From: Candidatus Latescibacterota bacterium
GTDB lineage: Bacteria > Latescibacterota > UBA2968 > GCA-2709665
Length of the DNA stretch: 64,000 bases
Reading direction: 5' to 3'
NCBI GenBank assembly: GCA_965226795.1
Contig: CBDDDZ010000005.1
Location: forward strand, 3,040,001-3,104,000
The notes beneath the pieces are model-generated. The model saw nothing but the letters and a program-made list of their open reading frames with translations. It had not been told where the DNA came from and searched no databases. Every line of letters starts with the position of its first letter. The stretch's first letter is position 1. The position numbers were made by a program, and so were the translations under genes. This document shows positions 1 to 64,000 of this stretch, piece by piece.

Positions 1-1435
1 GCTCACGGATCGTCGACATCAAAGTTACGTACATCATCAGATGATGGATCTGGTCAAACAACGTGTGTTTCAGATGGCCTGTGGATATGAGGACGCGAAC
101 GATTGCAATACGTTGCGCGAGGATCCCGGCTTCAAGGCGGCCTGTGATCGGTTGCCGCTTTCCGGTGCGGATCTGGCCAGTCAACCCACGATGAGTCGGT
201 TCGAGAACCGGATCAGCAGAACCGATTTGTATCGGATCGCCAAGGCCTTTGCGGATGTGTTTGTCGCCTCGTATGAGGAACCGCCCGAAGCCATTCTGTT
301 GGATATCGATGACACGGAAGACAAGGTGTATGGGTCTCAACAGTTGTCGTTGTTCAATGCGTATTTCAATGGCTATTGCTACCAGCCCCTGCATATCTAT
401 GAAGGCCAGACGGGCAAGTTGATCACGACGGTCTTGCGTCCTGGCAGGCGGCCCACGGGTAAAGAGATCGTCACCATTCTCAAACGGGTGATCGCCTACC
501 TGCGCCGCGCCTGGCCCGACGTGGCGATCCTGTTGCGCGGCGATGCTCATTTTTCGTGTCCGGAAGTGCACGCGTTGTGTGAAGACCAGAATGTGTATTT
601 TGTCCTCGGACAAAACGGCAACGCCAAACTGCTGCGCTCGGCACAGTCCTTGATAGACCAGGCCAAAACGCTGTATGCCGCTTCGGGAAAACCCGTGCGC
701 CTTTATCGCTGTTGGGACTATCAGGCGAAAACCTGGGCTTGTCCACAACGCATCATCTGCAAGGCGGAAGTCACCCCGCAAGGAGACAATATCCGATTCG
801 TGGTCACCAACCTAAAGCGCGCCCAACCGTCATTCATCTACAAAACCGCCTATTGCGCACGCGGCAGGATGGAAAACTTCATCAAGAATCACAAGACCTT
901 TCTCCATTCCGATCGCACCTCTTGTCACATCTTCCAGGCCAATCACTTCCGTCTCTTTCTCCACAGCGCCGCCTATGTCCTGATGCACGCCTTGGCACAA
1001 ACCGGGTTGCGCGGCACGAAGTGGACGAACGCACAGTTCAATACCCTGCAAAACCGTCTCTTGAAAGTCGCCGGGCGCGTTTGTGAGTTGAAAACAAAAA
1101 TCAGGTTCCATCTGCCAACGGCGTTTCCACTCAAACACCTTTATCGCAAGATCCTCTACAACCTGGCAACGTGTGTTCCATAACGCATCGTCGAGCTGAC
1201 CGCGCCTTCACGTTTGGACCGACACGACCAACAGCCACGGAGACGTCTGTGCTCTTGACAGCGGAATTCAGAGCAAGCTGACGCCACGGAGCAAACGTGC
1301 TGCCAGCAGGCGCCGCCGACACGGCCGGGACACGCCAAATCCGTCTCAGCCCGTGCTCTTTCGTTTCTCGTCTCACTCGGAAGCTCTTTCTGCTTCCTCA
1401 TACTGCATTCCGTGACGATTCATGAATAGGTCAGG
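1..1435 (+). mobile_element. IS1380-family insertion sequence (left end outside window); right end ...ATGAATAGGTCAGG followed by CTAG target (1436-1439)
   Basis: Transposase ORF, followed by a terminus that reads CCTGACCTATTCAT on the minus strand, resembling IS1380 CC-starting inverted repeats. cas2 homology stops exactly at this junction. Confidence 0.8.
2..1183 (+). CDS. IS1380-family DDE transposase, 5'-partial
   Basis: Frame is open from the window start. Motifs GYEDANDC, ASQPTMSRFEN, LDIDDTED, LRGDAHF, YCARGRMENFIK, DRTSCH..AN.FRL. Confidence 0.92.
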   Translation, partial: LTDRRHQSYVHHQMMDLVKQRVFQMACGYEDANDCNTLREDPGFKAACDRLPLSGADLASQPTMSRFENRISRTDLYRIAKAFADVFVASYEEPPEAILLDIDDTEDKVYGSQQLSLFNAYFNGYCYQPLHIYEGQTGKLITTVLRPGRRPTGKEIVTILKRVIAYLRRAWPDVAILLRGDAHFSCPEVHALCEDQNVYFVLGQNGNAKLLRSAQSLIDQAKTLYAASGKPVRLYRCWDYQAKTWACPQRIICKAEVTPQGDNIRFVVTNLKRAQPSFIYKTAYCARGRMENFIKNHKTFLHSDRTSCHIFQANHFRLFLHSAAYVLMHALAQTGLRGTKWTNAQFNTLQNRLLKVAGRVCELKTKIRFHLPTAFPLKHLYRKILYNLATCVP

Positions 1436-1646
1436 CTAGATGATAGATTCGTAGCGAGTCGTGTTCAAAATCGATTTCCCTCAACAGACGATTCCGGAGC
1501 ACCGCCCATTCCGTTTTTCCAACCTGGCATTCAAACAGCGATTTTTGTACTCGAACTCCATAATCCTTGCAGGCCCTCGCCACGCGGCGGAGTCGTTTTT
1601 GTCCGGCCCGGTCAATCGTCGAGACGTCGTACGCGATCAGTTTCAA
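1431..1646 (-). pseudogene. cas2: Cas2, C-terminally truncated by the IS insertion; start TTG at 1646 (ORF track start 1667)
   Basis: LIAYDVST...RLRRVARACKDYGVRVQKSLFEC...DSLRIY. The last codons and stop (CAT CTA GCC TGA) run into the IS end, and the usual type I-C Cas2 tail is missing. Confidence 0.88.
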
Positions 1647-1676
1647 TCCGCTCTCCTCAAACAGCAAAAAGTGGAC
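1640..1676 (-). CRISPR. Solitary degenerate type I-C-like CRISPR repeat (37 nt, GTCCACTTTTTGCTGTTTGAGGAGAGCGGATTGAAAC); not an array
   Basis: GT start and GGATTGAAAC end, with a 5+8+5+8+11 layout of leader, stem, loop, stem and handle. The left stem arm pairs partly through G-U. No second copy was seen in the window. Confidence 0.5.
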
Positions 1677-1684
1677 ACACTGTA

Positions 1685-2746
1685 TTACTTTGGTATGTAC
1701 GGAATATAGTCGGGAATATCGCCGCGAAGATACCGCGCGAGCAACCGGGCTTGAATGCTGAACACCTGTCCCAGACGGACATTTTCCTTGAAAAGGACGT
1801 GCTTTATCTCCGTCTGCTTGCGCCGCTGCCAGGCCTGAATCACTTCCCTCCTGCCACGGTCGGTAAATTCCACGGCGCCGCCGTCTCGCTCGCGAAAGTG
1901 CCCTGGCTCAATCTGTCGCCGATTGATCAGAGTCAACGCCAGGCGCTCCGCCAAACAGGGCCGGAATTCTTCCATCAGATCCAATGCGCACGCCGGTCTT
2001 CCAGCCCGCGTGGCGTGGAGCCATCCGACGAATGGATCCAATCCGGCGGTCGTTAACGCCGCCAAACAGTCGTGGCGTACCAGTGCGTAAATGAACGACA
2101 GCAGACAGTTCACGCGGTCACGAGGAGGACGGCGCGAGCGATTTATGAACCTGAAGTCGTCCCGCTGTTGTTTGAGCATATACTGGAAGGCCGAGAAATA
2201 GACCCTGGCACCGAGACCCTCCATTCCCCTGATGGGGTCAATCGCTTCCCGAAGCCCACATTCTCGGGGCACAGGTTCGGCATTTCCGAGTTGCTGGATC
2301 AGGCGGGCCAATTTACTGGCCGCTCCCGCCAATTCCGCGCGATCCGAATCCGTATCAGCCTCCCGGCCGGACCGCTGCAAATTGGTGCGAGAGTTCTGCA
2401 ATTTCCCAGCAACGAACTGACGGGCAATCCGGGATGCTTCCTCCGGATTGTCCGCCGCCGCGTACTGTGCTCGACGCAACAGATAGCGGGTGTCCCCGCT
2501 GCCCAGAACCTGCGCCAACAGGTACCCATTCTCCGTATGGAAATGAATCGCCACCTGGTGTCGCCAGCATAAGGCCATTGCGGGAGGCGTAACTACGACC
2601 CTTCCGAATGCGCAGATGCTCTCCAGGTGGTGAATAGGCACAGTCAATCGGGTTTGTTTTTCGATCTCGACCCGAAGCGTCAGATGATCCCTGTGTACTA
2701 CGGTGCCAGAGGTCGTCAGATAAAGGGTGTTCTGAATAATGGCCAT
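1685..2746 (-). CDS. cas1: CRISPR-associated endonuclease Cas1 (type I-C-like)
   Basis: NTLYLTT, IRGMEGLGARVYF, RSRRPPRDRVNCLLSFIY, GLDPFVGWLH, LDLMEEFRP, QARLLARYLRGD..Y.P. Confidence 0.96.
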   Translation of the reverse strand: MAIIQNTLYLTTSGTVVHRDHLTLRVEIEKQTRLTVPIHHLESICAFGRVVVTPPAMALCWRHQVAIHFHTENGYLLAQVLGSGDTRYLLRRAQYAAADNPEEASRIARQFVAGKLQNSRTNLQRSGREADTDSDRAELAGAASKLARLIQQLGNAEPVPRECGLREAIDPIRGMEGLGARVYFSAFQYMLKQQRDDFRFINRSRRPPRDRVNCLLSFIYALVRHDCLAALTTAGLDPFVGWLHATRAGRPACALDLMEEFRPCLAERLALTLINRRQIEPGHFRERDGGAVEFTDRGRREVIQAWQRRKQTEIKHVLFKENVRLGQVFSIQARLLARYLRGDIPDYIPYIPK

Positions 2747-2788
2747 GATTTGCGACTGAGCCCCTCGGCCCGCAACAGCCGGGCGAAT

Positions 2789-3427
2789 TTAGCCGGTAGT
2801 GTCGAACACCTCCCGAGCCGCCTGCGCGAGAATGGGCGGAGCGCTGGTAATTTCAGGTAGGCAATAGTCAAACAGCGAGCACTCTGTACATTGAGGTTTA
2901 TAGACGGCCCGTGGGACTTCGTTTTCCTCGATCAGCCGGTGCACGGCCTGAATTGCCTCTACCGTGAGCCGACGCAGGTCCCCTGTGAATTCGACCTCCC
3001 GCCGTCGCTTGCTCCGGGCGTGGAAGATAGCCCCTCGTGGGACCTCGAGCCCAAACATCTCTTCCAAGCACAAAGCTTGCGCGCACAGCTGCGCGTCGTC
3101 GTTATCAAATTTGCGGCGTTTGCCCTTTTTATATTCAACTGGAACCAACGAATCATCGGGATGCCGCTCGACATTATCGCACCTGCCGTTGAGCCCGAGA
3201 CGATCCGACCAGACGGGCAAGGCGCGCAATAGAGTCACGCCCTTGACGGTCTCGTAGCCAGAATCGTCGGTCTGTTCGTGCACTCTATCACCGACCACAG
3301 TGTGCTCATTGGTCCCGCGCCACCCATCAACTGCCTTCAGTGCGGCCCGGCGCTGGCAATAGAGGAAGTCGTTGATAAGTGAGAGAGGGATAGGATCAGG
3401 TGTATTCATAGGTTGGTGTCTATTCAT
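2789..3427 (-). CDS. cas4: CRISPR-associated exonuclease Cas4
   Basis: Fe-S cysteines (YCQRR; CTECSLFDYCLP), RecB motif G.CD...PVEYKKG and QLCAQALCLEEM. ATGA overlap with the cas3 stop (alternative start 3409). Confidence 0.95.
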   Translation of the reverse strand: MNRHQPMNTPDPIPLSLINDFLYCQRRAALKAVDGWRGTNEHTVVGDRVHEQTDDSGYETVKGVTLLRALPVWSDRLGLNGRCDNVERHPDDSLVPVEYKKGKRRKFDNDDAQLCAQALCLEEMFGLEVPRGAIFHARSKRRREVEFTGDLRRLTVEAIQAVHRLIEENEVPRAVYKPQCTECSLFDYCLPEITSAPPILAQAAREVFDTTG

Positions 3428-5658
3428 ACTATGTACCCCGTTTCGCCGCCATCTACAAGCGGGAGCACTCCCGCCATAAATCCTAAGAAAGGATCGTACC
3501 CAAGTTCCCACGCGAATAGTCCAGGCATGTGGTCGAACTCGCGCAGTGCCCATTCGCTGGCCCTTGATCCATAGACCTGTACGCTTCCATTCTGAAGCTC
3601 TTGGCTTGGAAGCCGTTGGCCTGATTCGATCATTTCTCTGAGGGATTCATCAACCACGGCTGTCAGTGTTGGCGAGTTAATGACGCGGAACAATTCGGCA
3701 ACTTTCGGAAAATTCAGTGCGCATTCGGCCTTGAGTAGTTCATCTTTCTTCAGCCGCGAACGACGAATCTCACGTCGCAGTGCCTCGGTGCAGGAGCTCA
3801 CACTGACTCGCCTTTCATTGAACAGTTCTCCCAATACGATCGATGAATGCTCGAATGTTGGATGAGGCCGAAGCCACGAGTCATAGACCAGTTGAACGTC
3901 CCAAACGTCGGCAGACTCGTACTCGCTTCCACGGTTTACCCGGCCAGCGATTTGCAAGAGGCTATTCAAGCAAGCGCGTTCGCGGATACCCGTCCGAAAC
4001 GAAAAATCAACGCCAGCCTCAACGCAGGAAGTTGCCACGAGCGTCCAATCCTGATCGTCATTGTTTCTGAGGCGCTTAATGACTCGATTCAGAGTGCTCG
4101 CACGGTCAGTCGGAGTGAGTGCAGTTGATAGGTGTTCAACTTGAGGATGACTCGATTGCCAGTTGTCTCGGCTCTCCCAGTCGGCAAGCTGTCGTGCAAT
4201 GACGGCTGCCGATTGCACAGTATTCACAATGAGTAGCCGCGGACCCGGGAGTTGAAGGAGCCATGGCTCCAGCGTCGTCAGACTCATGGGCTTCGAATGA
4301 GATTGATAGGTGACACGCGTTGCCTCAAGGTCCAAGCTTTCGTCCCGGACGTGCACGTTCACCAGATCAGGTACAGTCGGGGGCAAATCGACGAATTCCG
4401 GAAGCTCCCAGAAACGGCTCAGCGACCCCGATCCGACAACGAAATGGCAGCCCCAATCAGTCTTCAATTCTTGCATCCACTTCCATGCGATCGGCCACAA
4501 ATGTGCTGGTAGAGCGGCATGAGCCTCGTCGATGAAGATTGCGGAGCCAGCTACTTGATGGAGCTTTCGTAGCGCTCCAGTGCGACAGGCAGCGAGAGTT
4601 TCAAAGAACTGAACGGCAGTCGTAACAACAATGGGATTGTTCCACAAGTAGGTCAGATGTCGAGCCGCGAGGCTGCCAAATTCCGCCCGGTGATGGTGGG
4701 CTGCGACAATGCGGTCAGGAGACTCGTCCATCCTAACGAGGGACTTTCGATAGACCCGCACCGATTGGTCAATGATATTGGTGTACGGCAGGACGACAAA
4801 GACTCGCCGTAGTTTCCGCGTAGTCGCTACCTTCAGCAGGTGCGCCATGATTGCCGTTGTCTTCCCGGACCCAACGGGAGAATCGCAGGCCAACACTGAT
4901 TCACTTGACGGATCAGCGTTGCGGCAAGCGCGATAAACGTCCTGTCTCAGCTGCGTCCGCTCGTCTTCTTTGTCCCCGGCCAACCCAGCGACGTATCGAT
5001 CCAGAAGTTCGAGCCGTGCGGCCGGATCAAGTTTCGGACTCGTAACGGAAAAGGCTTGACCATAATTACGTGCCGTATCAAAATGATCAGCGTCAACAAG
5101 ACAAGACAGCGCCAAACGGAGCAATATCGACATATCGCTCCGGCGTTGCGTGTTTGAGTACGTCGATTGTCCTATGCTCTCGATGGTTGAGAGGTGTAAA
5201 CGTAGATATCCTTCTAGGTGTCCATCCGTGTGGTCTTTCGTTATGCGCCCAGATTCATCAGACTCCAGATCACGGAAGGGTAATCCGGCATCTCGCGTTC
5301 GGTGTTCGGTGATATCCGGTAGACCACGGTGGTGCGAGAAGACGAGAATTGCAGCCAGTTGTGCAGCCAGCTGAGGAGGGGTCTTTAGCAGATGTGCGAC
5401 CCCCGAATCAACATGATTCACCGGCAGACGACCACTGCCACCGACTGAAAGGATAGCTTGATTCTCCGGTTCAAGTTTCCCGATGTCGTGAAACTCGGCT
5501 GCCAACCGAACGGCCAGCTTGAGCAATCGACGATCGGTCGCGTCGGCAGTCAGCCCACCAGCATGCCGAACTGCTGACGCAATGACGTTCTCAATGTGTT
5601 CGGCATACGGCTGAGCGGGAATCTCATTCTCTGGTTGCGGACTGTGCGCAAGCAACAT
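3424..5658 (-). CDS. cas3: Cas3 HD nuclease-helicase
   Basis: LAHS..., FHDIGK, NHVDSG, SHHRGL, LVDADHFDT (HD domain); SPVGSGKT (Walker A), DEAH, ATSCVEAGVDFSF, QIAGRVNR. TAATG overlap with cas7. Confidence 0.95.
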   Translation of the reverse strand: MLLAHSPQPENEIPAQPYAEHIENVIASAVRHAGGLTADATDRRLLKLAVRLAAEFHDIGKLEPENQAILSVGGSGRLPVNHVDSGVAHLLKTPPQLAAQLAAILVFSHHRGLPDITEHRTRDAGLPFRDLESDESGRITKDHTDGHLEGYLRLHLSTIESIGQSTYSNTQRRSDMSILLRLALSCLVDADHFDTARNYGQAFSVTSPKLDPAARLELLDRYVAGLAGDKEDERTQLRQDVYRACRNADPSSESVLACDSPVGSGKTTAIMAHLLKVATTRKLRRVFVVLPYTNIIDQSVRVYRKSLVRMDESPDRIVAAHHHRAEFGSLAARHLTYLWNNPIVVTTAVQFFETLAACRTGALRKLHQVAGSAIFIDEAHAALPAHLWPIAWKWMQELKTDWGCHFVVGSGSLSRFWELPEFVDLPPTVPDLVNVHVRDESLDLEATRVTYQSHSKPMSLTTLEPWLLQLPGPRLLIVNTVQSAAVIARQLADWESRDNWQSSHPQVEHLSTALTPTDRASTLNRVIKRLRNNDDQDWTLVATSCVEAGVDFSFRTGIRERACLNSLLQIAGRVNRGSEYESADVWDVQLVYDSWLRPHPTFEHSSIVLGELFNERRVSVSSCTEALRREIRRSRLKKDELLKAECALNFPKVAELFRVINSPTLTAVVDESLREMIESGQRLPSQELQNGSVQVYGSRASEWALREFDHMPGLFAWELGYDPFLGFMAGVLPLVDGGETGYIV

Positions 5659-6515
5659 TATTCCACCATCAAATCCCGAACTTCCGTGACACGAGCGGCC
5701 AATGTGTCCGGTAACTGCGTTGGCGCGGTGTAATCGGACCAAGCGTCTGAGGGTGAATCGTGATCGCCATTCTTGTTTGGTGTCAATGCCTCGATAATCG
5801 CGAAATCGGAGCACGATCCTAGCACTGATTTATGTTCAACCACCCAAGCGTGCCGTAGATCGACAAGCGGTCGGGCATGAGACCGAGTATGTGCGTAGGC
5901 GTGTGGGATGACTTTAAACAACAAGCTGATATCTTGCTGCGTGCAACCCGATTTGTGGGCCATGGAGGGATTCACAAAGAACGGCATACAATAGACGCCA
6001 TGTGGCACAAAACGATACCCCATCGGTGCCATGCCGCGGTCTTTGCCTTCTTGCACCCCGGCCTTGTTTGTGTTGGTGTGGCGACTGATTTCGATCGGGG
6101 CCACACTCAGTCCAAGGCCGAATTGTACGACACCCGTCTTGATTGTGTCAGCAGCTCCTTCCTCCAAGAAAGTATTGCCGAACACTCGACCATCCCAGTA
6201 TTTGTCTTGGAATGACCCGTTTTTCAATTCTTCTTCAATCTGCTTACGGTTCCGTCCACGAGACTCAAGGATCATGAATTTTTTGTCGCTCAGGCTCATT
6301 TCCGTCTGCATCACTTGCCAAACAGGCCCATCCTTTGCATCGATCAAATCGCGCACTTTGCGTTTGAACGAAACGGGAGAAATCTCCCCGTGACCATCAG
6401 GACGCTGCCGAGGATCGCTTTCGCGGTCTGGGTCCCCATTGGGATTGGAATTGACGACTTCAATTATCAGAAGTCCCGTAAATCGTTTCACGCCGTTGGC
6501 AGTAGTATCTGTCAT
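5658..6515 (-). CDS. cas7: Cas7 (Csd2/Csh2-like) backbone subunit
   Basis: NSNPNGDPD...PR, ISPVSFKRKVRD, YWDGRVFG, TGVVQFG. ATGA overlap with cas8. Confidence 0.93.
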   Translation of the reverse strand: MTDTTANGVKRFTGLLIIEVVNSNPNGDPDRESDPRQRPDGHGEISPVSFKRKVRDLIDAKDGPVWQVMQTEMSLSDKKFMILESRGRNRKQIEEELKNGSFQDKYWDGRVFGNTFLEEGAADTIKTGVVQFGLGLSVAPIEISRHTNTNKAGVQEGKDRGMAPMGYRFVPHGVYCMPFFVNPSMAHKSGCTQQDISLLFKVIPHAYAHTRSHARPLVDLRHAWVVEHKSVLGSCSDFAIIEALTPNKNGDHDSPSDAWSDYTAPTQLPDTLAARVTEVRDLMVE

Positions 6516-6922
6516 TTTTGCTCTCCTTCGTTTAAGGTATTCGACGAAACGTCGTTGGAAGTTTCCTTTTCGGGACGGGCGAGATACCCAAGTAGCATTG
6601 CAACCTTGTCGGTATCCGAACACCGCCTCGGCATCTCCCTTTCAGAAAGTGACGCGCATACGCGACCTATCTCGCCGAGGAAGTACTTGGCAAGACGTAC
6701 TTCCCCGCCACCCTGGACCGTTTGCGCCCAAGCGTGGTAGGGCTTGATGCGCTGCCACAACAGGGCAAGGGCCTTTTCAGGTGTTTCCATCGCACTTTTC
6801 ATTAGGGCGTTGCCAACTAGCTGCGGTGGCACTTGGCCCTTTCGCACCTCATGGCAATACTGTACATGTAGCTGATCGGCCAAACTCAGCAGTCGGCCAA
6901 TCAGATAGGGTGGATTCTTCAT
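6512..6922 (-). CDS. cas11: Putative internally translated Cas11 small subunit (136 aa) within cas8c
   Basis: In-frame ATG at 6922 preceded by AAAGGA; begins MKNPPYLIGRLL. Internal Cas11 translation is established for type I-C. Confidence 0.6.
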   Translation of the reverse strand: MKNPPYLIGRLLSLADQLHVQYCHEVRKGQVPPQLVGNALMKSAMETPEKALALLWQRIKPYHAWAQTVQGGGEVRLAKYFLGEIGRVCASLSEREMPRRCSDTDKVAMLLGYLARPEKETSNDVSSNTLNEGEQK

Positions 6923-8656
6923 ATAGATTCCTTTCTTGTAGCCGAGTTTCCCAAGTAGCAATCCGAGAATCTGGGGAAGCATCAAGGCTTGTTTGCCATA
7001 GACCTTACCCATCGGGTGAACCTTCCCCAAGTGGACAGCTTGGCCGATCACCAGCAGTAGCGATAACGAATTACTGGTGATCGCCAGAATAGCCCTCATG
7101 GCCACAGTTTGCAGCACTTGACCGTCTGCCAATAGCAACGTCAAGCCGTCCGCAATCTGGAAATCGAAAGCAGTTTCGGCATGTGTGCCCATTCGCTGCC
7201 AAACCGTGTTTAGACACCAAACCACTTTAGCCGGATAGGGAGTAATAGGGCGCCGCCAAACGGGTTCGTCTCCTTTCTTTCGACCAAATTGACGAATCAT
7301 CACTGGTGGCGAGTTGCGACAAAGCTCTTGCCATTCGTCAGCACTGTCGAGCAAGTGTTGAACGGTATAACGACTACTGTGCAACACCTTGGTCCGGAAG
7401 CCGTCAGGCTTAGTCAGGACAAAGACACGCAGTTCAGCATTGCGTGATGACTCGGGTCGTCCCTTGAGAGCCTTGGTAACGCGACGCGCACATGCCTCAA
7501 AGAGTGAACCGTCAGGATCAGATAGTTCTCCTTCAACACCACAGAGCAATCCCGCCAATTCAGGTGCTTCTACAGGCAATTCGGAGGGATAGGTAATTAG
7601 CATTGCCGACGCACTACCAAGCGAAGAAACATCGCACCACGTTTTGCCGCGTCGTTCGTCTCTGGTGATCCACTCCAAAGCAGTCTTCATTTCGAGCCGT
7701 GCCGGCTGCAAGACATAGAATGACCTAGCGTCGGCCAAACCATACCTCCGCTGACATGGCGACTCGTTGGACATTGCACGTAGTTTTACATTCCCCAGCA
7801 CTGGTATCTTGATTTCCGGAAAGCTGTCATTCATGCCGCCGCCTTCCACTCCGCCAAAGGCATCGGGTGCTATCGCGTGGCCCTGATTCCCTTCCTCGAT
7901 GGTTTCCATAGCTAGCAGGCGATCATTTACCCAAGCCTGAACCTTCGGATGGTTGGCTGGATACGCGAATTGAGATTGATCAACCAATTCCAAGGTGATC
8001 GCTATGTTATTGGGTGTCTTCCCAGAATGAAAGAACAAAACATCCATCCATTCAGCGGCTTCGGATTGTTCGGATCTTATTTCGCGTATCGCGATTTCCT
8101 TCAATCGCTCATGCAAGGCAGCCCCATTCGTCTGCTGGGCACGACGTAGCAATTCCACGAAGGATCGTGATTCATCTGTGCTCTCACCCAACATCGCCGT
8201 CATATTTTGAATGACTGAGGACAGGCACTCATTTAATTTATCCATTGCATCTTTGCTACGTGCTCCTTTGTCAGGTCGAATCCAGCCCGACGTACTAACC
8301 GAAAGCAGATATGCAAGTTCCTTGTCCCGCACTGCTGTTTCTGGAGGCTTCTTCGATCCAAGCGCTTTTCTGAACTTGGCCGCACGTTCCTTTTTTTCTT
8401 CATCTGCAAATTGCAGTAAGGGAGGTACGTTGAACGATGGAAACGAGTAGCCAGCCGCTTTTTCGTATTTCCGCAATTCTGCCCGAATTTGCGGGTCGGC
8501 AATAGGAGAGACTTTAGCGACATGTCCTTGATCGTCGAGTTCGACAAAGAAAGCCTTCCCGCCTCGGGGACATTCCTTAAAATGCCGATGCCAAGAATGA
8601 AGGGCGACACCAGTCCGTTTCAGGCTCTCGGAAAGAAGAAAGACCTCATTCAGCAT
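6512..8656 (-). CDS. cas8c: Divergent Cas8c-like large subunit (714 aa)
   Basis: Lies between cas5 and cas7 with overlapping start/stop codons; MLNE.. N-terminus; C-terminal PYLIGRLLSLADQLH...MLLGYL resembling the Cas11c region. Confidence 0.75.
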   Translation of the reverse strand: MLNEVFLLSESLKRTGVALHSWHRHFKECPRGGKAFFVELDDQGHVAKVSPIADPQIRAELRKYEKAAGYSFPSFNVPPLLQFADEEKKERAAKFRKALGSKKPPETAVRDKELAYLLSVSTSGWIRPDKGARSKDAMDKLNECLSSVIQNMTAMLGESTDESRSFVELLRRAQQTNGAALHERLKEIAIREIRSEQSEAAEWMDVLFFHSGKTPNNIAITLELVDQSQFAYPANHPKVQAWVNDRLLAMETIEEGNQGHAIAPDAFGGVEGGGMNDSFPEIKIPVLGNVKLRAMSNESPCQRRYGLADARSFYVLQPARLEMKTALEWITRDERRGKTWCDVSSLGSASAMLITYPSELPVEAPELAGLLCGVEGELSDPDGSLFEACARRVTKALKGRPESSRNAELRVFVLTKPDGFRTKVLHSSRYTVQHLLDSADEWQELCRNSPPVMIRQFGRKKGDEPVWRRPITPYPAKVVWCLNTVWQRMGTHAETAFDFQIADGLTLLLADGQVLQTVAMRAILAITSNSLSLLLVIGQAVHLGKVHPMGKVYGKQALMLPQILGLLLGKLGYKKGIYMKNPPYLIGRLLSLADQLHVQYCHEVRKGQVPPQLVGNALMKSAMETPEKALALLWQRIKPYHAWAQTVQGGGEVRLAKYFLGEIGRVCASLSEREMPRRCSDTDKVAMLLGYLARPEKETSNDVSSNTLNEGEQK

Positions 8657-9293
8657 AGATTAACACTCCATTTTCGATAGCTACGTTTTGTTGAAACGTC
8701 GGCTTGTATTTACCGAACTTCGGTTCGGAGAAGACAGAGTGTAGCATACTTGGAAGGAACGTGTTGATTTTTTGACAGACTTCAGTCTCGTCACGAAATG
8801 GGCCTACGTAGCTTGGCGTAAATTCCTTCCAACCGAGGCAAGGAACGGAATGCCACTGACCGCGTGTCAACCGACGTTCGAACATATCTCGAAATGCGTG
8901 TGCTCCGTTTCCAGAAAGAGTCGGAGATCGCTTAGCACGCTCCGATAGTTGGCGCATCCCAGAATCCACGGTTTCCACGTTTGCGTACAGTCGATAGCTA
9001 ACATTGATCAACACCGTTGCCAGTAGTTGGTAGCTGCTTCCCTTCTTCATTATCTTGCTCTTACGCAAAGGTCCTCCATAGTTTGTCGAATACGTGTGAA
9101 AGACAAGTGGTGCGCATATTTCGATTTTTACGGGTTTAACGTTTGCTGACTTGAGCCAGCAAATAGATTCGAACATCCCCTTGGCCGCTGAGAACGTCGG
9201 CACTGGATAGCTAACTGGTGCATCACCAGTATCGGGACGTGTCCACATGGCTGTTGGGCCGGCAATTTCAAATTGGACTGTATAAGATTTCAT
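8646..9293 (-). CDS. cas5: Cas5 (Cas5d-like)
   Basis: FEIAGPTAMWTRPD...VSYPVPTFSAAKGMFESI, L.NVSYRLYA, PCLGWKEF. GGAG RBS precedes the ATG at 9293. Confidence 0.92.
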   Translation of the reverse strand: MKSYTVQFEIAGPTAMWTRPDTGDAPVSYPVPTFSAAKGMFESICWLKSANVKPVKIEICAPLVFHTYSTNYGGPLRKSKIMKKGSSYQLLATVLINVSYRLYANVETVDSGMRQLSERAKRSPTLSGNGAHAFRDMFERRLTRGQWHSVPCLGWKEFTPSYVGPFRDETEVCQKINTFLPSMLHSVFSEPKFGKYKPTFQQNVAIENGVLIYAE

Positions 9294-9316
9294 GCTTTTC
9301 TCCAGAGTTATTGCCA

Positions 9317-9680
9317 TCACTTTAACAGAACCTCCGTCAGCCGCTTTGGTTCCTTTTTGCGCGGGTCGACATCGAATCCGCCGGATTCCAGTGCCGTGAC
9401 GCCGAGCGAAGGCTCCGCGCCTTCATCCCCAAACACGGTGGTACCGCCGACAACTTCCCCCTCGAACTCAATTTCGGCGCGGGTAATGTCCAACGCGATG
9501 GATTCACCGTCCGCAAGCATGTACTCACGGCTCCACCGCGGCTTGAGTCCGATCGACTCGAGTTGCACCCGCGGCACGAGCGAATCGAACGATCCGGAAT
9601 CGACGAGGAATTCGCCGGTCCAACTGCGTTCCGGATCCGCAGGGGTTGCGTATGGTTACGTCAACGTACGTCGCACCCAT
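9317..9680 (-). pseudogene. Clan AA (retropepsin-like) aspartic protease with an apparent +1 frameshift at 9642-9645
   Basis: MGATYVDVTIRNP in one frame continues in another as ADPERSWTGEFLVDSGSFDSLVP...LADG...EPSLGVTALES.G..VDP. Confidence 0.8.
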
Positions 9681-9893
9681 TGGCAGTTCTTCTTGTGAAT
9701 TGGTTACACCATTATTTCCTACAAATCATAGTCAATTAACGGGCCCATTGCAAGACGTTGACGAACGAGCGGCCGACTTTCCCGGCCCTCATCCAGGCGC
9801 CAGTGCGAGTTTGGGCCGACTGCCCGTGTCGTTTGAAGCGACATCCACACAGAGCGAGTTGGACCTGTCTTTGACCAGGCCCGCGCTTCAAGG

Positions 9894-9910
9894 TGTCGCA
9901 AAATGCAACA
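9894..9910. promoter_or_regulatory. Candidate WYL-regulator operator TGTCGCA-AAA-TGCAACA
   Basis: Imperfect inverted repeat sharing its half-site with 11195-11215; lies upstream of the cas operon. Confidence 0.45.
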
Positions 9911-9929
9911 TCGGCGCGAGAAGAGCAAC

Positions 9930-10090
9930 GTGCAGCGTAAAGCAGGCAGTAAAAGCCAATCGGTTGACGTCTGCGCCGTGACGTGGAAGGATCAGAACGA
10001 ACGCGTCGAGGGCAGGATGCCCTCGCTCCCAGGTATCGCAGATCAGCATGCAGCGCACGGCAGACAGCCAGCAGCCATTCAGGCGACCTT
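9930..10090 (+). repeat. Degenerate dispersed copy of the ~125-bp REP-containing element
   Basis: GACGTC..CGCCGTGACGTGGAAG...GAGGGCAGGATGCCCTCGCTCCCAGGT matches the units at 12342-12821. Confidence 0.7.
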
Positions 10091-10130
10091 GGTGGCGGGA
10101 AATGACGGGTAACATGCCCTCGCTCCCATC

Positions 10131-10148
10131 CGTCGAAAAATGCGACAA
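10131..10148. promoter_or_regulatory. Candidate WYL-regulator operator CGTCGAA-AAA-TGCGACAA
   Basis: Same layout as the site at 9894-9910. Confidence 0.4.
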
Positions 10149-10180
10149 CGGTACAAGAACAGCCGCGGGCATCGTCCATT

Positions 10181-11158
10181 TCACGTCCCGGTGCAACTCC
10201 TCCCATACATCTCGCCTGCCGCGATCATGTCCGCCGCGATCTCACGCCTCAGTTCCTCTGGCGCCAGCACCTCGCACTCCGGTCCCCAGCCTCGAATCCA
10301 CGGTTTCATCTCCAGCGTGTGCTTCACCCTGAGCCGCATACGGCAGCCGCCGTCCGGCTCGTCCGTCACGTCAACCACGCCCGGCCAGTCCGATTCCCTC
10401 ACGCGGTACGCCACACGGGCTGAAAACCGCAGTGCCACGTCCACAACCTCGTCCCCACCCATAATGCCCCACGAGTGCTGCAGGAAATCGTACGGATCAA
10501 ATCCTTCTCTCGTATCGTACACCGTTTCCAACAGCGTCGCCCGCTCGATGCGCTCCACCTTGAACTCTCGAATATCCCGCCGCAAGTGGTCGTATCCGAT
10601 AACATAGCATGCATATCCGACGGGTGACGGCTCGATGAAGTAGGGGTCAATGGTGCGCTCGGTGGTTTCGCCGGTCTGCGGATTGTGATAGATCAGACGC
10701 ACCTGCCTGCGTTCGGACCAGGCGCGAGTGAGCGTTTCCAGTATGCGGATATGATCGGGATCGGGCCTGCGTTTGTCGGCAACCGCCGCGGTTCGACCGA
10801 TGTGTTCGCCAATGGACTCCGGCATTGCGCTGGCGAGTTTCTCGAGGGCAGACACAACGTGCGGATTGTGTTCGTCGCTGTGCGCCGAAAGCAGGCGGGC
10901 AGCCAGGTAGAGCGCGAGCGCCTCGTGCAGATTCACCCGGACGGTGGTCAGATACTTGTCCTTCAGCACGCCGAACCGCCCGTCATCCTCCCAGACCGGC
11001 GATCCCGCCTTGGACAGCGACCGCAGGTCCCGGTACACGGTACTCCGATGCACGCCGAATCGCGCGGCGATGTCGGTCGCTCTCCTTCCACCCGAGGATC
11101 GATAGAGAAAGGTTTCAATCGCCTTGAGCCGCGCAGCGCGGCTCATCGTTCGTTCCAT
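10181..11158 (-). CDS. HTH-WYL-WCX transcriptional regulator (PafB/YafY-like)
   Basis: N-terminal HTH (IAARFGVHRSTVYRDL), WYL core (ERTIDPY...CYVIGYDHLRRDIREFKVERI), C-terminal WIRGWGPECEVLAPEELR. GGAGG RBS. Confidence 0.92.
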   Translation of the reverse strand: MERTMSRAARLKAIETFLYRSSGGRRATDIAARFGVHRSTVYRDLRSLSKAGSPVWEDDGRFGVLKDKYLTTVRVNLHEALALYLAARLLSAHSDEHNPHVVSALEKLASAMPESIGEHIGRTAAVADKRRPDPDHIRILETLTRAWSERRQVRLIYHNPQTGETTERTIDPYFIEPSPVGYACYVIGYDHLRRDIREFKVERIERATLLETVYDTREGFDPYDFLQHSWGIMGGDEVVDVALRFSARVAYRVRESDWPGVVDVTDEPDGGCRMRLRVKHTLEMKPWIRGWGPECEVLAPEELRREIAADMIAAGEMYGRSCTGT

Positions 11159-11194
11159 CACGAATCCTCCGCGTGGCGAGAATATACATTCAGA

Positions 11195-11215
11195 TTGTCG
11201 CAACTAGTGCGACAA
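11195..11215. promoter_or_regulatory. Perfect inverted repeat TTGTCGCA-ACTAG-TGCGACAA, candidate autoregulatory operator of the WYL gene
   Basis: 8-bp arms, about 35-55 bp upstream of the WYL start. Confidence 0.6.
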
Positions 11216-11229
11216 CATTGACAAAAAAA

Positions 11230-11435
11230 GCTATCAGCCGTCAGCGTACAGTTGTCAGCCAGAAGCAAAAACCAAGACGCCAATGCATTGATGTCAGCAC
11301 CGTGACGTGGCAGGATCAGAGACGGCGCGTCGAGGGGCAGGACCTGCCTGCCGAGCAGAACTCGGCGCAGGCAGGTGCCCTCGATCCCAGAAGTCACGAG
11401 CAGCGTACAGCCAGAAGCAAGAAGCCAATCAGACC
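11230..11435 (+). repeat. Degenerate dispersed copy of the ~125-bp element with a nested CCTGCCTGC...GCAGGCAGG palindrome
   Basis: CCGTGACGTGGCAGGATCAG...GAGGGGCAGG[ACCTGCCTGCCGAGCAGAACTCGGCGCAGGCAGG]TGCCCTCGATCCCAG. Confidence 0.65.
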
Positions 11436-11526
11436 GCCCAACCAAGCCCCAGCCACCGGCAAGAGGCAAGAGGGGATAAGTAAGAGGGCTACCGGACACA
11501 GCAAACCTGGCGCTAGCGTTGTAAAT

Positions 11527-11550
11527 GTAGGGGCGACCGGCCGGTCGCCC
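11527..11550 (+). repeat. GTAG-type REP palindrome (GTAGGGGCGACCGGCCGGTCGCCC)
   Basis: GTAG tetranucleotide followed by a GC-rich hairpin. Confidence 0.75.
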
Positions 11551-11616
11551 TTGATCCAATCAAGAGCAGTCGGGGTACGGTAGACGGCCTTGGCAGCGAA
11601 AAATTTCGGTTGTAAA

Positions 11617-11638
11617 ATTGTACGTTATAACGTACAAT
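11617..11638. promoter_or_regulatory. Perfect 22-bp palindrome ATTGTACGTTATAACGTACAAT, likely antitoxin operator
   Basis: Ends 9 bp before the toxin ATG; type II TA operons are typically autorepressed at such sites. Confidence 0.7.
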
Positions 11639-11647
11639 GCAGCTCTG

Positions 11648-11944
11648 ATGGTATTCACCGTTGAAATCTACGTCGCTCAAAACGGCAGACAGCCGTTCGC
11701 TGAATGGTTCGGCGCTCTCCGCGATATCCGGACACAGGCTCGCATAGAAGCCCGTCTCCGCCGATTGAGCCTGGGTCTTTTGGGCGACCACCGGCCCGTC
11801 GGTGGCGGTGTCATAGAGATTCGCCTGGACTTCGGACCGGGTTTTCGAATCTATTTCACGCGTGTCGCTGCAGACGTCTTACTCCTGCTCTGTGGCGGAG
11901 ACAAGAGCACGCAGCAGAGAGATATCCAGCGGGCAATATCGTAA
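11648..11944 (+). CDS. RelE/HigB-like addiction-module toxin (possibly a premature stop)
   Basis: G..PF.EWF..LRD...ARI..RL.RL..G..GD...VGGGV.E.R.DFGPG.RIYF...LLLCGGDKSTQQRDI. Confidence 0.9.
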   Translation: MVFTVEIYVAQNGRQPFAEWFGALRDIRTQARIEARLRRLSLGLLGDHRPVGGGVIEIRLDFGPGFRIYFTRVAADVLLLLCGGDKSTQQRDIQRAIS

Positions 11945-11970
11945 CTGACTGACTACAAGGAGCGCTCCCG

Positions 11971-12282
11971 ATGGAACCTTCCGTCCCGTTTAAAAAACAC
12001 CATTTTGAATTCCTCAGTGATCCGGAACGCGCTCGCGCCTACCTCGAGGTGGCGCTCGAGGAATACGCCAGGGATCACGACAGGTCGGCCCTTCTGCTTG
12101 CGCTCAAGGACGTAGCGGCGGCAAAGGGCGGGCTGGGAAAATTGGCACGGCAGGCGAACCTGAACCGAGCCCATGTATACAAGACGCTTTCCGAAAAGGG
12201 CAATCCTCGTCTGGACACGATGGAGAGAATACTGAACAGCCTCGGGTTCAGGCTATCGATCGAACCGCTGGCAAAGGAGTAA
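11971..12282 (+). CDS. Addiction-module antidote protein (HTH antitoxin)
   Basis: AYLEVALEE...LLLALKDVA.AKGG...LNR.HVYKTLSEKGNPRLDT...LGFRL; directly downstream of the toxin. Confidence 0.9.
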   Translation: MEPSVPFKKHHFEFLSDPERARAYLEVALEEYARDHDRSALLLALKDVAAAKGGLGKLARQANLNRAHVYKTLSEKGNPRLDTMERILNSLGFRLSIEPLAKE

Positions 12283-12341
12283 TGAGGAGCGTACAGCTAT
12301 CAGTGGTCAGCGGTCAGTTTAAAACAAGAAAAACAACCGTT

Positions 12342-12821
12342 CGACGTCTCCGGCGTGGCGTGGAAGTGTCGGAAACCGCACGGTGCGGGCGGGACGCCCG
12401 CGCTCCCAGGTGAGCACGTTCAGCAATCGGTTCACAGCAGTCAGCCAGAAGCCAACCAGGCGACGTCACCGCCGTGGCGTGGAAGTGTCGGAAACCGCGC
12501 GGTGCGGGCGGGACGCCCGCGCTCCCAAGTGAGCAAAACAGCGTACAGCAATCAGTTCACATCGGTCAGCCAGAAGCCAACCAGGCGACGTCACCGCCGT
12601 GACGTGGAAGTGTCGGAAACCGCACGGTGCGGGCGGGACGCCCGCGCTCCCAGGTGAGCAAAACAGCGTTCAGCAATCGGTTCACAGCAGTCAGCCAGAA
12701 GCCAACCAGGCGACGTCACCGCCGTGACGTGGAAGTGTCGGAAACCGCGCGGTGCGGGCGGGACGCCCGCGCTCCCAGGTGAGCAAAACAGCGTTCAGCA
12801 ATCAGTTCACAGCGGTCAGCC
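12342..12821 (+). repeat. Tandem array of four 119-125-bp units, each with REP hairpin GCGGGCGGGACGCCCGC-GCTCCCA
   Basis: Units start at 12342, 12461, 12586 and 12711, are near-identical over their length, and have no unique spacers. Confidence 0.92.
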
Positions 12822-12978
12822 AATTTCTTGGGCGTACAAGAAAAAGGACGAAGAAAAAAGAAAATGAGAAAAAGAAGAATAGAGAAACGGAACGGTGATC
12901 CACAGACAAAAAAACCCAACCGGACACCGGTCACTTGCCGTTTCACCTTTGTTCTGACGCCGGACGGCGCAATGCGCG

Positions 12979-13296
12979 TCAGTCGATCAATACCGCCGTG
13001 CCGCTGACCGAGACCATCAGCATGCTGCCCTTTCCGACGACTTCGTAGTCCAGGTCGATGCCCACGACGGCGTTGGCGCCCGCCAGACGTGCAGCTTCCT
13101 CCATTTCCCCAAACGCGATCTCGCGGGCTCGTTTCAGTTCCTTTTCATAAGCGGCCGAACGCCCGCCCACGATGTCCCGGATTCCTGCGAAAAAGTCCTT
13201 GAAAATGTTCGCGCCGAGAATCGCCTCCCCGGTGACGATGCCCCTGTAGTCACGGATGGTTTTGCCTTCAATACCGGGTGTGGTGGTCATTATCAT
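12979..13296 (-). CDS. YbjQ / UPF0145 heavy-metal-binding family protein
   Basis: [44 protein letters not shown]...[13 protein letters not shown]...SGTAV. Confidence 0.93.
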
Positions 13297-13370
13297 GGGT
13301 GTGCCTCCTCAGATGGGTTGGACGTTTGAGGCTTCCGCCGGTGCACGGCGCCGGTCTGCCCTTGTGCAGC

Positions 13371-14234
13371 CTATTTGTAGCTGTCGTAGACGATCGCGAG
13401 CCAGCGGTCGGTGCTCATCCAGCCCTGGCCCCAGGATTGCCACTTCTCCGGCACCCCTGCGGCCTGGACTTCCTCAAGCGTCTTGCCGCCCCCGATGGCC
13501 TCCTTGACGAGGTTCACGCACGTTTCCAGCATCTCCAGCGCCGCACGCAGGTCGGCCGGCTCGGCGAGCGGTCCGTGACCGGGGATTATACGCGCATCCG
13601 GAGGGATTTGTTTCAGGAGGGACCGGACGGCCTCGATATAGCCCTGAACGTCTCCACCGCCGCGGAGGTCGACGTACGGAAATCTGCCGTTGAAAAAGAG
13701 GTCCCCGGTGTGGACGACGTTGGAGTCGGTAAAAAACACGGCACCGTCGCCGTCGGTGTGGGCATTCGGAAAGTGTACGACGCGCAATTCCTCGCCGTTG
13801 AAGTGAATCGACAGCCCTTCGTCGAAGGTGATTTCCGGGAGGGCGGCTGAAGGCAGGGGTTTGTCGTCGACACGCCTGGCCACAAGGCGGTTTCGGACGT
13901 TCCGGTGCGCGACAATGACGCCTTTCCCGCCGAAATGTGCATTTCCGCCCGTGTGATCGCCGTGAAAGTGTGTGTTGAGAATAAAGGTCGGATCGCCGCC
14001 GCCCAGTTCGCCGATGGCGGCCCGGATCTTCCCGGCCAGCGGCGCGAACTGATCGTCGACAATCAGGACGCCATCCGCACCCACGGACACGCCGATGTTG
14101 CCGCCGCTCCCCTCAAGCATGTAGACGCGATCCGTGAGTCTGGTGGCTTTAATCTCAACCGCGGAATAGTCCCTCTGTGCGAATGCCGTGCCGGAAAATG
14201 CCAGCAACACGGCCAACGATATCCATCCGGACAT
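13371..14234 (-). CDS. Secreted MBL-fold metallohydrolase (cyclase-like)
   Basis: Signal peptide, THFHGDHTGGN, AHTDGD, HTGDLFF, IIPGHG. GGAGG RBS. Confidence 0.9.
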   Translation of the reverse strand: MSGWISLAVLLAFSGTAFAQRDYSAVEIKATRLTDRVYMLEGSGGNIGVSVGADGVLIVDDQFAPLAGKIRAAIGELGGGDPTFILNTHFHGDHTGGNAHFGGKGVIVAHRNVRNRLVARRVDDKPLPSAALPEITFDEGLSIHFNGEELRVVHFPNAHTDGDGAVFFTDSNVVHTGDLFFNGRFPYVDLRGGGDVQGYIEAVRSLLKQIPPDARIIPGHGPLAEPADLRAALEMLETCVNLVKEAIGGGKTLEEVQAAGVPEKWQSWGQGWMSTDRWLAIVYDSYK

Positions 14235-14299
14235 AGCAAAATCCCTCCAAGTGCGGTAAGAGGCTAGACGGGAGACGGGAGAAAAAGCGATAAGCGGAT

Positions 14300-14385
14300 C
14301 GCTATCAGCGGTAAGCGTACAGCCAGAAGTAAAAAGAAAAACATAAAACCAATCAGGCGACGTCCGCGCCGTGACGTGGCAGGGG
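14300..14385 (+). repeat. Partial copy of the ~125-bp dispersed element
   Basis: GCTATCAGCGG..AGCGTACAGCCAGAAG...CAGGCGACGTCCGCGCCGTGACGTGGCAGG. Confidence 0.6.
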
Positions 14386-14474
14386 CAGCCAGGGCGCGCA
14401 GCAAAGGCGGGGATGTGGTGCCCTCTTACTTCTAACGTCTTGCTTCTCACCGACGTCCGGCCTCTCGCCGAATG

Positions 14475-14505
14475 AAAAAGGCCCCGGAGCCAAACTCCCG
14501 GGCCT
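14475..14505 (-). terminator. Probable intrinsic terminator after the ABC ATPase gene
   Basis: AGGCCCGGGAG-TTTGG-CTCCGGGGCCT hairpin followed by a short T-run on the minus strand. Confidence 0.55.
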
Positions 14506-14576
14506 ATTGAAACCATCTTCGCCAGCGACTCCACACAGGATCCGGATCGCCCGCCCATGGTCTCTCGCGGCTTCGA

Positions 14577-15305
14577 CTATGCCGTTCGTCCGTCGATGGT
14601 CCCCACCTCGATCTTCAAATCATCCCGGTTCACAACGCGGTCAATACGCCCGTCGCGCACCCACACCACCCTATCGGAAACGTTCAGCATCTTATGGTCG
14701 TGGGTTGCCGACACCACGGTTACACCGGACTCCTTGTTCATCTGCCGCAGCAGTTCGATAATTTCCGTACCGGTGCGCAGATCCAGGTTTCCGGTGGGTT
14801 CGTCGGCCAGAATCAGCGCCGGATCGTTTGCGAACGCCCGGGCTACCGCCACGCGCTGCTGCTGTCCGCCCGATAGTTCGAACGGCTTATGCGACACACG
14901 GTCGCCCAATCCAACCTTTCCCAATAGCACCACCCCTTTGTCGCGCGCCTCGTCGCTGGTCAGCCCCGCGAAAACCATGGGCAGCGTCACGTTCTCCAAT
15001 GCCGTCATCACCGGAATCAGATTGAACGTCTGGAAAATATACCCGATTTTCCGGCAACGCAACCATGCCAGTTCATAAGCGTCGAGTTGCGCAACGTCCA
15101 CGTCGTCGATGTACACCTTGCCTTCGCTGGGTTTATCGAGCCCGCCGACCATATTGAACAAGGTGGTTTTTCCCGATCCCGAAGGTCCCATAATTGAGAT
15201 GTACTCGCCCTGTTCAATCTCGATATCCACCCCTTTGAGCGCTTCTACCCGCATGTCGCCCATCTCGTAGACCTTTTTCACACCCTGCGTTCGTACGACG
15301 GCCAT
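14577..15305 (-). CDS. ABC transporter ATP-binding protein (LolD/MacB-like)
   Basis: GPSGSGKTT, LSGGQQQRVAVARA, ILADEPTGNLD, ATHD. Confidence 0.95.
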   Translation of the reverse strand: MAVVRTQGVKKVYEMGDMRVEALKGVDIEIEQGEYISIMGPSGSGKTTLFNMVGGLDKPSEGKVYIDDVDVAQLDAYELAWLRCRKIGYIFQTFNLIPVMTALENVTLPMVFAGLTSDEARDKGVVLLGKVGLGDRVSHKPFELSGGQQQRVAVARAFANDPALILADEPTGNLDLRTGTEIIELLRQMNKESGVTVVSATHDHKMLNVSDRVVWVRDGRIDRVVNRDDLKIEVGTIDGRTA

Positions 15306-15372
15306 CGTCGCCCTCCAGGCAAGTTGATATGCTACAAAGTGGCGTTCACCCCGGGATTGTCTGATCTCAAGT

Positions 15373-16062
15373 CTAGACTTCCAACCGCATTGCGTCGACC
15401 GGCTCCATTTTCGCCGCTCTATAGGCGGGCAAGATACCGCCCATCAGTGAGAGGAAGGAACCCAGCGCAATCGCCCACACCACACGCTCCAGAACGTCGG
15501 GCCACGGTACGTAATCCATGACGGTGTTGCCATAACCGATCCAGGACATCAGAATGGATAGCAGAAGGCCCACAGCCACGCCCATAACCGTGCCGGCCAT
15601 ACCCATAAACGAGGACTCCAGAATAAACAGTTTGATGATAAACCCATCCAGCGCTCCCATGCACTTCATGGTGCCGATCTCGCGGAAGCGCTCGGTGACG
15701 GACATCAGCATCGCGTTTGTGATCCCCACCAGGCACACCAGCAGGGACAGCACAACCAGCCAGGTGTTCTTGGCCTCCTCCTGTCGGTTGGCTTCGCTCT
15801 CCTGACTGATGTCGATTCCTTTTTGCTGGAGAATCAGGTTTATTTTGGGATCGTTGGCGGCCCGCAGGCTGTTGACAATGGAACTGGTTGTCCAGATGGA
15901 CATGAGGAAGGCGATGGCCAGAACAATGCTGCTCACCGTAATCAACGACCGCCCGAACCGGATCTTCACGCTGTTGAAACTGATCTCGACGGCCTTTCTG
16001 ATTGGCAGTTTGACCTGCGTGCCGATTTCCCGGCGGGCAGGCGAAGAATAACTTTGCGCCAT
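15373..16062 (-). CDS. FtsX-like ABC permease
   Basis: GITNAMLMSVTERFREIGTMKCMGA and PAYRAAKMEPVDAMR; several TM segments. Confidence 0.9.
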   Translation of the reverse strand: MAQSYSSPARREIGTQVKLPIRKAVEISFNSVKIRFGRSLITVSSIVLAIAFLMSIWTTSSIVNSLRAANDPKINLILQQKGIDISQESEANRQEEAKNTWLVVLSLLVCLVGITNAMLMSVTERFREIGTMKCMGALDGFIIKLFILESSFMGMAGTVMGVAVGLLLSILMSWIGYGNTVMDYVPWPDVLERVVWAIALGSFLSLMGGILPAYRAAKMEPVDAMRLEV

Positions 16063-16134
16063 AAACTCCTCCCACAACGAACTGAACAACCATCGCGGCG
16101 CGGATCCCGGTTGCCGCCGATGCGGCGCCCGGCT

Positions 16135-17811
16135 TTACCTGACTTCCGCGTCGCGCATCACGGGGACGTGGGTGCGCCCCTGGCGTCTCGAATAGTACGC
16201 CCGATCCGCCAACAGCTTTCTTGCCCGATCGAACAATGCCAGAGTCTGAACGACTTCCGGATCCTGCCTCACGGCGACCCGGCCCGCCTCCCCGTCTCCC
16301 CAACGGAATTTCGCAAAATATCGTTTCATCTGCCGCTCAATCAGATCGATGCCCGATTCGAAATCTCCGTCTGTAAACGTCAGATCGGAATCCCACGCCA
16401 TGAGGAAAGCCTTGAATTCCGATATCTCACGCGTGCCCGGCGTATATTTTTGAAGATAGACCGAAAAATCCGAAAATGCGCGGGTGAACTCCGACCCGCG
16501 ACGGCTGGCGAATTCAAAAAAGTGCCGCGGGGTCAACCGCCGTTCAAAATCGCCTGGGCGCTCCGATTCCAACTCCACGTCGGGTGTGATCCCGCCGCTG
16601 CCGTACACCTTCCGGTGCAATATCTGCGTAAAATAGACCGGCTGTGAGCGCACGCTGTCCGGATCGGCATTGGGATCGTAGCCGTCGTGCGCCTCTTGCA
16701 GGTAGGCCCGCCTGTCGCTGGAATACGGACGCTGGATCGGCCGCTCGCTGGGCGTGAAATAGCGCGCCACCGTGAGCAGAACGGCACCGCCGTTTTTGAG
16801 GGAATACTGCTTTTGAACCAGCCCTTTGCCAAACGTGGTCCGCCCTACGATAAGCCCGCGATCGTAGTCCTGAACAGCGCCCGCCACAATCTCTGAAGCG
16901 CTGGCGCTGTAGTTGTCGACGAGCACCATCAGCGGCATATCGAGGGGCACAACAGGGTCGCGATCCGCGAAATGATTTTCACGGGAATCCCTTCCGCGAC
17001 CCTCGGTATACACCAGGAGGCGGTCTTTTTCGAGGAACTGATCCGCCACGGCCACAGCCTGCTCCAGGTACCCGCCGCTGTTGCCGCGCAAATCAAGAAT
17101 CAGCTTTTTGGCTCCCTGATCGATCAGGGCGTCGAGCGCGACCCGCAACTCTCTGGACGTTCGACTCGCGAACCGGTCGACCTTCACATAACCCACGTCC
17201 GAATTCAGTTTGAACACATACGGCACGCTGGGCACTTCGATTTTGTCTCGGGTAATCTCGAACTTGAGGGGGTCCGTCACCCCGGGCCGGTGAACCAGGA
17301 CGTTCACCGTGCTGCCCTTCGGACCCTTAAGCCGCTTTTTCACGTCATCGGTCTTCCGCACGCCAACCACCGACACCCCATCGATTTTTACAATCCGGTC
17401 GCCGGCCTGAAGGCCGGCCTTATAGGCCGGGGATCCGACAATTGGAGAAAGGACCGTCAGTTGGCCCGCGATTATATCGAAATAAATTCCGATACCCTCA
17501 AACGAGCCCTGCATCCGTTCCTGGGTGTCCTGGAGTTCTTCCGGCGTAATATACGTTGAATGGGGGTCCAGCCGCGAAAGATAGCCTTCAATTGCGCCGT
17601 GATAAAGCTCAACCGGATCGGTCGTTTCATAATACTGGCGCCGTACCAGGTCGGCCAGCTGATCCAGGGTATGCGCCTGCATCGCCGTATTCACACGCGG
17701 CGCGGGGTCCGAGCCTGCCGTCCCTGGACGACCCGCCACCGTTACCACGATCAGGAGGAGAACTACCCGACGTATGACCGCCATACAAACCCTTCGGAAG
17801 TCTCGGGACAT
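16135..17811 (-). CDS. S41 C-terminal processing peptidase (PDZ + S41)
   Basis: LDPHSTY, FEGIGI, ILDLRGNSGG, SASASEIVAGAVQD, TFGKGLVQ. Start uncertain. Confidence 0.93.
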   Translation of the reverse strand: MSRDFRRVCMAVIRRVVLLLIVVTVAGRPGTAGSDPAPRVNTAMQAHTLDQLADLVRRQYYETTDPVELYHGAIEGYLSRLDPHSTYITPEELQDTQERMQGSFEGIGIYFDIIAGQLTVLSPIVGSPAYKAGLQAGDRIVKIDGVSVVGVRKTDDVKKRLKGPKGSTVNVLVHRPGVTDPLKFEITRDKIEVPSVPYVFKLNSDVGYVKVDRFASRTSRELRVALDALIDQGAKKLILDLRGNSGGYLEQAVAVADQFLEKDRLLVYTEGRGRDSRENHFADRDPVVPLDMPLMVLVDNYSASASEIVAGAVQDYDRGLIVGRTTFGKGLVQKQYSLKNGGAVLLTVARYFTPSERPIQRPYSSDRRAYLQEAHDGYDPNADPDSVRSQPVYFTQILHRKVYGSGGITPDVELESERPGDFERRLTPRHFFEFASRRGSEFTRAFSDFSVYLQKYTPGTREISEFKAFLMAWDSDLTFTDGDFESGIDLIERQMKRYFAKFRWGDGEAGRVAVRQDPEVVQTLALFDRARKLLADRAYYSRRQGRTHVPVMRDAEVR

Positions 17812-17895
17812 CGTTTCAGATCGCCCAAAAATGCGACTCAACATAAAGACGGCGACCGGAGATGTCAAGGAGAAACCGCATCCGCCGCGGCTCGA

Positions 17896-18621
17896 TCAAC
17901 CCCCGGAACCGGTGGCCCTTTTTTTCGACTTTTGCAGCGTAAACACCAGAAGCTGCTTGGAAAACAGGTAATACTCCTTGAAATTCAGTTTACTGGTGCT
18001 GTACTGCCGGTTGCGGAACACGTATGGCACCTCGACAAATGTGGAATAGGTTCCCTTGACCAGAATCTCCAGCAAAATCTTGTACCCCGGAGACGTCAGT
18101 GTCACACCCTTCAACACGCGCCGATGAAGAAAAAAGTACCCGCTGAGGGGGTCCTGTACCCCAGTCAGCTGCCTCGCGGCGAGCACACCGATCTGGGAGA
18201 TTATCTTTCGATACCAGGGCCACCTCTCCACGCGGCTGTCCGGACTATAACGGCTGCCCAACGCAAGATCGTATTCCCGAAGCCCGAGAATCAACCGGGG
18301 CAGAACCATCGGATCGTGGCTCAGATCCGCGTCGATCACTCCCAGATAGTCGCGGCTCGATTTCTGAAATCCCTCCATCACGGCGCTGCCCAGACCAAGC
18401 TTGCCGGGCCGGTGTACCACCTGAACGGGATATCGGTCTCTGAGTGCCTCAGCTTCCTCGCCGGTGCCATCCGGAGAATCGTCGTCTACCACAATCAATT
18501 CCAGGTCGATTTCCGGGAACTGTCCGACCACCGAAAAAACCTCGTCCGCCAGAAGTGAAATGTTCGGGCGCTCGTTGTAGGTCGGCGTAACCAGAGACAC
18601 GCGCAAAGGGGTTTCACCCAT
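17896..18621 (-). CDS. GT2 polyprenol monophosphomannose synthase-like glycosyltransferase
   Basis: PTYNERPNI, VVDDDSPDGT, GLGSAV..GF, IDADLSHDP, DPLSGYF, GYKILLEIL. Confidence 0.9.
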   Translation of the reverse strand: MGETPLRVSLVTPTYNERPNISLLADEVFSVVGQFPEIDLELIVVDDDSPDGTGEEAEALRDRYPVQVVHRPGKLGLGSAVMEGFQKSSRDYLGVIDADLSHDPMVLPRLILGLREYDLALGSRYSPDSRVERWPWYRKIISQIGVLAARQLTGVQDPLSGYFFLHRRVLKGVTLTSPGYKILLEILVKGTYSTFVEVPYVFRNRQYSTSKLNFKEYYLFSKQLLVFTLQKSKKRATGSGG

Positions 18622-18719
18622 GCCAATCACCTCAGGAGATGGGACCGGGCAAGTTGACAACGTCGACGTCACCGCAGACGGGAAGTGGAAACAACCGAAT
18701 CCTGTGCGAGAGGTGTCGA

Positions 18720-19640
18720 TTACCTGCCGGCGACACCCATTTCCCTGCCAATCCGATCCAGGTTATCGGAAAAAGATCGAAGTACCGGATTGAACAGCCT
18801 TCGTGCGCGATCCAGTTTCAGGCCCGCCCCGGAGGGCCTGGGAGCGATTTGACCCAATTCTTCGGAAGTTACCGGCACAACCAGATCGGCGTCGAGATCG
18901 AAACAGCGGCAGATCCGCTCAACCATTTCATACCTGCTAAGAAATTCAGGCCCCGCAAAGTGGACCACGCCCCGAAAATCGGGGCGGCACAGACCAAGGA
19001 GAAACACGGCGAGTTCATCCACACCGGTGGGATTTGCCCATTCGTCGGTAACGACCCGGATGGTTTCGCCCCGCAGCAGCGATTCCAGAGCCCACGTCAC
19101 GAAATTAGGCCGGCAACCCGCACGATACCCGTACAGTACTGCCGTCCGGACCACGAGTCCCTGACACGGTGACGCCAACACGACCGCCTCTGCTTCCAAC
19201 TTGGTCCGTCCGTACACGTTCACCGGATTGGTGGGGTCGGTCTCGGCGTAAGGGCCAGCCAGACCGTCGAACACGTAGTTCGTCGAAACGGTCACCAATC
19301 CGCTGCCTGCGTTTTCACACGCCCGAATCAGGTTCAGGGTTCCGCATACGTTGACGCGGTGCGCCAGGTCCGGATCACGTTCACACCGGTCCACACCGGC
19401 CTCTGCGGCCGCGTTAATAACCCAGTCGGGCCGCACCCGTGCGACCACCTCGTCAACCGCGTCCGCATCCGTGACGTCCACCCTCAGACAGTCCGACCCC
19501 GAAAACGGCGGCCGCGGCCTGCGTGCGGCGGGAACCCGGCGTACGCCCTCAAACGGCACGTCACAAAGCGCCCGCCCCAGGAATCCTGAAGCCCCGACAA
19601 TCAATACGGTCTTTAATAACCCATCACCCATTGACACCAC
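18720..19640 (-). CDS. dTDP-4-dehydrorhamnose reductase-like SDR
   Basis: GASGFLG, NAAA..VD.CE, STNYVFDG, YGRTKL.AE, NPT. Start uncertain. Confidence 0.88.
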   Translation of the reverse strand: MVSMGDGLLKTVLIVGASGFLGRALCDVPFEGVRRVPAARRPRPPFSGSDCLRVDVTDADAVDEVVARVRPDWVINAAAEAGVDRCERDPDLAHRVNVCGTLNLIRACENAGSGLVTVSTNYVFDGLAGPYAETDPTNPVNVYGRTKLEAEAVVLASPCQGLVVRTAVLYGYRAGCRPNFVTWALESLLRGETIRVVTDEWANPTGVDELAVFLLGLCRPDFRGVVHFAGPEFLSRYEMVERICRCFDLDADLVVPVTSEELGQIAPRPSGAGLKLDRARRLFNPVLRSFSDNLDRIGREMGVAGR

Positions 19641-19674
19641 CCGGATACGTTACCGACGCAGGGTACGTTTCTCC

Positions 19675-21255
19675 TTATCGCGAAACGGACGGCGCAGCGC
19701 GCGGCGTCGCAAGGCGCAGGTACATTGCCATTCCTCTGTATAGCGCGCCTGCGCCGGCAGCGCGATCGAGATGGGTATTCGCCAGCGCCGCAAGTATGCG
19801 ACCGGCCCCTTCCTGATAGGGCGAGTGCCCGGTGTGCGCGTACAATCTCGAAAGCACCTGAACGGCCACCCCGTTACCCGATGGAACCAGACGGTCCACC
19901 GCGTGGGTAACGGCAGCGCCCTGCTCCGGCCAACGGTCGCGCAACGCGCCCGAGTCATCTCGAAATCGCTCCAGCATCACATCGGTGAGTTCGGAGGCAA
20001 ACCGGAGAAAACCGGCGCCGCCACCCGCGCCGAAGAGATCCAGCGCGGCGCGCGCAACCAGGGCCTGGTCGGCAAGCAGATAAAGCGGATTGCCCGGCGG
20101 TTTCCACACATGCCGCATGCCACCGTCCGGATGGGAAAGTCGCGTGCGGAGGGACGCCATGACGCGACGCGCCAGATCCAGGTAGGCGGCTTTACCGGAT
20201 GCCTGATAAAGCGCGACAAACCCGGTAACGGCCAGGGCGTTCCACGAGGTGTAAACAGCCGGGTCCCTGGCGGGCCCGCGACCCGCCTCCAGCAGGACCG
20301 CGTTGCCGGATTGCTCCGAAAACCCCGCGAGGCCGGCAACAAACATGTCCTTTTTTGTCTCGTAAAGCCCGGCCAGCAGCGCCTCGCCCAAATTGACCGC
20401 CGCCGCGGTGTCCACCCGTGCCACAACATTCAGCCAGCCCGCATTTGCAGCCAGCGTCTTCTCTCTGTCGAGCACGACTCCGTCCGGCGTGAGCCGGCGC
20501 TGGAAGAAAGTCCCGTCGGAATCGCGCAGCGGGCTTGAGAGGATGGTCTTCAGCCGCTCCAGCACGATGGTCCGCGCCGTGGAATCATCGCCATCGAGGA
20601 GTGCAAGAAAAGCCTCCGCGCCCGGAACCTCTCCTCGTTCCAGCGCAGCCTCGGTGCTGTCCGTAAACTGCTGAATCAGGCTCGAGGACGGTGCCGCACG
20701 CGGGAGACGCGGCGCTTCTCTTTCCACCCACCGCGCCAGGTTTGCCCGCGCACGTTCAAAGTCCGCCCATCGCTTCGGGTTATTGAAATAAACCCGCACC
20801 CGGCGCAACAGTTCCCGCAAATCTTCCGGGTCCAGATAGGTGGACCCGGTCATCCAGTTATCGTTGGGGGTCAGGAACGCCGTTGAAGGCCAGCCGCCGA
20901 GGCCGAATCGTTCCGCCAGGTCGGGGCGCCGGTCCACGTCGACCCGTACCGGCCACGTGCCCTGCCCGATCGCCCGCGCCAGCTCCGGGTCTTCGAAACA
21001 GCGTCTGACCATTTCCCGGCACCAGTAGGACCGGCTGGAATAAAGATAAAGAAACAGCGGCCGCTTGAGAACACGCGCGGAATCCCGCGCCGACCACATC
21101 CGCCAGTTCACCCGTCCGGGCGGCGGAGCGGACAGGTCGGGACTCTCAGATGTTTGCGGAACCCGTTCGCATGCGGCGAACCCGGAACACAGAGTCGCGC
21201 ACAGGCACGCCAGTCGCAGCCGCCGGAACGCGACTTTTCTGATCTTGCATTCCAT
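19675..21255 (-). CDS. DUF255/YyaL-like thioredoxin-domain plus alpha-barrel protein, possibly a lipoprotein
   Basis: VNWRMWS, SYWCREM, RVDVDRRPDLAERF..GGWPSTAFLTP, WNALA, PSGNGVA. Confidence 0.75.
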   Translation of the reverse strand: MECKIRKVAFRRLRLACLCATLCSGFAACERVPQTSESPDLSAPPPGRVNWRMWSARDSARVLKRPLFLYLYSSRSYWCREMVRRCFEDPELARAIGQGTWPVRVDVDRRPDLAERFGLGGWPSTAFLTPNDNWMTGSTYLDPEDLRELLRRVRVYFNNPKRWADFERARANLARWVEREAPRLPRAAPSSSLIQQFTDSTEAALERGEVPGAEAFLALLDGDDSTARTIVLERLKTILSSPLRDSDGTFFQRRLTPDGVVLDREKTLAANAGWLNVVARVDTAAAVNLGEALLAGLYETKKDMFVAGLAGFSEQSGNAVLLEAGRGPARDPAVYTSWNALAVTGFVALYQASGKAAYLDLARRVMASLRTRLSHPDGGMRHVWKPPGNPLYLLADQALVARAALDLFGAGGGAGFLRFASELTDVMLERFRDDSGALRDRWPEQGAAVTHAVDRLVPSGNGVAVQVLSRLYAHTGHSPYQEGAGRILAALANTHLDRAAGAGALYRGMAMYLRLATPRAAPSVSR

Positions 21256-21568
21256 GTCCTCTGAGCGTAGACCTCCCGCCCCGATCGACGGCCGACGATC
21301 CGTGAGTCGAGAATTGTGATCCAATGGGAAAGGCCGTCTGTCTTCCCTGAACCGAAACCCCTGCCGGGAGATATTTGACGGCCGAACGGAAAAGTCTGGA
21401 ACCACAATCCGTCAGATGCGTTTATATCTTGAAATCGATGAAAAGACTTGACATTTCAGTGGCGATTATCGTAACTTTTTTTCTCGGCGAGATCTCGGGG
21501 TCGTCCGATCCCGGGATGCCGGAGGGAATGGCTTTAGAGTCCCAGAAGGGACGGACGCCTTCGAATCC

Positions 21569-21826
21569 TCATCGGGTCTTCGCAAGCGGTATCGCCTCTT
21601 CGACAAGCATAATGGGGATGTTGTCTTCAATCGGATACAGGTAGGCGCCATCCTCGCGAACGAGGCCCCCGCCAACGGGGTTCTCTACGGGGGTTCCCCC
21701 CCGGTTGCACACCTCGCCCTTTTCGATTCGTTCGTTGAGTCTTTCAATCAATTCCCGGCCTGCCAGACTGACGGATGTTTTGTTTTCAGGGCAGGCCAGA
21801 ATATCGAGCAGTTCCTTGTCGATCAC
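21569..21826 (-). CDS. Trm112-family protein
   Basis: IDKELLDILACPE...YPIEDNIPIMLVEEA. Confidence 0.88.
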   Translation of the reverse strand: MIDKELLDILACPENKTSVSLAGRELIERLNERIEKGEVCNRGGTPVENPVGGGLVREDGAYLYPIEDNIPIMLVEEAIPLAKTR

Positions 21827-22241
21827 CGCCTGGCCCCTTTCAGGTACAGAAGCTTGAATCACGGATTTCGTCCTTTACAGCACTCAGGTCAAGAGAAAAT
21901 ATACAACAAGCGGTTGTCGAACAAGCTTTTTCCGGCAGGAGCGCCTATTCTGAAAATTCGCTGACGTGTTTTGCCCGCTGTTCCGCAATTTCGTTCCACA
22001 TATTGAAACGGTTGACCGCTGGCAAACCCCGATTCCCCGGGTGTGCGCCCCGTTGTGGACGTGTTGTCAAAACCTTTGGCGAGTGGAGTGCCCGTGCCGT
22101 TACAGAGATTACCCGGGTCGCCGGACATGAAAAGGGGCGCACACCGTTCAACCCCTCTCCGCACCCGGTTTTTTGTGCCCTGTCGCATGGAGATTTTACG
22201 TCGGGTCCAATCGCACAATTAACCTCAAGGAGCCGAACCCT

Positions 22242-23288
22242 ATGAAAAGCAACCCGTTGTGCGTTTGCCTGACCGGCATCTTCCTCTCCGTTGCGTTCGC
22301 ATATCCGGGCCCGTCGTGGGCGACGCCGGAGAGCCAGGCCGCCGCGCCCTTTCTTCTGTTTCAGCCCAGCGCGCGCTCCGCCGGAATGGGTGAAGCCTAT
22401 ATTGCGATTGCCGACGGCGCAAACGCCACCTATTACAATCCGGCCGCCCTGGCGGACGACACGAACAGACACATGAGCACCACGATGTATAAGCCCGTTC
22501 CCTCTCTGGCCAGCGACATTTTCACCTCGTTCGGCGCCTACACGCAGCCGGTCGAAGGCGTGGGCAACCTGGGCTTCAGCCTGATCTACACCTCCCTCGG
22601 AACCCAGCACCGCACCGACTCCCAGGGGCAGGATCTGGGCGAATTTACAAGCTTTGGCCTGGCCGTGGGGGTTTCTTATGGCACCTTTGTCGTGAAAGAC
22701 GTCTCTGTGGGCGCTACCATGAAGTTCATTCACGAGAAACTTGCCAGTCAGGGCGCCGGTATCGAAAAAGGCAAAGGTGCAGGCACATCTTTCGCCGGCG
22801 ACCTGGGATTTATGTGGAAAACCTCCGATCGGTTCACCCTGGCCTGGGCGCTGCGAAACGTGGGGCCGAACATTACGTTTATCGATGCGGATCAGGCCGA
22901 CCCGCTGCCGCAGAACTTCACCATCGGCATCGCGTATACGGCGCTCCAGCGGGGGAACTCAACACTGCTCTTCGCCGCGGACATCTATAAGCCCCTGGCC
23001 GACACAGGCTTTTTTTCCTTTATCACGGGTTGGAACGACCGAAACGGCAGCGAGGAACTCAAGGATATCGACTACCATACCGGCATCGAATGGAAATACA
23101 ACCTCTCCGAAGAATCCGCCTTCGCCCTGCGTACGGGATATTTCCACGATCAGGATGGCGAAAGGAAAAGCCCCACCTTCGGTATGGGCCTCAAATACAA
23201 CTGGGCGTCGTTCGATCTCTCCTACTTCGCCAAGCGCGACTCCACCCTCTCAAACGTCTTTCGCTTCACCGGCGGATTCTCTTTCTAG
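22242..23288 (+). CDS. PorV/PorQ-family outer-membrane barrel (T9SS-associated)
   Basis: Signal peptide, AAPFLLFQPSARSAGMGEA, ATYYNPA, NVGPNI..I...QADPLP, terminal Phe. AAGGAG RBS. Confidence 0.85.
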   Translation: MKSNPLCVCLTGIFLSVAFAYPGPSWATPESQAAAPFLLFQPSARSAGMGEAYIAIADGANATYYNPAALADDTNRHMSTTMYKPVPSLASDIFTSFGAYTQPVEGVGNLGFSLIYTSLGTQHRTDSQGQDLGEFTSFGLAVGVSYGTFVVKDVSVGATMKFIHEKLASQGAGIEKGKGAGTSFAGDLGFMWKTSDRFTLAWALRNVGPNITFIDADQADPLPQNFTIGIAYTALQRGNSTLLFAADIYKPLADTGFFSFITGWNDRNGSEELKDIDYHTGIEWKYNLSEESAFALRTGYFHDQDGERKSPTFGMGLKYNWASFDLSYFAKRDSTLSNVFRFTGGFSF

Positions 23289-23353
23289 TAACGATAGAAC
23301 GGCAATTCCTTCCTCCGTTTTTCGTTTGACTACTCAAAGGGTCGAAAACCATC

Positions 23354-26300
23354 GTGTGGTTGCGGCGGGTTGAACCCATTCGCAGTCTGCAAATAGCGCA
23401 GAAGCAGACGACATCCACGTTCCTTCTCGCCATTTGCTTTTTTTATTTCGTTCTTCCTCCGCCCGGCGTTCAGGGCGCCGAGGAAACCAGGCGCATCCTG
23501 GCTGTCCGGGTTTCATTTTCCGTGGAAGATCCCGATGACAGGACCACCAGCGGAAACGGCGCCTTCGATCTCCGGACGTTCGATACAGTCCGCGATGACT
23601 ATATCTTCCCCTTCGACGCCCCCCCGCACGACAGATCCTATTTTGAAGCGCACCTTCAGGCCCTGCGCAACTATTATCTGGAAATTTCCGACCGGCAACT
23701 TGAAATCGAATTCGCCGTGTTTCCGGAGGACCCGGACGGAAGCTACGTCATAAACCGGCCCCTGAAGGAATACGGCAACGGGCGCACCCGGAACGAGACC
23801 GCGCAGCGCATCACGCAGCTTTTTCACGATGGGATCGCGGCTGCCGACACCGCCGAAGGAGAAAATCTGGATTTTTCCGCCTTCCAGGCTTTCGTCGTCT
23901 TTCACGCCGGGCTGGGCGCGGAAGCGGGCGGGCAGGCCAACAACGATGTTCCGTCCGCCTTTGTCTCCCGTAAAGATCTCGACCTGTTTGTGAACGGGCC
24001 AATTGTGGTGGACGACGGTGCGGCGGTCGTCCGTAACGGCATGTTACTTCCCGAAGCCGTCAGTACGGACGGAAGGGGCGGTCTGAACGGCACGCTCGTT
24101 CGTTTTTTTGCGCATCAACTCGGCCTGCCCGGGCTTTCCAATTTTGAAGATGAACTCCCCGCCGTGGGAAACTGGAGCCCGCTGGATACGGGGGGCCCCG
24201 GCGCCCTGGCCTCCGCCGCACGCCTGAACCTTCAGCCGCTGACCGGCGAACCAGGGGACAGCCTGCTCATCGGCTTTGTTCCGAGCCGCCTCCTCGCGTG
24301 GTCACGTATCCGCCTCGGATGGCTGGAGCCTGCGGTCGTCACGCGGAACGACACGGTGCGGCTGGTTGCGCCGCACGTTGTGGGTTCCGGCCTGCACCAG
24401 GCTTTGAAGGTTTCAGTCAGCGCCACCGAGTACTTTCTCCTGGAAAACCGCATCTCCCGGCTGGGAGTACACGGGCGTAGGCCGAAAATCGAATTTTCAG
24501 CCGGAGGACGCGTCTGGCTCTCCGTGGACGACTACGACGCCTTCATTCCGGGTTCCGGCATTCTGATATGGCACGTCGACGACACCGTGATCCAGGCCAG
24601 CGGCGAAGGCGTTGCCGTCAACAGCAATCCGCAGTATCTCATCGCCCCCGGGCAATATCGGCGCGGCATCTCGCTGGAGGAGGCGGATGGCCTGGAAGAT
24701 ATCGGCAACAACGCCGCGGATCGTATCGTGCAGGCCGGCATCATCAGCCTGGATACAATAGAAGGCGGTGCCCGGGATCCGTTCTACGCAGGCAACGCCA
24801 CCCGCTTCGGGCCGGATACCGTGCCCGGCACGAACAGCAACCTGAACTATCCTACCGGTATCACGATACAGGTCCTCAGCCCCCCCGCCGATACCATGGA
24901 CGTGGCCATCACGTTTGACTACCAGCAGGACGCATGGCCGGCAACCGGGTTGGCGAACGTCGGTTCGCAGGCCCCCCGGGCAATCGACCTGGACGGCGAC
25001 GGGGTTAAGGAGATCCTGCGCAGCGGCGGCGATGTCGGTTCCGGCACGGTCCAGACACCGCCCGGAGGCCCGAATGCCCTGCCGCTGTTTCTATCCGGAG
25101 ATCCTGCCATACCGGCGCCGCACGCCGCGTTTCCGTTCTTCACCTCCTTTACACCCGCAGTGGGCGATGTCGACGGGGATGGCGAAGCCGATTTCATCTA
25201 CTCGACGGGACCCACGCCGGTCCTCTGGAGCCGCAACAACGCCGCCGCCCCGTCGCCGGTCTCCGCGCCCGGACCGTCGCCCGAGGTCTCTTGCCCACCG
25301 CTCATCGCACCGTTTCCGGACGCGCCCGTGGATATCTGGGGCTGGACAAACGGCGGCGTCACCTGGGGAAATCTGGAGGGAGCGAAACCTGGCCTCGCGC
25401 AACTGGGAGGCGGCCACGTCGCCAGCCTGGCGGCGGGAAACGTGGACGACGATCCGGAAAACGAGCTTGTCGCGCTGACCGGGCGAGGCGGGCTCTTCGT
25501 TGTTGAGGCGGATGGACGGGTATTTCAGCTCGCGACCCTTAGCGAGCAGGTTGTTGGTGGCCCCGTACTGGGCGATCTGGATCGGGACGGCCGGGATGAG
25601 ATCGTGACGCTGGGCGCCGACGGTGCGGTATCCATTTTTTCCGGCGGGAGAATGACGGCGCAAAGCGTGCCGGTACCCGGGGGCGCGGGATCGGCGCCGG
25701 TGCTGGGCGACCTGGATGAAGACGGTTACATCGAGGTGCTCTTCGGCGGCGAGGGTCGCCTGTGGGTCGTACGCTTCAACGGGGTGCACCAGACCGATAC
25801 GCCGCTCGCGTTTCCGCTCAAGGACGAAACCGGTCTGATTTCCGCGCCACCAGTGCTTGCAGACATCAACCTGGACGGCGACCTGGACATCTTCGCGGCC
25901 ACGACGGGCGGGCTGGTGTACGGTCTTGACGCCGACGGCTCCAGCCTTCCGTCCTTTCCCCTGCCCGTTTCAGGCCCGGTTCATGCCTCGCCTCTTGTTG
26001 ACGACCTGGACGGCGACGGCACCCTCGAACTGGTCGTCTTTACGGCAGACGGCGGGGCATATCTCTGGCACCTGGAAACCTTCGACACCCACTTTACGGG
26101 CAATCATCTGGTCTGGAGCCAGGCCGGAGGCGGACCGGGCAACGCGAATCGCCTTCTCACGCTGCCCGGCGATCCGCCTTCGGAAACCACATCTCTGCTC
26201 CTGCCTCCGGACCAGATCTACTGCTACCCCAACCCCATACGAGGGACTTCGGCCACGATTCGGTTTTTCCTCGGCAGCAGCGCCCGTATCCAGGTGGCCG

Positions 26301-26482
26301 TGCTCAACGCGCTGGGAGAAATTGTGGACCGGATGACCATGGAAAATCCCACGCCCCGTACGGACAACGAACTCCGCTGGAACACCGGCGACTATGCCAG
26401 CGGATTTTACGTATGCCGCGTGGAAGCCATCTCGGAAGAACGATCGGAAGTCCGCTTCGTCAAAACCGCGATCATTAAATGA
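23354..26482 (+). CDS. Secreted M6/immune-inhibitor-A-like domain + FG-GAP repeats + T9SS-type C-terminal domain
   Basis: VFHAG.G, EYFLLENR, GILIWHVDD, repeated GD.DGDG motifs, C-terminal YCYPNP...W....YASGFY...K.AIIK. Start uncertain. Confidence 0.8.
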   Translation: MWLRRVEPIRSLQIAQKQTTSTFLLAICFFYFVLPPPGVQGAEETRRILAVRVSFSVEDPDDRTTSGNGAFDLRTFDTVRDDYIFPFDAPPHDRSYFEAHLQALRNYYLEISDRQLEIEFAVFPEDPDGSYVINRPLKEYGNGRTRNETAQRITQLFHDGIAAADTAEGENLDFSAFQAFVVFHAGLGAEAGGQANNDVPSAFVSRKDLDLFVNGPIVVDDGAAVVRNGMLLPEAVSTDGRGGLNGTLVRFFAHQLGLPGLSNFEDELPAVGNWSPLDTGGPGALASAARLNLQPLTGEPGDSLLIGFVPSRLLAWSRIRLGWLEPAVVTRNDTVRLVAPHVVGSGLHQALKVSVSATEYFLLENRISRLGVHGRRPKIEFSAGGRVWLSVDDYDAFIPGSGILIWHVDDTVIQASGEGVAVNSNPQYLIAPGQYRRGISLEEADGLEDIGNNAADRIVQAGIISLDTIEGGARDPFYAGNATRFGPDTVPGTNSNLNYPTGITIQVLSPPADTMDVAITFDYQQDAWPATGLANVGSQAPRAIDLDGDGVKEILRSGGDVGSGTVQTPPGGPNALPLFLSGDPAIPAPHAAFPFFTSFTPAVGDVDGDGEADFIYSTGPTPVLWSRNNAAAPSPVSAPGPSPEVSCPPLIAPFPDAPVDIWGWTNGGVTWGNLEGAKPGLAQLGGGHVASLAAGNVDDDPENELVALTGRGGLFVVEADGRVFQLATLSEQVVGGPVLGDLDRDGRDEIVTLGADGAVSIFSGGRMTAQSVPVPGGAGSAPVLGDLDEDGYIEVLFGGEGRLWVVRFNGVHQTDTPLAFPLKDETGLISAPPVLADINLDGDLDIFAATTGGLVYGLDADGSSLPSFPLPVSGPVHASPLVDDLDGDGTLELVVFTADGGAYLWHLETFDTHFTGNHLVWSQAGGGPGNANRLLTLPGDPPSETTSLLLPPDQIYCYPNPIRGTSATIRFFLGSSARIQVAVLNALGEIVDRMTMENPTPRTDNELRWNTGDYASGFYVCRVEAISEERSEVRFVKTAIIK

Positions 26483-26489
26483 ACGTCTG

Positions 26490-29400
26490 ATGGATACGAT
26501 GGATATACAATACAGACGGCAGGCGTGCAATAACGGCCAAACGCTTTATTCATCACGCGTGATCTTCCGTCTTTGCCTTGCTCTGCTGTTGCCGGCGTCG
26601 CTGCCGGCCGCCGCCCAGTTCGACGCCAACCATCCCGAACTGCGCTGGGAGGTCCTGGAGACCGAGCACTTCAGAATATACTACCATCAGGGCCTCGCCG
26701 GCTTTGCCCGTCGCGCCGCGACGGCCGCCGAAACCGTGTACGGCCCCGTTACGGAGTTCTACGGTTTCACACCGGACGAAAAAATAAGGCTGATTGTCAA
26801 GGACACCGACGACTACGCCAATGGCGCGGCCTTCTATTACCACAACACCATGGAAATCTGGGCATCCAATCTGGATTTCGAACTGCGCGGCGACACCGAC
26901 TGGCTCCGGAATGTGATCGCGCACGAATTCACCCACATTGTCGCCCTGCAGACGGCCCGCAAGGGTCCGCGACGCCTGCCTGCCATTTACTTCCACTATC
27001 TGGGCTACCAGAACGAAAAGCGGCGGGACGATATTCTCACGGGTTATCCGGACGTCTTTACGTCCTACGCCATTCCCCTAACCATCGTACCGCCATGGTT
27101 CGCCGAGGGCACCGCCCAATTCATGGCGCCAGGCGTCCAATTCGACCGTTGGGACTCCCACCGGGACATGATTCTGCGCATGGCCACATTGAACAACCGA
27201 CTGCTCACCTACGATGGAATGGGGGTGTTCGGCTCCAAGACCGGTCTGGGACTCGAAAAAGTGTACGACCATGGCTACGCCCTGACCCTGTTTATCGTCA
27301 ACACCTTCGGTGAAGACAAATTGCCGAGGATCTATCGCAATATGACCAAACTCTGGCGGACCGACTTCGAATCCGCCGTCCGTGGCGCGATCGGCATTTC
27401 CGGGCGCGAACTCCACCGGCGCTGGCTTGCCGCCCTGGAAGAGCGGTACGAAGTCCAGAAGGCCGAAATTGAGGGACGTGTTGTTGACGGTGAGATTCTT
27501 CACGACAAGGGGTACTTCAACCTCCACCCCCGCTGGTCGCCGGATGGGAATCGACTGGCTTATCTGTCCAATCAGGGCAACGACTTCGGCCGTACCGCCC
27601 TGGTTGTGCATACTCTGTCCGACAGTACGTCCGAGACGCTCGCCGGCGGCGCCGACACGGCACCGGACTGGTCACCGAACGGCCCGGGCCTGATATTTGC
27701 GCGCCGCAGTCCGCCCGACAGATACGGCTCCCGGTTCCGGGATCTCTACACGGTCGACCCGACCGCGCCGCGGGGCAGGGGCCTGTTTCAGAAGACCAGG
27801 GCGACACTTGGACTGTCTCTCGCATTGCCACCCAACCAGAATCGCCTGACCCGCGGCCTCCGGGCCAGCCATCCGTCGTATTCGCCTGACGGAAAACAGA
27901 TTGCTTTCGTGGTTAACGGCCAAGGCTCGACCAACCTGGCTGTGATGGACGTCGACAGTGGAAAGATCCGCCGGCTCACTTCGTTCGACGACGGCTCACA
28001 GATTTACACGCCGCGCTGGTCGCCCGACGGTTCGCAGATTGCCTGTTCGGTCTTCGGTCCGAACGATACCCGCAATATCGCCGTCATCCCCGCGAATGGC
28101 GGACCTTTGAGCACCGTCATCGGCTCCGCGGGCACCGACCGCGATCCCGCCTGGACTCCCGATGGGACGGGTCTGGTTTTTTCCTCGGATCAGGACGGCA
28201 TCTTCAATCTCTACCACCTGAACCTGATCGACGGATCCGTGCACCGCGTCACCCGGGTACTGGGCGGCGCTCTGCAACCGCACGTCAATCCGAAAGACCA
28301 TCGGATTGCCTTCGCCCATTACGGTACGACCGGATATGAAATCCGGATCCTATCCGGCAAAGGCGCTTGGGAGCCCGTTATTTCCGAAATCTTCCAGCCG
28401 CGGGACGGGCCCGCCGCCGTGGCGGGTGATGAAGCCAGTCCGGAAGGCCGATCCTACGGCAACGAATTCTCCACGTGCTCGATCTATCCCCGCATTGCCG
28501 TGGACGCGGGAAAGGTGAAACTGGGTATCTTCGCCGGATCCAACGACATTCTCAACAAACAGTCCCTCCTGGTGGGGGCCATGGCCGCCCGTGACAGGGA
28601 CCTGGATCTCTTCGCCGTCTACGAATATCGCCGGTGGCGTCCCACGGTCTTTATGGAAGCCTATCGAGCCGTCCGCCACGAAGAAGAAGACGTACTCAAC
28701 CGCGACGAAAACTTCCGCATCTTCAGTCAGACATTCACGCTTTCCGGCGTGGAACTTGGGGCCTGGCGCAGGCTCGGCACCGGCAGCCGGCTGGACGCCC
28801 GATTCATCTACAACCTGTCGTCAACCGGCCAGGACGTGGCCCGTTTCAACGGCATGGACCAAGTAAGCGTGGGCGCTACCACCCTTCATGGCTTCAATTT
28901 TGCATTCACGTATTCCCTGCGCAACATCCGCCGCACCAGAGACCGGGAAATCAACCCGCGAGCCGGCCGGGAGATGAGGTTCCGCTACGACCGTCAGTTT
29001 AATTTCTTCATCAGCGGGTTTAAAGAAAACACGTCCCTTCTGATCGAAACGTTCGACCGCTACTTCTTCAACCGGTTTACACTGAGTTGGAACGAATACC
29101 TGCCGGTGGGTCCCGGACGGGGCACCCTGGGTCTGCGATTCTACGGCGGGCTGATCGACAGAGAAGTGGATGACTACTTCGATTATTTCCTTGGCGGCTT
29201 GCCTTATATGAAGGGTTATACGTTCTATAGCCTGGAGGGGCGCAGGGTCGCCATGTTTCGCGCCGCGTACCGCTTCCCGATCCGGACCGGGATGGATCGG
29301 CAGACCGGCCCCATCTACTCCGACCAGCTCTTCGGGTCCATCTTCGCCGGCATCGGCCGCGCGTGGGACGGAAACGATATGGATAACGTGCTCAACCGCG

Positions 29401-29600
29401 GCTGGAAGAGAGATCTCGGTGTCCAGATCCGTTATGACGCCACTTCCTTTTACACGTTTCCGACCCGCGCCAGCCTCGACGTCGCGTACGGCATGGATAC
29501 GTTACCGCGTGTTGTCCCCGGCGAGGAGTTGGAAAGAAGCGGTTTCAAAATCTACTTCACCCTGCTCTTCGGATACCTCCAGAGCGTGGGAGGAAGGTAG
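26490..29600 (+). CDS. HExxH peptidase-like domain + TolB-like (PD40) propeller + C-terminal Omp85-like barrel
   Basis: WEVLETEHFRIYY, VIAHEFTH, PWFAEG, repeated P.WSPDG, aromatic beta-strand-rich C-terminus. Confidence 0.8.
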   Translation: MDTMDIQYRRQACNNGQTLYSSRVIFRLCLALLLPASLPAAAQFDANHPELRWEVLETEHFRIYYHQGLAGFARRAATAAETVYGPVTEFYGFTPDEKIRLIVKDTDDYANGAAFYYHNTMEIWASNLDFELRGDTDWLRNVIAHEFTHIVALQTARKGPRRLPAIYFHYLGYQNEKRRDDILTGYPDVFTSYAIPLTIVPPWFAEGTAQFMAPGVQFDRWDSHRDMILRMATLNNRLLTYDGMGVFGSKTGLGLEKVYDHGYALTLFIVNTFGEDKLPRIYRNMTKLWRTDFESAVRGAIGISGRELHRRWLAALEERYEVQKAEIEGRVVDGEILHDKGYFNLHPRWSPDGNRLAYLSNQGNDFGRTALVVHTLSDSTSETLAGGADTAPDWSPNGPGLIFARRSPPDRYGSRFRDLYTVDPTAPRGRGLFQKTRATLGLSLALPPNQNRLTRGLRASHPSYSPDGKQIAFVVNGQGSTNLAVMDVDSGKIRRLTSFDDGSQIYTPRWSPDGSQIACSVFGPNDTRNIAVIPANGGPLSTVIGSAGTDRDPAWTPDGTGLVFSSDQDGIFNLYHLNLIDGSVHRVTRVLGGALQPHVNPKDHRIAFAHYGTTGYEIRILSGKGAWEPVISEIFQPRDGPAAVAGDEASPEGRSYGNEFSTCSIYPRIAVDAGKVKLGIFAGSNDILNKQSLLVGAMAARDRDLDLFAVYEYRRWRPTVFMEAYRAVRHEEEDVLNRDENFRIFSQTFTLSGVELGAWRRLGTGSRLDARFIYNLSSTGQDVARFNGMDQVSVGATTLHGFNFAFTYSLRNIRRTRDREINPRAGREMRFRYDRQFNFFISGFKENTSLLIETFDRYFFNRFTLSWNEYLPVGPGRGTLGLRFYGGLIDREVDDYFDYFLGGLPYMKGYTFYSLEGRRVAMFRAAYRFPIRTGMDRQTGPIYSDQLFGSIFAGIGRAWDGNDMDNVLNRGWKRDLGVQIRYDATSFYTFPTRASLDVAYGMDTLPRVVPGEELERSGFKIYFTLLFGYLQSVGGR

Positions 29601-29852
29601 ACCGGTGAGGGTAGACGTAAGAAGTGAGACGTAAGAGGTCCACCCCGGTACAACGGCGAGACGCAAGACGTAAAAGGCAAGAGGTCCACCCAACACCCCG
29701 TCGTTTTTCGCCTTGTCTCACGTCTGACCGCTTGCCTCGTCCGACTTTTAGCGCTATGCTTCTTCTAACGTCTCCCGTCTCACATCTTGCCCTGGCTTGG
29801 GTTGGATGGGCGGTGTGATCGCTGGCAGCTTATTCTCAGACAGGAGTTTGTC

Positions 29853-30584
29853 ATGTGCCGCGTCATCCCGATCCTGATCCTTCTGGCCGCTCTACCGGTC
29901 CATGCCGCGGACCTGTCAGACAACGGCCCCTTGCGTGCCAATCGATGGATGCAGGATGACGAACCCGTGCAGACCGACCGCAAATCGCCCAAACTGGCCT
30001 TCGCGATGTCTCTTATGGTTCCGGGCCTGGGCGAACTCTACGCGGGCGAGGCGAAACGGGCGGCTGTTTTCTTCGGGATCGAAGCGCTCACGTGGTTCAA
30101 CTACCTGCGCTGGCGGAGCAAGGGAAACGACCTCAAAGCCGAATTTCGATCCTTTGCGGACGGAAATTGGGACGAAACCCGATATCGCGCGTGGCAGGAA
30201 TACAACCGGTCCAAGGGCTCGCCCTATATTGAAACCGAGACCCTGCCCTGTAAGCGCGCGCTGGAGGGATGCCACACCGTGGACACTCAGCAATACTACG
30301 AAATGATCGGCAAGTACGACCAGTTTGTATTCGGCTGGAGCGACGTCCACGACGCGGGCTTCGAGACCGGAAACGGGGACGTCCTCTCCAACCAGCGCAT
30401 CGACTACGAGAACCGGCGCAACGATAGCAACAAATTGCTCAAACGCGCCTCGGTCATTGTGGGCCTGACCGTTGTCAACCGCATCGCGAGTTCCATCCAT
30501 GCCGCGTCACGGGCAAGGTCCGTGCGGTTCTCCGTATCGCCCGGACCGGACGGGACTGAAGTGGCACTCCACCTCCCGTTCTGA
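29853..30584 (+). CDS. Exported/membrane protein, DUF5683-like
   Basis: Signal peptide, KSPKLAFAMSLMVPGLGELY, TQQYYEMIGKYDQF..GW. AGGAG RBS. Confidence 0.7.
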   Translation: MCRVIPILILLAALPVHAADLSDNGPLRANRWMQDDEPVQTDRKSPKLAFAMSLMVPGLGELYAGEAKRAAVFFGIEALTWFNYLRWRSKGNDLKAEFRSFADGNWDETRYRAWQEYNRSKGSPYIETETLPCKRALEGCHTVDTQQYYEMIGKYDQFVFGWSDVHDAGFETGNGDVLSNQRIDYENRRNDSNKLLKRASVIVGLTVVNRIASSIHAASRARSVRFSVSPGPDGTEVALHLPF

Positions 30585-30618
30585 TCGCCGGGCGACACGT
30601 CTTACCGAAGCAACCTGC

Positions 30619-31269
30619 ATGGCAAACCCAATGTCAAAAGCCATCGTCTTTCGCGCGGTCCTGACCCTCCTACTGATCGGCGCGCACTCCGCGGGACACG
30701 CGAAGGGCAAGTCCCCTGCTAAAGCCGCTGTCCTATCGCTCGTCCTGCCCGGTCTGGGCGAGTTCTACGCCGGCGGCCGCCGATCCGCACGCTTCTTCGT
30801 GGTCACGGAAGGGATTTTCTGGTCCGGCATGGCCACATTCCGGTTCCTGGAATCCTACCGCATCGATACGTATCGCGCCCACGCTGCCGCGCATGCCGGT
30901 ATTCGCCTGGCGGACCTGCCCGAGTCTTTCGTCAAGGAAGTGGGCAACTTCGACAGCATCTACGAGCGAAACCAGCGCGAACGCTTCCTCGCCGGCGAAC
31001 ATGCGAATCTGCGGGCCGAAACCCCCGACCTGGTCTGGGAGTGGGATGCCCAGGCCTCCCGGGTCAAGTTTCAGGATCTGCGCAGCAAGGCCACTTCCGC
31101 GGAGCAGAAAGCCTTCCTCTTCGTCGGCGGCCTGATATTCAACCGCTTCGCCAGCGCTCTGAACGCAGCCTCTGTTGCTCGCAGGACCCGTACGCGGGGC
31201 ACCACCGACCTCACGCTTCACGTGGATCCTCGAGGCGACCTGTATGCAAGCCTCGGACACGGTTTCTGA
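30619..31269 (+). CDS. Exported/membrane protein, paralogue of the preceding gene
   Basis: KSPAKAAVLSLVLPGLGEFY, WEWD, NRFASALNAA. Confidence 0.7.
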   Translation: MANPMSKAIVFRAVLTLLLIGAHSAGHAKGKSPAKAAVLSLVLPGLGEFYAGGRRSARFFVVTEGIFWSGMATFRFLESYRIDTYRAHAAAHAGIRLADLPESFVKEVGNFDSIYERNQRERFLAGEHANLRAETPDLVWEWDAQASRVKFQDLRSKATSAEQKAFLFVGGLIFNRFASALNAASVARRTRTRGTTDLTLHVDPRGDLYASLGHGF

Positions 31270-31328
31270 ATCCCAACCTATATGAGCGCATGTACAATCC
31301 CCCTCAGCCGTGAAAGGGCCGAATCGGC

Positions 31329-32921
31329 TTGACCTCTACAGTATCGAATCCGTCGGCTGGCGTCTGGCGTTCTGCCTCAGCAGGGATGGTGCTCTGCCTG
31401 CTGCTCAATTCCGCCGCGTTCGCCGACCCGGAAGCCCGCTGCGGTACTCCCTACCTGTCCGTGCGTCCACATCCCGGCGCCGCGGCAAAAAAAACGGCCG
31501 CCGAGACGTTTGACGTCGGCGACCCCCTGACCGTTCGTGCGTTTAATTTCGGCGATGTTGCGGGTTCCGATCCGTACTATCTGACCACAACCACATGCCG
31601 TTTGAAGGGCGAACACTGCTATATCTTCGTGGAGGACGACATCTGGAACGGAACGCGCGTGAACCCCGCCGCTGTCGCAACCCTCGCCCTGGCCTTCGAC
31701 CGATCCACCCCCCGGTATCGCGAACGCGGCATTTTCTCCATCGATACCGAAATCTTCGGCCCCCCGCCCGACGCGGACGGTGATCCGCGGGTCCTGATCG
31801 TTATACTGGATATTTTGGACGGCATCCTGAGCGGCACGTTTGCGGGGTATTACGATACGGCGAACCAGGCGGCTCCGGTCGGCCGGGAAATCCTCTACAT
31901 CGACAGCGATCCCCTGGACCTCGACAGCGACCTGGCGCGCGCCACCCTTGCCCACGAGTTCCAGCACATGCTGCACTGGAACGCCGATCCCGACGAACAC
32001 AGATGGGTGGACGAGGGCTGCTCAGAATACGCCGAAATGGCCTGCGGTTACAAGGACACGACCGGCACGGCTGCACGGAACTTCCTCGCTGTTCCCAACC
32101 TGCTCAAATCGCCGGGCCCAACCGTCCCTGTACCACCCAATACCGGCCTGACGGATGCCGCCAGCTGGTCCAAAGGCGACTACCTGCCTTTCCTCTTCGA
32201 CCAGACCTTTCTGCTGATGACCTACTTCGCCCAGCGCTACGGCAATACGGCCGTCGCCCGCCTGGTCGCCGAACCGGCAAACGGCATTGACGGGTTCAAC
32301 CGTTCACTGAAATCCCTCGACGCGGCCGCACGCTTCGAACATTTCTGGGCCAACTGGGCGGCCGCCGTGTTCGTGAACGACGAGGGCGACCCCGGATACC
32401 GCGGTCTCACCCTCAAACCGGTCAGAAGGGATACCGTGGCGGTTCCGGCCAACGACCTCGGCGGCGCCATCCAGCTCTGGGGAATCGACTATTTCGTGCC
32501 TCGAACGTCGGGTTTCCAGGGCTTCTCGCTGGACATCAGGAGCGACAGCGACCTGCTGGTGACACTGGTTTCCGAACGGGACGACACACACGACGTCGCC
32601 GCCGTCACCGTCCCGCGCGGAGCCCCACGCCGCGTCGGTCTCTACGGCGCCCCGCCAACAGTATTGGCCGTCACACGCACGTTCGCCGGCCCCCAGACCT
32701 ACACCCTCTCCCTCGCCGCGCACGCAGGCCATGCCCCGGAAGCCGCGGACTTCGACGCCAGCGGAACGGTCGATTTTCCCGATTTCATCGCCTTTGCGGC
32801 CGGTTTCGGGAAAACCGTCGACCAGCCCGGCTTCGACCCCTCCTTCGACCTGGATGGCGACCGCACCGTCTCATTTGCGGACTTCATTGTGTTCGCGCGG
32901 AATTTCGCCAAGTCACCGTGA
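31329..32921 (+). CDS. Secreted zinc metallopeptidase (M30-like) with C-terminal EF-hand/dockerin-like pair
   Basis: RCGTP, TLAHEFQHM, WVDEGCSE, C-terminal DFDASGTVDFPDF...DLDGDRTVSFADF. Start may be 31386. Confidence 0.8.
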   Translation: MTSTVSNPSAGVWRSASAGMVLCLLLNSAAFADPEARCGTPYLSVRPHPGAAAKKTAAETFDVGDPLTVRAFNFGDVAGSDPYYLTTTTCRLKGEHCYIFVEDDIWNGTRVNPAAVATLALAFDRSTPRYRERGIFSIDTEIFGPPPDADGDPRVLIVILDILDGILSGTFAGYYDTANQAAPVGREILYIDSDPLDLDSDLARATLAHEFQHMLHWNADPDEHRWVDEGCSEYAEMACGYKDTTGTAARNFLAVPNLLKSPGPTVPVPPNTGLTDAASWSKGDYLPFLFDQTFLLMTYFAQRYGNTAVARLVAEPANGIDGFNRSLKSLDAAARFEHFWANWAAAVFVNDEGDPGYRGLTLKPVRRDTVAVPANDLGGAIQLWGIDYFVPRTSGFQGFSLDIRSDSDLLVTLVSERDDTHDVAAVTVPRGAPRRVGLYGAPPTVLAVTRTFAGPQTYTLSLAAHAGHAPEAADFDASGTVDFPDFIAFAAGFGKTVDQPGFDPSFDLDGDRTVSFADFIVFARNFAKSP

Positions 32922-32979
32922 ATCATCGGGCGGCTTCTTCCCTACACCCACCTCAAGCCGAACCGGGACAATCCCCATT

Positions 32980-33714
32980 CTACTCCACAAGCGCGGACCG
33001 ACGCCAATAGCCGGCGAAGTGACGATTCAGCCACGCCAACGGCGCCCGCAGCATCACGTTGTATCCACCCCACGTCCATCGGGTAACGCGCTTCAGTCCG
33101 GACACGGACGTCAAAACGGCCGTACGCGCCGCGTCCAGCCGCGCCGCCTCACGGCCGAGCGCCAGCAATTCCCTTTCGTAGGTAAATCGAACCATATTCT
33201 GCGCGTGGGCGGCCAGTTTTTCAGGAGCCGGGATTCGGGTATGGGGGCAGACCGTATGTCGCTCCGTAAACAAAAAAGACGAGATCCACTGCGAAGAGAC
33301 CTTTCCGCGGGCTCCGCTTGCCGTCTCTTCCACCGCTTCCCGGCTCAACACCCCGTAGGTACGGCAGACCAACGGACGAACGGGATAGATTGAACATCCC
33401 CCCACGTCGGTGAGAAACGGACATCGCGGCGGCCGCTCTTCCGTCACACCCAGCACACGGTCGCGCGCTTCAGGTTCGAAGTGAGCCTTTACGTAATCCA
33501 CGATGTTGAGATATTCAACCGAATACAGCGGATACATGGTGGCGAAATCCGCTTCCATCTCCTCCTTCGTGAGCTCGCAACACTGTCCCAATCGGTCACA
33601 GTGACACGAAACGGCCGGCACCTGGTCGTAAACCGCCTGGAGGCGACGACGTTCCCGTTCCGAAAGCCATGGCCGCTCCTGCGAAGGCGCGATTTGTAAC
33701 AGCGGTGTCGTCAC
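32980..33714 (-). CDS. YkgJ-family cysteine-cluster protein
   Basis: C.CD..GQCC, CPFL...GCSIYPVRPLVCRTYG. Confidence 0.8.
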   Translation of the reverse strand: MTTPLLQIAPSQERPWLSERERRRLQAVYDQVPAVSCHCDRLGQCCELTKEEMEADFATMYPLYSVEYLNIVDYVKAHFEPEARDRVLGVTEERPPRCPFLTDVGGCSIYPVRPLVCRTYGVLSREAVEETASGARGKVSSQWISSFLFTERHTVCPHTRIPAPEKLAAHAQNMVRFTYERELLALGREAARLDAARTAVLTSVSGLKRVTRWTWGGYNVMLRAPLAWLNRHFAGYWRRSALVE

Positions 33715-33725
33715 AAGGTAGTCGC

Positions 33726-36096
<2,371 letters not shown>

Positions 36097-36268
36097 AATG
36101 TCTCCAAGTGTTCCGTCCGGGAATTATGTCGCCATTCGGCGATCTATTTCCGGGACAGAACAATTAGCAGTGGCTGAATTATAGAAATCCGTTGGCGCCC
36201 TGTCAAGCGCCAATTCAGTGGGAGCCTGCGTTTTTCGCTTGACGGGTTCCCGGCACCTACTTATTTAG

Positions 36269-37573
36269 GTGGCCGCAGTCCAGTGCCGCGTGTTGCGTCC
36301 TCGAACCCCGAACCCTGGATTAATTGTGCGTTTACGACCCGCTCTCTTTCTTCCCGGCATTCTCATGGCCGCCACCGGCGTCGGTGCAGGAGACCTCCTG
36401 ACGGCCAGCCTGGCCGGATCGAAAATCGGCGTTGGCATCGCCTGGGCGGCCGTGGTCGGCGCGCTGCTCAAGTGGACCCTGAACGAAGGCATCGCCCGCT
36501 GGCAGATGGCCACCGGGACCACGATGCTGGAAGGATGGTTCCACCGGCTCGGCGCCTGGGTGCAGTGGGTCTTCATTGTCTACCTTCTCATCTGGAGCTT
36601 CTCCGTGGGCGGCGCGCTGGTAACGGCCTGCGGCGTAGCGGGCACCGGTCTGCTTCCCATTGGCGATCCGGCAACGTCCAAGATCGTGTGGGGCATTATC
36701 CACGCTCTGGTCGGCCTGGCCCTGGTATGGATGGGCGGCTTTCGCTTTTTTGAAGTTCTCATGTCGGCGTGCATCGGGTTGATGTTCGTTACCGTTCTGC
36801 TCACGGCTCTGTTGTTGGGGCCGGATTGGAATGCCCTGGCCAAAGGCCTGTTCTTTCCCTCCATCCCGCCCGGCGGCGTGGGTTGGACCCTCGGCGTCCT
36901 GGGAGGCGTCGGCGGTACGGTCACACTGTTGTCTTACGGTTATTGGATTCGGGAAACCGGCCGGCACGGTCGTAAGGGCGTGCAAGCCTGCCGCATCGAC
37001 CTGGCCGTGGGGTACACCGTCACCGCGCTGTTCGGCGTTGCCATGGTCATCATCGGATCGCGGGTCGCGCTGGACGGGAAGGGGGCGTCGCTGGCGCTCA
37101 TCCTGTCAAGCCAACTCGAACAGGCGCTGGGGGCGCCGGGTAAGTGGGCCTTCCTGCTGGGCTTCTGGGGCGCGGTCTTCTCCAGCCTGCTCGGCGTCTG
37201 GCAGAGCGATCCCTACATGTTCGCCAATTTCCTCGCCCTGCGTAAAGGGGTCTCTCCCGAAGCCTTTCAAAAATCGGACGTAACCCGATCCACGGCCTAC
37301 CGCGCCTACCTGGTTGGTCTGGCCACCGTGCCCCTCGTCCTGCTGTGGGGTTCGGTGGCGGAGGTCCAACTCACCTATGCCGTCCTGGGTTCGCTCTTCC
37401 TGCCCCTGGTCGCGCTCACTCTGCTGATGATGAACAACAGACGGGACTGGGTGGGACCCGGCTTCAAGAGCAGCCCTATCATCAACGCTATCCTCGTCGC
37501 CACCCTCCTTTTCTTCGGATATACCGGCGGGCAGAAAGCAATCGACACGCTCGGGCGACTCCTGGGCGGCTGA
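36269..37573 (+). CDS. Nramp-like divalent metal / APC-fold transporter
   Basis: PGILMAATGVGAGDL, LKW.LNEGIARWQ.ATG, GGVGGT.TLLSYGYW; many TM segments. True start probably near 36326. Confidence 0.82.
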   Translation: MAAVQCRVLRPRTPNPGLIVRLRPALFLPGILMAATGVGAGDLLTASLAGSKIGVGIAWAAVVGALLKWTLNEGIARWQMATGTTMLEGWFHRLGAWVQWVFIVYLLIWSFSVGGALVTACGVAGTGLLPIGDPATSKIVWGIIHALVGLALVWMGGFRFFEVLMSACIGLMFVTVLLTALLLGPDWNALAKGLFFPSIPPGGVGWTLGVLGGVGGTVTLLSYGYWIRETGRHGRKGVQACRIDLAVGYTVTALFGVAMVIIGSRVALDGKGASLALILSSQLEQALGAPGKWAFLLGFWGAVFSSLLGVWQSDPYMFANFLALRKGVSPEAFQKSDVTRSTAYRAYLVGLATVPLVLLWGSVAEVQLTYAVLGSLFLPLVALTLLMMNNRRDWVGPGFKSSPIINAILVATLLFFGYTGGQKAIDTLGRLLGG

Positions 37574-37951
37574 ACGCCCTTTAAAAACAAACCAGGTAAA
37601 ACGTCAGCGTGGGGTGAATGCGAAGGGCCGAGGCGGGAAAGCGGCGCAGACGAAAGTAGGGCGTGAACTTGCGAAGGACATCGTGATTGCGAAAAAAATG
37701 TGCAAAGTCGAAATCCAGCGATGGGCGCACGTACGACTCCTCCCCGTGGCGATGTATGGAGTTCTTCAGAATTGCACCAGGGATCCATCGATTTTATGAC
37801 CACATTGCGTTTTCAGCGAAAAGTTGCGTCTCTGCCAGTCGCACTTACTCACAATTGAAAACCGCAGCCGTTTTATATAGTGTGACAACGGCGCCATTCG
37901 CAATCGAACCCCCCGTGCACAAGACCCCTTTTCAGAAGGCTGCCTCCTACA

Positions 37952-39175
37952 ATGAATCCGATTGATCTGACACCTATCAACCTGCTCTCCATCGGCGTGT
38001 TCTGGTTAATTGTCTGGTATCATTGGTTTAGGCGTCCCCGACTGCCCCTCCCGAGTGCCATCCGGGGAAAACCTAACGAAGCCGATGTACTACCCCTTAT
38101 ATCCGTCATCGTCCCCGCCCGAAACGAAGCCCACAATATCGCGCGTTGCGTTCAGTCACTCCTGGCACAGGATTATCCGCGCTTCGAAGTGATCGTAGTG
38201 GACGACCGATCCGAAGATGGCACCTTGGCTATCGTAGCCCGACTGAAGGAAAAAGACAAGAGACTCAGGCTTATTCGAGGAGTTCCGCTCCCCGAAGGCT
38301 GGATGGGCAAGGCGCACGCCGTCCATCAGGGCTACCGGGTGGCGGCAGGGGAATGGTTGCTGTTCACCGACGCTGACACGGAACACGAGCCGTTTCTTCT
38401 CTCCGGCGTGATGTCACTTGTCCTGGAAAGCCGCTCAGATTTCGCAACGGTGATCTCTAGACAAATGCACCCCACATTCGGGGCGCGCCTCACAAATCTG
38501 GCGGTTTTCACCTACCTCTTCACGATGGTCATCGACGTAAGGCGTTTCTCCAATCCGAGGTCGCGGAACAGCCTCGTGAACGGCCAATACCTTCTCTTCT
38601 CGCGCGAGGCATACGAGTCCATCGGAACTCACGAGTCAGTACGTCATTACTCGAGTACCGACGCGTCGCTCGGTTACCTGGCCAAGTTGGACGGTTGGAA
38701 TCCTATTGCGATCGACGGACGAGAGGGGCTGCGGACAACCATGTACCGGAGTTTTCGAGAAGCCTTTTCGAACTGGTCCCGCAGCCTGGTCAACGGGAAC
38801 TGGACGACGCTAGGGCCTATCCATGGAACTGCGGCCCTGCTTTTGGCGGCCATTGGAATGTGCCTGTTTTGGATCTATCCATGGATCGAACTTGCAAGCA
38901 GTCTACTCGCGCTCGACAGCACAGGGACATTGGTCGGTGGTCTTCAGGTGCTGGCCGGGATCACGTTGTTGAGGTTTTTAGGTGGGCAGTGGCTGTCAGT
39001 GATCAGAAATGGCCTTCTGGCCCCGGTCTCTGTTGCGCTCTTCCTCGCGATGACGGTCAGTGGTCTTGCGCGATCCGGCATCCGCAGGGGCACCGTCTGG
39101 AAAGGAAGAGTCGTACGCACGAGGTGTAAGCTCCCGCCCTGGAAGCCAGGACCCGCCAGAGCCGCCAAGCGTTGA
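37952..39175 (+). CDS. Membrane-anchored GT2 glycosyltransferase (CrtQ/HpnB-like)
   Basis: IVPARNEA.NI..C, VVDDRSEDGT, LPEGWMGKAHA, LLFTDAD, NGQYLL, WKGR. Confidence 0.88.
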   Translation: MNPIDLTPINLLSIGVFWLIVWYHWFRRPRLPLPSAIRGKPNEADVLPLISVIVPARNEAHNIARCVQSLLAQDYPRFEVIVVDDRSEDGTLAIVARLKEKDKRLRLIRGVPLPEGWMGKAHAVHQGYRVAAGEWLLFTDADTEHEPFLLSGVMSLVLESRSDFATVISRQMHPTFGARLTNLAVFTYLFTMVIDVRRFSNPRSRNSLVNGQYLLFSREAYESIGTHESVRHYSSTDASLGYLAKLDGWNPIAIDGREGLRTTMYRSFREAFSNWSRSLVNGNWTTLGPIHGTAALLLAAIGMCLFWIYPWIELASSLLALDSTGTLVGGLQVLAGITLLRFLGGQWLSVIRNGLLAPVSVALFLAMTVSGLARSGIRRGTVWKGRVVRTRCKLPPWKPGPARAAKR

Positions 39176-39326
39176 AATACGCACGACGATTTCCGCGCAT
39201 TGTGTTTACCAGGCGATGGAGCGTCCAGCCGGGGCGGTAACTATTCCTTCCGAAATCACATTCCATCTTCCTCATCTCAAATTTGTCTCCAAGCCAAATC
39301 GGATAACCCCACAGGCGGGACTGGGG

Positions 39327-40133
39327 TCACTGCCGGGCTCTGGTCTGCTCACCGCGATAATTGGCGCCAGAGCGCAGCTTGGCTACGGTGGACTCGATCC
39401 ACTCCGCAGCACGGACGTTGATCTCCGCCGCACTCCGGCCCGCTGTCTCGATCGGCTCTCCGATTACGAGTTGGATCGTGCCGGGACGCTTGAGGAAACT
39501 ACCTCGCGGCCAGTAGTCCCCGGCGTTGTGCGCAACGGGCACTACCGTCCGCCCCGTGGCCTCAGCCAATGCCGCGCCTCCTGGGCGATATCGGCGTCGC
39601 TTTCCGGGAACGACCAGAGCGCCCTCTGGAAACACCACGACCCAGAGGCCCTCTGCCAAGCGCTCTGCGCCTTGCTCCAGCACTTGTTTCAAGGCGCGTT
39701 GTCCGTCGGCGCGGTTGATCGCGATGGGCCGGAGCGTGGCCAGCCCCCATCCGAAGAAGGGAATCCACAACAATTCCCGCTTCAACACCCAGGTCTGGGG
39801 TGAGAAGTAACCGGGAAGAACCAGGACCTCCCAGGCGGACTCATGCTTGCACAGCACGATACCCGCCCGCTCCGTAATGTTCTCAAGTCCCACCACCCGG
39901 TGGCGTAGCCCGCAGGTAACCCCGAGCCACCAACTGTTAAGAAGGGCCCACTGCACTAATACCCGGTAGCGGATAGCGTAGGGAAGGGCGAGGGTGGCCA
40001 AACCAAGGGGTGTGAAGCCCAGCGTGATCAGGATCAGCCCAAGCGTAAAAAGGATCGAGCGCAGCACCATCGTGGCTCGCCCGAAGGCCGGCGACCTACT
40101 TTCGGCATCGATCTTTCCGCTCATGTTCTTCAT
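39327..40133 (-). CDS. PlsC-family lysophospholipid acyltransferase
   Basis: KHESAWE, LKRELLWIPFFGWGL, AINR, VFPEG, PVAHNAG. Confidence 0.9.
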   Translation of the reverse strand: MKNMSGKIDAESRSPAFGRATMVLRSILFTLGLILITLGFTPLGLATLALPYAIRYRVLVQWALLNSWWLGVTCGLRHRVVGLENITERAGIVLCKHESAWEVLVLPGYFSPQTWVLKRELLWIPFFGWGLATLRPIAINRADGQRALKQVLEQGAERLAEGLWVVVFPEGALVVPGKRRRYRPGGAALAEATGRTVVPVAHNAGDYWPRGSFLKRPGTIQLVIGEPIETAGRSAAEINVRAAEWIESTVAKLRSGANYRGEQTRARQ

Positions 40134-40218
40134 CGTTCGGTGGAATCTAAATTGGGGTCAGGGCGCATTATCGTCTCCCGATCTCAGGCAACGGCCAACC
40201 GGATTCTTGAGAGTTTCC

Positions 40219-43200
40219 TTAATGTACACCGACCCCGGACGTGAAGTGGTCTTCGGGCCGATTGGCGAAAACCGACGGCTGCTGCCGGGCGCGCTGCCGA
40301 CGAGGAGGGGCCTGCTCGAGGCCGGTCGTATCCGTCTCGGTCGTGGTTTGCGCCGCAGCAACGCTTTTCTTCCCCGGTACGACGGCATTTGCCAGCGACC
40401 GCGCCGAAGCCGTTGTCAAAAGATCGAGCACGGTGACCTGGTAGTTGAACCGTTCATGAAAAAAAGCGCCCAACTCGACGACTGAAATGGAATTAAATCC
40501 CAGGCTGGACAAGGGTTCATCCACGTCCACCTCGTGCCCGATGAGTTCGGCGATTTTGGCCGCGATTATCGGTATAACGCTGTCCACCGTCAATTGGCCA
40601 ACCGAATCAACGTTGAAGGCGTCCTGGTTGCTTACAAAACGCCCTTTTCGCATATAATCCGGATCGTCGATATTCCACATAGGGCGCTTGAACACAGCTG
40701 TGATTAGGTGGTCCCTATCAGAAATCGTACGCATCGCGTAGTCGAGGTTTATAAAAGCAAATGCGGTGCTTACCGGGGGAATACCGGCAGCCCTCATCGC
40801 ACGCAGTACATGGAGATCTCCCGAGGCCATTCCGTTTTCGGCGACAGCCGCCAAATTGTAGGACAAGCCCGGCAGGCCCCGGCGGCGACGGTAGGCGGCC
40901 AAACCGTCGAGAAAGGCATTGGCCGCACTATAGTTAATTTGTCCGGGGTTGCCAAACGTCGACGCAATAGAAGAAAAAAGAACGAAGTGATCGAGCTCGC
41001 ACCCGGTTGTGGCCCTGTGTAGATACAGGGCGCCATCGGCCTTGGGTGCGAACACGCTTGCCAGCGATTCGGGTGACAGATCGGTCAACAATCGATCATC
41101 CAGTACGCCGGCGAGGTGGAACACGCCCTTGAGCGGTCTCTGTAGTTGTGCGATACACCGCCGGACGTCCTCCTCTACCGAGACGTCGCCCGAAACGACG
41201 TGAATCTCGCAGTCGGAGAAGAACCGGTCCAGATTACTCGCCTGGCGAATCCAATCCACACTTCGTCTGCGCTGGGGATCCCGGTCCATCAAGGTGAGAT
41301 GGCGTGCCCCGGAACTCGCCAGATAGTTCAAGAGCTTCAGGCCAAGGCCACCCAAACCGCCGGTCACCAGAAAGGTCGCATCGGGGTCGAGAAAAGGCCG
41401 GCAGTCGGTGATCGGGAAATCGGTTTCGCCGGACACCTCCGGCGCCACCAGGACCAATTTTCCCGTGTGTTGGCCGTTCATCATCAAGCGCAGCGCCTCG
41501 TCGTAGTCCTTGTATGCGAACGTGGTGACCGGCAACGGCGGCAGGGCACCTCGTTCGAGTAAATTCATGCAGGTCTGAAAGAGGTGGCGCAGAAGCTTCG
41601 GATCGTCCATTGACAGTCGGTCCATATCGATCCCAACAAAGCGCAGGTTCTTCCGGAAGGCATGCAGGCTGAATGAGTTATCGGCATAAATATCGACTTT
41701 GCCAATCTCGCAGTGCCAGCCGCCCGGCCGCAACGCCTGAAGGCACAGGTCGACGTGGCGGCCGGCCAGTGAATTCAGCACCACATCTACGCCTTCCCCG
41801 TCAGTCGCCTCCATCAGTTCGTCGCGCCAATCGTAACTGTGTGAATCGAAGGTGTATCGCGCCCCAAGTGCCCGCAACTGTTTGCGCTTGCTCTCGTTGC
41901 CCGCTGTCGCGTAGATCTCGGCTTCCACGTACTTGGCAATGGCGACGGCCGCCTGTCCAACTCCACCCATGGCCGAGTGAATGAGCACGCGCTGGCCCTT
42001 CCTGAGGCTGGCGAGGTGAACCAGGGCATAGTACGCGGTGACATAGACGGTAGAAACTGCGGCGGCTTCTACCATGCTCAGGCGGGAAGGCTTGGCGAAG
42101 ATGGCATGTTCGTTGACGACTATATGATTCGCAATACATCCTCCTTTCATGAGCACCACTTTATCTCCAACCCGCCAGTGTCGAACGTCCGAACCGACTC
42201 GGCGGACGATTCCACTGGCCTCCATGCCGACCTCGCGGCCGAGCAAAGACGACTCGAAAGATTGCATTGGCAGGAGGTCCAGCGTCACCATCAGGTCGCG
42301 GAAATTCAGCGCCGCAGCCGCTACTTCGACATCGACGTCGCCGGGCCCCGGTTCGGCCAGTTCCAACGTCCTCATGTTCAACCCGCCGATCTGTCCGGGA
42401 TTGTCCAGCCAGAGCCGGTACGGGGGATATTCCTCGGTGGGTACGAGTGGGAATTCCTCCCGAATACTGATCACTCTCGGAACCCACAGGCGCCGTTGCC
42501 TCACCGCGAACTCTCGCTCGCGCAAATCGCAACTCCAGAGCACGGCCAGCGTTTGCAGGTCATCCGGTGAACCCAGGTCAACAAGGCGGAAATCGATACT
42601 CGCTGCTTCGCCGACCTCCGCGGCTATGCTCCGGACGGCGCCCCAAAGCGAACTCCCGCGTGGCTCTTCTACGTCAAGGGCCGCCCCCTGCGTTACCACG
42701 GTCAAGCGGCACCGGTCGTTCGCATTCCTCATCCTACATGCAACCAGAGCCTGGACGAAAGCAACAAATCGGGACACCACTTCCTCGCCCGTGGGATCCT
42801 GGTCGTTACTTCCACAAAAGAAGTCGATCGCGCGAATGTCAGCCGCCCCCGGCCAGTCTTCGAGCCCAAGGACGGCGCCAGTGGCAAGGGCTTCGTATGG
42901 AATCGGATGTACATCCGGCCCGTTGATCAGGGACGCCCATTTCTCCGACCAACTCCCCGGTTCGCCCAGCACCCATCTCGGGGCGGGAATGCACGTCGGG
43001 ACAAAAGAGTCCGGTTGTGCAGGTGCCGCTTGCAGCAACGTCGAACGGCTGCCAGTGCGCACTCTGGTCCAGCCGGTGCCCGGTTCAATGACGTCGTCCT
43101 CGCTATGGTAGATCAGAGCCAGGCCGCGGGGCGCCGCCAGCCGATGGAAAAATCCCCATGCGTCCGGCCCGTACGAACCGGATTCGGAATGCAGGAAAAC

Positions 43201-46200
43201 CAACTCGGCGGCGCCTGAACGGAGCAGACCCTCCTCCGCCATCGGAATCGGTTGCACGCCCAGATCCAGGCTTTCGAAACGAAGGGCGGCAGCGTGATGT
43301 CCAAAGGCTTGGTGATGCGCCCGTGCGGAGTCTTCGTCGTCGCTGACGAGCCAGAATTCAGTCTGGTCGTCCGCACTTTTTGGGGAGTCGAGGTATTGAT
43401 TGAGAATCGTCCGGTCGGTTTCGAGGCGGCCGGCGAATTCGACAACGTGGCAGGCATACGCAATACCCCGGTCCGGCACTTTGAGGGCGGCGATCAGAGA
43501 TACAGGTTCGATTTCTCCCGGCGGCAACCTCGCCATTAGCGACTGGGGGGAGGGAAGGGATTTTGGCTGCCACGCGACGAAATGCTTGCTGTGCGTCAGG
43601 TCGGTCCGGACCGGATTGGTATTGAAACCGATGTAGTCTTCAATGTGTGCAACGAGAAATCCCGTTGCGCCGTCGTACAAGCTTATGCCGCCCGAGGACC
43701 ATTCACCCACAGGAGCAGAAAATAGGTTCTTTGCTTCCCAACCGGAACGATCCCTGGGATAGTGCAAATGACAGGAAATCCGCGGCGACGTCGGCGGACG
43801 AAGGAAAGTTATGTGCCGGGCCCGGCGAGGTATCGTCGACAAGTCAGCTATCATGTAGTACAGGAACATCTGCAGTCCTCCATCCATCAGTGAGGGCGGC
43901 AAGATGTATCCTTCTTCTCGACCCGTCGTCCACAGCGCCTCGTCCATCATCAACTCAGAGGACAAATCCCTGGTTTCGATATCCATATCGACCCGTTGCA
44001 CGGTCTGAAAAAACGGTCCGTATCGGAAACTGTCCGCAAGGATAGCGTCCAGATGCGCGTAGAAGTCACCGCTTTGCACGATGCCTGTGGGCTTAAAGCG
44101 GGTCTTGTCGATATCATCCCATTGCCGTGGCGCATCCACTTCGCACTCGTCGCTGACGCGGCGCACCTTGCCACGGCAATGTAAGTGGCTTTCTGCCTCG
44201 GAGTCATACGCCCGTGACGAAATCGAAAAGGTAAATTCATCAGACGCTTCCGGGGCCGGATACAGGGCCGTCTGCAGCCGCACCGGTATCCTGGGAATGG
44301 GACAGGGATGGAGGAATTCGATTTCGTCAAAATGGACGGGCGTCCCCCCGAGTGCCTCGAGAATCATCTCGATATATCCGGCCGCCGGCATGATCGAAGC
44401 ATGGTAAACGTGATGGTCCGTCAACCAGGGAAAGTCCTTCTCGGATAGCCGCGCTTCAAAGAGGATATGTTCACAGGGAATCCTGTGTCCCAAGAGCGGA
44501 CCCTGAGAGTACTCACCATGTCTCACGAACATCCTGTCGTCGATCATGGGATCCAGGGTCGGATTCTCGTCCCTCGGATGCCCGGGCAGCAGATGGCCAA
44601 TGGGCTCCGGGCGAGGATATTGGGCGGTGAAATCGAGTTTCACCCCGTCGCGGTAAAGGGCCCCCAGCGCCTCGTAAAAGCGATTGCACGAATCGGAATC
44701 CCTCATAAACGTTGGAATACAGGTCGGGACAGGAAGGTTTTCTGCGAGGCACTGGGCGATAATGGGTTGCAGGGCGCCATGAGGCGAGATTTCCAACACG
44801 ATATCCGGTCGCCGGTCTCGTCCGATGGTCTGCATAGCCGAGGCAAATTGAACGGGCCGGCGGATATTCGACCACCAGTACGCGCCGTCCAGCCGTGTCG
44901 TTTTTCGGCCGGTTACCGAAGAAGTCATCGGAACGTCAGCCTGGAAGTCGCGATCGTCCAGAAAGGATAGGGCCGATAGTACGTCTTCCTTGATCCTATC
45001 CATCGCGCTGGAGTGGAAGGCGATATTGCCCGGAATCAGCTGATTGTGCAGGCTGTACCGATCCAATGCCGTCCTCACGGTCCGCAAGGCGGCCTCGCTG
45101 CCGCAGATGACGGTGTTGGCCTGCGCGTTCTCGCATGCGATCTCAACCCGCGCCGCGCCGCCTTCTCCGGCCCGGAACGGAACTCGCAATGTATCGAGCA
45201 ATTCCTCGACAGCCGGTCTACCGAGACCAATGGCCAGCATACGACCCGAACCGGCCGTGCGCTGTTGCAAAGTAGCGCGGTGAAAAACCAGCCGGGTCGC
45301 ATCTGCCAGCGAAAGCGCACCACACGCATAAGCGGCAGCCACCTCGCCAGAACTGTGACCGACCACACAGTCCGGATAGACGCCCCAGGTCCTGAGTAAT
45401 TCCACCAGAGCGCACTGGAGCATGAAAATGGCAGGCTGGGCGAGTTCGCACTCGTCGAGCGCTGCCTGGGGGGCACAGAAACAGGCATCGCGCAAAGAGG
45501 TTTCCGCATGCTCCCGCCAGTGTTCCTCGATGGCATCGATCACGCGGCGGAAAACAGGGTCGGATTCGTAAAGTGCGCGACCGCAGCCGGGCCACTGCGT
45601 ACCCTGTCCGGAAAATACCATAGCGATCCGTCGCTCACCTTCATCGACTATGGTGACGGGGGTTGGATCTTCCTCAAGGCTCCGTAGTGCCTCAATCAGT
45701 TCCTTTTGGTTGCGTACTGCGAATGAGGTACGGGCGGCGAAGTGGGTGCGCCGACGGCTGAGATTACCCGCCAGCGTGTAAATGTCCAACTCCTGCCCAA
45801 CCAGCGATTCCCGCAGCTGCCGTGCGCTCTGAACGAGCGTCTCGGATGTGCGCGCCGACAAGGGAATCATATAGCCGGCCCCAGGGGCCACGGCCTCCGA
45901 CCAGATACGAGTCTCCGCAGGGCGGTATTCGCGGACCACGCAGTGCCCGTTCGCGCCGCCGAAGCCAAATGAATTGATACCGACGACGACGGGACGATCC
46001 GGAAAGGGTTCGCAAGCCGTCTGCACGTGAATCGGACAGCTATTGAAGTCGATTTCCGGATTCAACTCCGAAAAAGTCCTCGAAATAGGTGCAAATGTAC
46101 GCCGCTGCATCATCAGGATGACCTTGAGCAGTGCGCAATGGAATGCCGCCGCTTCCATGTGTCCCACATTGCTTTTGACGCTGGAGACCCTCAACGGCAC

Positions 46201-47232
46201 CTTCTCGCTCGCGATTCCTCCGAACACCTCTGCGATGGCGTTTCCTTCAATGGGGTCCCCCACCGGGGTTCCGGTCGCATGGGCTTCGATATAGTCGAAC
46301 GCCTCTGGTGAGTAACCGGCTCGGCCGCCGGCAATGCGCATCAATTCGACCTGTGCGTGCCTGGTCGGTGCATAAATCGAAGGCCGGGGAGCCGCGCCCC
46401 CTGTATCGCCACCTGCACTGGCGGTGTTGAGGGCGGTGGCCTTTACCACAACATGAATGGGGTCGCCGTCTCGCTCGGCTGCAGCCAGGGTCTTGATTAC
46501 GAAGACAAACACGCCTTCCGATCGCATGTACCCGTTGGCTTTCGCATCGAAAGAGTAGCATTTGCCGTCGGGGCTGATGATGCCCAGGGCATTGAATCCG
46601 AGGCTGGGTAACGATCCGCCCAGGTAGTTGGCCGAACCGACCACGGCCTGTTGACAATCGCCACACCGGAGGGAATTAATTGCGCTGTGCAACGCACTCA
46701 GACCGGCGGAGCACGCCGTACAGCAGCTCACCGACGGTCCTGCCAGGTTGAAGAAGTATGATATCCGGTTAGCCTGCATGGCCAGGCTGACGCCGGCAAC
46801 GGAGTACTCGTTGACACCGTGAGGCGATCTCCAGGTGCCCGCAACCGGAGCCTGTGCGCCTATGAAAACACCCGTAGGACTGTTGTGCAATGAATGCAGG
46901 TCCCAGCCGGTCCGCTCGAACGTCTCCCAGGTGCAGGTCAACAACAGTTTCATCTGTGGGTCCATGTTCTCTGCTTCTCGCGAAGACATTCCAAAAAACC
47001 TGCAATCAAAAAGCAATTCCTCTCCCTCGCGGAACAGCCCCTCATAGGGGCTGGCGAACCGACCTGGGCCAGAAAACCCGCCGACAGGTCGGTACCCCCT
47101 GCCGTACCGGTCCACTATGGATTCCTGTACGATCTCCCGCTCGCTGAGCAAGCGCCAGAAGTCGTCATCGGATCGGATTCCACCAGGCAGGCGGTAACTA
47201 TATCCTACGATGGCTATGTCGTCACACAACAT
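40219..47232 (-). CDS. Monomodular highly reducing type I PKS/FAS, KS-AT-DH-(degenerate MT-like linker)-ER-KR-ACP; SwfA-like
   Basis: KS CTACS / EAHATGT / KSNVGH; AT FSGQGTQW, QCALVEL, GHSSG, IAFHS; DH H..YHASIMP and DGGLQ; ER HSAMGGVG; KR TGGLGGLG, LDD, YSAAN; ACP LGFNS. No TE. GAGGAG RBS. Confidence 0.93.
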   Translation of the reverse strand: MLCDDIAIVGYSYRLPGGIRSDDDFWRLLSEREIVQESIVDRYGRGYRPVGGFSGPGRFASPYEGLFREGEELLFDCRFFGMSSREAENMDPQMKLLLTCTWETFERTGWDLHSLHNSPTGVFIGAQAPVAGTWRSPHGVNEYSVAGVSLAMQANRISYFFNLAGPSVSCCTACSAGLSALHSAINSLRCGDCQQAVVGSANYLGGSLPSLGFNALGIISPDGKCYSFDAKANGYMRSEGVFVFVIKTLAAAERDGDPIHVVVKATALNTASAGGDTGGAAPRPSIYAPTRHAQVELMRIAGGRAGYSPEAFDYIEAHATGTPVGDPIEGNAIAEVFGGIASEKVPLRVSSVKSNVGHMEAAAFHCALLKVILMMQRRTFAPISRTFSELNPEIDFNSCPIHVQTACEPFPDRPVVVGINSFGFGGANGHCVVREYRPAETRIWSEAVAPGAGYMIPLSARTSETLVQSARQLRESLVGQELDIYTLAGNLSRRRTHFAARTSFAVRNQKELIEALRSLEEDPTPVTIVDEGERRIAMVFSGQGTQWPGCGRALYESDPVFRRVIDAIEEHWREHAETSLRDACFCAPQAALDECELAQPAIFMLQCALVELLRTWGVYPDCVVGHSSGEVAAAYACGALSLADATRLVFHRATLQQRTAGSGRMLAIGLGRPAVEELLDTLRVPFRAGEGGAARVEIACENAQANTVICGSEAALRTVRTALDRYSLHNQLIPGNIAFHSSAMDRIKEDVLSALSFLDDRDFQADVPMTSSVTGRKTTRLDGAYWWSNIRRPVQFASAMQTIGRDRRPDIVLEISPHGALQPIIAQCLAENLPVPTCIPTFMRDSDSCNRFYEALGALYRDGVKLDFTAQYPRPEPIGHLLPGHPRDENPTLDPMIDDRMFVRHGEYSQGPLLGHRIPCEHILFEARLSEKDFPWLTDHHVYHASIMPAAGYIEMILEALGGTPVHFDEIEFLHPCPIPRIPVRLQTALYPAPEASDEFTFSISSRAYDSEAESHLHCRGKVRRVSDECEVDAPRQWDDIDKTRFKPTGIVQSGDFYAHLDAILADSFRYGPFFQTVQRVDMDIETRDLSSELMMDEALWTTGREEGYILPPSLMDGGLQMFLYYMIADLSTIPRRARHITFLRPPTSPRISCHLHYPRDRSGWEAKNLFSAPVGEWSSGGISLYDGATGFLVAHIEDYIGFNTNPVRTDLTHSKHFVAWQPKSLPSPQSLMARLPPGEIEPVSLIAALKVPDRGIAYACHVVEFAGRLETDRTILNQYLDSPKSADDQTEFWLVSDDEDSARAHHQAFGHHAAALRFESLDLGVQPIPMAEEGLLRSGAAELVFLHSESGSYGPDAWGFFHRLAAPRGLALIYHSEDDVIEPGTGWTRVRTGSRSTLLQAAPAQPDSFVPTCIPAPRWVLGEPGSWSEKWASLINGPDVHPIPYEALATGAVLGLEDWPGAADIRAIDFFCGSNDQDPTGEEVVSRFVAFVQALVACRMRNANDRCRLTVVTQGAALDVEEPRGSSLWGAVRSIAAEVGEAASIDFRLVDLGSPDDLQTLAVLWSCDLREREFAVRQRRLWVPRVISIREEFPLVPTEEYPPYRLWLDNPGQIGGLNMRTLELAEPGPGDVDVEVAAAALNFRDLMVTLDLLPMQSFESSLLGREVGMEASGIVRRVGSDVRHWRVGDKVVLMKGGCIANHIVVNEHAIFAKPSRLSMVEAAAVSTVYVTAYYALVHLASLRKGQRVLIHSAMGGVGQAAVAIAKYVEAEIYATAGNESKRKQLRALGARYTFDSHSYDWRDELMEATDGEGVDVVLNSLAGRHVDLCLQALRPGGWHCEIGKVDIYADNSFSLHAFRKNLRFVGIDMDRLSMDDPKLLRHLFQTCMNLLERGALPPLPVTTFAYKDYDEALRLMMNGQHTGKLVLVAPEVSGETDFPITDCRPFLDPDATFLVTGGLGGLGLKLLNYLASSGARHLTLMDRDPQRRRSVDWIRQASNLDRFFSDCEIHVVSGDVSVEEDVRRCIAQLQRPLKGVFHLAGVLDDRLLTDLSPESLASVFAPKADGALYLHRATTGCELDHFVLFSSIASTFGNPGQINYSAANAFLDGLAAYRRRRGLPGLSYNLAAVAENGMASGDLHVLRAMRAAGIPPVSTAFAFINLDYAMRTISDRDHLITAVFKRPMWNIDDPDYMRKGRFVSNQDAFNVDSVGQLTVDSVIPIIAAKIAELIGHEVDVDEPLSSLGFNSISVVELGAFFHERFNYQVTVLDLLTTASARSLANAVVPGKKSVAAAQTTTETDTTGLEQAPPRRQRARQQPSVFANRPEDHFTSGVGVH

Positions 47233-47381
47233 AAACCACTCCTCATTGGAAATTTATGGGAATTTCAATTTTGCCAGCACCTGTACTTTGGTATGGATGT
47301 CCAATGAGGACATCCTCGAAGCGACCCTGAGTTCTGCAAAGGGCAATTGAACCATTCATCGACCCTGAACGATTCTAACCT

Positions 47382-50300
47382 CTACTCGGTGGTATCCGCC
47401 GCCTGGGTGTCGCCAGCGGTCAACGAGGTATGGGCACCGCCTGTCCAAACCATCGCAGCCAGGCGAAGATCATCCAAGAGGGTGTAAAGCAAAGGCACGA
47501 GCAGGAGCACGGGAACGGTCGAAAAAAGAAAGCCGCCGACAATGGCGATTCCCATCGGCGCATAGGCTTGTCCCAGTACTTTACTGCTTCCCAGAGCCAT
47601 TGGCAAAAGGCCGAAGACCGTCGTAGACGTCGTCATAACAATGGGTCGGAAACGGTTTGCGCCTGCCTTCATAATCGCAGCGGTTCGACCCATTCCAAGT
47701 GTGCGCTCCCGATTCACCATGTCCACCAGTACTATGGCATTGTTGACGACCACACCAATCAGCACGACCAGACCCACCATGGCCAACGTCTGCATCGGCG
47801 TACCAGTCAGAAACAGCGCCCAATAGGCACCTAGAAACGCAAATGGAATCGAGAACAGAACAGAGAATGGCAGCACAAAAGACTCGAACAGAACGCCCAT
47901 CAGGAGGAATACGCACGTCACGGCCATCGCTGCGGCGAAATACATGGAATGATCTTCATCACGCAGCCTGGAATATCTCTCCCCCTTGTCCCAGGTATAA
48001 CCGCGCGGCATCTCGAGACCCTTCATTGCTCGGTCGACTTCCTCATACAGCTCTTTGAAGTCTTCTATGGCAGAGTAAGCCTGCACCTGTAATCGCGTCT
48101 TGCCATCTACGCGGCTGATCGCGCCGCGTCCCTGATCCACGTTCAGCGTGGCGAAATCCAGCAATGGAACCTGTTCGCCCCTTTTGGACGGAAAGGTCAG
48201 ACGTTTCAGGTGTTGGAGCGTTCTCTGATCCGTTTTGCCCGAGTACAGTCGCACCCTGATCTCTCTGTTGCCAAACGACCGGAAGTACGGCAATAGCGCG
48301 CCCTGAAACGCGAAACCAATGCTGCGCCCCACGTCTTGAGCCACGAGTCCCATTTTCTGTGCACGATCCCGGTCGATAATGACCTGGACTTCCTCCCTGG
48401 CGCGTTCCAAATCGGAATCCACGCTTAGCACCGAAGGGATTCTTCTCAATCGCCCCTCAACCTCCCGCGACAAAACCGCCAACACATCGACGTCATCTCC
48501 ATATACATTCAATGACACAGTGAAATCGCCGCCACCGCTCCTGCTATTGCGACGTACAGCCACTCGAACACCCGCAAACTGCGGCAAATGTCTCTTGATG
48601 TCTTCGATCACTTCGTTGCGCGACAGGTGCCGTTGCAAGGGGATGCCGAGCAACGTACGTACGGACCCATAGGTTGCCATCCACCAGGGCTCATTGGTCT
48701 TTTTGAGAAATACGTGAATGGTTCCATGAGTAATCCTGAACCACACCCGCACGGCTTCAATCCCGTATGTCTCGCGGCGGGCCTCCAGATATTCCTCCAC
48801 TTCAGCGAGTGTGTCGCTGGCATCTTGAATGTTGTATTTTTTCGGAAACCGAAAATCAACGCGGAAGTCGTTGAGCATGCTGCCGTCTGAATCGCCTCGC
48901 CTGAGTCCATATATCGGAATGCTGATGCTTCCCAGCAGGACGAGGGCGATCACAAATGCATCGTGCCGGTGTGTGAGTGTCCAGTTCAGCATGCGCACAT
49001 AATGCTGGCACGCGCGTTGAACAATCGCGGGATCGGATTTGACCTCGGAACCGCCGAAACGCAATGTGGCCTGCGGGATGAAGATGAGGGCCACAAAAAG
49101 CGACCCGAACAGGGCGACCACAACCGGCAACCCAATGCGGGCGAGAAAAAAGGTCAGTTGCACGTTTCCGCTCATCAGCATCAGCGGCAGGAATACGACA
49201 ACTGTGGTCAGCGTTGCGACGGTGATCGCCAACCCGACTTCGCCGGCGCCCGAGATAGCCGCTTCGCTGGCGGGCAACCCTTTGCAGCGCATGCGATTGA
49301 TGTTTTCCAGAATCACTATGGCGTTATCGACCACCATTCCCACGCCCACGATAAGTCCCATCACGGTCAGCACATTGAGCGACCATCCGAGAAAATAGAG
49401 CGCCGCAATCGAAATCATCACACACAGAGGAATCGATAGTGTGACAATTGCCGTCATCAGCAGTGACCGAAAGAAAAACTGCAGGACGATCGCGGCAAAC
49501 AGTCCACCCCAAAGCGCTGTGGCCTCCAGATTTTGAATCGAATTCCTGATGTATTCACCCTCATCATAGAATACATCGAACGCAATCTTCTCGTCGCGTA
49601 GCGAATCGCTTTCGATCTCCCGCAATGCGGCCACCACGCGCTCGGATACCTCGACCGTATTGGCGCCTGACTCTTGATAAATTCCGATCGATACGGCGTC
49701 CCGCCCGTCGATACGCTGATACCAGAACCTTTCGGGCACGCCGTAACCCACGTCTGATATATCTCCAAGGCGCACGTATCCCTGGCGTGCGGGAATGAGA
49801 ATCTCTCCAACCTCATCCAAACTCCGGTATCTCGCCAACGACCGCACCAATATACGTCTCCCGTCTTCGCGCACGTGTCCGGCCGAATGCACCAGGCTGT
49901 TCGATCGCAGCGATTGCACCACCGCTCCCGCGTCCACCCCCCGGGACATCAGGCTTTCGTGGCTCAGTTCAATCGTGACTTCATTCTCGTACACGCCCCA
50001 GAAGTCCACTCTACCCACGCCCTTTACGCGTTCCAAACGACGTTGTACATGCCGTTTCAAGAATTGATAGGGGTCAGAAACAGACATATCGATAGAAACC
50101 CCCACCCACATGATCCCCCAGCTATCGACATCGAACTTAAACACTCGTACCTGATCGCGCGCATCCTCCGGCAATTCCGATCTGAGACGCTCGAGGCGAT
50201 CGACGACCTGATTGTAGGCCAGGACCATTTCCGTGTCGTGCCAGAACTCAATAGGAGCACTCACTCCATAGGACGCGCTGTACGTGCGAACTCTCTTTAT

Positions 50301-50606
50301 GCCCTTTACTGTGCGCAACTGTTCTTCCAGTGGCCGGGCGATCTGTCGTTCGGCTTCCTGGGGTGAGGCGTTGCGGTGATTGTATTTAATATCCACGTAC
50401 AGGAAAGTCGGTGTAAACCCCGAAGGGAACAGTTCCACCGGCAGGTGAAAATAGGCGATAACACCCAGCAGCAGTAGGGCGGCCAGACACACAACAACCG
50501 ATACGGGGCGATTTAATGAAATGCGTGGCAACAGCGTTGATCGGCGATGCCACTTTCTCTCGCATATATCGCGCATTTCTTCGAGTACTTTTCTTCGGTT
50601 CGCCAT
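47382..50606 (-). CDS. RND (AcrB-family) transporter permease
   Basis: RPVSV, GMVVDNAIVILENI, TLTTVVVFLP, GVVVNNAIVLVD, RFRPIVMT..TTVFGLLPMAL. Confidence 0.93.
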   Translation of the reverse strand: MANRRKVLEEMRDICERKWHRRSTLLPRISLNRPVSVVVCLAALLLLGVIAYFHLPVELFPSGFTPTFLYVDIKYNHRNASPQEAERQIARPLEEQLRTVKGIKRVRTYSASYGVSAPIEFWHDTEMVLAYNQVVDRLERLRSELPEDARDQVRVFKFDVDSWGIMWVGVSIDMSVSDPYQFLKRHVQRRLERVKGVGRVDFWGVYENEVTIELSHESLMSRGVDAGAVVQSLRSNSLVHSAGHVREDGRRILVRSLARYRSLDEVGEILIPARQGYVRLGDISDVGYGVPERFWYQRIDGRDAVSIGIYQESGANTVEVSERVVAALREIESDSLRDEKIAFDVFYDEGEYIRNSIQNLEATALWGGLFAAIVLQFFFRSLLMTAIVTLSIPLCVMISIAALYFLGWSLNVLTVMGLIVGVGMVVDNAIVILENINRMRCKGLPASEAAISGAGEVGLAITVATLTTVVVFLPLMLMSGNVQLTFFLARIGLPVVVALFGSLFVALIFIPQATLRFGGSEVKSDPAIVQRACQHYVRMLNWTLTHRHDAFVIALVLLGSISIPIYGLRRGDSDGSMLNDFRVDFRFPKKYNIQDASDTLAEVEEYLEARRETYGIEAVRVWFRITHGTIHVFLKKTNEPWWMATYGSVRTLLGIPLQRHLSRNEVIEDIKRHLPQFAGVRVAVRRNSRSGGGDFTVSLNVYGDDVDVLAVLSREVEGRLRRIPSVLSVDSDLERAREEVQVIIDRDRAQKMGLVAQDVGRSIGFAFQGALLPYFRSFGNREIRVRLYSGKTDQRTLQHLKRLTFPSKRGEQVPLLDFATLNVDQGRGAISRVDGKTRLQVQAYSAIEDFKELYEEVDRAMKGLEMPRGYTWDKGERYSRLRDEDHSMYFAAAMAVTCVFLLMGVLFESFVLPFSVLFSIPFAFLGAYWALFLTGTPMQTLAMVGLVVLIGVVVNNAIVLVDMVNRERTLGMGRTAAIMKAGANRFRPIVMTTSTTVFGLLPMALGSSKVLGQAYAPMGIAIVGGFLFSTVPVLLLVPLLYTLLDDLRLAAMVWTGGAHTSLTAGDTQAADTTE

Positions 50607-50716
50607 TTTTCTTGATTACTCGGCTCGTATGAATGCCGCCCGCGAAGATCGTGCGAACGGAAAATCCGTTCGCACGATCCATATCCTGGCCATTACCGAC
50701 CCGGTAAGCGCACCTC

Positions 50717-51373
50717 TTATTGTCCGATCGGAAAGCCGACGCCGACCTGAAGGATCAGGTCTCGGTTCTTGATGTCCTCGTCGCCGGTCTTGTCAATCGA
50801 GAGCAGACCCAGTGTATAGCGTAGGTCTACGGAGAGGCTCATCTTTTCGGAAACCGCCATCTCCGCGCCAATCCCGGCCGTAATCCCCAGATCAATACCC
50901 CTGACGTCGTCGCCGCAGGAATCTGAGAACGTGCCGCTTTCTCCGGCGAGGCTAATGGAAGCAGAGCCTTCACACCTGGTATTGAACGCCAACGACGGTC
51001 CGGCGAGCGCATATACCGAAGCCGGGCTTCCGGACGGCGTAAGATTGACGGCCCCCAGGCCGGAAAGCTCGATGTAGTCGAGAAAAAGGTTGGCCTCAAA
51101 CCCTTCGCTCCCGGCACTGTACCCCTTCTGCACGTAGCCGCCGTCGAGTCGAAGGCTGAAGTTGTCCTGAATCGGGATGGTCGCGGACGCACCCAGTGAA
51201 AGGCCAGTGCGCGCTTTCAATGCAGATTCGTCCACGTCCTCGACTCCGCTCATGGTCGCCCGGCTCAAGCCGCCCCGGATGGCGAGTGTCGTCTGTCCCG
51301 GAACAGGCGCGGGGAAATTTACGGTTGTCAGCGCGATGAAGCTTACAACGATGTATTTCGGCAGATGTTTCAC
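50717..51373 (-). CDS. Small outer-membrane beta-barrel (porin/PorT-like)
   Basis: AAGGAG RBS + GTG, signal peptide, YVQKG, LDYIEL, DLRYTLGL, terminal VGVGFPIG strand. Confidence 0.78.
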   Translation of the reverse strand: MKHLPKYIVVSFIALTTVNFPAPVPGQTTLAIRGGLSRATMSGVEDVDESALKARTGLSLGASATIPIQDNFSLRLDGGYVQKGYSAGSEGFEANLFLDYIELSGLGAVNLTPSGSPASVYALAGPSLAFNTRCEGSASISLAGESGTFSDSCGDDVRGIDLGITAGIGAEMAVSEKMSLSVDLRYTLGLLSIDKTGDEDIKNRDLILQVGVGFPIGQ

Positions 51374-51669
51374 GGTAGCTGCTCCTTTGTAAAATGACTC
51401 CGTTGACTGCAATCCCGGCTGGTGTAAATGACCTGCACCGCTGATGTTACACCCGCATTTTCTTGGGGCCTCCTTTCCGTTATCTGAAAAATTCATAAAA
51501 CAGCGAGTTTCCTTACCCAAGTCATTGTATTTTGGTTACGCAAATAGCCATATAACAATAAATCGGGAAGAAACTACTGTGGACGTTCAAGATGAACATG
51601 GCAGGGTCTCTCTTGCAAGTCGATGCGGCAAGAAGTTGGAAGGCGCCTTCGACGGGGGCGTCCTGACCA

Positions 51670-51835
51670 GCCTGCCTGCGTCCGCAGGACAGGCAGGCAC
51701 ACAGGTGACAGTGGCACCTTGCTGCTTCGGGAAGTGGAAGCAAGCACAGGCGTTTTGTCTCGGATGGTTGACGCGCTCAAGCGATCCCTCGAACAAACGC
51801 TTGAAAGGGTGGAGCGGACATTCTTGTCTGCTCAC
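51670..51835. repeat. Intergenic cluster of REP-like palindromes
   Basis: CCTGCCTG...CAGGCAGG at about 51671-51697 and GTGGAGCGGACATTCTTGTCTGCTC at about 51809-51833. Confidence 0.5.
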
Positions 51836-52026
51836 ATACATCAAACGAATCCTGTGTCCAGGCACGCCACGAGTCGCCGCCGTCTCCCCCACTGGAAGAA
51901 GGACGGCGCGCCCCACCTTCACACACGCTTCCTGAACGGCTCGACAAGCCATTGTGCGGAGGCGGAAATGATTGATTCGTGAATAATGCAGCTCAAATGC
52001 GGATACATTCAATCTTGTTTCGAATT

Positions 52027-55000
52027 TCACCCTTCTCTTCCAAAGGCGCTCGCAAAGATCAGAAAGTCGCTGAACCCTATCGCGTCGTTCCCATCCAGAT
52101 CGAAACGAGCGTCGTACCCCTCGTCGCCCTGACTCAATCCGAACTGTGCCGCGAACAGCACGAAGTCGGTAAAACCGACGGTTCCATCTCTATCAAAGTC
52201 GGGATCAGGCGTCCGAGGCTCGAGATGCGACGCAATATCCCACAGCAATATCGTGCCGTCATCTGACCCGGACGCGAGGGAGGCGCCGTCAGGTGAAATA
52301 TCCACTGAGTGGACCGAACTCGTATGCCCTTGCAGGTCGCCTATCTGTTCTTGTGTCTCCACGTCCCACAGCTTGACGGAACCCCAGGTACCGGAAACGA
52401 GCATCGCTCCGTCAGACGAAAACGCCAACGAATATACGGAACTCCGATTGTCCAGAGAGTAGATGGGGGTTCTTGTCGCCGTTTCCCACAGCCTGACCAT
52501 TCGATCTGACGACCCGGAAGCGAGGGTCTTCCCATCGGGCGAAAACACCACGGAATTTACTGAACCCGTATGATCTTCCAGTGAAGCTATGAGTTCTCGC
52601 GTGGCGACGTTCCAGAGCTTGACCGTCTTGTCCTCATAGCCCCCTGCCGAAGCCAGAATGGCGCCATCAGGCGAAAACGCCACCGAGCGGACTTCATTCA
52701 TGTGCCCTTCGAGGATGCCGATCGGCTCGCGAGTACCCATGTCCCACAGTCTCACCGTGGCATCGTTCCATCCCCCTGCCGAAGCCAGGAGGGCGCCATC
52801 GGGCGAAAACGAAACCGAAGTGACACCACTCGTATGCCCTTCCAAAGTCTCGACCAGTTCTCGGGTCTTCACGTCCCATAGCCTGACGGTGCGGTCCCAT
52901 GACCCGGAGGCCAGGACGGCGCCGTCGAAAGAAAACGACACAGAACCGACCCTGGACCTATGTCCTTCAAGAGTGGCGATCGGGTTCCGAGTTGCCGCGT
53001 CCCATAGCCTGATCGTGCCGTCCACTGACCCCGACGCCAAGAGCGTGCCGTCGGGCGACAGCGCCATGGAGGACAAGGACGCGTGTCCGGAGAGTCCGGC
53101 GGCATTCCCGGTCTCTAACTCCCTCAACAGCACCGTGCCGTCCGCGGCGCCGGAGACGAGGGTACCCCCATCGGGCGAGAACGACACCGAACCGACCCCA
53201 CCCCTATGCTCTTCAAACGTGGCCACATCCTGGTGTGTAGCTACTTCCCACAGTCGCACCGTACGGTCCGATGAACCCGAGGCCAGAGTGGCGCCGTCGG
53301 GAGAGGAAAACGACACAGAACGAACCTCACCGGTATGCCCCCTCAGCGTCGCGACCTGTGCTTGTGTAGCCGCGTCCCACAGCCGGACCGTGGGATCGTC
53401 CCATCCTCCGGACGAAGCCAGGGTGGCGCCATCGGGCGAGAACGACACTGAAGTGACTCGATCCGTATGCCCTTCCAGTGCGGCCACCTCCGTCTGGGTC
53501 GCCACGTCCCACAACCGGACCGTGCCGTCCTGAAATCCGGACACCAGCCTCGTCCCGTCCGGCGAAAAAGCCACCGAGAGGGGCCAAAGAGAGTCGCTCT
53601 CCCGCGGCACTTCCCAGGTGCCCACCTCGCGCCTGGTCTCGATATTCCACAGCTTGATGACCTGATCCCATGACCCGGAGGCCATAGCCTTCCCATCACG
53701 GGAAAACACCACCGCAGTGACTCTGCCCCAACCGGCATGCCTCAGCGTGCCGATCCGCTCACCGCTTTCGACCCGCCAAAGCTCGACCCGTCCGTTATCA
53801 AGTCCAGAGGCGAGGGTGCCGTCCGGAGCGAACGCCACCGATTGGACCGGACTCTCACTCGGCAGCAGCGCCAGGGCTCGGGACGTGGCGGCCTCATACA
53901 GCCACACGCCGGTGGCGCTGGCCACGGCCAGACAGCGGCCGTCGGCAGAAAGGGCGACTGCCCGGTCCCCTTCTCCCATGGCGCCCTTGCCCAGACGCGC
54001 CGTCGCGGCCGTGGGCAGATGCCATGTCCGGTAGTCCCCCACCATGTCCACCACCGGGACGCCGACGCCATCCGCGGTAAACGCCGCCAGTTCGTGCATT
54101 CCGAGGTACACCTTCACCACGTTCGGCCCTGGATGAGGACCCAGGATGAGGGTCAGCTCGGCCCGGCCGTCGGCGTCGGTTGTATCATGCCCCACCGTGA
54201 AGCGGCCGCTGAGCTTGCCCTCGCCGGCCGCGACCGTGAAGGCGACGGCCGCATTCGGCAGTGGATTGCCGTATTGATCACGCACTTCCACGACCAGTGG
54301 ATGAGCCAGCGCCTCCCCCGGCGCGCCCTGCTGGCCATCTCCGGAGATGATCTCCAGCGCGTGAGGAGTGGTATACGGCAAAAGGTCCCACAGCAGGACG
54401 GTGCCATCCTCAGAGCCCGAAGCAAGCTTCGTCCCATCGGGTGAAAACGACACCGACTGTACGGCATCCGAATGGCCCTTCAGGGTGGTGACCAGTTCTC
54501 GGTTCCCCATGTCCCACAGATAGACCACAGGCCGAATTGTCTCGCCAGCGAGACTTGTCCCGCCAGCGAAACTTGTCCCGCCAGCGAGACTTGTCCCGTC
54601 AGGCGAAAAAGACAAGGAATTGATCCACGGTGGTGTCCAATTCCTTCCAAAGGCAATTGTAAGGGTAACGATCGGTGTTTGCGTTGCGACATCCCACAGG
54701 TTGACCTCGGGGCGACCAAATACCGCAGTAGCGAGGGTGCCGTCAAGCGAAAATGCCACGGAAGTGATCCTGTCATTCTCGAAAAGAGTGGCGATCCGTG
54801 TTTGCGTTGCAACGTCCCACAACTCGACTCCAAAATCCGATCCCATAGCGAGGATTGCGCCGTCGGGGGAAAACGATACTGAATGGATAAAAGATGAAAG
54901 AGGAGTGGCTATCTGTGTGCCCGTCTTAGTGTCCCACAAAATAGCGTCAAGATTACTTCCCGAGGCGAGAGTGCCATCGGGCGAAAAAGACAGGGAAGTG

Positions 55001-57702
55001 ATCCAACAACCATGCCCCCCTTCGAGAGTGGCGAACAGTTCCCGAGTCGTCACGTCCCAGAGTTTGATCGTTGAACCTGCCATGGAAGCGAGCATCGTCC
55101 CATCACGCGAAAACGATACAGCCGTAACCAAATTCGATGGACTGTAAGCCGCGAATCTGTCGATATTTCGTCCCGATTCAACGTCCCACAGCTTGACCGT
55201 TCCATCACTTGACCCGGTAGCGAGAGTCCTGCCGTCCGCTGAATACGACACAGACTGAACAGGCGGCAGATACGTATGCCCGGAAAGGGAGAAGGAGACA
55301 TCTTCGGTCTCGACGTCCCACAGCTTGACCGTTCCATCACGCGACCCGGTAGCGAGAGTCCTGCCGTCCGCCGAAAATGACACAGACCTGATCCCGGAGG
55401 TATGCCCTTCCAGGGTGGCGATCAGATCCCGGGTCGCCACGTCCCACAGTTTGATCGTTCCACCTTGTGATCCGGAAGCAAGTATCCCATCGCGCGAAAA
55501 CGCCACGCAAGTGATCCAACGTGTATGCCCGGAAAGGGTAGCGATCAGTGTCCGCGTCTCGACGTCCCACAGCTTGACCGTTTCATCGCCGGACCCGGAA
55601 GCGAGCATCTTCCCATCCTGCGAAAACGCCACCGAACTGACAAAAATTTTATGCCCGGAGAGGGTAGCGATAGATGTTTGCGTCTCGACGTCCCACAGCC
55701 TGACTATCCCATCGCTGGCCCCGGACGCGAGCGTCGTCCCATCGGGTGAAAACGCCACAGAGAGGGGTAAAAGCGACCTACTTTCTCGCCCGGATCTCTC
55801 TTCCAGGGTAGCGACATTGCCAGTTTCGACGTCCCACAGGACAACCGCTTCATCACGTGACCTGAAAGCAATGGTCCCATCGGGTGAAAATGCCACAGAA
55901 CTGACCCAGAGTCTATGCCCGGAGATGGAGGTGATCGGTATTTGCGTTTCAATGTCCCACAGCATGACCTCCTGACCACGCCAGCCTCCGACGGAAGCCA
56001 GATGGGTGCCATCGGGCGAAAACGCCACGGAATGGACATCTGCTGTGGGTAGTAGCGCGAGTTCGCGAGACGACGCCACGTCATAGATCCATACGCCAAT
56101 GGTACTGGCTACAGCAAGGCGTTGCCCATCAGGCGAAAAGGCAACCGCTCTATCACTTTCACCAATGCTTCCTTTTCCAAGGCGGACAGTCGCGTTGTCG
56201 GGTACATGCCACGTCCGATAATCACCGTCCATTATTGACGAGGTAGGCGCTCCGATTCCTGTTGCGTTAAAAACCACAAACTGCTCAATTCCTTCGGCGG
56301 TTGCTTTGACAATGTTGGTTCCCGGGCCAGGCGTGAGCGTCGTCTCTGCCCGGCCGTTGGCACCGGTCGTTGCGTTCTCAACAGCGAACCGCCCACTGAG
56401 TTTCCCCTCTCCGGCAATGACGACGAACCTGACCTGAACACCTTGTAAGGGAATATTGTTCTGATCTCTTACTTCAACGGCCAATGGATGAGCCAATTGA
56501 GCTTCGGTCGATCCCCGCTGATTATCGCCTGAAATATACTCCAGTGTTTTTTCACCGTGTCCTATCTGCTCAGATAGTTCAAAATGCTCCTCGTGAAGAT
56601 TCCCTTCAGTATCGACCACCATGACGGTAATTGGATGTCTGTCGAAATCGGAAAGTCCCGTTGCGTCGCCATGATCGGCGCTCGCTCCGCTATAGCCATC
56701 GTAAGCAAATTCGACGACGGCATCTTTCTTTTGCGCCAATCCACGGCATCCCCACACTTCAGAACCATGCAGGTAAATAACCAGGAACACTTGATGAAGT
56801 CCCTCCGAATCACTCAGTTCGAGTTGGACCGCAACGCTGCTGGAACCAGCTGGATAGGTAAGCGGCGAAATGAGTTCGATCGTTGGCGGGAGCGCTGCTT
56901 GCGCTTCAACGTCGGGATTGAAGTAGGGATGTACGGCTAAAAATTCGGAATGGCACGCAGATAATCGAGATTGACTCAGTCCCAATCCCCCATACGACAT
57001 GAGGTACGTATGACTATTAAAATCGTGATATAATCCAAAGGCATGCCCAAGTTCATGCGCTGTTGCATGGATGATTTCAGCTGAAATTTCAGCTGAACCT
57101 GAATTCGTAGGTTCAGAAGCCATCAACGCAAACCCCCCACTTTTCCCCAAGCGACCACCAATCCCGCCGGTACGGATGCCACCCCGCCCAATGTAATCTG
57201 TACTATTGTCAAAGACGATGAGGTAAATGTTCGCTTCGAGATCAAACACCTCTTCAATCTCGTTAAGCACAGTAGCAGATGCGTCTTTAAGATAGTGGCT
57301 ATCGGGATGTTGCCCGTCCACGCGATGTACCAGCCGATCGCCCTGGGCATCGGTTTCAACATGGAAGGTCTTGTCCCCGTAGCCGTACGCCTGCATCTGC
57401 TCGGCATAGAAGGTCTGAATCCGGCGAATCCTGACTTTCATCGAATCGACCACTTCGGCGCGATACGGGCGGTCATTCGGCAAAAAGTAGATCATCCGCA
57501 CCGCGCGGGTTTCCCCCACGTTCAAATCCGTCGGCCGCTTGGCTGCGGGGCGGGGGTGGTCCCTGCGCCACTGTTCGTAATCGAACGGCACGCAGAAATG
57601 CACGCTGTCCGCCGGCGGAGACGATGCGTGGGCGGCCGACAGGGGGGAGAGGAGGAGGCCGATCAACATGAACAGGAAGGCAAGAAGAACGTAAGGTCTC
57701 AT
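52027..57702 (-). CDS. Secreted metzincin + Ig-like (Big_1) + WD40 + Ig-like + WD40 + EF-hand/dockerin-like protein (1891 aa)
   Basis: Signal peptide, HELGHAFGLYHD + YLMS Met-turn, two ISGD.Q.G...L..PL.VEVRDQ domains, many SV.FSPDG..LASGS.D.TV.LWD repeats, DFDRDGTVGFTDF...DLDGNDAIGFSDF. Confidence 0.9.
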   Translation of the reverse strand: MRPYVLLAFLFMLIGLLLSPLSAAHASSPPADSVHFCVPFDYEQWRRDHPRPAAKRPTDLNVGETRAVRMIYFLPNDRPYRAEVVDSMKVRIRRIQTFYAEQMQAYGYGDKTFHVETDAQGDRLVHRVDGQHPDSHYLKDASATVLNEIEEVFDLEANIYLIVFDNSTDYIGRGGIRTGGIGGRLGKSGGFALMASEPTNSGSAEISAEIIHATAHELGHAFGLYHDFNSHTYLMSYGGLGLSQSRLSACHSEFLAVHPYFNPDVEAQAALPPTIELISPLTYPAGSSSVAVQLELSDSEGLHQVFLVIYLHGSEVWGCRGLAQKKDAVVEFAYDGYSGASADHGDATGLSDFDRHPITVMVVDTEGNLHEEHFELSEQIGHGEKTLEYISGDNQRGSTEAQLAHPLAVEVRDQNNIPLQGVQVRFVVIAGEGKLSGRFAVENATTGANGRAETTLTPGPGTNIVKATAEGIEQFVVFNATGIGAPTSSIMDGDYRTWHVPDNATVRLGKGSIGESDRAVAFSPDGQRLAVASTIGVWIYDVASSRELALLPTADVHSVAFSPDGTHLASVGGWRGQEVMLWDIETQIPITSISGHRLWVSSVAFSPDGTIAFRSRDEAVVLWDVETGNVATLEERSGRESRSLLPLSVAFSPDGTTLASGASDGIVRLWDVETQTSIATLSGHKIFVSSVAFSQDGKMLASGSGDETVKLWDVETRTLIATLSGHTRWITCVAFSRDGILASGSQGGTIKLWDVATRDLIATLEGHTSGIRSVSFSADGRTLATGSRDGTVKLWDVETEDVSFSLSGHTYLPPVQSVSYSADGRTLATGSSDGTVKLWDVESGRNIDRFAAYSPSNLVTAVSFSRDGTMLASMAGSTIKLWDVTTRELFATLEGGHGCWITSLSFSPDGTLASGSNLDAILWDTKTGTQIATPLSSFIHSVSFSPDGAILAMGSDFGVELWDVATQTRIATLFENDRITSVAFSLDGTLATAVFGRPEVNLWDVATQTPIVTLTIAFGRNWTPPWINSLSFSPDGTSLAGGTSFAGGTSLAGETIRPVVYLWDMGNRELVTTLKGHSDAVQSVSFSPDGTKLASGSEDGTVLLWDLLPYTTPHALEIISGDGQQGAPGEALAHPLVVEVRDQYGNPLPNAAVAFTVAAGEGKLSGRFTVGHDTTDADGRAELTLILGPHPGPNVVKVYLGMHELAAFTADGVGVPVVDMVGDYRTWHLPTAATARLGKGAMGEGDRAVALSADGRCLAVASATGVWLYEAATSRALALLPSESPVQSVAFAPDGTLASGLDNGRVELWRVESGERIGTLRHAGWGRVTAVVFSRDGKAMASGSWDQVIKLWNIETRREVGTWEVPRESDSLWPLSVAFSPDGTRLVSGFQDGTVRLWDVATQTEVAALEGHTDRVTSVSFSPDGATLASSGGWDDPTVRLWDAATQAQVATLRGHTGEVRSVSFSSPDGATLASGSSDRTVRLWEVATHQDVATFEEHRGGVGSVSFSPDGGTLVSGAADGTVLLRELETGNAAGLSGHASLSSMALSPDGTLLASGSVDGTIRLWDAATRNPIATLEGHRSRVGSVSFSFDGAVLASGSWDRTVRLWDVKTRELVETLEGHTSGVTSVSFSPDGALLASAGGWNDATVRLWDMGTREPIGILEGHMNEVRSVAFSPDGAILASAGGYEDKTVKLWNVATRELIASLEDHTGSVNSVVFSPDGKTLASGSSDRMVRLWETATRTPIYSLDNRSSVYSLAFSSDGAMLVSGTWGSVKLWDVETQEQIGDLQGHTSSVHSVDISPDGASLASGSDDGTILLWDIASHLEPRTPDPDFDRDGTVGFTDFVLFAAQFGLSQGDEGYDARFDLDGNDAIGFSDFLIFASAFGREG
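54543..54596 (-). repeat. Three in-frame 18-bp tandem repeats (GTSLAG/GTSFAG/GTSLAG)
   Basis: CGCCAGCGA(G/A)ACTTGTCC x3. Confidence 0.9.
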
Positions 57703-57861
57703 TTCGGTACCTGCTTTCTAAAAACGGATATCCTAAACTCTCGATCTCGGGATCTACGAGTATATCCGCGCTACGATGCCACAGTTATAGGCATGTTGCA
57801 CGGCTGCGTCCAACATGCATTTACAAACGCTATCGAACCAGCATACTGCGAATTTTTCGTT

Positions 57862-60800
57862 TCAGGAGGTGCTTTTCCCAAAGGCGCTCGCAAAGATCAG
57901 AAAGTCGCTGAACCCGATCGCGCCGTTACCATCCAGGTCGAATCGAGCGTCATATCCCTCGTCGCCCTGGCTCAAGCCGAAGTTTGCCGCAAACTGCACA
58001 AAATCCCCAAAGCCGACGGTCCCGTCGCCATCGAAGTCGGACGCGGCCCTGGCGGTGGCGGTAAAGGCCACCGGCTCGAGGTCGGCCGCCGTTGCGGCGA
58101 CGGTGTTCGTACCAGGTTGGCTTCCAAGGGTCAGAGTCGTAGCAGCGCGGCCGTTCTCATCCGTGGTGGCCGTGGTTACAGACAGCGTCCCCCCGCCGGC
58201 GGTAACGGAAAAAGTGACGGTTGTACCGACGACCGGGGCACCGTTCTGATCCAGCACCCGAACGACGAAGGGGTCGCCCAAGATGCCACCGGCCGGCCCT
58301 TGCTGCTCGACGTCGGAGACCTTGGTCAGTGTATGCGGCCGGAGCTGGACACGCTGCAGATCCCACAGCACCATTGTGCCATCCCGTGACCCGGAGGCAA
58401 GCGTGCCGCCGTCGGGCGAGAACGCCAAGGAATGGACCCACTCCGAATGCCCCCCCAGGGTGGCGGTTTGCTCTCGGGTCGCCATCTCCCAGAGCTTGAC
58501 CGTGCCGCTGCCCCGCTCCCCCGAGGCCAGGATGGTCCCATCCGGAGAAAAGGCCAGAGAGCTCACACCAACGACACGGCCGGAAGGACCAACCACAGGC
58601 TCTTGAAGGGTGGCGATCTGTTGCCTGCTGTCCATGTCCCACAGTCGGATCGTTCCTTCGTGGCTTCCACCTCCGGAAGCCAGGATGGTTCCATCGGGGG
58701 AAAACGCCAACGCATCGATTCTACCCCACCCATGCCCTTGAAGGGTGGCAATCTGTTGCCTGGTACCTATGTCCCACAGTCTGATGCCAGTAGACTCATC
58801 TATCCCCCCACCACCGGTGGCCAAGGTGGTTCCATCAGGAGAAAACGCCACAGAAAAAACGCCGTCATCGGCTTCCCTCACTTCCAGGACAGCGATCTGT
58901 TGCCGGCTCGCCACGTCCCACAGCCTGGCCGTCCTATCGTAGGCCCCGGAGACGAGGGTTCTCCCATTGGGCGAGAACTCCACGGAATGGACGGACCCTG
59001 CCCGAAGAGTCCCGATCTGTTCTCGCTTCCCAACGTCCCAGAGCGCGATCCCCCAACCTCCCGCCCTCAAGGATCCACCGGATGCGAGTACCGTTCCATC
59101 GGGCGAAAACGCTACCGGAGAGACGGGAGCATCGGTAAACGCGCCTTTGAGGGCGGCGATCGGTTCTCGGGTCGCCACGTCCCACAGCAGAATCTCCCCG
59201 CCCACCCCGGAAGCGAGGGTTGACCCATCGGGCGACATAGACATCGAGAAGACGGGCAGATGCCCGGTGAGGGCTGCGGCATTGCTCGTCTCCAGATCCC
59301 GCAGCAGCACCGTGCCGTCCTTCGACCCGGACGCCAGGGTTTGCCCATCGAGGGAAAACGCCAACGAAAAGACGCCTTTGGTATGCTCCTCGAACGTGGC
59401 GATCTGTCGTCGGCTCGCCACGTCCCACAGTATGGCAGTCCGGTCGCTCGACCCGGAGGCGAGGGTTCGCCCATCTGGGGAGAACGCCACCACTTCAACC
59501 CACCAGTTGTGTCCTCCGAGGCTGGCGATCTGTCGTCGGCTCGCCACGTCCCACAGGCGGACCGTTTTGTCAAAGGACCCGGATGCAACCATTTGCCCAT
59601 CTGGGGAGAACGCCACCGCTTCGACCCCATCCGAATGCCCTTCGAGAGTGGCAACCTCCGTTTGTGTCGGCACGTCCCACAGCCGGACCGTCCCATCATC
59701 GAACCCGGATACGAGCATCGTCCCATCGGGCGAAAAATCCACCAGGGTGGAGCGTATTCCGTTCCCCTTTTTCACCACCTCCCAGGTGGCGACTGGCGCT
59801 TGAGTCTCTACATCCCACACCTTGATGATCTGGTCCTCCGACCCGGCCGCGAGGCTTCTCCCATCCGGCGAGAACGCCACCGCAGTAACCCAAATCCGCG
59901 AGTGCTCCAGCGTGCCGATCGACGTGCCCCTCTCCATCTCCCACAGCTCGACCCCGCCGTTACCCAGTCCCGCAGCGACGGTAGCGCCGTCCGGCGAGAT
60001 CGCCACCGAATAAACGGGACTGGCCGTCGGCAGCAGGGCCTGGGCACGGGACGTGGCCACCTCGTACAGCACGACGCCGATGCCGGTGGCCACGGCAAGA
60101 CGTTGATCATCCGGGAAAAACGCCACCGCCCGGTCCCCTTCCCCCAGGACCCCCTTTCCAAGGCGGATGGCGCCGGCGGGCAGATGCCAGGTCTGAAAGT
60201 CCCCTCCCATGTCGACCACGGACGCGCCTACGCTCTCGGCGTGGAAGGTCGCCAACTCACGCCGGCCCAGAGAGATCCCGACGGTGTTGGTGCCGGGATC
60301 GGGACCAAGGGTAAGCGAACGCTCGGCGCGGCCGTTGGCATCCGTGGTGGCCTCCTCGATTGCGTATCGCTCACTGAGCTTGCCGTCGCCGGCTGTAACC
60401 GTGAAGGTGACGGCCGCTCCGGGCAGGGGATTGCCGAACTGATCCCGCACTTCCACAAGGAGGGGCTGGGCAAGGGTGGCTCCGGGTGCGGCCTGCTGGT
60501 TGTCGCCGGAGATGATCACCACCTCGGTAGGACGCGGACGCGGCCCCGTCCACTCGGTGATGTCCCACAGGTTGACGGTGCCGTCCCATTGCCCGGAGGC
60601 GAGGATCTCGCCGTCTGGTGAAATCGATACCGAGTAGACCCCCGAGGCACTTCCGAGCGAGGCGATCGGTTCCTGCAGCACCAGGTCCCACAGGAGTATC
60701 GTGCCCGTGTTGTCGCCGGAAGCGAGCAGTGACCCATCCGGCGAGAACGACACCGATTGGAGCCCGAACGAGCCCTGGAGGAGCTCGGCGATTTCGGTCC

Positions 60801-62472
60801 GGGTCGCTGTGTCCCACAGCCTGATCGAACCATCTGAGGATGCGGATGCGAGGCGGGTCCCGTCGGGCGAAAAAGCCACGGAAGTGACAGCATTCGCATG
60901 TCTCTCGAAGTTGGCAGTCTGTTGCCGGGTCCGCACGTTCCACAACCTGACCGTCTTGTCAAAGGATCCGGAGGCGAGCGTCCCATCGCGGGAAAAGGCC
61001 ACGGAAGCGACCGCACCCGTGTGCCCCCGGAGGGTGGCGATGCGTTGTCGGGTCGTCACGTCCCACAGCTCGATCGTGCTGTTCCATGTGCCTACCGCGA
61101 GGGTCTTCCCGTCGGGTGAAAACGACACCGCAGCAGGTTGATCCCCCGCGAGAGGGGCGATCTGTTGCCCCGTAGCGACACTCCACAAGCTGAGTCGGTA
61201 CGCGGCATAGGCGAGGACCTTCCCATCCGGCGAGAGTGCCACGGAAGAGACTCCGCTATCCGTACCCCTGGTAAAGGTGGAGATCCGTTGCTCGGTGGCG
61301 ACATCCCAGAGTCTGGCCGTGGCATCCCGGGATCCGGAGACGAGCCGGGTCCCGTCAGACGAGAACACCACCGATCCGACCACGTCCGTATGCCCCTCAA
61401 GGGTAGCTATTCGGTATGACGAAATCTGCTCGAGGCCGTACGTCTCCCGGTGCACATTCCCATCGGCGTCAACGGCCTCGACCAGGATCGGATGCCCGGT
61501 CGGGTTGGAAAGGCTTGTCGAGGGATCGGAAGGAATCACCCCGTCGTACTCGAACTCGACGACGGCGTCTGTCTGGTTCCCCACTCCCAGACATGCCTTC
61601 ACCTCAACATCGGGAAACTGCGAAACGAAAAGGATCACCTGGTGAACTCCTTGCGGATCCCTGACCTGGAGTTGGATGGTGACGCTTTCGGAGCCGGCTG
61701 GATATCGAGTCGACGAAAGGAGTTCGATGGTGGGCGGCGCCCCCTCTTCAGTCGAGGTTTCGGCATTGAAGTAGGGATGCACGGACAGGAATTCGGCAGC
61801 GCACGCGGAGAGCCGATCCCAGGCGACGAAAGTCTCGGACATGAAGTACGCACTGTTGCGGTCATCGTGGCGCAAGCCGAAGGCGTGTCCCATTTCATGG
61901 ACCACCAGCTCCCAGGAGTCCGGACTGGCAATCGGCGTGCTTTGGACCACCGCATAGCCACCATTCTTTCCCCGTCGGCCTCCGATTCCCGCAGGACCAC
62001 CCGGGCTTGTGTCCCGGACGATGAAATAGATGTTCGCATCCAGATCGTAGGTCTGCCCAAGCTCATCCCACACACGGTGGACGCTATTGGAGTAGTGACT
62101 GTCGGGGTGTTGTCCATCCACGCGATGCACCAGCGGCCCCCCCTGAGCATCGGTTTTGAAGGCGAAGGTCTTGTCGCCGTAGCCATGTCCCTGCATCTGC
62201 TCGGAAAAAAGGGTCTGAACCTGGCGAATCCTGACCTTCATCGAATCAACCAGATCGGAACGATATGTCCGGCCGTTGGGCAGGAAGTAGATCATCCGCA
62301 CGGTGCGCGGTTCGCCTACATTCAGATCCGCCGCCCTCTTGTCTGCAGGGTGGGGGTGATCGGCGTGCGACTGCTCTTCGACCGACGGGAGGTAGACATG
62401 GGCTATTGCCCCCGGAGAGAGTACAGGAAAGAGTAACGCGAGAATGATGGACTGAAGAAATGGTCGATTCAT
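57862..62472 (-). CDS. Secreted metzincin + WD40 + Ig-like + WD40 + Ig-like + EF-hand/dockerin-like protein
   Basis: Start MNRPFLQ with signal peptide, HEMGHAFGLRHD + YFMS, WD40 arrays, two Big_1-like domains, DFDGDGTVGFGDF tail. Confidence 0.9.
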   Translation of the reverse strand: MNRPFLQSIILALLFPVLSPGAIAHVYLPSVEEQSHADHPHPADKRAADLNVGEPRTVRMIYFLPNGRTYRSDLVDSMKVRIRQVQTLFSEQMQGHGYGDKTFAFKTDAQGGPLVHRVDGQHPDSHYSNSVHRVWDELGQTYDLDANIYFIVRDTSPGGPAGIGGRRGKNGGYAVVQSTPIASPDSWELVVHEMGHAFGLRHDDRNSAYFMSETFVAWDRLSACAAEFLSVHPYFNAETSTEEGAPPTIELLSSTRYPAGSESVTIQLQVRDPQGVHQVILFVSQFPDVEVKACLGVGNQTDAVVEFEYDGVIPSDPSTSLSNPTGHPILVEAVDADGNVHRETYGLEQISSYRIATLEGHTDVVGSVVFSSDGTRLVSGSRDATARLWDVATEQRISTFTRGTDSGVSSVALSPDGKVLAYAAYRLSLWSVATGQQIAPLAGDQPAAVSFSPDGKTLAVGTWNSTIELWDVTTRQRIATLRGHTGAVASVAFSRDGTLASGSFDKTVRLWNVRTRQQTANFERHANAVTSVAFSPDGTRLASASSDGSIRLWDTATRTEIAELLQGSFGLQSVSFSPDGSLLASGDNTGTILLWDLVLQEPIASLGSASGVYSVSISPDGEILASGQWDGTVNLWDITEWTGPRPRPTEVVIISGDNQQAAPGATLAQPLLVEVRDQFGNPLPGAAVTFTVTAGDGKLSERYAIEEATTDANGRAERSLTLGPDPGTNTVGISLGRRELATFHAESVGASVVDMGGDFQTWHLPAGAIRLGKGVLGEGDRAVAFFPDDQRLAVATGIGVVLYEVATSRAQALLPTASPVYSVAISPDGATVAAGLGNGGVELWEMERGTSIGTLEHSRIWVTAVAFSPDGRSLAAGSEDQIIKVWDVETQAPVATWEVVKKGNGIRSTLVDFSPDGTMLVSGFDDGTVRLWDVPTQTEVATLEGHSDGVEAVAFSPDGQMVASGSFDKTVRLWDVASRRQIASLGGHNWWVEVVAFSPDGRTLASGSSDRTAILWDVASRRQIATFEEHTKGVFSLAFSLDGQTLASGSKDGTVLLRDLETSNAAALTGHLPVFSMSMSPDGSTLASGVGGEILLWDVATREPIAALKGAFTDAPVSPVAFSPDGTVLASGGSLRAGGWGIALWDVGKREQIGTLRAGSVHSVEFSPNGRTLVSGAYDRTARLWDVASRQQIAVLEVREADDGVFSVAFSPDGTTLATGGGGIDESTGIRLWDIGTRQQIATLQGHGWGRIDALAFSPDGTILASGGGSHEGTIRLWDMDSRQQIATLQEPVVGPSGRVVGVSSLAFSPDGTILASGERGSGTVKLWEMATREQTATLGGHSEWVHSLAFSPDGGTLASGSRDGTMVLWDLQRVQLRPHTLTKVSDVEQQGPAGGILGDPFVVRVLDQNGAPVVGTTVTFSVTAGGGTLSVTTATTDENGRAATTLTLGSQPGTNTVAATAADLEPVAFTATARAASDFDGDGTVGFGDFVQFAANFGLSQGDEGYDARFDLDGNGAIGFSDFLIFASAFGKSTS

Positions 62473-62642
62473 ATGGCTATCCCCGTGTAATTTGACTTGA
62501 ACCCATGGGTTCCCTGACGCCGCCGTTGGCGCTTGCAGCACACCACGGAACTCGCCATTTCTCAGGCAGGGTCGTTTGCTAATTTCATTGGATCCCGTAT
62601 ACGATTGGTACGCGGCCCGCAGCCAAGTCTTTGACACGATTC

Positions 62643-63188
62643 TCAGTTCCCAAACGCGCCGGCAAAGATCAGAAAGTCGCTGAACCCGATCGTGCCGTTT
62701 TCGTCCAGATCGTACCGCGCATCGTATCCAGCATCGCCTTGACTTCGCCCGAATGCGGCGGCAAACCGGACGAAGTCGGCAAAACCGACGGTCCCGTCGC
62801 CGTCGAAGTCGGGAGTTGGAGGTTGAGATGTGACATACGGCTACATATCCCACAACAGAACCGTACCGCCATCACTCCCGCTTGCCAGGGTCTGTCCATC
62901 CGGACTAAACGATACGCTCCTGACCCAAGACGTATGCCCGGTGAGCAGGGAGAGTTCTTCACCCGTCTGTGTATCGTAGAGCCAAATACCGGGGGCACTT
63001 CCAACGGCAAGACGTGTTCCATCCGGAGAATACGCGATTTCGCTTATCCAGCCTTTTCCCAGGCGCGCTTTTGCACCTTCGGGTAGATTCAACGTATGCC
63101 CTCCAGGGGCGGTCTGTGCGAGGCTTGCCTGCACAAACAGGACCGCAACCAACAAGAGGACGAGATTGAACAACCGCCACTTTTTCAC
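62643..63188 (-). pseudogene. Collapsed secreted WD40 + EF-hand/dockerin-like gene with an in-frame TAG at 62841-62843
   Basis: Signal peptide, LPEGAKARLGKG, only about 2 WD units, WDM*PY, then an intact PDFDGDGTVGFADF...FAGAFGN stop in the same frame. Confidence 0.85.
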
Positions 63189-63286
63189 CTGAGATTCTCC
63201 TTTGGATTGAAGGCTGAGTGTTATGTGGATTCTTTTCTTTGCACCGCTGCGCCCGGCCGATCGAACACAGCAGTGTGAGCTTGTGC

Positions 63287-64000
63287 CTACGAACCGAACG
63301 CATCTACAAACCGGAAGAAATCGGCGAAATCCACCGTGCCGTTGCCGTCGAGGTCGAAGCGGGCGTCCGTGCCGCCGTACGCATCGGCAAAGAGGAAGAA
63401 GTCAACGAAATCGGTCTTGCCATCACCGTTGAAATCGGTCGAGGCTTGGCCAGATGCCGTCCACGGCGACATATCCCACAGCAGAATCGTGCCATCATCA
63501 GAGCCTGAAGCGAGGGTGGCCGCATCGGGTGAAAACGCCACCGAATTGACATTGACCCTACTCCCATGCCCGGAGAGGGTGGCTATATTCGTTTTCATCG
63601 CCACGTCCCACAGCCTGGCCGTGCCATCATCAGAGCCGGAAGCAAGGATCGTTCCATCGGGCGAAAACGACACCGAATTGACCTGATACGTATGCCCGGA
63701 GAGGGTGGCGATATGTGCTTTTGTCGCCATGTCCCACAGTTTGACCGTGTTATCCCGTGATCCTGAAGCGAGCATCGTCCCATCGGGTAAAAACGACACC
63801 GAATTGACCTGATTCGTATGCCCGGAGAGGGTGGCGATATTTGTCTTCGTCGCCACGTCCCACAGCCTAGCCGTGCCATCATCAGAGCCGGAAGCGAGCA
63901 TCGTTCCATCGGGTGAAAACGCCACAGTACGGACCCAATCCGTATGCCCCCCCTCAAGCGTGTTGATCTGTGTGCCCGTCGCCCCGTCCCACAGCTTGAT
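63287..64000 (-). CDS. WD40-repeat protein with EF-hand/dockerin-like tail, 5'-partial
   Basis: Near-identical WD units and DFNGDGKTDFVDF...DLDGNGTVDFADF; the frame runs off the window. Confidence 0.88.
   Translation of the reverse strand: MKLWDGATGTQINTLEGGHTDWVRTVAFSPDGTMLASGSDDGTARLWDVATKTNIATLSGHTNQVNSVSFLPDGTMLASGSRDNTVKLWDMATKAHIATLSGHTYQVNSVSFSPDGTILASGSDDGTARLWDVAMKTNIATLSGHGSRVNVNSVAFSPDAATLASGSDDGTILLWDMSPWTASGQASTDFNGDGKTDFVDFFLFADAYGGTDARFDLDGNGTVDFADFFRFVDAFGS

Follow-up and report, generated by a model that had tools for sequence, protein, structure and literature searches.

How does a gene come to carry its ribosome-binding site and start codon inside a sequence that looks like a CRISPR repeat, and does the nuclease that would process such a repeat take part in the expression of that gene? 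Both questions are raised by the junction of cas1 and cas2 in a Candidatus Latescibacterota bacterium. The stretch of DNA analysed here (the window) is 64,000 nucleotides long, and coordinates are window positions unless prefixed C5 or L001; the cas genes and the repeat copy at the junction are all on the minus strand.

The divergent type I-C operon sits on a 3.1-Mb chromosomal contig and has the gene order cas5-cas8c-cas7-cas3-cas4-cas1-cas2. Its cas1 (1685–2746) is the only one in the genome and scores 415 bits with TIGR03640, against a cut-off of 385; cas4, cas3, cas7 and cas8c occupy 2789–8656, and cas5 lies at 8646–9293. The gene set is that of type I-C (cas1c, cas2, cas4, cas3, cas5c, cas7c and cas8c, with no cas6), where cas5c, cas7c and cas8c are best matches that fall below their cut-offs. 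Cas6 was rejected as the maturase, with no match to either TIGR01877 or PF10040 in this 96% complete genome; because no Cas6 was found, the divergent Cas5c, the only candidate processing nuclease detected, becomes the candidate maturase. No CRISPR array lies inside the window, and both arrays of the genome are found just to its left. The cognate one, array A (C5:3038055-3039477, on the same strand as the cas genes), holds 20 copies of a 37-nt repeat, and none of its 19 spacers (0/19) matched elsewhere in the genome.

The cas2 gene is itself interrupted, a feature that the earlier note on this DNA had missed. An IS1380 element (1–1436, plus strand; NF033539 above cut-off) splits cas2 at 1436; it starts left of the window, measures 1702 nt with one CTAG target copy, and is one of three identical copies in the genome. 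What remains at the junction is the 5′ part of cas2, about 70 codons long (1436–1646; TIGR01573 above cut-off), with the last ~25 codons beyond the element and left of the window, so that this copy has 69 residues counted from an anchor Leu, compared with 93 in relatives. In the RNA runs X1 and X3, and likewise in run X7, contigs pass from one side of the element to the other and skip 1701 nt; intact cas2 alleles therefore exist. The identity of the three element copies, together with the element-free alleles in three runs, suggests a recent, polymorphic insertion, by which some members of the population would lose spacer acquisition.

Between the cas1 stop codon (1685–1687) and cas2, the earlier note had quoted a 37-mer and read it as a solitary CRISPR repeat. 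The 37-mer is confirmed at 1640–1676, and the reading holds. Aligned without gaps to the array A repeat it is identical at 22/37 positions, unevenly spread: 17/19 over the last 19 and 5/18 over the first 18. With a 2-nt insertion allowed, identity rises to 27/37 and the alignment starts the copy at 1678; the true left edge thus lies 2 nt beyond 1676, and the degenerate copy spans 39 nt (1640–1678). Its final 14 nt are an exact suffix of the array A repeat, and it is the only repeat-suffix match of at least 13 nt outside the arrays in the 5,410,777 bases searched. The local alignment score of the junction is 39, compared with a maximum of 24 among 500 shuffles. The resemblance to the genome's own array consensus, on which the note had staked its claim, is thus present, and the alignment identifies the junction 37-mer as the cognate type I-C repeat in decayed form. 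Viewed as a standalone repeat unit, it matches the cognate repeat over at least 16 bp, outside an array and inside a cas locus, and it recurs in closely related loci, and its identity (22/37 ungapped, 27/37 gapped) falls short of the near-identity expected of such units. Rfam returned only a match of the 3′ handle to CRISPR-DR9 (E 3.3), which is uninformative. The 6 nt between the cas1 stop and the copy (1679–1684) appear, from short matches, to resemble the end of the array leader, a likeness that is clearer in two related loci, L037 and L038.

The copy can be divided into three parts: a decaying left stem arm and loop (1659–1678), a remodelled right stem arm that contains the Shine-Dalgarno (SD) sequence GAGGAG (1658–1653), and an 11-nt handle (1640–1650) that contains the TTG start codon of cas2 (1646–1644). 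Both translation signals thus belong to the repeat copy, as had been proposed. The 16S tail carrying the anti-SD is present in the genome, and the array repeat already pairs with it (−9.3 kcal/mol, compared with a range of −6.8 to −8.3 kcal/mol); an inserted repeat would therefore bring its own SD. The TTG replaces the native first three codons and is very likely the true start of cas2, because an in-frame stop three codons upstream of it in L035 and L036 leaves no earlier start. Within a five-member clade the SD shows 0 changes in 5 sites (P=0.005), and TTGAAAC shows 1 change in 7. The gene is full length in the 6 other loci of this type and its second codon positions are constrained (7 changes in 68, compared with 1.08 per four-fold site), from which it follows that cas2 is translated. 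No sigma-70-like site was found on the minus strand upstream of the copy in 1400–3600.

Comparison with homologous operons, a check that the earlier note had proposed, drew on 21 close loci including this one, with cas1 about 80% identical or more and with most named records labelled Candidatus Latescibacterota. A repeat-derived insert stands at the cas1-cas2 junction in 11 of the 21. In seven, cas2 starts at the handle TTG, with AGGAG 6 nt upstream in every case (7/7); in four, a repeat-like unit precedes a normal ATG or GTG, abutting it directly in three and lying 9 nt away in one. The remaining ten have no insert, and there the cas1 stop and the cas2 start overlap or are 4–5 nt apart. Scored against 500 shuffles, all seven TTG-type junctions reach P≤0.004 and all four ATG-type junctions P≤0.016, while nine of the ten insert-free junctions give P>0.08 and the tenth, L046, gives P=0.018; the four loci that had no array in the fetched DNA were scored with the repeat of this genome. 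The 5′ end and the loop of the repeat are kept in register in several relatives. Relative to the abutting form, the TTG form lacks 10 nt, a loss that removes the first three cas2 codons, and the N-terminus of Cas2 reads M-K-L in TTG-type loci compared with M-F-I/V-L in insert-free relatives. Trees, from which L012, L082 and L116 were dropped for long branches or short cover, place the TTG form in two clades; a single clade is not rejected (p-AU 0.078), and neither is one origin for all inserts (p-AU 0.147). Beyond the close loci, 80 others with arrays have cas1-cas2 junction scores of at most 30, and among the best 80 of 408 matches in a metagenome scan there were only distant relatives (at most 78% identity), none with an insert. 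When copies were ranked against 14 lineage repeats the outcome was mixed: the cognate repeat came first in 6 of the 23 copies for which it is known, and ranked 10 to 13 for the six TTG-type copies that have a known one.

Similar copies occur elsewhere in these operons. Clear solitary copies stand at cas gene starts in 16 of 22 close loci scanned (one further locus has a weak copy and five have none), twelve of the 22 being covered by only 6 kb upstream. They are found before cas2, cas1, cas4, cas5 or cas7, in many cases running right up to the ATG. Copies before cas1 are near-perfect (33/37) in three relatives, and in L042 and L048 cas1 has a TTG start supplied by a second handle copy, the same take-over as at cas2. 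Among 68 distant loci only one, L170, has a clear copy; seven of the eight matches listed there look like chance. The copy in L170 is a worn solitary repeat about 1250 nt before cas2, near the start of cas1, in a locus with a 32-nt repeat. That copies end exactly at the repeat boundary suggests that they arise by a CRISPR-specific or a repeat-mediated recombination step. The idea that the insert began as a self-spacer taken up at the start of cas2 was discarded: the junction is natively preceded by bases other than TTC, the assumed PAM. The genes around the junction are far less constant. In L033, cas1 is 96% identical, yet cas3, cas5, cas7 and cas8 are only 26–59% identical; to judge by such comparisons, cas1-cas2 stays constant and the effector modules around it are exchanged freely. 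L175, L176 and L036 likewise differ sharply from 3424–9293 in effector modules (cas3, cas5, cas7 and cas8) and gene order, despite nearly the same cas1-cas2 and repeats.

The predicted fold of the junction copy has an energy of −8.3 kcal/mol (z −1.37; 20 of 200 shuffles fold as well), compared with −20.1 kcal/mol for the array repeat; the corresponding values for L036 and L038 are about −4 kcal/mol. An inner 6-bp stem ends at the cut base, and an outer helix pairs the left edge of the copy with four handle bases, GGAU; the SD is covered by the fold. Within the five-member clade the left arm and loop have accumulated 19 changes in 21 columns, compared with 22.7 expected at the four-fold rate (P=0.26). 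The earlier note had seen in the left arm a decay by C-to-T changes that preserves G-U pairs. Across 26 hand-picked copies, however, pair-breaking G-to-A changes in the right arm (47) exceed C-to-T changes in the left arm (33), and when decay was simulated with the same number of changes, 44% of runs were as stable as this copy (median over the 26 copies 38%, minimum 6%), a comparison that is conservative because the spectrum of changes was taken from the same 26 copies. The argument from G-U pairs fails because the left arm is neutral and the fold is no better than simulated decay. There is no sign in these sequences that the hairpin is maintained by selection.

The bases around the cut site give a more divided picture. 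The six bases between the SD and the TTG, which hold the cut site, show 2 changes in the five-member clade compared with 6.5 expected (P=0.044), and the same six positions before cas1, taken as a control, show 5. In TTG-type copies the cut site and handle are lost in 2/7 and altered in 2/7 more; the losses are those of L037 and L038, in the other TTG-type clade, where the bases after the cut site are replaced by A-rich sequence and the SD and TTG are kept. Among 19 copies with a non-coding handle, which were chosen by likeness, are related so that rows are not independent, and have a handle that is also the ribosome-binding region, the handle is kept at 183/209 positions compared with 239/342 over the first 18 nt. 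No position in these non-TTG copies is preserved less often than the cut-site G (7/19): it survives in 5/5 copies before cas4 and in 1/9 before cas1.

Can the candidate maturase cut here at all? The handle of the junction copy is identical to that of the array repeat, and the canonical Cas5c cut, whose position is inferred from the available text of PMC8524198, is predicted at 1651/1650. It would thus fall between the SD and the start codon, and the earlier note was right about its place. According to that text, recognition by Cas5c rests mainly on the bases that follow the cut, a shorter 5′ arm is tolerated, and a repeat lacking its first 7 nt was cut; for this last reason the weak stem of the junction copy would not protect the cut site, and the copy may well be cut by Cas5. 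The enzyme encoded here is unusual. In pairwise alignments it has Cys, Ala and His at the places of the canonical Tyr-Lys-His triad (also given as Tyr/His-Lys-His), of which the Lys is called invariant in Cas5c in the same source. An invariant His marks its own subfamily; the residue two places further on is Tyr in 108 of 120 homologues and Phe, as here, in 8. This Cas5c subfamily is large (2461 homologues) and has invariant TxYGGPLR and His-x-Tyr motifs instead of the canonical triad. Contigs of the RNA runs X1 and X2 bridge the predicted cut at a depth of about 5 and may represent uncut molecules or DNA, which is compatible with partial cleavage. A contig of X3 stops at 1671 and one of X1 breaks at 1674–1693; neither end is at 1650, nor do the two coincide, and at contig level no processed end is visible.

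On balance, it is probable that a repeat from the organism's own CRISPR entered the cas1-cas2 junction in an ancestor and that its worn remnant is now kept because cas2 uses it for ribosome binding and as a start codon. The end of the leader and the first repeat would have been copied into the junction, so that the copy ended at the cas2 ATG, as it does today in three relatives; a 10-nt deletion would then have removed the native first codons and brought the handle TTG in frame. The G-run of the right arm would have become AGGAG, 6 nt from the TTG, and drift of the left arm, which halved the hairpin energy, would free the SD. Some transcripts may still be nicked by Cas5, given the intact cut site, but there is no sign that selection keeps the nicking. 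Against a role in starting translation and nothing else we count the constraint on the cut-site bases, the better preservation of the handle across the 19 copies, the P value of L046, and the many copies that stop precisely at a start codon, more than SD spacing by itself would call for. The main alternative is a selected negative feedback: Cas5c, alone or in Cascade, would cut cas mRNA at the copy, separating the SD from the TTG, and would then remain on the handle and cover the start codon. Free Cas5 would in this way limit Cas2 (in relatives also Cas4, Cas1 or Cas5) and with it spacer acquisition. We regard this as possible but doubtful. The identity of cut site and handle with the array repeat, the inner stem that ends at the cut base, the handle-side constraint, the recurrence of copies at five kinds of cas gene start, the cut-site G kept in every copy before cas4, the sequence preferences described for Cas5c (PMC8524198) and the lack of a detected Cas6 all speak for it. 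The stem, however, is not under selection, and the fold pairs the left edge with GGAU and so hides bases that Cas5c reads; the cut-site G is mostly gone from non-TTG copies, above all before cas1, which looks like escape from cleavage; handle bases are lost in L037 and L038, the cas2 copy is absent in 10/21 close loci, RNA contigs cross the predicted cut (at a depth that may include DNA), and the triad is missing from the pairwise alignments of this Cas5.

Regulation at the junction could also do without Cas5. Translational coupling through hairpins that hide an SD is well established, and the predicted fold does cover the SD here; ribosomes reaching the cas1 stop, which in TTG-type loci whose cas1 end is intact lies 6–8 nt ahead of the copy, might open a residual hairpin and tie Cas2 output to Cas1 translation, as the ancestral overlap of stop and start did. 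This is improbable, given a fold that is no better than shuffles or simulated decay and that is weaker still in L036 and L038, and a cas1 stop that in L035 lies about 200 nt further upstream. Less probable still is the suggestion of the earlier note that the cut releases a crRNA-like RNA with the cas2 5′ coding sequence as its spacer; such an RNA would guide Cascade to a promoter in the manner of CreR or CreA, or soak up Cascade in the manner of Racr RNAs. The handle is intact and such guides are described in type I systems in the available text of 10.1101/2023.03.03.530964 and 10.1101/2023.03.10.532045, but the genome contains 0 TTC-flanked seed matches of at least 10 nt (position 6 free; TTC is taken as the PAM by analogy with other I-C systems), and the sole seed match near the locus is cas2 itself, behind AAC; the guide is not supported because there is no PAM-flanked target near the locus. 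No second repeat reaches a score of 27 or more beside the copy, where the DNA is cas2 coding sequence and a very decayed repeat could escape this threshold. The would-be spacer is ordinary cas2 coding sequence common to insert-free relatives, and other copies precede unrelated coding sequences. Coincidence, finally, which the earlier note had allowed for, would mean that SD, spacing and a TTG-AAA start merely resemble the 3′ end of the repeat. The poor ungapped match of the first 18 nt and the 123 other places in the genome that also reach the full 37-nt ungapped score of 22 are what can be said for it; the scores of the shuffles, the 0/6301 ORF starts of the whole genome that score at least 36 against the repeat, the relatives in which the 5′ end and loop have stayed in register, and the 33/37 copies before cas1 exclude it for practical purposes.

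How does the junction copy compare with known systems? Standalone repeats in cas loci, as described by Shmakov et al. in the main text of 10.1101/2023.03.03.530964, occupy long intergenic regions close to cas3, cas8, cas10d or cas6 and take the form of near-identical repeats or of promoter-repressing mini-arrays; the terms 'cas2', 'I-C', 'start codon' and 'ribosome' are absent from that main text. Like those units, the copy is a lone cognate repeat, intergenic in a type I cas locus, with no second repeat. Unlike them, it fills a 38-nt gap, is identical to the repeat at 27/37 positions, and carries an SD and a start codon. With the CreR and CreA mini-CRISPRs, as far as they are described in the available parts of 10.1101/2023.03.10.532045 and PMC8501985, it shares degenerate repeats inside cas loci that are tied to control of cas expression; those, however, are separate small RNA genes with a second degenerate repeat 20–60 nt away and a spacer that pairs with a PAM-flanked promoter (both absent here, on the assumed PAM), and they act on transcription, whereas any action here would be in cis on the mRNA. 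Racr solitary repeat units, in the available text of PMC10651486, resemble it as single repeats that are potentially processed and load Cas proteins; Racrs, however, are encoded by phages or other mobile elements to inhibit immunity, whereas this copy lies in the host's own chromosomal cas operon. Relative to the type I-C repeats processed by Cas5c in the available text of PMC8524198, the repeat here has 37 nt and a 10-bp stem, the Cas5 is divergent and lacks the canonical Lys, and the substrate would be an mRNA.

Engineered Csy4/Cas6f hairpins have been put into mRNA leaders for the control of translation. The junction copy is like these leaders in that a repeat at the translation start could let the maturase set expression; unlike them, it would be a natural case, with an activity that is predicted. 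Among titles and abstract openings, drawn mostly from the open-access literature, no paper on repeats fused to cas start codons was found. Even as a relic, the junction indicates that CRISPR repeats have been copied repeatedly into the cas operons of one lineage and have become translation-start signals, with the handle TTG turned into a start codon for both cas2 and cas1. Surveys limited to long intergenic regions or to near-perfect copies would miss such repeats. It is conceivable, though we would not count on it, that in this type I-C lineage the cas operon is dotted with repeat copies joined to start codons, and that Cas5 cuts and caps its own mRNA at each, throttling translation of Cas2, Cas1, Cas4 or Cas5 when crRNA substrate is scarce; this would need neither a guide nor a DNA target and would be tuned for each gene by the decay of its copy. 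If Cas5 does cut the copies, they would form a natural, guide-free limit on spacer acquisition that is set by the interference side at the level of translation, distinct from promoter repression of the CreR type. Natural variants that look cleavable and others that look like escapes provide built-in controls, and the idea is testable with one purified protein and a few RNA oligonucleotides.

The surroundings of the operon hold further features. The second array (L001:6456-12056; C5:3031456-3037056) has 76 repeats of another sequence, in a genome where neither a second cas1 nor a cas6 was found. It starts within a truncated copy of a ~1-kb segment that is duplicated at L001 5398-6438 and 12052-13032 (95–96% identical), and lone B-type repeats lie near L001 12866, 6271, 4815 and 1492. 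At L001:4707-4815 there is a chimeric unit of B-repeat, spacer and A-repeat, followed by a 444-aa ORF and then by another worn A-type repeat (L001:2887-2923); the ORF is thus placed between two repeat copies, the second 1820 bp from the first. Directly before cas5, at 9317–9577, lies a small gene resembling aspartic proteases of clan AA, which in relatives is found before cas4, cas1 or cas3. Further upstream of cas5 are a WYL-like regulator gene (10181–11203), two short plus-strand ORFs that by eye resemble a RelE/HigB-type toxin and HTH antitoxin pair (11704–12282), and a 125-nt unit in three tandem copies, 93–97% identical (12417–12822). The end of the window, 52000–64000, is taken up by a long run of ~126-nt coding repeats in WD40-repeat-like genes.
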